NCBI GenBank assembly: GCA_052148445.1
Contig: JBKQIH010000018.1
Span: forward strand, 1 to 33,081
Length of the DNA stretch: 33,081 nucleotides
Direction: 5' to 3'
Origin: Rhodomicrobium sp.
GTDB lineage: Bacteria; Pseudomonadota; Alphaproteobacteria; Rhizobiales; Rhodomicrobiaceae
Both the position numbers and the translations under genes were made by a program. Below are positions 1 to 33,081 of this stretch, piece by piece; positions within the stretch are counted from its first letter, which is position 1, and each line of letters starts with the position of its first letter. The notes below the pieces were generated by a model. It was not told the DNA's origin. It saw only the letters and a list, made by a program, of their open reading frames with translations, and did no database searches.

Positions 1-115
1 TCCGGTTGTATAAGCCTTTTTGCTTCGCATCCCATTCACGCTTGTAACCCTTGGCAGGGGCGGCGATGCCGCGAATGTGCGCGTCCGCGAGTTCCTGTTT
101 TTCTTTCTTGGCCAC
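1..115 (-). CDS. Tyrosine recombinase / phage-type integrase, extreme N-terminus only (gene continues beyond the left edge)
   Basis: Minus-strand frame open to position 1 reads ...VAKKEKQELADAHIRGIAAPAKGYKREWDAKQKGLYNR. The L-x-D-x-x-I-R...P-x-K-G-Y-K...D...K-G-L-Y pattern matches the arm-binding N-terminus of P4-like integrases. Candidate GTG start at 113-115 is preceded by GGGAGA. An alternative ATG at 194-196 would overlap the IS fragment. Confidence 0.3.
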   Translation of the reverse strand, partial: MAKKEKQELADAHIRGIAAPAKGYKREWDAKQKGLYNR

Positions 116-140
116 CGTCAGTCTCCCGTCAGTAAACTTA

Positions 141-275
141 GCGGGCGCCTTCTCGACAAAAATCCATTTAAAAACAGATAACGACGGGCTTCCCATCGGC
201 TTTCATCTGACCGGCGGCGAGGCTCACGATAGCCGCTCCCTCGATATCGATGGCTACTTTATTGAGGAGAGCTAA
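141..275 (+). mobile_element. Internal fragment of an IS4/IS5-family (DDE_Tnp_1) transposase; degraded, no N-terminal part
   Basis: Translation STKIHLKTDNDGLPIGFHLTGGEAHDSRSL matches the K-[IL]-H-x-x-x-D-x-x-G-L-P-x-x-x-x-[LV]-T-x-[GA]-x-x-H-D-S block around the second catalytic Asp of IS4/IS5 transposases. Frame stops 13 codons later at 273-275. Upstream part of the listed ORF (51-140) is antisense to the integrase start and does not look like transposase. Confidence 0.4.
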
Positions 276-280
276 ACACC

Positions 281-1003
281 TCAGATCGAAGTCGTCAGTT
301 TTGTCAGCCATTCCGGCGAGTTGCCGAGAAGCCAAGTTTCTGCCAGCTTGTCGTAGCCCGTAAGGATCGCGCCGCCCAGCACGATGAGAGCCGCGCCCAT
401 GGCGAGCCGCAAGCCGCGCCCGGCAGTCATTAATTTCCCCCGAAATTTCAGAGCCGCCTCGCGCGACAGCATACCCAGCGTCAAGAGCGGCAAGGCAGCG
501 CCGGCGCCGAAAAGGATCATCACGAGTGCAACCTCACCGAGATGCTGTCCTTCACTAGCCAGCACCGATGCGGCGCCAAGCGTTGGCCCGGCGCATGGGC
601 TCCAGACGGCGCCGAGCAAAAGCCCGGCGCTGAACTGCCCGGAAATTCCGGTGGCCGGGGAAGCGCCGAAGCGGTTTGCGGCCCAGCTTCCGAAGGGGCT
701 TGCAGCGACAGAGAATTTTTCCGATAAGCTTGGCACGGCTAGCACGAAACCCATGCCGGCGAGAAGAATGGCCGCGATATTTCTGAACACATCGGCGTCA
801 AGCCCGATGGCAAATCCCAAGGTGGCGACGAATAGCCCAATCGCAGTGAAGGAAAGCGCCAGGCCTGCCGCAAGCGCAACCGGTGCCAGCCGGTGCTCGG
901 ATGCTGCGGAGGCAAGCACGACCGGCAGCAGCGGCAGAACGCAGGGCGAGAGCGTCGATAACGCTCCAGCGGCGAAGGACAAACCGAGGGTCGCAGCGCT
1001 CAT
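281..1003 (-). CDS. ccdA: Cytochrome c-type biogenesis / thiol:disulfide electron-transfer membrane protein, CcdA (DsbD-beta) family
   Basis: 240-aa polytopic membrane protein with the two CcdA Cys motifs LSPCVLPLLP (TM1) and AVWSPCAGPTLG (TM4). Starts 4 nt after the stop of the upstream thioredoxin gene. Confidence 0.85.
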   Translation of the reverse strand: MSAATLGLSFAAGALSTLSPCVLPLLPVVLASAASEHRLAPVALAAGLALSFTAIGLFVATLGFAIGLDADVFRNIAAILLAGMGFVLAVPSLSEKFSVAASPFGSWAANRFGASPATGISGQFSAGLLLGAVWSPCAGPTLGAASVLASEGQHLGEVALVMILFGAGAALPLLTLGMLSREAALKFRGKLMTAGRGLRLAMGAALIVLGGAILTGYDKLAETWLLGNSPEWLTKLTTSI

Positions 1004-1007
1004 GGGA

Positions 1008-1400
1008 TCACAGGCTCTTGGCTAGGAGAGCTTCGATCGAGGCCTTGTTCGTGTCGCCAACAGAACGGCCAGCCTCGGCCTGACCTTTGAACACGATCAG
1101 CGTGCTCTGCCTTTGCGCGTTGAACATCCGCAGTGCGTCCTTCTGGTTGTCGAAATCGACGGAGAACACTTGCAGGCCCTTGAACCTTGGCTCGGCGATA
1201 AGCTCGCTCAGTATCGGCGCTTGCGCCTTGCAGGTTGGGCACCAGGGCGCGGTGATGTCGACGAGGATGGGCGCGCCGGCCTTCTGCGCCGCTTCGAACC
1301 CGGCTTGCGTGAAGGGAACCCGCCCGCCGGCCGTGGCTAAGCTGGCGATCAGGCATGCAGCGAAGGCGAGCGGGAAAATAGCGCGTTTTAAGTTACTCAT
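1008..1400 (-). CDS. Secreted (periplasmic) thioredoxin-family protein
   Basis: ATG at 1398-1400 preceded by GGAGGA (1411-1416). N-terminal signal peptide MSNLKRAIFPLAFAACLIASLATAGG. WCPTCK active-site motif. Trimmed from the 248-aa listed ORF to the internal Met, which has a Shine-Dalgarno sequence. Confidence 0.85.
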   Translation of the reverse strand: MSNLKRAIFPLAFAACLIASLATAGGRVPFTQAGFEAAQKAGAPILVDITAPWCPTCKAQAPILSELIAEPRFKGLQVFSVDFDNQKDALRMFNAQRQSTLIVFKGQAEAGRSVGDTNKASIEALLAKSL

Positions 1401-1441
1401 CTTGTTTCCTCCGGTTAGGTCTAAGACAGTCAATTTACGTA

Positions 1442-2086
1442 TTACCAGCGCAACCAACGCCGGCCCGCGATCATCCCCGCGAGCGTCACAAGGCCCATTG
1501 CGGCTGTGTACCAAATGGCGCCGAACAAGGGCGAGTCGTCCGGGCAGTGCATGGCGTAAAGGGTGGCAGCCAGCGCGCTCGCGAGCAGTCCCGCCGCGGC
1601 ACCTGCCAAACCGGGCTGCAGAGGAGCGCCGCGGCGAAGCGCATAAAGGGCAGCGGCAAGCGGCGCAAGCGATAGAAACGAAATGCTCACAACGCACATT
1701 AGGGAATTTTCGCCGATGGCGCGCGGAAGCCAGCCGTTTTGCGGAACGGCCCAAAGCTCGTAGAAGACCGCACCCGCCAGCAACAGCGGACCGATGAGCA
1801 AGGCAAGCTCCGCGGAGCGGGCATCAACGGCCGGCCGGGCAAGTCGCCAAACGAGTCTTGCGGATGTCACGGCCAAGGTGATCGTCATCACAAACTTGAA
1901 GTCAAAGCGCCAGCCATCGACCGCGGTAGCCACGTCGGGACGGACTCCGAGTGTCAGCGCGAAAGCAGCGACGGCAACACCAAACCCCGCCGCCATGGCG
2001 GTGAAAAAGGTCCGGCGAAGCGGAACCGGCTGCGGGCGCGCCGCGTGGTCTTGGGTCAACGCGTGGATCAGATCGCCCGTTCTCAT
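1442..2086 (-). CDS. nrsF: Anti-sigma factor, DUF1109 / NrsF family (negative regulator of sigma F), six-TM membrane protein
   Basis: 214-aa hydrophobic protein. ATGA overlap (2083-2086) with the upstream ECF sigma gene. Two Cys in predicted periplasmic loops (residues 131 and 181 of the translated ORF, ...SLMCVV... and ...AMHCPDDSP...), as described for NrsF. Confidence 0.75.
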   Translation of the reverse strand: MRTGDLIHALTQDHAARPQPVPLRRTFFTAMAAGFGVAVAAFALTLGVRPDVATAVDGWRFDFKFVMTITLAVTSARLVWRLARPAVDARSAELALLIGPLLLAGAVFYELWAVPQNGWLPRAIGENSLMCVVSISFLSLAPLAAALYALRRGAPLQPGLAGAAAGLLASALAATLYAMHCPDDSPLFGAIWYTAAMGLVTLAGMIAGRRWLRW

Positions 2087-2634
2087 TGCTCACCGCTCCT
2101 ATAGGCCGCCGCCAAGGCGCCGAGGCCCCTGTGCAAGGCAACCCGCGTTGCGCCTTCGGAAATGCCAAACCTCGCCGAGGCCTCCTGAATGCTTGCGCCT
2201 TCAACGCATATGGCTTGCACAATCTCCCGCTGCCGGCCGCCGAGTATGGACAAAAGCCGCTCGGTCTCGCGCGGCGATAGTTCCTCCGCGGCGGCGCCGG
2301 CCGGCAGAACCTCGATAAAGTCTTCGATGGGCAGCTCCGTGCGATTTCCCCGCCGCCGCAAATTGTCGATCAGCTTGTTGCGCGCGATGGCCCGCACCCA
2401 AGGGGTGACCGGCTGGTCCGCATCCCAGGTCTGACGTTTCAAATGAATGGCCAGCAGAGTTTCCTGCACCACGTCTTCCACTTCGCTGCCGCTCGAACCG
2501 GCTCTCGCAAATCCTTGGCGCGCAAGCTTGCGCAAGAAGGGCGTCAATGCCTCAAGCAGAAGCCGGTAGGCTCCGCTTTCGCCGGCATTGGCAGCCCGCA
2601 TCCAATCGGCCCATTGGGCTTCGTCGCTGCGCAC
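2083..2634 (-). CDS. sigF: ECF RNA polymerase sigma factor (sigma-70 family, SigF-type)
   Basis: 183 aa with sigma-70 region 2 and region 4 (..IQEASARFGISEGATRVALHRGL..). GTG start at 2632-2634 with GGAG 9 nt upstream. Translationally coupled to the DUF1109 anti-sigma gene. Confidence 0.85.
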   Translation of the reverse strand: MRSDEAQWADWMRAANAGESGAYRLLLEALTPFLRKLARQGFARAGSSGSEVEDVVQETLLAIHLKRQTWDADQPVTPWVRAIARNKLIDNLRRRGNRTELPIEDFIEVLPAGAAAEELSPRETERLLSILGGRQREIVQAICVEGASIQEASARFGISEGATRVALHRGLGALAAAYRSGEQ

Positions 2635-2657
2635 GCGCTTGCTGCTCCATACCCTTA

Positions 2658-2683
2658 TTACGTTGCAAACTGCCGTCTGTTAC
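2658..2683 (-). promoter_or_regulatory. Candidate ECF (SigF-type) promoter for sigF-nrsF autoregulation: GTAAC-N16-CGTAA
   Basis: Minus-strand motif GTAACAGACGGCAGTTTGCAACGTAA lies 24 nt upstream of the sigF GTG. Resembles the GTAACC-N16-CGAA consensus reported for Caulobacter sigma F. Confidence 0.4.
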
Positions 2684-2717
2684 AGGCGGGCGCCCCGCTC
2701 ACTACTCCGTGACCGCT

Positions 2718-2744
2718 GTAACGCAAAAGCCTTCGCTTGCGTAA
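2718..2744 (+). promoter_or_regulatory. Candidate ECF (SigF-type) promoter for the divergent DUF2282-DUF692 operon: GTAAC-N17-CGTAA
   Basis: Plus-strand GTAACGCAAAAGCCTTCGCTTGCGTAA, about 50 nt upstream of the bufA-like ATG. Near mirror image of the sigF promoter across the divergent intergenic region. Confidence 0.45.
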
Positions 2745-2795
2745 TGCCCGATGTGAGCCTTTGTGGGCTCTTTGTACAAAATGGAGTCAATACGC

Positions 2796-3092
2796 ATGAG
2801 CAACCGGAACTTCAACGCGGTCCTCGCCAGCGCCTTCACCGCCGCCCTGGCGCTTGCCTCGGTCCCCGCACTGGCAGATGACGGCGCCACCAAGGAGAAG
2901 TGCTACGGAATTGCAACCGCGGGTCATAACGATTGCGCGTCGGCGGCGAACAATTCCTGCGCCGGCACGGCCAAGGCTAATTACGAAAACGGAGCTTGGC
3001 TGTTCGTGCCCAAAGGCACTTGCCTTACCACCGCGGTAACGCTGAAGAACGGCACGAAGCGCAACGGATCGCTCGAACCGGTGAAGGGTTGA
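2796..3092 (+). CDS. bufA: DUF2282-family secreted Cys-containing peptide; bufferin-type RiPP precursor (BufA-like)
   Basis: ATG at 2796 with GGAG 9 nt upstream (listed ORF begins at an upstream GTG at 2763). Sec signal peptide [27 protein letters not shown]. Core [43 protein letters not shown] with the four conserved Cys of DUF2282. Confidence 0.8.
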
Positions 3093-3106
3093 CGGGAGAA
3101 CGCCTC

Positions 3107-3748
3107 ATGCTCGCCGTGCAACCAGCCGGAAAGCGCACGCTCACCTCGATCCCGGCGCGGGCCGGGATCGGGTTCAAACCGGCACACATGCAGGATATGA
3201 TGGAACGTCCGCCGGACGTTGGCTGGTTCGAGGTTCATGCCGAGAACTATATGGGCGCGGGCGGGATGCCGCACCGCCAGCTCGAACGGGTGCGCAAACG
3301 TTATCCGCTTTCCGTGCACGGCGTTGGGCTTTCGATTGGCGGCGCGGGCTGGCTCGACCGGAATCATCTGAGCCGCCTCAAAATACTTATCGATCGCTAT
3401 GAGCCTGAGCTTTTTTCCGAGCACCTTGCCTGGTCTACGCATGATGGCGCCTACCTCAACGATCTTCTGCCGCTTCCCTATACAGAGGAAACGCTTGCGC
3501 ATTTGTCGGTGCATGTGGACGAGGTGCAAACGGCACTCGGCCGGCAAATCCTGATCGAGAACCCGTCAACCTACGTCTCCTTTGAATCGAACGAGATGAG
3601 CGAAGCCGAATTTCTAACCGGGCTTGCGCGCCGGACCGGCTGCGGGCTGCTTCTCGACGTGAACAACGTCTACGTTTCCGCCGTGAACCACGGTTTCGAT
3701 GCGGAAGCCTATATCGATGGATTCCCTGCGAAGCCGCGACCGGCATAG
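3107..3748 (+). pseudogene. bufB: DUF692 / MbnB-like multinuclear non-heme iron enzyme (BufB-like), N-terminal about 75%, interrupted by a stop at 3746-3748
   Basis: ATG at 3107 with GGGAG 9 nt upstream, 14 nt after the bufA stop. Strong DUF692 similarity ([33 protein letters not shown] ... [28 protein letters not shown]). Frame ends at ...KPRPA*, before the expected xxIHLAGH iron-ligand block. Confidence 0.55.
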
Positions 3749-3759
3749 AGGGTTTCTCC

Positions 3760-4122
3760 GCCTTTGCTCCGGAGGATTGGTCTTCCTTGCGATTTCTGCC
3801 GCATACTTCGGCGATATGGCTCGACTTCGTCACAAACGCCGCGGACATCTGGAGCGCTCTGAAACGCGAGGCCGAGCCGCCGGCGGTGGAGAAGAGCGGG
3901 CAGCACCGCATTTTGATCTGGCGCCAGGATGTGCCGAAGTTCCGGGTGCTGCAAGAGGAGGAAGCCATGCTGTGGAATGAGGCGGCACGCGGCGTCCGCT
4001 TCGGCGTGCTCTGCGAAATGGCTGCCGCCCACGACGATCCGGACCAGGCTGCGGCGCGCGCCGCCGGCTATTTGCAAGGCTGGATCGCATCGGGCTTGCT
4101 TGCCGGCGCAAGCCTTGGCTGA
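3760..4122 (+). pseudogene. Out-of-frame continuation: DUF692 C-terminal block, then a short remnant resembling the N-terminus of a DUF2063 (BufC-like) protein
   Basis: The +1 frame relative to bufB (open from 3586) reads ...IWLDFVTNAADIWSALKREAEPPAVEKSGQHRILIWRQDVPKFRVLQEEEA. This resembles the ...D..VW.LY...FG.vPTLIEWDxDVP...VL.EE C-terminus of DUF692. The following MLWNEAARGVRFGVLCEMAAAHDDPD resembles a DUF2063 start. The frame ends at 4122, 70 bp from the convergent mdlC stop. Confidence 0.4.
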
Positions 4123-4194
4123 AGCCTTAAAAGCTACTGCACGCCCGCACCATACCAGAGGGAACCCCAATCATCGATGCGTCGGACACCATGG

Positions 4195-5844
4195 CTATTG
4201 GCCGCCGTGTGCCTCAGAGATGGGCGGAACGAGCGGCCTCAGCTGGCGCTTGACGGGGATCACGATGACCGTGGGGCCGTCCGTTTCCAGTGCCTTCGAG
4301 AACGCCCGCTTTATCTCTTCCTTTGTGGGTGCCTCGACTGCGGCGCAGCCGAACCCCTTCGCTGTGGAGACAATGTCCAACGGGGGAAGATCGAGGCCAG
4401 GTACGTTGGGAGTGTTCTCAAGCTCGGCGAACTCCTTCAGAATTGCATATTCACCGTTGCACGGAATGATATAGATCACCTTGAGCTTTTGCTGCGCGGC
4501 GGTGGCGAGGCACTGCACGGAGTACTGCAGGGATCCGTCGCCGATCATGGCTATGACCGGCCTGCCTGTGCCCAGCTTTTTCTGCGCCAGTGCGATGCCA
4601 ACAGCTGCCGGTGCATTCCAACCAAGCCCGCCGCTGGCAAAGGTGTAGTAGGAAGCCGGCTGAATCGTGGGCCACCACATCGCCAAATCCATCGCATTCG
4701 AGGGCGACTCCTGGACGACGATGGCATTGTCCGGCCTCAGTTCGCTCAACGCGGCGTAAACCTCACTAGCGGTCAGTGGCGAGTTGGGCGGCGAGGGAAG
4801 AGTCCGCGGAAGGCGCAGAGGTGGTGGCGCGTTGCGCGATGAGCCGTCTTCGACCAGCGCCAGCAAGGCCTCAAGTGTGAGCTTGGCATCACCAAGCAGG
4901 CTGTCTCCTACCAGCGCACTGCCGGCATCGCTGGGATCGTTTGTAACCTGCAGCAGCTCGCAGCCCGGCGGTAACACAGGCCCCGAAACATATGGATAGT
5001 AACGGAAAACGGGTGCGCCGATCACCACCGCTAACTCGAAGCCCTTGAGCCGTTCACTCAATGGCCCCATGGCAATCGGGAGCATGCCCTGAAACAACGG
5101 GTGCGTCTCCGGAAAGGACGGGCGTTCGGTATTCGGGGCATGAAACACAGGCGCGTTAAGCCTTTCGGCGAGTGCAACGCCAGCGTCCCAACCGCCACTC
5201 CGGTCGATCTCCTGGCCATAGACAAGGGCCAGCCTTTTCGCCGTGGAGATACGCTTGGCAAATTCACGGGCGCGATCCCCATCTGGCGCGAAGCGGGTAC
5301 TCACTGTTCGAACGGCCGAGGGGCCTAGCGCGGGCTTGTCCAAGTCATCCAGCGGGATTGAGACGTACACTGGACCGGCAGGCGGCTGCAACGCCAAGGC
5401 GTACGCACGCATGAGGGCGCCTGGCACATCCTGAGCTCGCGCCGGCTGATAGGCCCACTTCACATAGGGGCGCGGCAGCATCGTTTCGTCGCGGTTCGTC
5501 AGCAGAGGATCGCACAAAATCATCTCGCGCGTCTGCTGGCCGGCTGTGATGATCAACGGCGTCTTGTTGAGGAAGGCCGTCATGATGTTGCCCATGCCGT
5601 TGCCGGTACCGGCCGATGTGTGCAGGCTCACAAGCGCAGGACTGCGCGTGGCTTGAGCAAATCCATCCGCCATTGCAACGACTGAGGCCTCTTGCAGGCC
5701 CAGAATGTATTGAAAATCAGTAGGAAAGTTCTTTAAGAATGGCTGTTCGGTAGAACCAGGATTGCCAAAGACCGTAGTCAAGCCCAAAGACCGCAGAAGA
5801 TCGTAGGTTGCCGCCCAGACGGTTTGTGATTTCTCAGTCTCCAT
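4195..5844 (-). CDS. mdlC: Benzoylformate decarboxylase-like thiamine-diphosphate enzyme
   Basis: 550 aa from ATG at 5842-5844 (AAGGAG 7 nt upstream). Near-collinear similarity to Pseudomonas putida MdlC (..TVFGNPGSTEQPFLKNFP..LHTSAGTGNGMGN..PRPYVKWAYQP..GDGS..NNG..). Listed ORF trimmed by 24 codons. Confidence 0.8.
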   Translation of the reverse strand: METEKSQTVWAATYDLLRSLGLTTVFGNPGSTEQPFLKNFPTDFQYILGLQEASVVAMADGFAQATRSPALVSLHTSAGTGNGMGNIMTAFLNKTPLIITAGQQTREMILCDPLLTNRDETMLPRPYVKWAYQPARAQDVPGALMRAYALALQPPAGPVYVSIPLDDLDKPALGPSAVRTVSTRFAPDGDRAREFAKRISTAKRLALVYGQEIDRSGGWDAGVALAERLNAPVFHAPNTERPSFPETHPLFQGMLPIAMGPLSERLKGFELAVVIGAPVFRYYPYVSGPVLPPGCELLQVTNDPSDAGSALVGDSLLGDAKLTLEALLALVEDGSSRNAPPPLRLPRTLPSPPNSPLTASEVYAALSELRPDNAIVVQESPSNAMDLAMWWPTIQPASYYTFASGGLGWNAPAAVGIALAQKKLGTGRPVIAMIGDGSLQYSVQCLATAAQQKLKVIYIIPCNGEYAILKEFAELENTPNVPGLDLPPLDIVSTAKGFGCAAVEAPTKEEIKRAFSKALETDGPTVIVIPVKRQLRPLVPPISEAHGGQ

Positions 5845-6154
5845 ATCGTCAGCTCCTTTCTCAGAGCCGCCGTGCAGGAACGCGGTATCAACTTCGCCGC
5901 ACTGGATATGATGCAACGGCCCATCGCCGTTAGATAATTGGCTGATAGGAAAGTGGTTCCTCGCCGCTCAGCAGAGAAATCTGTTCGAACCGAGGGGCGT
6001 TATCTCGATGCAGACCGGCGCGCATCGGCCTTGCCGCTGAAGCCAGCAACCGGAAAATCCGGTTCGGCGAGGCGATTTGTGCACTCGGTTCGCCGATTCA
6101 CTATCGTTTCATGCAGGGTTATTGTCTGCGTCATCCTCTGCATGTAGCCAACAA

Positions 6155-6841
6155 TCAATATTTTCCGATAGGCGCCAAAATTCTCCTCTCGCTCACATTT
6201 GCCTCGAGGTCTCGCGCTACCGCACACAACTCGTCCGCCGTCTCTGGCAGTTGCGCTTGCGCCTTCAGGACCGCAATATTAGCGAGGCCGCGTATTTCAA
6301 CCGTCGAGACGCCGCGCAAGCCGAGCAGACAAGCTGGCCGCTGCATCGGCGTTGGCGCTGGCGCGTCCGGGCAGCGCTCCTTCTGACGAGCCAGCGCTGC
6401 CAGCGTCTTAAAGTCGGTTCCATATTTGGGATCGTTCTGCCGGCCTTCGAGCAGCGGATTGCCGAAGCCGATCATTGGCTTTTCGGTGGCACCCGCATGC
6501 ACCACTCGTCGTAGCGTCTTCTGCGCGGAGACGGCTGGCAGGATCGTGAGCGCGCGAGCGCCGATAAGCCGAGCGGCCGACGTGTTATCGCCGCCCGCGT
6601 GCGGCGCTAGCAGCACTTGGAACGGCAATTGCGTCAACGGACCGGAGGGGACAATGAGCAACTGCTTGCCCGGGGATAAGGGCTCTGCCGAACAGCCCCC
6701 AATAAAGCTTGTGCGCCGCGCAAGCTCGAAAGGCAGCGGTTTACCAGCATCCAGGTCTGCGCGGGTGTGATTTTGGCCGAAGAATTCTGCACAACGCTGT
6801 CCGTTCCAGGCATCGGCCTTCGCGAAAGGAGATGCTCTTTC
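6155..6841 (-). pseudogene. CHAT (caspase-like) domain, N-terminal half only; in frame with and directly downstream of the patatin gene stop; lacks catalytic His/Cys region
   Basis: Same reading frame as 6842-9619 with no stop between the TGA at 6842-6844 and 6155 (229 codons). Translation ...FELARRTSFIGGCSAEPLSPGKQLLIVPSGPLTQLPFQVLL...ALTILPAVSAQ...MIGFGNPLLEG...LPETADELCAVARDL matches the opening conserved blocks of CHAT domains. Terminates before the His and Cys blocks, and no frame in 5845-6155 supplies them. Confidence 0.45.
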
Positions 6842-9619
6842 TCATCGTTTTTGGCATGCCAGCGTACCGCCATGTTGGTCATCTTGCAGCAGTGAAAGAA
6901 CGCAATTCCGCTCCGCCAAGTTATTCTGCGAATAAAGCTGCCCATCGAGATAAGCCTGTAAAGGTGGAGATAGCCACCAACTAAGAGCTACACTTTTATA
7001 GACGATTTGCTTTTTCATGCTCATCATCATTCCGTGCATTTTTTCTTCCGGCTTCATCGTGTTGCCGGTGTAAGTTCTAATAAAGTCCCCAAAGCTCTCC
7101 TGTGGTTGGGGACAGACATGAATTTGGGCTGACGAAGGGATGCCCCCGTTCACTTGTGCTGCATGTTGCGGCAGTTCCAAAATCGTCCCGTATCCGCGCG
7201 CAACCCGCGTCGACATGACCGTGAGGGGGTCTGGCAACGAACCCATGGGCCTGAAGTTGTCTGTGTCCGGAATTTGGGGAGTGGCAGGGAACATAGCCTG
7301 CATGGAGCAGTCGCTCGACGCCTCAAACCAAGATGGCTCGCTTGAGACATGTATTATAAAAGGCAAAAGCCTCCGGTCCAAAGCCTTGATGGCGCGCGCG
7401 ATATCGAGGGCCGTCACGATCCCTGAATTATCGAAATAACCGCCATCGACGACGCTATCGGTGAGTTGAGACCGCCGGTCTCTGACATTAGCATGGGGAC
7501 TCACGAAGGGTGAGCGTGCACTTACGCTCGCCGCAGTGCTCAGGCGGACATCGATAGTAACAGGCTTCCTGTCTTTGCACTTCGTAACTGGGGTAAAGAA
7601 TGACGGTATGAGAGCGGCCGCCCACTGAAGCGGGCTAACGGATGGATAGGTATGGCTCATAGGATCGTAGTATGGGGCGCAGAGAAGTTCATGAAAATCA
7701 TATGTATCCGGGAAGAGCATGCTCCTGCCCGTGCCTAAGGGGTCGGCAATCTTTACCGGCGTTAAGATCACGCGCCGGCCGGTACCGATAGAGGTGGCAT
7801 TCAGGAACAACAGAGGCGTCCAGCTATCTGGGCTAGGCGCCACCATCTGCAAAGGCCCGGATAAGGGTGAGGTTTTCCTTGACGTTCCGTAGACATCGTC
7901 AAACGCATCCTCCCACGCCATTTCGAGGACCCCGGCGCGATCCATGACATGCGGTACCATAGATACCAGAGAGACGTCTCGCGCGAAGTATGCCGTCAGT
8001 ACCGGTGAAACAAAGTCGTTCGATAACGCCGCCTGCAGAGTGTCCTTATAGGTGACATCATCAGTCAGAAAATCGGGCTTCATCGCGCTATTATCTTTCC
8101 CGTCTGCGGTCATGACGCCCGGCTTCGCGGTGGCCAGGTTACGGAACCATAGTCTTTGCCTGTAGAGTGCTTTCCTGAGGCTCGCCGCGCTTTGCTTGGG
8201 CTGTGCTTTCAGGGCACTGACAAAAAACGCCGCTCCGACGGAACCGCCGGAGACACCGGATATGGCGAAAAGCTGCCGGTGAAACTGCCGGCCACCCGGG
8301 TTTATGCGCGGGTCCAGACTGTCGTCTTCAAGCGATCCGAGTAAGCTTGCCAGGAGGAATGCGGCGCGGCTGCCGCCGCCCTCGGCGGCAACGAGGATCG
8401 GACGAGGGCAGCTTGCGAGTTCGGGCCCGCCCGGTGAAAACTGCTCGCACCCTTTCGCATTCCAGCCGCTGGCAGCCTTCCAATCCTTAAGTGCTTCCGC
8501 AAAAGTAACGGGCTTCAAGGCTGCCTGCTGTTCGCTGGATAATTTGGCGATGCGCACATCGTGGCCATCGCCAACGAACAACGAAACGAGAACGCCTCCA
8601 GCGAAGAAGGAAAGAATGAACGGAAACTGGCGGCGTTTGGATAGAAGGGCCAAAATCGTGATGAAAGGCACCCAAGCCCCAAACAAAACGAGCAGCAACG
8701 GGGCGCGGTTTAGAGAAAGGGAATCGGCTATAAAATGCCACGCGGCGTGCAGCTTAGAATAAGAGGACATATCTGGTATAGCAAACAAACCGCTCAGAAT
8801 ATCCGAATAGGATAGGAAATGGATCGCAACAAGGATTGCCAATATTCCGCTGAGACAGCACATATACACCCACATGGAGAGTTCAGCCCGCTGGGCTTCA
8901 ACCCACATCGCTTCCGTAAGGAATTCAGGCTTCGGCCCAGTCAGGCGGAGACTCCTCCCGTCTTGGTTTCGACCAGGCTTGCCCATGAGATTCTCAATGT
9001 GGGTTAGCGATTTTTGCAGAGCCCCTGGCTTGCTGCGCTCAATAGCCTCCATCCGCCGTCTGTAATAACTGATGAATACATTGCGCATCATGATCGCAAT
9101 GATGACGCAGACTGTTGCAACACACAGCGCTATCAAATGGAATGTCAATAACTTCCTAAGAACCAACTCGTGCGCGTTGCCATTCATTGGCATCGGAAGG
9201 GTTCCAGATGCCGAAACCATGCCAGATAATACCGCGACAAAAGCGAAGAGCGCAAAAAAACGAGGAAAAACAAAAATATAGAATTTGAATCGTTTCTCGC
9301 TATCGATACCGATCGAGGCGAAATGCTGGAGCAGCAGCAGGCGTGCTGCAAAGACGAGCGGAAGCGCCCAAACGAAAATGCCAATCAGATAGAAGAAGCT
9401 CCAGTAAAGGGCCTCCTGAACCCAATATGGCCGGGCATCCAGCAAAACATCTTGAACTTGAGGTAACGCCGTAAAAGCGTATAGCGCAACCAGCACGCTC
9501 AGAACGCTGATGAATGAAATTCCCAGAGCGCGAAGAAAGAGCCGCGCTGCTGAGATACGATGGGGAGCGGCTACCGGCTCCGCGGCGGCGCCGTTCAAGA
9601 TATCTTGTTCAGTGCTCAT
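6842..9619 (-). CDS. Multi-pass membrane protein with C-terminal patatin-like phospholipase domain
   Basis: 925 aa from ATG at 9617-9619 (GGAGG 10 nt upstream). About 9 predicted TM helices in the first roughly 350 aa. Patatin blocks GGGSRA (nt about 8366-8380), GVSGG (nt about 8243-8257) and catalytic DGG (nt about 7443-7451). Lower GC than flanking genes. Confidence 0.8.
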   Translation of the reverse strand: MSTEQDILNGAAAEPVAAPHRISAARLFLRALGISFISVLSVLVALYAFTALPQVQDVLLDARPYWVQEALYWSFFYLIGIFVWALPLVFAARLLLLQHFASIGIDSEKRFKFYIFVFPRFFALFAFVAVLSGMVSASGTLPMPMNGNAHELVLRKLLTFHLIALCVATVCVIIAIMMRNVFISYYRRRMEAIERSKPGALQKSLTHIENLMGKPGRNQDGRSLRLTGPKPEFLTEAMWVEAQRAELSMWVYMCCLSGILAILVAIHFLSYSDILSGLFAIPDMSSYSKLHAAWHFIADSLSLNRAPLLLVLFGAWVPFITILALLSKRRQFPFILSFFAGGVLVSLFVGDGHDVRIAKLSSEQQAALKPVTFAEALKDWKAASGWNAKGCEQFSPGGPELASCPRPILVAAEGGGSRAAFLLASLLGSLEDDSLDPRINPGGRQFHRQLFAISGVSGGSVGAAFFVSALKAQPKQSAASLRKALYRQRLWFRNLATAKPGVMTADGKDNSAMKPDFLTDDVTYKDTLQAALSNDFVSPVLTAYFARDVSLVSMVPHVMDRAGVLEMAWEDAFDDVYGTSRKTSPLSGPLQMVAPSPDSWTPLLFLNATSIGTGRRVILTPVKIADPLGTGRSMLFPDTYDFHELLCAPYYDPMSHTYPSVSPLQWAAALIPSFFTPVTKCKDRKPVTIDVRLSTAASVSARSPFVSPHANVRDRRSQLTDSVVDGGYFDNSGIVTALDIARAIKALDRRLLPFIIHVSSEPSWFEASSDCSMQAMFPATPQIPDTDNFRPMGSLPDPLTVMSTRVARGYGTILELPQHAAQVNGGIPSSAQIHVCPQPQESFGDFIRTYTGNTMKPEEKMHGMMMSMKKQIVYKSVALSWWLSPPLQAYLDGQLYSQNNLAERNCVLSLLQDDQHGGTLACQKR

Positions 9620-10599
9620 GACCGAAGTGCCTCCGCACAAGATCTCACAGGGATTGTCACAGTTGCTGCAGAATCCTTCACGGCGAAAACCGTCTAAGCC
9701 AAAGCCATCTCAGCAAATTAGGGCAATGATTCCGCCTAACTGCGTCCTGTTTCAGCAAGTCATACTCGATCTTGTTTTTGCAAGTGAAAACACTTTGCAA
9801 AATCCGCCGGTCACAATCCCGTTACGTTGGCACATAAGAGAAGCCTGGCATTCTCAAGCAAGGAGAGTTCGAGGGACGTGTGTGATGAGTGGCTCAACCA
9901 CAACCGCAGGGATATTGTTTGGTCGCGCGTTATAGCGCTCCAGCTTTGCTTACGCGATAGCGGCCCGCGGATCCGCGAGCAGAAACTCTGAGCTTGGATT
10001 GGGCGCTTGGGCAAGTCCCGTGCCGGTCTGCCTAACCCCTTTGAAGACCGTATATCTGCAGAGGCGTAGCTCCGGAATTCAGGCGAATGGCGGCGGTTTC
10101 CGCGCCTCTCATTGCGCCTGCGACTTTCGGGCATGCTGATGCCAATTTGTTCGATAGCGCGACCGTGTGGGGAGCGCGAGGGCGATGCGTTTTTCTGGCT
10201 TTGCTTTGGGCGATTACGGCTTGGACGGTGGTGCTTTCAGGGGACGCGGCCTTCGCAGATAAGCCTTCGGCTAAGGTTGTCCCGCAATTAGGACATTCCA
10301 TCAAACCGTGCGCTTCGCCGGCACCGCATGAGCTTTGATGTACAGCATTCCGGAAGCAGTATGTCTTCCTTTCGCTTTTACCACGTTCTGAAATTCCTAT
10401 GTTGGGCCGTTGTAGCGCAAATCTAGATCTTATATCATTTAATTGTGCAATTTGGTACAATATCAGTAAACCACGTACTGCCATAGAGCGCGCAAAAATG
10501 GATTGTTAATTGGTACCGGTATGACTAGGCGCCGCAAAGTCAGGCTTACGAGGGGATTTGATAGGACGAATTTTCAAACAATAGACGGAGATACTTCTG

Positions 10600-11694
10600 A
10601 TGGGGTCAGATCCATTGGTCGCACGCATACCAAAAGATGGTTTGCCTCCCGTGCCGCAGGAGGTGGTGCAACCCTTGACACGCGCAGCAATTTTTCTGGC
10701 CGTGACCGTGAACCCAGGTGCCGCCGCTCGCCGGATTGTCCGGGCATTCTGCGGGGACGTTCCCGCGCTCCTTCGCGCTGTGGGTTTCCGCGATATTGAG
10801 GGTAACCTTTCCTGCGTGATGGGTTTTGGGTCCGATGTATGGGATGAACTCTTTGGCTCGCTGCGGCCTGCTGAACTCCATCCGTTCCGCGAACTCCGCG
10901 CCGGGCCCCGCCACGCAGTCTCTACGCCCGGCGATCTTTTCTTCCACATCCGCGCCAAACGCATGGACCTCTGCTTCGAACTGGCGACCCAGATTATGAA
11001 GCGGCTCGGACACGCAGTGACGCCCGTGGATGAAGTGCACGGCTTCAGATATTTCGATGACCGCGATCTGATCGGCTTTGTCGATGGAACGGAGAATCCA
11101 ACGGGTCAAAGCGCTATCGACGCGGCGTATGTCGGCCTGGAGGACGCCGCATTCGCGGGAGGCAGTTATGTGGTGGTCCAAAAGTACCTCCACGATCTGG
11201 CCGGCTGGGACTCGCTAACCACCGAAGCCCAGGAAGGCATCATCGGCCGCAAAAAGCTGTCCGATATAGAACTCGACGATGCCGTTAAGCCAGCGTGTGC
11301 CCATAACGCGCTGGCCACAATCGTGGAGAACGGAAAAGAGATCAAGATCTTACGCGACAACATGCCCTTCGGCAACGCCGCGCAAGGTGAATTCGGCACC
11401 TATTTCATCGGCTACGCGCGCTCGCCTCGAACCATCGAGCAGATGCTGGTGAACATGTTCATCGGCCGTCCCCCCGGCAACTACGACCGGTTGCTGGATT
11501 TCAGCCGGGCTGTAAGCGGCAGTCTCTTCTTCGTCCCGTCCGCGACGTTCCTGGAGAACGCGGGTGAAGGTGAGCCCCCGGCAGCTGCGGAGCTTCCCGG
11601 CGAACCCATCGATACCCCCTCGCAAACAAATGCGCCGGTGCGCGATGGTTCGCTTGGCATAGGCTCCCTCAAAGGAGACCCCTCTCATGAATAA
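10600..11694 (+). CDS. Dye-decolorizing (DyP-type) heme peroxidase with C-terminal encapsulin targeting peptide
   Basis: 364 aa. GFVDGTENP DyP signature. C-terminal ...DGSLGIGSLKGDPSHE matches the SxGSLxIGSLKG cargo-loading peptide. Stop overlaps the encapsulin start. Confidence 0.9.
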   Translation: MGSDPLVARIPKDGLPPVPQEVVQPLTRAAIFLAVTVNPGAAARRIVRAFCGDVPALLRAVGFRDIEGNLSCVMGFGSDVWDELFGSLRPAELHPFRELRAGPRHAVSTPGDLFFHIRAKRMDLCFELATQIMKRLGHAVTPVDEVHGFRYFDDRDLIGFVDGTENPTGQSAIDAAYVGLEDAAFAGGSYVVVQKYLHDLAGWDSLTTEAQEGIIGRKKLSDIELDDAVKPACAHNALATIVENGKEIKILRDNMPFGNAAQGEFGTYFIGYARSPRTIEQMLVNMFIGRPPGNYDRLLDFSRAVSGSLFFVPSATFLENAGEGEPPAAAELPGEPIDTPSQTNAPVRDGSLGIGSLKGDPSHE

Positions 11695-12487
11695 CCTTCA
11701 CCGTGAGCTTGCCCCAATCTCCGATGCGGCGTGGGCTCAGATCGAGGCGGAGACGTCGCGCACCTTTAAGCGCTACCTCGCCGGGCGGCGCGTCGTGGAC
11801 GTGCAAGGACCGGCCGGGGTCGCGCTGCCGGCCATGGGCACGGGGCACCTGCGCAACGTCGAGGCACCAGGAGACGGTGTCCTTGCGCGGCAGCGTGAGG
11901 TGAAAGCGCTCGTCGAATTGCGCGTACCGTTCGATCTCGACCGGCAGCAGATCGATGATGTGGAGCGCGGAGCGAACGATTCGGACTGGCAGCCCGCGAA
12001 GGATGCCGCGCGGCGGCTCGCCTTTGTAGAAGATCGGGCCATCTTCGATGGCAGCGCTGCCGCCGGCATCCAAGGCATCCGCCAGGGGACCAGCAATCCG
12101 GTGATGACGCTTCCGGCTGACGTGCGCGAGTACCCCGGCGCCATCGCCCAAGCCGTTAGCAAGTTGCGTCTCGCCGGCGTCGACGGGCCCTACTCCGTGC
12201 TGCTAAGTGCCGATGCCTATACTGGGCTCAGCGAGGCCAAGGACCACGGATATCCGGTGCTGGAGCACGTCAAGCGCTTGGTGGACGGCAAAATCGTATG
12301 GGCGCCGGCAATCGCGGGTGCATTCGTGCTCACCACCCGCGGCGGCGATTTCGCCTTGTACATCGGCCAGGACGTATCAATTGGCTATTTAAGCCATACG
12401 GATGCAGCCGTCCGCCTATACCTTCAGGAGACATTTACCTTCCTTTTACTCACGGCAGAGGCTTGCGTTGTCTTGGCGCCCTCGTGA
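11687..12487 (+). CDS. Family 1 encapsulin nanocompartment shell protein (HK97 fold, linocin M18-like)
   Basis: 266 aa. Canonical N-terminus MNNLHRELAPISDAAWAQIEAE. 8-nt overlap with the DyP stop. Confidence 0.9.
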   Translation: MNNLHRELAPISDAAWAQIEAETSRTFKRYLAGRRVVDVQGPAGVALPAMGTGHLRNVEAPGDGVLARQREVKALVELRVPFDLDRQQIDDVERGANDSDWQPAKDAARRLAFVEDRAIFDGSAAAGIQGIRQGTSNPVMTLPADVREYPGAIAQAVSKLRLAGVDGPYSVLLSADAYTGLSEAKDHGYPVLEHVKRLVDGKIVWAPAIAGAFVLTTRGGDFALYIGQDVSIGYLSHTDAAVRLYLQETFTFLLLTAEACVVLAPS

Positions 12488-12586
12488 TTCTGCGGGCGCG
12501 CTTCGGCTTCAGCATCTAAGTGCCATAAAAGCGTTGCGGGAATTCCGGTATCGGAACTGATTCAAATATTTGAGGATAGAAGCCTC

Positions 12587-12811
12587 ATGGCAGAGGACAC
12601 CCAGATGAATGACAATGAAACTTTGGGCGAATTGGACATGCGCATCGCCTTGATCCGGGAAAACATCCGCGAGCTTATCGAGCAGGCTGCAGCCTATTCA
12701 GGCGCAGCGGATGAGGACCGCAATGCCGAACGGATCGCGGATCAAGATGCCCGGCTCGCAGAACTCCTCAAGAAGCGTGATTTGATGGTAGGTAAATCCA
12801 GCGAAGCCTAA
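12587..12811 (+). CDS. Hypothetical small acidic coiled-coil protein (74 aa)
   Basis: ATG with GAGGA 10 nt upstream. Predicted helical, E/D/R-rich (..RIALIRENIRELIEQAAAYSG..ARLAELLKKRDL..). No recognisable family. Sits 100 bp downstream of the encapsulin gene. Confidence 0.4.
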   Translation: MAEDTQMNDNETLGELDMRIALIRENIRELIEQAAAYSGAADEDRNAERIADQDARLAELLKKRDLMVGKSSEA

Positions 12812-13119
12812 ACACTTAAGCGGGATGATCTCTGCACAAATAATTGTATTGCGGGTTATCCTCGCTTGGAAAGCCGTTCACCCAAAGTACCCGCGCTCGT
12901 GGTTGTATGATTCATTTAAGCCCGTGGAGGGTAAAATGGGAATGTATCTCTATTCGTGGTTCAATCTCGCGTTGTTTAGCTGGCAGCTCCGGCGTCATTG
13001 AGATGGCGCGTCCGGGGTGCAGTAATTCCAACTGGGCGATGACTGCCTAGGAGGCGGTTGAGTCGCGCTTGCCTCAGGGCAGATCTTCGCATCCGTGACT
13101 TTGTCACTCTCGCAGCAGC

Positions 13120-13180
13120 GGCGGCGGCCGGTCGTTGCCCCTGGCCCGGCTCGGGAAAGCTGTAGTCCGCGGCCGCCGCT
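13120..13180. repeat. GC-only imperfect inverted repeat (about 10-bp stem, about 39-nt loop) in an ORF-free 770-bp gap
   Basis: GGCGGCGGCCG (13120-13130) pairs with CGGCCGCCGCT (13170-13180). No T-run follows, so not a convincing intrinsic terminator. Confidence 0.2.
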
Positions 13181-13582
13181 CGATACGGCCGCTAAGTCCT
13201 TTCGGCTATCGCTTGACCTTCAGCGCCTTCCATTCAGAGTTAGGTCCGGAGAGCTCAGCGACCAGAATTTGGCGAGGCTCCCGGTCTGCAATCTAGGGTC
13301 GTGTTTGATCGGTTTCCTAAAATTTTCGGTTTTGTTAACGTTCTGGCCTTGGTCAGTTATTACAAAGCGAATTGGACCCCGTCATGGAAGTTTCAGGAAG
13401 CCTGATAGCATGTTCGCCCGTCATGGGCAGCGGGTCGGGAGAAGCCGCGCAGGGCACCGGTCAGCCGCGCCGGCAATGATATTTGCGAAACACTAACAAC
13501 ACTTCTCATCTCGGAGCAACACAACTCCTTTGCTCGTCAAACGGTGTTATTGTGTTGTTTTGTAATCATTGTAGAGGATACA

Positions 13583-14155
13583 ATGTCAAAGATCAGTATA
13601 AGCGTGCTTTGGTTTCTAACTATCCTTTCGCTTCAACCGGCTCATGCAGACTCATACACGGACGGCCGCTGGTCTGCTATGAGTGCTGAAATTCAAGTGC
13701 TGAAACAAAAGGGAGACTATAAATTAGCATTTCTGGTATTGGATCATTATATTAAGCAAACAGTTGAGCGGCTTTACCCGAATGACTTCTTGCTTGCTGC
13801 TGCGATGAGGCGTCACGCTTATTTTGGCGAGATGCCGGGCGGCAGGCAAGCACAGCTAATCTCGCTCTGGAATACCATCTCCATGGACATAGAAGACCTT
13901 GGACGAGACGATCCTGTCGTTGCCTATGACTATGCGACGATTGGCGATGCCTATGCTGCGTTGAATGACTTCCGGCAAGCCGAGGCCTATTACTCACAAG
14001 CGATCAAAATACTTACTGCGTCTTTCAGCAGTCCCGACCCCGTTTGGGGAGCAATCAATCCGAAGCCATCCCGAGCATTTGCCGCGAGAGAACGCCACTT
14101 TGGAGCGTTCAATCCGCCAAGTGGCGATGTCCGTGCTTGGATACCCCCGCGATAG
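13583..14155 (+). CDS. Secreted TPR-like repeat protein (hypothetical)
   Basis: ATG 13583 with AGAGGA 7 nt upstream. Signal peptide MSKISISVLWFLTILSLQPAHA. TPR-like helical repeats (..YDYATIGDAYAALNDFRQAEAYYSQAIKI..). Sits in a markedly AT-richer segment. Confidence 0.55.
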   Translation: MSKISISVLWFLTILSLQPAHADSYTDGRWSAMSAEIQVLKQKGDYKLAFLVLDHYIKQTVERLYPNDFLLAAAMRRHAYFGEMPGGRQAQLISLWNTISMDIEDLGRDDPVVAYDYATIGDAYAALNDFRQAEAYYSQAIKILTASFSSPDPVWGAINPKPSRAFAARERHFGAFNPPSGDVRAWIPPR

Positions 14156-14261
14156 CCCGCGGCGGCCCGCCCAATGGAAAACTTTCGCCCGTGGAAAGCT
14201 CGCGCGCCAGACCGCCCTGTACCTGAGAGGTCCGCACCTGAAAGCCTATGCCTAAGCGAAG

Positions 14262-15290
14262 TTATTTTCCGCCGATGATCGCCTTTGCTCCCTCGTGCAA
14301 CTCATTAAGTTCCCTATTGATGGTTTGCACTTCCTTTTCTGCCGCGGTCCACTCCTCTTGTTTCTCCACCGCGTCACGGCTAAACCAGAGGTCGCCCAAC
14401 ACTATTTGCAATACCGCTCTCCGGTTCAAAAGCGCCTCTGTTTCCTTTATCAGCCTCTGACCGCTTTCGCTGCACAATAGCGTGCCCCAATCGTGTTCGG
14501 ATAGGTCAGTGAATAGTGCCATTTGGGTTCGTGTCTTCGCTATAATCTTTGGTTGAGCTTCCGGCTTATCCTCCCGAGGAGAGACCGCAGCGAGTCTTTC
14601 TCCTGCGGCCGGGTTTGCGGTTTCCATTGAGTTCGTAATGGCTGGCTCCCCAGCATCTTTCGCTGCGCCCGCATCTGGGTTGTTCGCCGCCCTACCGGGA
14701 GGGACAATGTGACGATCTTCGCTAGGCTTGAGCGGTGGTCTCTCCGGGCTCGAAGAAATATCAGCAGTCTTACCGTCTATTTTGACCCGGTATAAGGTCT
14801 TTTGAGACTGTCCCGATAAGCGGCGCACCGATTGCTTAGTACAACGGTAGTCAGCCGTTATTTGCATTTTGCAGCCAAGAAATCCTTCAAGGTGCAGAGC
14901 TGTTAAGCGTGGAACTTTACGTGAGACGGCCGATCCATCGCACCATCGGATCACCGCAGTCCGGCATTCAGCACAAGAATTTCTAATAACGACGGTCCTG
15001 GTCTCTCCGCCGTAAGCTTCAAAAGTGAAACAAGGGCTCAGATGCCGATTGGATGCGTTGACAGAGGCAAAAGCTGTAGCGCCATAAAACACAACCGTCG
15101 CCAAATAAAGGTAGAACCTTAGCCGCACGTTCGTTATGCCTTCTAGGTTATTAATCCAGAGACCAAATATTCGCATAACAGTATTGACCGCTGCTCTATA
15201 GAACCGTCGCAATTGCACAGAACTACCGGGATTCGCTTTGGCCACGTCCGCCAAAATGGCGTAATTTCTGAGTGTCTTCGAGGCAGCCAT
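14262..15290 (-). CDS. Hypothetical protein with N-terminal signal-anchor/TM segment, Cys-rich module (6 Cys), Pro/Ala-rich linker and C-terminal helical domain
   Basis: 342-aa ORF in AT-richer DNA, so unlikely to be spurious. Hydrophobic segment LRFYLYLATVVFYGATAFASV. Six Cys in the following 60 aa. Low-complexity PERPPLKPSEDRHIVPPGRAANNPDAGAAKDAGEPA linker. No family recognised. Start codon uncertain, with no clear SD at either candidate ATG. Confidence 0.45.
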   Translation of the reverse strand: MAASKTLRNYAILADVAKANPGSSVQLRRFYRAAVNTVMRIFGLWINNLEGITNVRLRFYLYLATVVFYGATAFASVNASNRHLSPCFTFEAYGGETRTVVIRNSCAECRTAVIRWCDGSAVSRKVPRLTALHLEGFLGCKMQITADYRCTKQSVRRLSGQSQKTLYRVKIDGKTADISSSPERPPLKPSEDRHIVPPGRAANNPDAGAAKDAGEPAITNSMETANPAAGERLAAVSPREDKPEAQPKIIAKTRTQMALFTDLSEHDWGTLLCSESGQRLIKETEALLNRRAVLQIVLGDLWFSRDAVEKQEEWTAAEKEVQTINRELNELHEGAKAIIGGK

Positions 15291-15772
15291 GCTCAGGCAG
15301 GCCCGGGATTGGTGTTGGCGGGCACCAAATGACTGCCGATCACGTTTAGACGCCGATAAACGCGCTGAGCAGCAAACCGTATAAAGCCAATCATAAAAAT
15401 TTTTTTCGCCAAACTTTACCGATGAGCCTAAGTCCTATATATATTCGTTTCATCGCTTCTTGCTGAAAGGAACCGCATGCACTCGGGCCAAAAACAATCT
15501 GCTGGATCGTCCGGCCGATGGCTCATGGCGTGCGCGTGAGCCCTGCCGAAGCCTAAATCTCCCGTCAAAGCCCGCTGCGAGTTTTAAAGCGCTCTGAAAC
15601 TGCGCCTGTCTTCTTGCACCATTGCTTTGAGCCGTTGGAAGCCGCTGGCACCGATCCTCAATAAACCTCGGTTCCGCGCGATGTTTTTTCGCTCGCTGCC
15701 GCGTTCCGGCCGGGCCGCGCTCGTGCAGCGCCGGGCCCACAATCGGACAGCTTCAGTTTCGGAGAAAGAGAG

Positions 15773-16924
15773 ATGGCTCTCCAGCCGCGCCACGCGCCGA
15801 TTGCGCAGGCCCGCGAGCTTGAAACCCAGATCCGCGGGTTCCCGCGCGGTTTCCGGCGGCGGCTGCGCAAGCTTGCCAGGGGTTCAAGCCGCGTTGGCGA
15901 ATTGCTCTACAGCTTTCCGGGGCTCGCCTTTGTACTGGCGGCCGGTGGAAGGCCCCTTGCCGCGCGCGGATTGGCGGTGAGACTGGTCAAGGACGGGCAG
16001 CCCCTGGCGGAGGCGGCCGCGGCTCTTGACGTGCCGCTTTGGATGAGGCGATTGCCGCCGGAGGCGTTCTGCGAACCGTTTGGAAACGTGCCCGGTAGCG
16101 ACGAGTTTGGCCGGCGCATCGTCAACGCAATTCCGGAGAAGCCGGAGGCAACGGCCATGTGGCTGCGCTGGGTCTTATTCGCCAGCGAGGCCTGCGACGA
16201 AAGCTTCGCGCTTTGGCTTGCGGGACAAAAAATTTACCAGGCCGAGTATGCGGATAAGCTGCCGCTCCTGCCGCTCGCCGCCTTTGCGTGGTTCTCGCGC
16301 CAAGACCGCGGACCGGCGCGCGGTCTGATCCGGTGGCCGTGGCATCGCACGATGGGGTTTGGCGCGGCGGTGGAGGAAATGCGCGCCTGGCTCGAACGCA
16401 TTATCCTCGACTATTGCCGGGACGGCGGCAGCCGGAACGGGAGCTGGTTCAAGACGCGGAAGGCATGCGGCTATCGCTTCACGCCGCTACTCACGGCGGA
16501 CGAACTTCGGGAGGAAGGCGACCGGATGCACAACTGCGTAGCCACCTATATGGAAAAGGTCGCAGCAGGCCACTGCCTGATCTACTCGATCAGGCGCGGC
16601 GGGCAGCGTATGGCAACCATGGAGATCGCGCCGCGCGAGGGCACACCGGTGATCACGCAGCTTTTGGCGGCGTCAAACACGACTGCAGGCGAAGAAGTTT
16701 GGAACGCGGCAAGGGCCTGGCTGTCGAACCAAGGCGCATATCCGGTGGCGGTTCAGCACTCCATCGCTCAGACCGCGGTCATTGCAAGCCGCTGGGAATC
16801 GGTCTGGCGGCCCTATTGGGAGGAAAGGCCACGGTTCGCGCCTCGTTTGGCCGAGCCGAATATGCGCACGCTCGTAAGTCTACGCCAGGATATCGCTGCG
16901 CTCGCGCGGCTTGCGAAGAAGTGA
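15773..16924 (+). CDS. PcfJ-like protein (family common on plasmids and integrative elements); hypothetical function
   Basis: 383 aa. Block EEGDRMHNCVATYMEKVAAGHCLIYSIRRGGQRMATMEI resembles the conserved M-x-H-C-V-x-x-Y...G-x-C-x-I-Y/S-x-R core of PcfJ-domain proteins. Assignment is tentative. Confidence 0.55.
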   Translation: MALQPRHAPIAQARELETQIRGFPRGFRRRLRKLARGSSRVGELLYSFPGLAFVLAAGGRPLAARGLAVRLVKDGQPLAEAAAALDVPLWMRRLPPEAFCEPFGNVPGSDEFGRRIVNAIPEKPEATAMWLRWVLFASEACDESFALWLAGQKIYQAEYADKLPLLPLAAFAWFSRQDRGPARGLIRWPWHRTMGFGAAVEEMRAWLERIILDYCRDGGSRNGSWFKTRKACGYRFTPLLTADELREEGDRMHNCVATYMEKVAAGHCLIYSIRRGGQRMATMEIAPREGTPVITQLLAASNTTAGEEVWNAARAWLSNQGAYPVAVQHSIAQTAVIASRWESVWRPYWEERPRFAPRLAEPNMRTLVSLRQDIAALARLAKK

Positions 16925-17360
16925 AGCGGCACTGGGCGCGCTCCCGGTCATCGAGCGGGGGATGCCGGGCTTCTTCGCCGTGCCGGTAGGAGAAATGATT
17001 CAGGTCCGCCCAGAGCAGACCCATACTGCTGTCGCACTCCTCCTGGTCTTGAAGTTCAAGGCAGCTCCATTTGCGTACAGACGATGCCGGCAAAGAAGCT
17101 CCGGTGTCGGGGGCGACGTCATCGAGCTAAGACTTCATTAAGGTTGCTACGCGGATGGATGCAAGGTCCGCGATAGTGATGGAACCTTGCAAGCATTAAT
17201 CTATTGGAAATCGACGAAGAAGCGCCGGATAGACTTGATGGATCTACTCCTGACTTCGTCCATCAATTCTACTGAAGACTGGAGAACGGAGCCGCCTTCT
17301 CGACCGCGTGGCCGGTAATGCCGGGCGGACTCCCATTCGCTCACCGATAGGGTTCCAAAT

Positions 17361-18470
17361 ATGAGCATCACCGCGTTTCCCTTTAAAAACAACGTCCCCG
17401 ACCCGCTCCTCGATGGAAAGGAGCTTCCTACGTTCAAATTCGCCTTGGAACAGTCGCGCGGCAAGGTCATGGATGGAAGCTTCGGCAAGGAAGCGACCGT
17501 CGCCCAATTACCGATCGCCAAGGGCATCGCCGGCGTCTCGATGCGTCTAGAACCTGGCGTGACGCGGGAACTCCACTGGCACGCGACCGCCGCGGAGTGG
17601 GCTTTTGTCCTGGAAGGCCGAGTGCGCACCACCGTCGTGGATCCGCTTGGCCGGTCGGAGATCAATGAGTTCGAGCCCGGCGACGTCTGGTATTTTCCTC
17701 GCGGTTATCCGCACGCGCTCTCTTGCCTCGGTGACAAACCGTGTCATTTCATACTGATTTTCGATAACGGCTATTTTTCCGAGTTCGGAACTTTCAGCAT
17801 CACCGATTGGCTTGGCCACGCATCGAAACCGCTGTTGGCCAAGAATTTTGGGGTATCCGAGGCGGTCTTCGAGGGTTTGTCAAACGAAGAAGCTTACTTT
17901 GTCCGCGGCCCGATCCCTCCCGGGCAGGCGATGCCGCTTCAGGGCGTGGAGAATACGCCGCCAGCAACCCACAAGTACCGGCTCCTGGCGCAGGAGCCCC
18001 ATTCGATCCACAAAGCCGGCCGTGAATGGCGCGTCGGTGCGAACCGCTTCCCCGTTTCTCAAACGATCACCGGTGTCGTCCTCGACCTCGATCCGGGCGG
18101 CCTCCGCGAATTACACTGGCATCCGAATGCCGACGAATGGCAGTACGCGATTGCCGGCGATTTCAGCGTCACGATGTTCGGCTCGCATGGCCGCTACCGG
18201 ACCGAGACGCTTGGCAAAGGTGACGTCGCCTACATCCCGCAGGGTTACGGCCATTCCATCGAAAACATCGGTAGCAAAGCCGGCCGGATGCTGATCGGCT
18301 TCAACACCGGGGATTACCAAGCGATTGACCTATCCCAATGGTTGGCGGGCAATCCGCCCTATCTGCTTGCGGATCATTTTGGCAAACCAGCGGCGGTCTT
18401 CGAAAAGTTCCCGAAGGAGCGGGTGTTCATCGCTCCGCCGGACGGGCATGGGCTGCGCGATATCAAATAG
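17361..18470 (+). CDS. Bicupin Mn-dependent oxalate decarboxylase family protein
   Basis: 369 aa with two cupin modules, each carrying ELHWH...EW ([14 protein letters not shown] and [14 protein letters not shown]). Lid segment FSEFGTF is comparable to the SENST lid of OxdC and retains the Glu. Confidence 0.85.
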
Positions 18471-18782
18471 CATCGAATGCGGAGAAAGGACCGTGTGTAG
18501 CGTCTGCACCGAAACCCGCAGCCCCTGCCGGCAGGCTCTGGGCAGCTCAGACCCAACACTTGCTTGAGCATTTCAGCATCGGCAAGGATTTGATGCCGCT
18601 TGAAATGATCGCCGCCGTAGGTTTTACTCCCATTCGAGCGTAATCGGGGCTAGCTCGAAGACACCACAAATCGCTGCCCCATAACGCTGGAACCCGGCGG
18701 GCCAATTTTATTTGCCGCGTGCCAGTTGACTTGCTTCCGTTGTGAGCACGAGCGCTTACTTATTCCGTTCAGGAAGGCTCAC

Positions 18783-21140
18783 ATGAAGAAGCGGCGTTTA
18801 TGGCAGATCGTTGCGGGCATTATGGGTCTGGCGGCTCTATTCATCAGCCTGCTGGGGCTCTGGTTTTGGTATATTCTCGCAGATAGCGTTCCAGTGCTGG
18901 AAGGGCAGATGCACCTCTCCGGCCTTCAGTTTCCGGTTGAAATCAAGCGCGACAAGTCAGGCGTTCCCACCATCACGGCAGGCAATCGATTGGATTTGGC
19001 GCGGGCGCTGGGTTTTCTGCACGGGCAGGAACGGTTCTTCCAAATGGATACCCTCCGGCGGTCTGGCGCCGGTGAACTCTCCGGGCTTTTGGGCGATGCC
19101 GCTGTACCGAACGATATATCGCATCGCGTCCACCGGTTCCGCGCCAGTGCCGCGGCTCTCTGGGCTCAGTTGCCCGGGGAACATCGGAAGCTTTTACAAG
19201 TCTATTCCGAAGGCGTGAATGCCGGTCTCTCAGCGCTGTCGAGAAAGCCGTTCGAATATACGCTGCTGCGAGCCGAGCCGGCCCCATGGCGGCCCGAGGA
19301 CACGCTGCTTACCGTTTATGCGATGTATTTTCAGCTCCAGGATAGCAATGGCTGGCTACAGCGGAGGAGGGCTTTCGCTGAAAAGGCGCTTGGGCCTTCG
19401 CTTGCCAATTTCCTCTACCCGCCCGGCGAACCTGACGACGCGGCCCTGGACGGAAGCATTCTGCCCGAGCCGGCGATGCCGCAGACATACATTACGCCGG
19501 CCGCCGGAGTCCCCGCTTCTGCACCGCCGCTCCCCAGCGGCAGTAACGCCTTTGCTGTTTCCGCCGCCAAGTCGAAATCGGGCCGCGCCATTGTCGCCAA
19601 CGACATGCATCTTCCCCTCCGCGTGCCTAATATCTGGTACCGGGCGCGGCTTCAGATACGCCAGGCGCAAGAGCTGTCCCTGGACCTCAACGGCGTCACG
19701 TTGCCGGGGAGCCCCCTCCTGGTTGCCGGCAGCAACGGCAAAATAGCCTGGGGGTTCACCGATGCCAACATAGCCACAAGCGATGCGATCGTCCTGACGC
19801 CGGCGGGCGGCGATCCGCGAAGCTACCTGACACCCGAGGGGCCCCGTCTTCTCTCGGTAACAACCGAGCGGATCTGCCCCGCACGGAGCTCCTGCCAGGA
19901 CCTAAAGGTCGAAGACTCGATCTGGGGACCAGTCGTCGCGCGCAACGCAGACGGTACCCGCATCGTATTGCGCTGGGCCGCCCACGATACGAACGCGATC
20001 AATTTCAATGGATTGTTTGAATTTGAGGGCGCCAGCACCATTCGGGAAGCCTTCGATGCCGCGCACCGGGCCGGCCTCCCGCAGGAGAATCTCGTCGCGG
20101 TTGACCGCGACGGTCATGTGGGCTGGACGATCATGGGGCAGGTGCCAAGGCGCGCCGGCCTCGACGGCCTGCCGCACTCGTGGGCGGACGGCAGCCGGAA
20201 ATGGCAGGGCTATCTGAGCCCCGGTGAAATCCCTGAAATCCTCGATCCGCCGGACGGCCTTATTTGGTCGGCAAATAACCGCGCTGTCGGCGGCGCTGCC
20301 CTGTCCCTGCTCGGAAATGGCGGCTATGCGGACGCCGCCCGTGCCAGACGGATTCGAGACGATCTCAAGGCGAAAGACAAGTTCGCCGAAACCGATCTGC
20401 TTTCGATCCAGCTCGACATCCATGCCTCGGAACTCAAACCTTGGCAGGGAATTCTCGTTGAGCTCCTCAAAACGCATAAGGACGCGCTTTCGGTTTCGAT
20501 GCTGAGCGAGGTTAAGAGCTGGGGTGAGGCTGCCGCAATCGATTCTGTTGGCTACCGGCTTGTTCGCAGCTTCGAAGAAGAAGCCATCCACCTGATTTAC
20601 GGTGGCTTTGGAGGCGCAATCAAAGCGCTGGCAGGCTCCGGCGCCGGTAAGGTTACGCCCCCGCGGGCGGAATGGCCAAGCTTGCGGCTTTTGAGCGCGC
20701 GCCCAAATCACTTGGTCCCCCCGCCTTTTAAGACATGGAATGAAGTCATGGACGCACTTCACGATCGCTTGACAAAGCGCGTTCGCGACGAAGCCGGCGG
20801 CGACCTTGCAAAATTCACCTGGGGCCAAAGAAACCACGCCGGGATCCATCACCCCTTAGCGATGGCAATTCCCGCGCTGGGCTTGCTTACCGATCCGCCA
20901 GATGTCCCTCTTCCTGGAGACACTCTGGTTCCCAGAGTTGCGTCGCCAGGCTTCGGCGCCTCGGAGCGCTTTGTGATCAGCCCTGGACACGAAAGCGAAG
21001 GTATCTTCGAGATGCCGGTTGGAGAGGCTGGCAACCCGCTGAGCCCTTACTTTCTGGCAGGCCAGTCCGGCTGGCTTGATGGCAGCGCCTCTCCCTTTCT
21101 GCCAGGGGCTCCACGATGGACGCTCGTTTTGCTTCCCTGA
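18783..21140 (+). CDS. Penicillin amidase / acyl-homoserine-lactone acylase family (Ntn hydrolase), membrane-anchored
   Basis: 785 aa from ATG 18783 (AGGAAGG upstream). N-terminal TM anchor MKKRRLWQIVAGIMGLAALFISLLGLWFWYIL. Ntn-hydrolase nucleophile context ..PSGSNAFAVSAAKS... Confidence 0.85.
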   Translation: MKKRRLWQIVAGIMGLAALFISLLGLWFWYILADSVPVLEGQMHLSGLQFPVEIKRDKSGVPTITAGNRLDLARALGFLHGQERFFQMDTLRRSGAGELSGLLGDAAVPNDISHRVHRFRASAAALWAQLPGEHRKLLQVYSEGVNAGLSALSRKPFEYTLLRAEPAPWRPEDTLLTVYAMYFQLQDSNGWLQRRRAFAEKALGPSLANFLYPPGEPDDAALDGSILPEPAMPQTYITPAAGVPASAPPLPSGSNAFAVSAAKSKSGRAIVANDMHLPLRVPNIWYRARLQIRQAQELSLDLNGVTLPGSPLLVAGSNGKIAWGFTDANIATSDAIVLTPAGGDPRSYLTPEGPRLLSVTTERICPARSSCQDLKVEDSIWGPVVARNADGTRIVLRWAAHDTNAINFNGLFEFEGASTIREAFDAAHRAGLPQENLVAVDRDGHVGWTIMGQVPRRAGLDGLPHSWADGSRKWQGYLSPGEIPEILDPPDGLIWSANNRAVGGAALSLLGNGGYADAARARRIRDDLKAKDKFAETDLLSIQLDIHASELKPWQGILVELLKTHKDALSVSMLSEVKSWGEAAAIDSVGYRLVRSFEEEAIHLIYGGFGGAIKALAGSGAGKVTPPRAEWPSLRLLSARPNHLVPPPFKTWNEVMDALHDRLTKRVRDEAGGDLAKFTWGQRNHAGIHHPLAMAIPALGLLTDPPDVPLPGDTLVPRVASPGFGASERFVISPGHESEGIFEMPVGEAGNPLSPYFLAGQSGWLDGSASPFLPGAPRWTLVLLP

Positions 21141-21164
21141 ACCGCTAGTATGAGGTGCATGCTG

Positions 21165-21207
21165 CCCCCGCCCGGCAAGGTGTTGTCGCGTTTGCGGGGC
21201 GTTTTCA
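21165..21207 (+). terminator. Weak candidate intrinsic terminator after the acylase gene
   Basis: CCCCGC (21166-21171) ... GCGGGG (21194-21199) followed by CGTTTTC. Loop is long (22 nt), so low confidence. Confidence 0.2.
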
Positions 21208-21437
21208 CGCGACCAAGACCTTGCGCCGGCCAACGGGAACCACGGCCAGCGTCGCGCCTGAACGGCCGCTTTTGCAGACTGCGGACAAATAGGATTGGGC
21301 ACGATTTTGCATACGTATTGACAGCGCTCGCATTGAAGTAATTTGATAGAGTCACGCGCCTGTTCCGGTTCCGGCTCAATGGCGCTCTGAAAAGTGTACG
21401 ATGTAACCGGCACAGCAAATGTCGAAGGGATTGTATC

Positions 21438-22016
21438 ATGAACAAAAAGACTCGCATTGCCGGCCTGTTTCTGCTTGCGGGTCTTCTTTGCATTGCCTCA
21501 CCGGCACTTCCCCAGCAAGCTTTTCCGGCCCAGGCTCCAGGGGCAAGCCCGCAAACGCAGCCTTATTACGGGTACCAGCCGAAATATTACGGCTATCAGC
21601 CGCAATGGCAGGCACCCGTCAATCAGCAGCCAGGGTGGCAGTCTCCGGCCGCGCCAGGCCAAGCCGGCCCGCAGTTATCCGCGCAACGGCGCTGGCCGCC
21701 TGCGGGTACTTCCGCAGAATGGCCGCCCCAAGCGGCACAACACGGCGGCGGATCCAACGAATGGCTTGCCGGATCCACCGCGCCCGCAGCCGGGCAATCC
21801 CACACAAACCAACCGCCGCTGCCGGCAGCGCCAGCTCCCGCGCATCCACCTAGCCAGCCTATCCCCAGCCCCGCACAAGCCGCGGCTGTCCCCCAGCTTG
21901 TGCAAGGTCCGCCCATGCCGCCCTACGGCGACGAACGCATGACGCGCCCGCCTGGCTCGCCTTGGCCATGGGGCGTCAATCCCGGCAATCCATATAGTCA
22001 GACCCCGCCTTGGTAG
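21438..22016 (+). CDS. Secreted low-complexity Pro/Gln/Tyr-rich protein (hypothetical)
   Basis: ATG with AAGGGA upstream. Signal peptide MNKKTRIAGLFLLAGLLCIASPALP. Tandem coding repeat YYGYQPK/YYGYQPQ (21 nt x2 at about 21561-21602). Extended PQ-rich sequence. Confidence 0.6.
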   Translation: MNKKTRIAGLFLLAGLLCIASPALPQQAFPAQAPGASPQTQPYYGYQPKYYGYQPQWQAPVNQQPGWQSPAAPGQAGPQLSAQRRWPPAGTSAEWPPQAAQHGGGSNEWLAGSTAPAAGQSHTNQPPLPAAPAPAHPPSQPIPSPAQAAAVPQLVQGPPMPPYGDERMTRPPGSPWPWGVNPGNPYSQTPPW

Positions 22017-22400
22017 GGTGGCGTTGTTCGGCGCCCCGCGGTTGGCCCCGATCTTGGACTTTCCGGCTCTAATTGGCGGTGGGGGAATCAGAGAGGCCGA
22101 ACCGCATCGAGGGTTGAGAAGAAAATTTTACGTTAGGGATTGATGCCTGAGTTTTCACGCGGCCAAGATCCAAAAGAGAAACTCACGCGGGCCCGGCTGG
22201 TAAAATGCGGGGACTACGGGCTTTTGCCACTTGTTGCGCATACGCACATCCTCAATTTATGAGTACCAGCGATTTCAGTTCCACGAGTGCGGTTCCGGCG
22301 AGTCCGGGCGCGCGGACGCGCTTGTGTTGGTTCTGGAAGCGCGCTTCGCCATTGGCGGCTTAAGGGCGCGCGCTTGCTACAGTTAATGGAGGCTAAGCCT

Positions 22401-22523
22401 ATGAAATCCAATCATGGATCGGCCACTCTCACGCGGGTAGCGCCCGCTTTAAATGAGGTGACCGATGAGAACAAGAGCATTCCGCCGTCATCAAACATAC
22501 CGGCATATGTGGCGCAGGCTTAA
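22401..22523 (+). CDS. Hypothetical 40-aa ORF with strong ribosome-binding site
   Basis: GGAGG 8 nt upstream of ATG 22401. Product MKSNHGSATLTRVAPALNEVTDENKSIPPSSNIPAYVAQA. Overlaps the next ORF in another frame, so at most one of the two is likely real. Confidence 0.25.
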   Translation: MKSNHGSATLTRVAPALNEVTDENKSIPPSSNIPAYVAQA

Positions 22524-22737
22524 GGAAGACCGTAATCAACATTACAACGATTTGGATTGTCCATGCTGGACGGACAAAGGGGCAATGGCGCGGTTCAAAG
22601 AGCAACCGAAAAGGTGCAGCCGGGCTTGTTGCGGCAATCCACGCTACCACCACGGCTGGCCGGCTTATTCGGCGCTAACGCTCCAGGAGCGAAAGGCTCT
22701 GGAGGCCTATCGGAACTCGACATGTGAATTACACTAG
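22465..22737 (+). CDS. Hypothetical small basic Cys-rich protein (90 aa)
   Basis: GAGGTG 4 nt before the ATG. Contains C-P-C-W ... C-x-x-A-C-C-G-N-P-R-Y-H-H-G, a possible metal-binding knuckle. Family not recognised. Confidence 0.3.
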   Translation: MRTRAFRRHQTYRHMWRRLKEDRNQHYNDLDCPCWTDKGAMARFKEQPKRCSRACCGNPRYHHGWPAYSALTLQERKALEAYRNSTCELH

Positions 22738-22786
22738 ATCGCCAAAGCCGCGCCGCTTTGCGAGGAGCACCAGAACAATGCCAGAT

Positions 22787-22927
22787 GCGAGCGGCGCCGG
22801 GATTCCAGAAAGTTACCCGGCCCTCACGGTCCGTTGCAATGATGGCCTCCGAAGCTGTCTGAAGGATCGCTTCCAGTACAGCGCGGGCGGACTCCATCGA
22901 ACCCGCTTGTCTAGTATCGCTAGGCAT
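22787..22927 (-). pseudogene. PAS-domain remnant (first roughly 37 residues of a PAS fold, then out-of-register sequence)
   Basis: ESARAVLEAILQTASEAIIATDREGRVTFWNPGAARI matches the N-terminal strand/helix block of PAS domains. The remainder of the listed 110-aa ORF has no PAS-like continuation. Confidence 0.3.
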
Positions 22928-23317
22928 CGCGTTAAAGCTCCCCTTCGCTTCGTACTTGTTTGAGTGCTTGCGTCAAATCGTCGAGCAGGTCGCTTTTCGC
23001 TTCGAGCCCCTACGATCGCTCGTGCTGCCTACCGTCGGCGGCAGCTCCAGATCGATTAGTGACGCGTAGGTTCGCTTTTTCAAGAATTGAGTAACCGTCG
23101 TTCGCTGGACTGGTTCCATCCGAAGAAGGCCGGCTTTATTATGCTGGCGCGATCTGGCGGCGGGGCAGGAATTGAAACCTCATTGAACGCGCCGCAATCC
23201 ACCTAAAGGGGAGAAGTCATTCGCGGGAATGCTTGGCCGAGCTTCCTAATGAGGAGCTCGCTCGACTTACCCGCGCGATGCAGGATCATCGTAGTCGCCG
23301 GGCAAAGGAGACTGTAG

Positions 23318-25405
23318 ATGAGAAAGATAGCCACCGCCGGGCCTACTCCGCCGCTGGCGATCCAATGGGTCCGGTCCGCGGCGGCGCGGGCTCAGCAGGT
23401 TGCCGCTCGCTTATGGCATGAGAAGTCTCCTCTGCTATTTGGCCTCCGTCTATGGGCTTCGGTCTGCCTTGCGCTCTACATCGCATTCTGGCTCGAGCTC
23501 GACAATGCTTACTGGGCGGGGACTTCAGCCGCCATTGTTTGTATGCCCAGTGTTGGCGCGTCGTTCCGCAAGGCCTCAGGCTACCTGATGGGAACTATCG
23601 CCGGCGCGGTTTTTATCGTCGTGCTGAGCGCGGCATTTCCGCAACAGCGGGCCCTCTTCCTTCTCGGACTCGCGCTATGGGGCGGTTTAAGCACGCTCAT
23701 TGCTTCTATTCTCTACAATTACGCTTCGTACGCCGCGGTGCTTGCTGGTTTCACCGCGGCGATCATAGCAGGTGACGAACTCGGCGCCGTTGGCGGGACG
23801 AACGGCCAAGTGTTCATGCTTGCCGTAAATCGGGCGAGTGAAATCTCTATCGGCATAGTTTCGTCCGGCATTGTTCTCGCCGGGACCGATTTCGGCACTG
23901 CGCGGCGCAGGCTCAGGGCGCAATTCGCGGCCGTACTTTCCCAGGCCGCGGCAGGATTTTTCCGGGCGTTCACCTTGCCGCCCGCGATGCAAGAAGGAAC
24001 GCGGGAGGCTCGGCGCGGCCTTATACGCCGCGTCTCCGGGCTGGATTCAGTCATCGACGAAGCAATCGGAGAGTCCTCGGAAATACGCTACCGGTCGGGC
24101 ATCTTTCAAGACGCATTGGATGCCCTGTTCGCCATTCTTGCGGGGTGGGCCACGATTGCCAATCATTTGGAGGAGACCCCTAGCGATGAGGGGCAGGAAG
24201 ACGCGGCCGCCATTCTAAGATGTATTCCGCCCGAGCTTCAATCGGCATTTGAAGCAGGCAACATCAGCGTCTGCATAGCGAGGACCGCGGAGCTGCGCGC
24301 TTTGTCAAAAAGCGCCGGCGACACCCTGGCCGCTCTGCCTGCAGCCACACCGTCACTGCAACTGCTCGCCGACGGGGCTGCGAGAACGCTGGGCTACCTC
24401 TCCCATGCGGTTAATGGTGTGATGTTCCTCAACGATCCCATGGGAGCGCTCCAATGGCGGCATCACAGGCAGATTCGCGTGCCCGATCTGCTTCCTGCTC
24501 TTGTCAACGGCCTCCGGGCCTTTCTGACTATCGCTGCAGTTTCACTGTTCTGGGTTGTAACGGAATGGCCCAACGGCGCTCAAGCCATAACCTTCGCGGC
24601 GATTGGCGTCATTTTGCTGTCTCCGAGAGGAGATTTGGCTCCCGCCACTGCCGTCAGGTTTTTTCTTGGCGGCGTTCTGACAAGTATTCTCGCTGCAATT
24701 GTGAAATTCGCGCTGCTTCCTAAACTTCAGACATTTGAGGGCTTTTGTTTAGCAATCGGGCTTGTCCTTGTTCCCCTCGGTGCAATGCTAGCCCAGCCGT
24801 GGCAAACGGGCGTATTTATTGCCGCCGCCTATTTCTTTATGACCCTTTTGGGTCCAGCGAACGAAATGACCTATGATACTATTCAATTCTACAATTCTTC
24901 CCTGGCCATCGTTGGGGGGCTAGGCTTTGCAGCGCTTTCGATGGTCTTGCTGCCGCAGCTACCTCCAGCAATAAGGGCCCGGCGTCTCCTCGCCTTGACG
25001 CTTGGCGATTTCCGCCGATTAGCGGCCCGGCCCAGCAATTCATCGGTAGACGGCTGGGTTGGCCGCGTGTCGGGAAGAATAGTGGCGCTTCCGGACCAAG
25101 CCAAGCCTATACAATTTGCCCGCTTGGGATACGCTATGCTGGCCGGCGCACAAATAATCCGGCTGCAAACCTTAGGGTCTGGACTCGGCCTCGCTACAAA
25201 GCTCAATGCCGTATTCGACGCTATAGCGCACGGCAATAGCCAAGCTGCGATAGAGCTTATCGCCCGGCTTGACCAGAACTTGGCGGAAGTTGAAAGCAGC
25301 GGTGCAGACGCGAACGCCAGAATTAAGCTGCGCGCCGGCATCCTTCTTTTGTCTGAAGCATTATCCCGCCATGGCGCCTACTTCGACGGAAAAGCGTTGG
25401 AATGA
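23318..25405 (+). CDS. FUSC family (fusaric acid resistance / AaeB-like) inner-membrane efflux protein
   Basis: 695 aa. AAGGAG 7 nt upstream. Two multi-TM halves separated by a cytoplasmic domain, typical of AaeB/FUSC proteins. Confidence 0.85.
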   Translation: MRKIATAGPTPPLAIQWVRSAAARAQQVAARLWHEKSPLLFGLRLWASVCLALYIAFWLELDNAYWAGTSAAIVCMPSVGASFRKASGYLMGTIAGAVFIVVLSAAFPQQRALFLLGLALWGGLSTLIASILYNYASYAAVLAGFTAAIIAGDELGAVGGTNGQVFMLAVNRASEISIGIVSSGIVLAGTDFGTARRRLRAQFAAVLSQAAAGFFRAFTLPPAMQEGTREARRGLIRRVSGLDSVIDEAIGESSEIRYRSGIFQDALDALFAILAGWATIANHLEETPSDEGQEDAAAILRCIPPELQSAFEAGNISVCIARTAELRALSKSAGDTLAALPAATPSLQLLADGAARTLGYLSHAVNGVMFLNDPMGALQWRHHRQIRVPDLLPALVNGLRAFLTIAAVSLFWVVTEWPNGAQAITFAAIGVILLSPRGDLAPATAVRFFLGGVLTSILAAIVKFALLPKLQTFEGFCLAIGLVLVPLGAMLAQPWQTGVFIAAAYFFMTLLGPANEMTYDTIQFYNSSLAIVGGLGFAALSMVLLPQLPPAIRARRLLALTLGDFRRLAARPSNSSVDGWVGRVSGRIVALPDQAKPIQFARLGYAMLAGAQIIRLQTLGSGLGLATKLNAVFDAIAHGNSQAAIELIARLDQNLAEVESSGADANARIKLRAGILLLSEALSRHGAYFDGKALE

Positions 25406-25614
25406 GTTTCACCGAGGTCGATCTCTTTGGCGTCTATGTCGCGCCTATTTCTTTAATGATGGTCGCGGCGTGGCTGCTCATGATTCCAATTCGACGGGCA
25501 GCTACCCGTGTGGGGCTTTTGGGGAACGTATGGCACCCGGCCCTGTTCGACTTCGCGATTTATATGATCGTGCTCTCCTCGATCGTACTCATCGCCGCAC
25601 GCTGGAATGAATGA
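25402..25614 (+). CDS. DUF1656 / AaeX-like small membrane protein
   Basis: 70 aa. ATGA overlap with the FUSC stop. Conserved VWHPALF motif as in E. coli AaeX. Confidence 0.75.
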   Translation: MSFTEVDLFGVYVAPISLMMVAAWLLMIPIRRAATRVGLLGNVWHPALFDFAIYMIVLSSIVLIAARWNE

Positions 25615-26738
25615 TGTCCAGTCCCAAAGACACCGCCACCTTAGCAAGTGCGCCCCAAATTAATGTCCAGGCCCCCGGGGCTCTCGACGAGGTAAAGCCG
25701 CGCTTTCGCGTACTACCCATTCTCATTACCTTCATTACCGTAGCGATAGCGGGTGTGCTGTCGCTGGCGATGTGGAATACCTATATGGCGGCTCCTTGGA
25801 CAAGGGATGCCACCGTGCGCGTCTATGTCGTGACGATAGCGCCGCAAATATCCGGTCTGATCGTAAAGCTGCCCGTTTCAGACAACCAGCTCGTTCATAA
25901 GGACGGCCTGTTGATGGTCATCGATCCGACGAACTACAGGATTGCGGTCCAGCAGGCCCAAGCCGCCCTGGATCAGGCCAGGGCCACTGCTCAGGATGCG
26001 GAGGCCGAGTATAAGCGCCGGGAAAAACTAACCACCTTGTCAACCTCCACCGAGGAGAAACAAATATACGAAGCGAAGGCCTTGAGCGCCAAGGCGGCTG
26101 TCGACCAGGCGGCGGCCAATCTCGACCAGGCGCGTGTGAACTTGGACCGCACCGAGATTCGCTCCCCGGTCAACGGATATGTCACCAACCTCTTTGCCCA
26201 GCTCGGCGATTACGCCAATGCCGGGCAGAATAAGCTTTCGATTGTCAATACCGACTCGTATTGGATCGATGGCTATTTCGAGGAAACGCAACTGGCCTCC
26301 ATCCGCGAGCGCGATCCCGTGCGCATCAAGCTCATGGGTTCAAGGCAAATCCTTCGCGGTCATGTCGACAGTCTCGCCCGCGGCATCCAGGTTCTAAATG
26401 CTCAGTCCGATGAGGCGGGGCTTGCGAAAGTGAACCCGATTTTCACCTGGGTCCGGCTTGCGCAGCGCGTTCCCGTCCGCATTCACCTCGACGAGTACCC
26501 CACCGACGTTGCGCTCGTTGCCGGCATGACGGCCACGGTTCGGGTTAATCCCAGCCAAGAACTCCATCAGCCAACTAACGGTCCAGCAATCGGCGGTAAA
26601 TCGGACCCTGCGAAGGTGGACAGGAAAGCCGCGTCGCCGTCCTCCTCATTACACCCCCAAAGCCGGGACCTGCCAAATCGGCATCCTCGGCGAAGACATC
26701 GAACTCACTTCCGTCAAGGCCTCGTATTTTCTGAGTAA
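25611..26738 (+). CDS. HlyD-family periplasmic adaptor (AaeA-like efflux subunit)
   Basis: N-terminal TM anchor, coiled-coil, beta-barrel blocks (..IRSPVNGYVTNL..). ATGA overlap with the upstream gene. Unusual roughly 60-aa R/H/P-rich C-terminal tail. Confidence 0.8.
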   Translation: MMSSPKDTATLASAPQINVQAPGALDEVKPRFRVLPILITFITVAIAGVLSLAMWNTYMAAPWTRDATVRVYVVTIAPQISGLIVKLPVSDNQLVHKDGLLMVIDPTNYRIAVQQAQAALDQARATAQDAEAEYKRREKLTTLSTSTEEKQIYEAKALSAKAAVDQAAANLDQARVNLDRTEIRSPVNGYVTNLFAQLGDYANAGQNKLSIVNTDSYWIDGYFEETQLASIRERDPVRIKLMGSRQILRGHVDSLARGIQVLNAQSDEAGLAKVNPIFTWVRLAQRVPVRIHLDEYPTDVALVAGMTATVRVNPSQELHQPTNGPAIGGKSDPAKVDRKAASPSSSLHPQSRDLPNRHPRRRHRTHFRQGLVFSE

Positions 26739-26772
26739 AGCCATGAGCGGTCATCGGCTTCACCTCCGGCCG

Positions 26773-27168
26773 TCAGCGCTGCATATGCATCATTTGATAC
26801 ATCGGGAGCATGTTTTGATTTAGGTGATCCATGATCCAGAGCGAGCCAAGCACGATCAGGCCAACAATCAACAATCCGAAGGCCAGTGCGAGTACGTTGT
26901 TCGTATTATCCGGTGCTGTCGTGATATGCAGAAAGAAGACGAGGTGAATCCCCATTTGCGCGATGGCGAGCACCACGAGTGCGATTGGGATTCCAGGCCC
27001 CCAAATCTCGTGAGTACGGGCCACGTAGAATGAGGCCGCCGTGAGCAGAACGGCCAGCCCGAGCCCTATAAGATACCCTTGCACTTCACCCCAGATATCG
27101 CTGCGATCGATTGCACCTGGCGGGACATCGCCGAAGTTCTCGTCAAAGCCGTCGCGTTGTTCGCTCAT
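26773..27168 (-). CDS. cyoD: Cytochrome bo3 ubiquinol oxidase subunit IV
   Basis: 131 aa from ATG 27166-27168, overlapping the cyoC stop (ATGA). Three TM helices. Listed ORF trimmed by 50 codons. Confidence 0.85.
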   Translation of the reverse strand: MSEQRDGFDENFGDVPPGAIDRSDIWGEVQGYLIGLGLAVLLTAASFYVARTHEIWGPGIPIALVVLAIAQMGIHLVFFLHITTAPDNTNNVLALAFGLLIVGLIVLGSLWIMDHLNQNMLPMYQMMHMQR

Positions 27169-27857
27169 CTCGCTACACTCATCAGATAGACGATGGTGAA
27201 TATGGCAACCCAGATAATATCGAGCGTGTGCCAAAACAGGTTGAAGCACAGCAGCCGATGCAGAATGGAAGTGCGGAAGCCCTTCACGTAAACCTGGGCC
27301 ATCATGGTCCCCAGCCATAGAAGTCCCACGCTGACGTGTGTGCCGTGCAGGCCGACCAGGGCGAAGAAAGATGAGAGGAAGGCGCTATGGGTGGGCCCTG
27401 CACCCCGCCCGATAAGGCCAGCGAATTCTTGCAGCTCCAACAAAACGAAGCCTAGCCCGAAAAGACCTGTCACCAGTAGGAAGATCTGGGTCCAAAAATG
27501 ATTGCGGGCAGTGGCTGCCACAGCGGCCATTCCGCAAAAGAAGCTCGATGCGAGGAGCAGTGCCGTCTCCGTTGCAACCCGCCAAGTCTCGAACAAATCC
27601 GCTCCCGAAGGCCCTCCCGCGGTCGAATTACGCAACACGGCGAAAGCCGCGAAAAAGCAGGAAAACATGATGATATCGCTGAGAAGAAAGATCCAAAACC
27701 CGTATCCGGTGATGACGCGGGCGGAGGCCGGGCCACCTTCCCCGTGGCCTGTTGCGTGATCGTGGCCGTCCCCGCCGCCTTCGCCGCGCCTGCGGCCGAG
27801 CTTATAAGGATCGCTGAATGGCCGCTCTGGCCGGGCAAAAGCTTCGGTGGTGCTCAT
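27165..27857 (-). CDS. cyoC: Cytochrome bo3 ubiquinol oxidase subunit III
   Basis: 230 aa with His/Gly-rich N-terminus followed by [17 protein letters not shown], typical of CyoC. Confidence 0.9.
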
Positions 27858-29866
27858 GCGAACTCACCCGTGCTTGCGTTCTCGTCAAGCCACTGCTGCC
27901 GGGCTTGGCGCCCGGCGCGGTCCTGGCGCGCTACCTCCTCGGCCGGGATTTCGTATTCCACGTCATCTCGCCACGCATACCAGACGAAAATGGCATACGC
28001 CGCGGCGAGGCCGGCTATCGCAAGCCACCAGATATGCCAAATCATTGCAAAGCCGGTGAGAGTTGCGAAGAAGGCAGTGATGAAACCGGTGGGGCTATTC
28101 CGCGGCATGTGAAGCGGCTTGTAATCGGGTTCACTCACCAAATGCTGCGTCTCAATCGCGCGCCGCTTGATATCCACATAGGGTTCGGCGCCCCGCACAT
28201 TGGGCAAGACGGCGAAGTTGAAGGCAGGCGGAGGCGACGCGGTGGACCATTCCAGCGAGCGCCCGTTCCACGGGTCGCCAGTAGTATCGCGAAGCTCATC
28301 GCGGCGGCGGATGCTGACGACAAGCTGGACCACCTGGCATACGGCACCGCAAAGTAGAACAACGATTCCAAAACCGGCCGCTAGGACCCAGGGTTGCCAG
28401 AGGTCGAAGTCGTAACGCTGCAGGCGCCGGGTCATGCCCAAGAGACCTGCCGCATAGAGCGGCATGAAGGTGACATAGAAGCCGGCGAACGCGAACCAGA
28501 AAGAGGCCTTGCCCCAGCCCTCGTGCAACTTGAAGCCGAACGCTTTCGGGAACCAATAAGTTATGCCGGCAAAGGCAGCGAACACTACAGCGCCAATGAT
28601 AACGTTATGAAAGTGGGCTACGAGAAACAGGCTTTCGTGCAACTGAAAGTCGGCTGGCGGTACCGCGAGAAGCACACCAGTCATGCCGCCGATCACGAAT
28701 GTAACGATGAATCCAATCGACCAAAGCATAGGCGTCGCAAACTGAATGCGGCCGCCATACATGGTAAAGATCCAATTATAGACTTTCACCCCGGTTCCCA
28801 CCGCAATGATGCTGCTTGCGATACCGAAGATGGCGTTGACGTCTCCCCCCGCTCCCATTGTAAAGAAGTGATGCAACCAAACCGTGAAAGAGACTATGCA
28901 GATGAATAAGGTTGCAACCACCATCGAGCGATAGCCAAATAAGGGTTTGCGGGAAAAGGTGGAGATCACTTCCGAGAAAATGCCGAACGCGGGCAGAACG
29001 AGAATATAGACTTCGGGATGTCCCCACGCCCAGATCAAGTTGATGAACATCATCATATTGCCGCCGGCCGTATTCGTGAAAAAATGAAAGTCGAGATAGC
29101 GGTCGAGAATAAGCATCGCGAGCGTGGCCGTTAGGACCGGAAATGCCGCGACGATGAGCATATTGGCGGCGAGAGCGGTCCAGCAGAAGATGGGCATCCG
29201 CAGATAGCTCATCCCGGGGGCGCGCATTTTGAGGATAGTCGTAACGAAATTGATGCCCGTCACCAATGTTCCGACGCCGGAGATTTGCAGCGCCCACAGG
29301 TAATAATCCACCCCCACACCGGGAGAGTATTCAGCCTCCGATAATGGCGGATAGGGGAGCCATCCCACGCGTGAGAATTCGCCCACGACGAGCGATATGT
29401 TCACAAGCAGAGCGCCGGATGCGGTAAGCCAGAAACTCACCGAGTTCCACGCCGGGAAAGCGACGTCGCGCACGCCAAGCTGCAGGGGCACCACCAAATT
29501 CATGAGCCCGATCATGAACGGCATCGCCGCAAAGAAAATCATAATCGTGCCGTGGGCGGAGAAGATTTGATCGTAATGTTCCGGTGGGAGATAGCCGGGT
29601 GCGTGAAAGGCAAGCGCTTGCTGCGACCGCATCATGATCGCGTCGATGAAGCCGCGCAGCAGCATGACGAGCCCAAGCAGGCAATACATGACGCCGATGC
29701 GCTTGTGATCGACGCTTGTGATCCACTCATTCCAAAGATAGGGGAAGTGGCCCTTCAAGATGATCCATACGATCACCGCGAGGAGAATTACCATCACCGC
29801 TGCGCCGGCGATGAGAGGGATCGGCTGTTCCCAAGGGATTGCGTTCCAGGTGAGCTTGCCAAACAT
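27854..29866 (-). CDS. cyoB: Cytochrome bo3 ubiquinol oxidase subunit I (heme-copper oxidase)
   Basis: 670 aa. [16 protein letters not shown] start. Conserved heme-copper oxidase His ligands. Confidence 0.95.
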
Positions 29867-29868
29867 GT

Positions 29869-30810
29869 TTAGCCCTCGTGCCTGGGCCGGACATTCAGCC
29901 CGGCAGGCCCCATTCGCGGACCCGGGCCGGGCGGAATCTCCTGGGTTACGACGGCCTGAAAGAGGTTTGGATCGATCGTCCGGTAGGTGAATGCAGGCGC
30001 GTTTTCGCTTTGCCGGCTCAGCGCTGCATATGCAGCGCGATCTAATGCGGGCCCGGACTGTTTGGCGCTGGCAACCCAGCTCTTGAATTCATCCTCCGGT
30101 ACGGCCCGCGCCGTGAAGTTCATGCCCGAAAACCCATCGCCACTGAATTGCGTAGACAAACCCAGATAATTGCCAGGATGATCGGCCTTGAGATGCAGCT
30201 GTGTGACCATCCCGTTCATCGCCGCGATCATGCTGCCGAGCTGCGGTACGAAGAAGTTGTTCATGACCGAGGATGAGGTGAGCGAGAAATGGACCGGCAC
30301 GCCCACAGGCATCACAAGCTCATTCACGCTCGCAATCCCTTGATCCGGATAGATAAACAGCCACTTCCAATCGAGTGAGACGGCTTGCACCTCTAGCGGC
30401 TTGTTGGGAGAAGCGATCGGGTTGGCGGGATCCAATTCATGCGATCCTATCCAGATTACGCCGCCAAGAAAGAGAATGACGAGGATGGGGATCGACCAGA
30501 CGATTAACTCGAGCTGGCCCGAATATGCAAACTCCGGCCGGTAGCGGGCTCTGGTGTTTGAAGCACGATACCACCACGCAAAAAGTAGAACTGCGGCGAT
30601 CGTAGGCACGACAATCACCAACATGATCTCTAGCGCGTTAATGAGAATAAGGCGGTTGGAGTTGCCGATGGGCCCTTTGGGATCGAGCACCCCTCCCGAG
30701 CACCCGGTGAGTGCAGGAAGCAAAACCAACGCAGCTGGTAGGAAGCCAGGCCATCGCGGCCAGCCTAATGACCAGAAAGCGGACCGATGTGACACCCATT
30801 TAAGCTGCAT
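29869..30810 (-). CDS. cyoA: Cytochrome bo3 ubiquinol oxidase subunit II (lipoprotein)
   Basis: 313 aa. Lipobox LLPALTGC, two TM helices, cupredoxin-like domain lacking the CuA ligands, as in quinol oxidases. Confidence 0.9.
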
Positions 30811-30818
30811 TCAGGTGC

Positions 30819-32552
30819 TCAGCGCCAGAGATTTGTCTTGGCCAAGTCGAGGATCTCGCCGGCTCGCCCATCGATGACTGCCTTGATCATGTAAAGCGAG
30901 AAGCCCTTGGCCATATCGAGCGTGATGGAGGGCGGCATGGCAAGCTCGGTCCGGTTCACCAGAGCATCGATCAGAACCGGCCCATCATGGGCAAAGGCGG
31001 CTGCGATCCCCTCATCGACTTCCGCAGGGTCCTTCAGCCTGATCCCATGAATCCCTATCGACTCCGCCATGGCTGCGAAATCCGGATTGTTGAGCTCCGT
31101 GCCAAAGTCCAGGAGGCCGGTCGACTTTTGTTCTAGCTCGACGAAACCGAGCGTTCCGTTGTTGAAGACCACCACCTTCACGGGCAGGCTGAGCTGGGTG
31201 AGGCTGATGAGATCGCCCATAAGCATGGTGAAACCGCCGTCGCCCGACAACGAGACCACTTGGCGGCCGGGGAACGTCTTTTGGGCGCCAATCGCCTGCG
31301 CCATCGCATTGGCCATGGAACCGTGCCAGAAGGACCCAATCAGCCGGCGCTTTCCGTTCATGGCAAGATAGCGCGCTGCCCACACGGTCGGAAGCCCGAC
31401 ATCGCAGGTGAAGATGGCATCGTCCGAGGCATGCTGGCTAATCGCCTTGGCGATCTGCTGTGGGTGAATCAATCCGCTGCCAGGGGTAACGCCGGCCAAA
31501 TCGTCGAGTTCCCTGCGCGCTTTGGCATAATGGTCTTGCGCCCGCTTGAGGTGGGTAATGTCTTGCTTCTGGTCGAGAAGCGGCAATAGTGCCTCGATCG
31601 TCGTCTTGACATCTCCCGCGACGGCAATGTCCAAAGCGGCCCGGCGCCCGAGTTGCTCCGGGCGGATATCGACCTGAGCGATGCGGGTACCAGCTCCCTC
31701 TGGATAGAATTGCCGGTAAGGAAAGTCCGTCCCCAGCATAAGCAGAACGTCGCAGTCGAGCATGGCATAATAGCCAGACGCGAAGCCGATCAGCCCCGTC
31801 ATGCCAACATCGTAAGGGTTATCCCACTCCACATGCTCCTTGCCGCGCATGGCGTGCACCATGGGCGACTTGAGCCTTTCGCCAAGCTCCAAGAGTTCCG
31901 CATGCGCGCCTGCGCATCCCGAACCGCACAGGAGCGTGACACGGCTCCCGGCATTCAGCATCTCCGCCAGGTGGTCGAGACTTGGCTTCGGCGGGAGCGT
32001 CACGGGCTGTGGAGGCAGGAGGCCTCGGACCTTGGGAGGCGGTGCATCCAAGGCTTCCTGCAAAGCAACGTCGCCGGGCATCACCACCACAGAGACGCCG
32101 CGCCTGCCTACCGCCTCGCGGATTGCGACCTCAAGCGTTCGAGGAATCTGGCTAGCTACGGACACCAACTCGCAATAGTGGCTGCATTCTTTGAACAGGC
32201 TCTGCGGATGCGTTTCCTGGAAATATCCCGACCCGATTTCCGCGGATGGAATCTGCGCGGCTATGGCAAGCACAGGCACGCGCGAGCGGTGGCAATCGAA
32301 GAGGCCGTTGATGAGATGCAAATTGCCCGGCCCGCAGCTTCCTGCGCACACCGCGAGTTCGCCTGTCAAATGGGCCTCGGCGCCGGCCGCGAAGGCAGCC
32401 ACCTCTTCGTGCCGGACATGCACCCATTCGATTTTGCCTTGGCTTCGAATGGCATCGGTGAGGCCGTTCAAACTGTCGCCGACAATGCCATAAATGCGTT
32501 TTACGCCTACGGCAGCGAGTGTCCGGGCAAACTGGGCTGCAACGGTTTTCAT
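30819..32552 (-). CDS. poxB: Pyruvate:ubiquinone oxidoreductase (pyruvate oxidase, ThDP/FAD)
   Basis: 577 aa. [32 protein letters not shown]-terminus. GDGGF ThDP motif. GGGAG SD. Ends 8 nt upstream of cyoA. Confidence 0.9.
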
Positions 32553-33081
32553 GATCTCGCTCCCGGCGGTAAAAGCAGGTATGGGGTATCAGGCTATTCT
32601 TCGGTAAGGCCAGACCGGGTGTCTAGAAACGCTTGATAAGGGCATTACCCGGGAGTGAACTCATTGTCCGGATGTTGACGAAGCTTGTTAATCCAATGAA
32701 CAAGATGTCTACGCCAGAGCTCATGATCTTTTAGCGCCTTCGTCACAGGATAGCAGGAACAAAACCGCAACCAAATCCTGCCAAGGCGAAGAAATATTGG
32801 CCCTTTTAATGAGCAATACTAAATTACGCTGGCGCGCATGCAACAGAAGAGGCTCGCCGGGTACCTCGCGCCTGAAGTTCCCCCTGTTTCCCACCGGAAG
32901 CACGGACAAATCGATCGGCCTCATAAACTCCCCGGCAGTCCTTTTTGCGAACCCCTATGGCTCGGAATGGTGACTGAGCGAAATCAAAAAAACCTGAGGT
33001 CCATAGTCATGTGCGCGAGGCCGCACGCGGGCACGATTTCCATGACACAGGCTGGTGCCGTAGCGCTCTCACCGGCGGCGA

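Follow-up and report, generated by a model that had tools for sequence, protein, structure and literature searches.

The locus analysed here is very probably a deletion scar inside a tandem pair of bufferin gene clusters under sigma-F/NrsF control, as judged by comparison with related loci. It belongs to an uncultured Rhodomicrobium, and the stretch examined (33,081 nucleotides; hereafter the window) is a 33-kb metagenome-assembled contig labelled as MAG Rhodomicrobium sp. A sequence-only reading had presented the locus as a snapshot of biosynthetic gene cluster loss in which regulator and precursor are kept and the maturation genes are destroyed. That part stands; the anatomy it proposed does not, the comparison pointing instead to one deletion across two operons.

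The regulatory module is intact. A sigF-type ECF sigma gene (2083..2634, minus strand) encodes both region 2 and region 4 (Sigma70_r2, PF04542; r4_2, PF08281), gives further ECF matches, scores 249.6 bits against NCBIfam PRK12512 (cutoff 198) and is 80.5% identical to its orthologue in L002, the related locus from which our queries were taken. It overlaps by ATGA (2083-2086) with nrsF (1442..2086, minus strand), which encodes the DUF1109 anti-sigma-F factor (PF06532, E 3.4e-54, profile positions 7-204 of 204); the identical NrsF protein occurs on 9 further contigs. NrsF contains just two cysteines, which by position in the sequence (131 and 181) correspond to C131 and C181, the conserved periplasmic-loop pair on which NrsF function depends in Caulobacter (PMC3511200). 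As its score against the NCBIfam equivalog model AntiSigF_NrsF is 97.6 with a strict cutoff of 300, we assign family membership and not equivalog-level identity. Beyond nrsF lie a thioredoxin-fold gene, trx, with a WCPTC motif and a signal-like N-terminus (1008..1400, minus strand; PF00085, E 3.4e-13; annotated as a 130-aa gene in L082-L090) and, starting 4 bp past it on the same strand, a CcdA/DsbD-type membrane thiol-reductant transporter gene (281..1003; PF02683 DsbD_TM and PF13386), the apparent final gene of a sigF-nrsF-trx-ccdA transcription unit. The trx-ccdA pair 3' of nrsF is unique to the lineage of the window among 80 related loci, none of which has ccdA at the equivalent position.

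A motif scan placed two predicted sigma-F-type promoters back to back between sigF and the divergent precursor gene. The first (TGTAACA-N15-CGTAA; 2658..2684, minus strand) faces sigF and keeps its position and strand in nine of the ten relatives that have this intergenic sequence; the second (TGTAACG-N16-CGTAA; 2717..2744, plus strand) lies 52 bp 5' of the bufA1 ATG and is kept in all ten. TGTAAC-N15-18-CGTAA matches just twice in the 33 kb, as against 0.01 matches expected by chance, and both promoters show one mismatch per element to the Caulobacter sigma-F consensus, GTAACC-N16-CGAA (PMC3511200). A third motif of this type stands directly upstream of bufA2 in most relatives. Scanning 900-4400 for terminators and sigma-70 promoters returned nothing over shuffled expectation.

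The precursor gene bufA1 (2796..3092, plus strand) is likewise intact and encodes a 98-aa DUF2282 bufferin-1 precursor (PF10048, E 3.3e-20, 72.3 bits against a cutoff of 22.4) with cysteines at 36, 47, 55 and 76 and an N-terminus that reads as signal-like, ending in ...PALA. The protein is 68% identical to L002 BufA1 over 107 aa and is found in the same form on 8 contigs. In this half of the locus the sequence-only reading was borne out throughout: it had recognised the ECF sigma gene, its ATGA overlap with a two-cysteine DUF1109 anti-sigma gene, and the divergent DUF2282 precursor with a signal peptide and four cysteines.

The maturation genes survive as two fragments. The first, bufB1' (3107..3748, plus strand), is a truncated MNIO/DUF692 maturase gene with its stop, TAG, at 3746-3748; it covers positions 2-192 of 263 in PF05114. 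Codons 1-209 are authentic, L002 BufB1 residues 1-209 aligning with window 3107-3733 at 77.5% (tblastn), and are followed by four out-of-frame codons (PRPA) before the stop. Against NCBIfam MNIO_BufB (NF050167) the product matches positions 1-191 of 262 with 299.8 bits, below the cutoff of 310, and the window holds no full-length MNIO maturase. The fragment retains 78 of 79 conserved MNIO positions and has lost 24 columns with a conservation of at least 97%, including EIHLAG, LIDAHD and PTLIEWDNDIP; neither these three nor the HLAG block itself can be found in any frame. Among 5.8 billion protein clusters, the sequences at least 80% identical to bufB1' were four 213-aa variants only, with no intact allele, and the next matches were full-length at 79% or below.

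That the DUF692 frame stops ahead of the HLAG block, and that no HLAGH segment is encoded, had been noticed before; the explanation then offered was a single frameshift or indel near 3745 splitting the gene, with the MNIO C-terminus ('HRILIWRQDVP..VLQEE') resuming in the +1 frame and some 50 codons of the start of a truncated DUF2063 gene behind it. The early end of the MNIO ORF at 3746-3748 fits such an event, as does the position of the downstream conserved sequence in another frame than bufB1 (frame 1 versus 2). The downstream sequence, however, is not MNIO sequence. L002 BufC2 residues 133-261 of 262 align with window 3730-4119 at 76% (tblastn, E 2e-62), and this second fragment, 'bufC2 (3730..4122, plus strand), constitutes the final 130 codons, or 3' half, of the DUF2063-family partner gene of a second operon, running to its native stop. 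Its longest ORF (start TTG 3787, 111 aa) matches the C-terminal half of BufC2 over its whole length (78%, E 1e-53, BLASTP), gives a mere six-residue chance match to full-length BufB1 (E 1.9) and no PF05114 match, and lacks similarity to BufC1 (E 16). The supposed DUF2063 start is therefore a C-terminal half. By comparison, a genuinely frameshifted MNIO gene, in locus L092, has PF05114 in both halves (220 and 92 aa). Since the sequence coding for HLAG is missing, no one-base correction near 3745 could restore that block, and six assemblies agree on the sequence as it stands; we regard a frameshift as next to impossible.

The 'bufC2 fragment retains all 42 conserved BufC2 positions. Having lost the DUF2063 domain, which spans aa 10-102 of the L002 protein, it gives no Pfam or NCBIfam match, and PF09836 was matched by none of the window ORFs tested; the C-terminal 130 residues of BufC2 are all that is left of a DUF2063 partner (BufC) beside the MNIO gene. 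An AlphaFold2 model of the 130-aa remnant, built from a 14-sequence alignment, had a mean pLDDT of 58 and a pTM of 0.42, values too low for a fold search on a possible RRE-like fold, and a profile search of the remnant alignment against PDB sequences returned nothing at E up to 1.

Comparison with close relatives, which the sequence-only reading had suggested, revealed tandem bufferin operons and, in the window, the bufB1-bufC2 fusion. The gene order in the relatives is nrsF-sigF diverging from bufA1-bufB1-bufC1-doxX-bufA2-bufB2-bufC2, as established from eight related loci (L001-L004, L008, L010 and, in part, L023 and L091). In L002, Pfam and NCBIfam identify two MNIO genes, two DUF2063 genes, DoxX and Cu_RiPP_BufA2, the BufA2 product scoring 80.5 bits against a cutoff of 60. 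The second, buf2-type operon had not been suspected earlier. With L002 queries, tblastn found no match to BufC1, DoxX or BufA2 in the 33 kb, and BufB2 matched only bufB1' (49%). The window thus contains neither a DoxX gene, an absence reported previously, nor a BufA2-type precursor with an MNIO gene. A 220-aa MNIO protein (P0079) considered as an independent instance of the same deletion turned out to be an ordinary frameshift (220 and 92 aa, both halves MNIO).

Nucleotide comparison with six relatives places the transition from bufB1 to bufC2 homology at 3727..3733. By blastn, window 3098-3714 corresponds to L002 5991-6608 and window 3730-4117 to 9830-10216, so that bufC2 sequence, beginning at codon ~133 and in another frame, directly follows bufB1 codon ~209 and some 3.2-3.5 kb are absent relative to the related loci. 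Any microhomology amounts to a few bases at most, around GAAGC, with ~0-3 bases unassigned. We infer the exact breakpoint, the microhomology and a single step from relatives just 72-79% identical in DNA.

Several smaller deletions or rearrangements could also have made the junction. No relative shares either flank of the cluster, and the trx-ccdA pair is peculiar to this lineage, as a multi-step history would have it. None of the flanking genes of the window (trx, the TPP-enzyme gene, and ORFs of 168 and 932 aa) occurs in any of the 80 related loci, and the absence of synteny on either side indicates that further rearrangements took place in the lineage of the window. The flanks of L002, too, are not conserved even within the relatives, and flank synteny neither dates nor orients the event. 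Downstream, 72 bp separate 4122 from the end of the convergent TPP-enzyme gene, much as the sequence-only reading had it, and Megablast of 1400-4300 against plasmids gave a single irrelevant 71% match. The junction itself, however, is one clean join at which bufB1 homology gives way to bufC2 homology without foreign or residual sequence in between, and both fragments are otherwise collinear with the relatives and undecayed. We consider a multi-step origin improbable.

The same arrangement of 213-aa and 111-aa ORFs recurs on five more contigs, drawn from different assemblies (one MAG assembly, with a 61.5-kb contig, three NCBI assemblies, presumably whole-metagenome judging by their contig numbering, and one Logan assembly), 99.7-99.9% identical and carrying distinct SNPs. 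A chimeric join or a collapse between paralogues of the two operons might be suspected in a metagenome-assembled contig, the more so as the locus of the relatives holds paralogous gene pairs. Yet the join falls at non-homologous positions (bufB1 codon 209, bufC2 codon 133) and not between paralogues, BufB1 and BufB2 are just 49% identical, and the junction recurs in the five further contigs, each with its own SNPs. A junction common to six contigs with SNPs of their own is neither a sequencing indel, the alternative that the sequence-only reading had entertained, nor an assembly error; we put the chance of an artefact as very slight. In this Rhodomicrobium population the deletion is fixed across all members sampled.

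The two fragments are nearly undecayed, which argues for a young deletion. Population SNPs are too few to test for selection: bufB1' has two nonsynonymous and no synonymous changes, one of which, N47Y, replaces an Asn shared by 116 of 116 homologues; in 'bufC2 there is one synonymous change; and bufA1 shows two synonymous changes and one nonsynonymous change, which falls in the signal peptide. A 1-bp gap in L084 at window 4028, 17 bp from the contig end, was taken as an end artefact. A recent deletion accounts for the undamaged state of the fragments, but so would selection still acting on them.

We propose that the ancestor possessed the nrsF-sigF and bufA1-bufB1-bufC1-doxX-bufA2-bufB2-bufC2 arrangement, with sigma-F-type promoters for sigF, bufA1 and bufA2. 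Illegitimate recombination or replication slippage, with a few bases of microhomology at most, would have fused bufB1 to bufC2 and removed the last ~85 codons of bufB1, bufC1, doxX, the bufA2 promoter, bufA2, bufB2 and the DUF2063 domain of bufC2. The event would have left the sigF-nrsF(-trx-ccdA) unit, both divergent sigma-F promoters and an intact bufA1. Under sigma-F-inducing stress (copper, other thiol-reactive metals, oxidants), bufA1 and the two dead fragments would then still be transcribed and BufA1 exported via Sec. Thiooxazole installation requires BufB1 and BufC1, which together suffice for it; DoxX is dispensable, and copper binding by bufferins depends on the heterocycles (PMC11626156). 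Because both BufB and BufC are required, the cysteines of BufA1 would not be converted to thiooxazoles, unless the genome encodes a further bufBC pair that acts in trans. As read from the gene content, BufA1 has become an orphan precursor. Bufferins in this state have been described before, and a sizeable share of bufferin precursor genes are reported to sit away from any MNIO gene (PMC12452194).

It is possible, though unlikely, that the deletion is real and BufA1 is nevertheless matured in trans, by a second bufB/bufC pair or by an unrelated MNIO enzyme and partner. The many precursor genes reported apart from MNIO genes would be in keeping with this, as would the involvement of the core peptide in precursor recognition in vitro (PMC11626156). 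The intact bufA1, with its signal peptide, four cysteines and sigma-F promoter, might be cited too, but counts for nothing, as bufB1', which is clearly dead, is just as undecayed. Moreover, beyond the two fragments the 33-kb contig contains no further bufB, bufC or doxX homologue, and the BufB2-like candidates all come from co-occurring other Rhodomicrobium species at 72-79% nucleotide identity. Three BufB-like proteins labelled Rhodomicrobium (P0050, P0147 and P0140), examined as a possible second pair, were traced to MAGs or metagenome contigs of other species.

The deletion scar can be set against two characterised systems in Caulobacter vibrioides, buf1 and buf2, both controlled by sigma-F (PMC11626156). 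Like the window, buf1 (bufA1B1C1D1, CCNA_03363-03366; PMC11626156, PMC3511200) has sigF-nrsF divergent beside a DUF2282 precursor gene followed by an MNIO gene, and shares the NrsF cysteines Cys131/Cys181, a Sec-type signal peptide, a 4-Cys core and a GTAAC-N16-CG(T/A)A promoter upstream of sigF and bufA1. In contrast to buf1, the MNIO gene of the window is without its last ~85 codons, bufC1 and doxX are absent, and trx and ccdA follow nrsF. The buf2 system (bufA2B2C2, CCNA_02999-03001; Buf_6/12Cys precursors) represents the type of operon from whose DUF2063 partner window 3730-4122 derives; the relatives of the window likewise encode a 6-Cys BufA2 (Cu_RiPP_BufA2), an MNIO enzyme and a DUF2063 protein, with no DoxX. 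Whereas buf2 occupies a separate chromosomal site in Caulobacter, in the Rhodomicrobium-like clade it comes immediately after buf1 and has a sigma-F-type promoter of its own, and the window keeps only the last 130 codons of bufC2. As with the orphan bufferin precursors surveyed in genomes (PMC12452194), the window has a DUF2282 precursor without a functional adjacent MNIO/DUF2063 pair; unlike them it shows the origin of this state, remnants of both genes still flanking the junction.

Our understanding of bufferins and MNIO enzymes is unchanged by this case, which is ordinary gene-cluster loss and is of value mainly for correcting the earlier reading and for the clean example it gives. The relatives display a buf1-buf2 supercluster with three sigma-F-type promoters, which is convenient for studying co-regulation of both bufferin types, and in the window the sigma-F/NrsF module is seen to outlive its bufferin targets. 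The scar documents one concrete way in which a bufferin precursor gene becomes an orphan of the kind recorded by genome surveys. As a speculation that we hold to be quite improbable, bufA1 may have been kept under sigma-F as an unmodified 4-Cys periplasmic protein that is useful after loss of both maturation systems. If so, unmodified BufA1 might serve as a thiolate/disulfide buffer for metals or oxidants, kept reduced by thioredoxin-CcdA; it would be a natural 'de-RiPPed' bufferin, and would offer an explanation for the many orphan bufferin precursors in genomes.

Scans of the ORF map against Pfam and NCBIfam bore out the gene identities proposed in a sequence-only reading of the locus, and the feature itself is real. 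The precursor gene bufA1 (2796-3092, plus strand, divergent from sigF) encodes a 98-aa DUF2282 protein with cysteines at positions 36, 47, 55 and 76. It is followed on the same strand by an MNIO/DUF692 gene, bufB1' (3107-3748, TAG at 3746-3748), which covers positions 2-192 of 263 in the Pfam profile and 1-191 of 262 in NCBIfam MNIO_BufB, with a score of 299.8 bits (cutoff 310). A 111-aa ORF (3787-4122, plus strand) without a Pfam or NCBIfam match comes next, and a convergent gene (4195-5916), for a TPP-dependent enzyme, has its stop codon 72 bp past it.

The nine proteins of L002, one of the related loci, were compared with the whole window using tblastn. BufB1 residues 1-209 matched 3107-3733 (77.5%), while residues 133-261 of the 262 in BufC2 matched 3730-4116 in a different frame from bufB1' (76%, E 2e-62). 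BufC1, DoxX and BufA2 had no match anywhere in the 33-kb window. In pairwise BLASTP, the 111-aa ORF shared 78% identity with BufC2 residues 152-261 (E 1e-53) and resembled neither the BufB1 C-terminus (E 1.9) nor BufC1 (E 16). In a multiple alignment, the window fragment aligned to the C-terminal half only of full-length BufC2 proteins. Thus, the supposed C-terminal block of DUF692 picked up again in the +1 frame and the supposed beginning of a DUF2063 partner are both the C-terminal tail of BufC2; we term this remnant 'bufC2 (3730-4122, plus strand).

The closest GTDB-representative genomes are uncultured Rhodomicrobium-like alphaproteobacteria with BufB1 identities of at most 79%. In L002, nrsF-sigF diverges from bufA1, bufB1 (297 aa), bufC1 (DUF2063), doxX, a 6-Cys precursor gene, a second MNIO gene and a second DUF2063 gene, so that buf2 (bufA2, bufB2, bufC2) directly follows buf1 in a tandem spanning 5483-10222. 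These identities are backed by Pfam and NCBIfam; both MNIOs are full length and the 6-Cys protein scores above the curated Cu_RiPP_BufA2 cutoff. The nine-gene order is complete in L001-L004, L008 and L010, and partial in L005, L023 and L091, each of which ends at a contig edge. In Caulobacter, by contrast, buf1 and buf2 occupy separate sites, and in a survey of bufferin clusters, sigma and NrsF genes accompanied BGCs of the Buf1 type and not those of the Buf2 type (PMC12452194). The adjoining clusters of the Rhodomicrobium-like relatives, with three sigma-F-type promoters, are a modest variant.

The BufC1 and DoxX matches in the relative L007 (6827-8076) each fall in two pieces in different frames, which could reflect long-read assembly frameshifts or independent decay of the same cluster. 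In other Rhodomicrobium MAGs from the same samples (L093 45-6914, L096 237-7106), genes for glycogen phosphorylase, branching enzyme and glucose-1-phosphate adenylyltransferase come after an intact bufB2-bufC2 pair, showing that the right flank of the cluster is variable.

Because the nine-gene tandem order recurs in these relatives, the ancestor of the window lineage most parsimoniously possessed it in full; a bufC2 tail directly behind a bufB1 head is hard to explain otherwise. Nucleotide comparison with relatives placed the end of bufB1 homology at ~3727-3729 and the start of bufC2 homology at ~3730, with nothing between. The two parental sequences could have had a few bases in common at most, around GAAGC. 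The joining would have been illegitimate, at the level of microhomology; recombination between paralogous genes is disfavoured, BufB1 and BufB2 being only 49% identical. The missing interval corresponds to ~6625-9829 in L002 (~3.2 kb; up to 3.5 kb by other relatives) and comprises the last ~85 codons of bufB1, all of bufC1, doxX, bufA2 and bufB2, and the first 132 codons of bufC2, and with them the whole of its DUF2063 domain (aa 10-102 in L002). In 116 homologues, 24 columns of the lost bufB1 end are ≥97% conserved, EIHLAG, LIDAHD and PTLIEWDNDIP among them. As the fusion is out of frame, bufB1' runs into four foreign codons (PRPA) and then a stop. The proposed loss of a biosynthetic gene cluster is right as a broad inference, but the anatomy proposed with it is wrong: a bufB1 head has been joined to a bufC2 tail.

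A sequencing indel had been raised as an alternative. Exact-protein look-ups recovered the same arrangement (BufA1, the 213-aa MNIO fragment, the 111-aa ORF and, where the contig reaches, the TPP enzyme) on five other contigs: a 61.5-kb contig of MAG GCA_052147345.1, contigs of GCA_052916165.1, GCA_052916025.1 and GCA_052916085.1, and one from the Logan assembly of SRR31840465. Identity to the window is 99.7-99.9% for all five, with SNPs particular to each contig, so the contigs sample one population independently. In a set of 5.8 billion protein clusters, only four variants, all of 213 aa, shared ≥80% identity with the bufB1' fragment, and the next matches were full-length proteins at ≤79%; at the ≥80% level, no intact allele of the window species was present among the sampled sequences. 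Since the junction recurs and only 213-aa variants reach this identity, a sequencing indel or assembly chimera is for practical purposes excluded. Unlike the window, a genuinely frameshifted MNIO gene in a more distant relative, L092, gives PF05114 matches in both pieces. In that locus (2828-6886) the pieces are of 220 and 92 aa, and the place that sigF-nrsF take in the other loci, upstream of bufA1 on the other strand, is occupied by three AhpC/TSA peroxiredoxin genes in tandem.

The fragments have changed little. bufB1' departs from consensus at one of 79 highly conserved positions (V133L; mean of 0.6 in intact homologues), and 'bufC2 keeps all 42 positions invariant in the other BufC2 proteins of the alignment. 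This retention suggests that, set against the ~25% divergence from relatives, the deletion is young. Within the population, N47Y in the 61.5-kb MAG contig, a change at an asparagine shared by 116 of 116 homologues, is one hint, on small counts, of decay.

To the left of the junction, sigF (an ECF sigma gene; 2083-2634), nrsF, bufA1 and both remaining promoters are intact. The sigF gene shares an ATGA overlap with a full-length anti-sigma gene of the NrsF/DUF1109 type (1442-2086), both on the minus strand. NrsF has just two cysteines, whose positions, 131 and 181, coincide with those of the functional pair C131/C181 in its Caulobacter counterpart (PMC3511200). Behind nrsF, also on the minus strand, come a thioredoxin gene bearing a signal peptide and WCPTC (1008-1400; 41-bp gap) and a CcdA/DsbD-type gene (281-1003; 4-bp gap). 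This pair has no sigma-F motif of its own and adjoins nrsF in none of 80 related loci; in L006 and L009 a DsbD-like gene lies instead downstream of doxX. Retention of sigF-nrsF is unsurprising, because in other bacteria the module acts on other targets (PMC3511200), and here trx-ccdA comes after it.

The pattern TGTAAC-N15-18-CGTAA has exactly two matches in the window (0.01 expected by chance), on opposite strands of the sigF-bufA1 intergenic region at 2658-2684 and 2717-2744. It is similar to GTAACC-N16-CGAA, the sigma-F site established by experiment in Caulobacter (PMC3511200), and both positions are conserved in the relatives. Where the sequence of a relative extends into the doxX-bufA2 spacer, a third motif nearly always stands just upstream of bufA2, taking the form GTAAC-N16-CG(A/T)A just after doxX (e.g. 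L002 8116). From these positions, sigma-F appears to drive both bufferin types from one locus in Rhodomicrobium-like relatives; in the window lineage the bufA2 promoter went with the deleted segment.

The window comprises an entire contig of 33,081 bp. A short ORF at its left end (1-275) faintly matches a DDE transposase (E 0.075), and in the 61.5-kb sister contig L082 (region 8087-12645) the sequence runs on past this end to a phage-type integrase gene (10046-11335). The locus therefore probably borders a mobile or island region. Further right, a 168-aa ORF (6155-6672, minus strand) with a weak partial CHAT-domain match (profile 28-120 of 289) is possibly a gene fragment; among sister contigs it shows two nonsynonymous SNPs and one synonymous, with a 1-bp indel just upstream at 6672. 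A 932-aa predicted membrane protein (6842-9640, minus strand) has a sub-threshold Patatin match over residues 420-744 (22.4 bits, cutoff 27.7) and contains the motifs GVSGGS and DGGYFDNSG, features that point to a divergent patatin-like lipase whose N-terminal part is a long transmembrane region. The classical pairing of peroxidase and encapsulin is found at 10600-12487 (plus strand), where a gene for a DyP-type peroxidase runs into the start of one for a Linocin_M18 encapsulin shell protein. A bicupin (two Cupin_1 domains; 17361-18470), cytochrome bo-type quinol oxidase subunit genes (COX1, COX2 and COX4_pro; 26773-30810) and both TPP-dependent enzymes (4195-5916 and 30819-32552) may reflect oxalate or 2-oxoacid metabolism.

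Upon sigma-F activation, bufA1 would be transcribed together with both dead fragments, and Sec would then export BufA1. Thiooxazole installation in Caulobacter requires both BufB1 and BufC1, which together suffice for it; copper binding relies on these heterocycles, and DoxX is dispensable (PMC11626156). As the locus lacks a complete MNIO and any DUF2063 domain, BufA1 should stay unmodified unless another bufBC pair sits elsewhere in the genome. Rhodomicrobium-labelled BufB-like proteins, considered as such a second pair, derive from other co-occurring species with intact clusters (72-79% DNA identity). Every part belongs to a known family, namely the bufferin buf1 and buf2 clusters and the SigF/NrsF module, and as a bufferin BGC the locus falls short on two defining features, having neither a full-length MNIO nor a DUF2063 partner; it is best described as the remnant of a bufferin cluster that retains an orphan BufA1 gene. 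Such orphan precursors have already been reported as common (PMC12452194). The general interest of the locus is low, and what it shows is an orphan bufferin precursor in the making.
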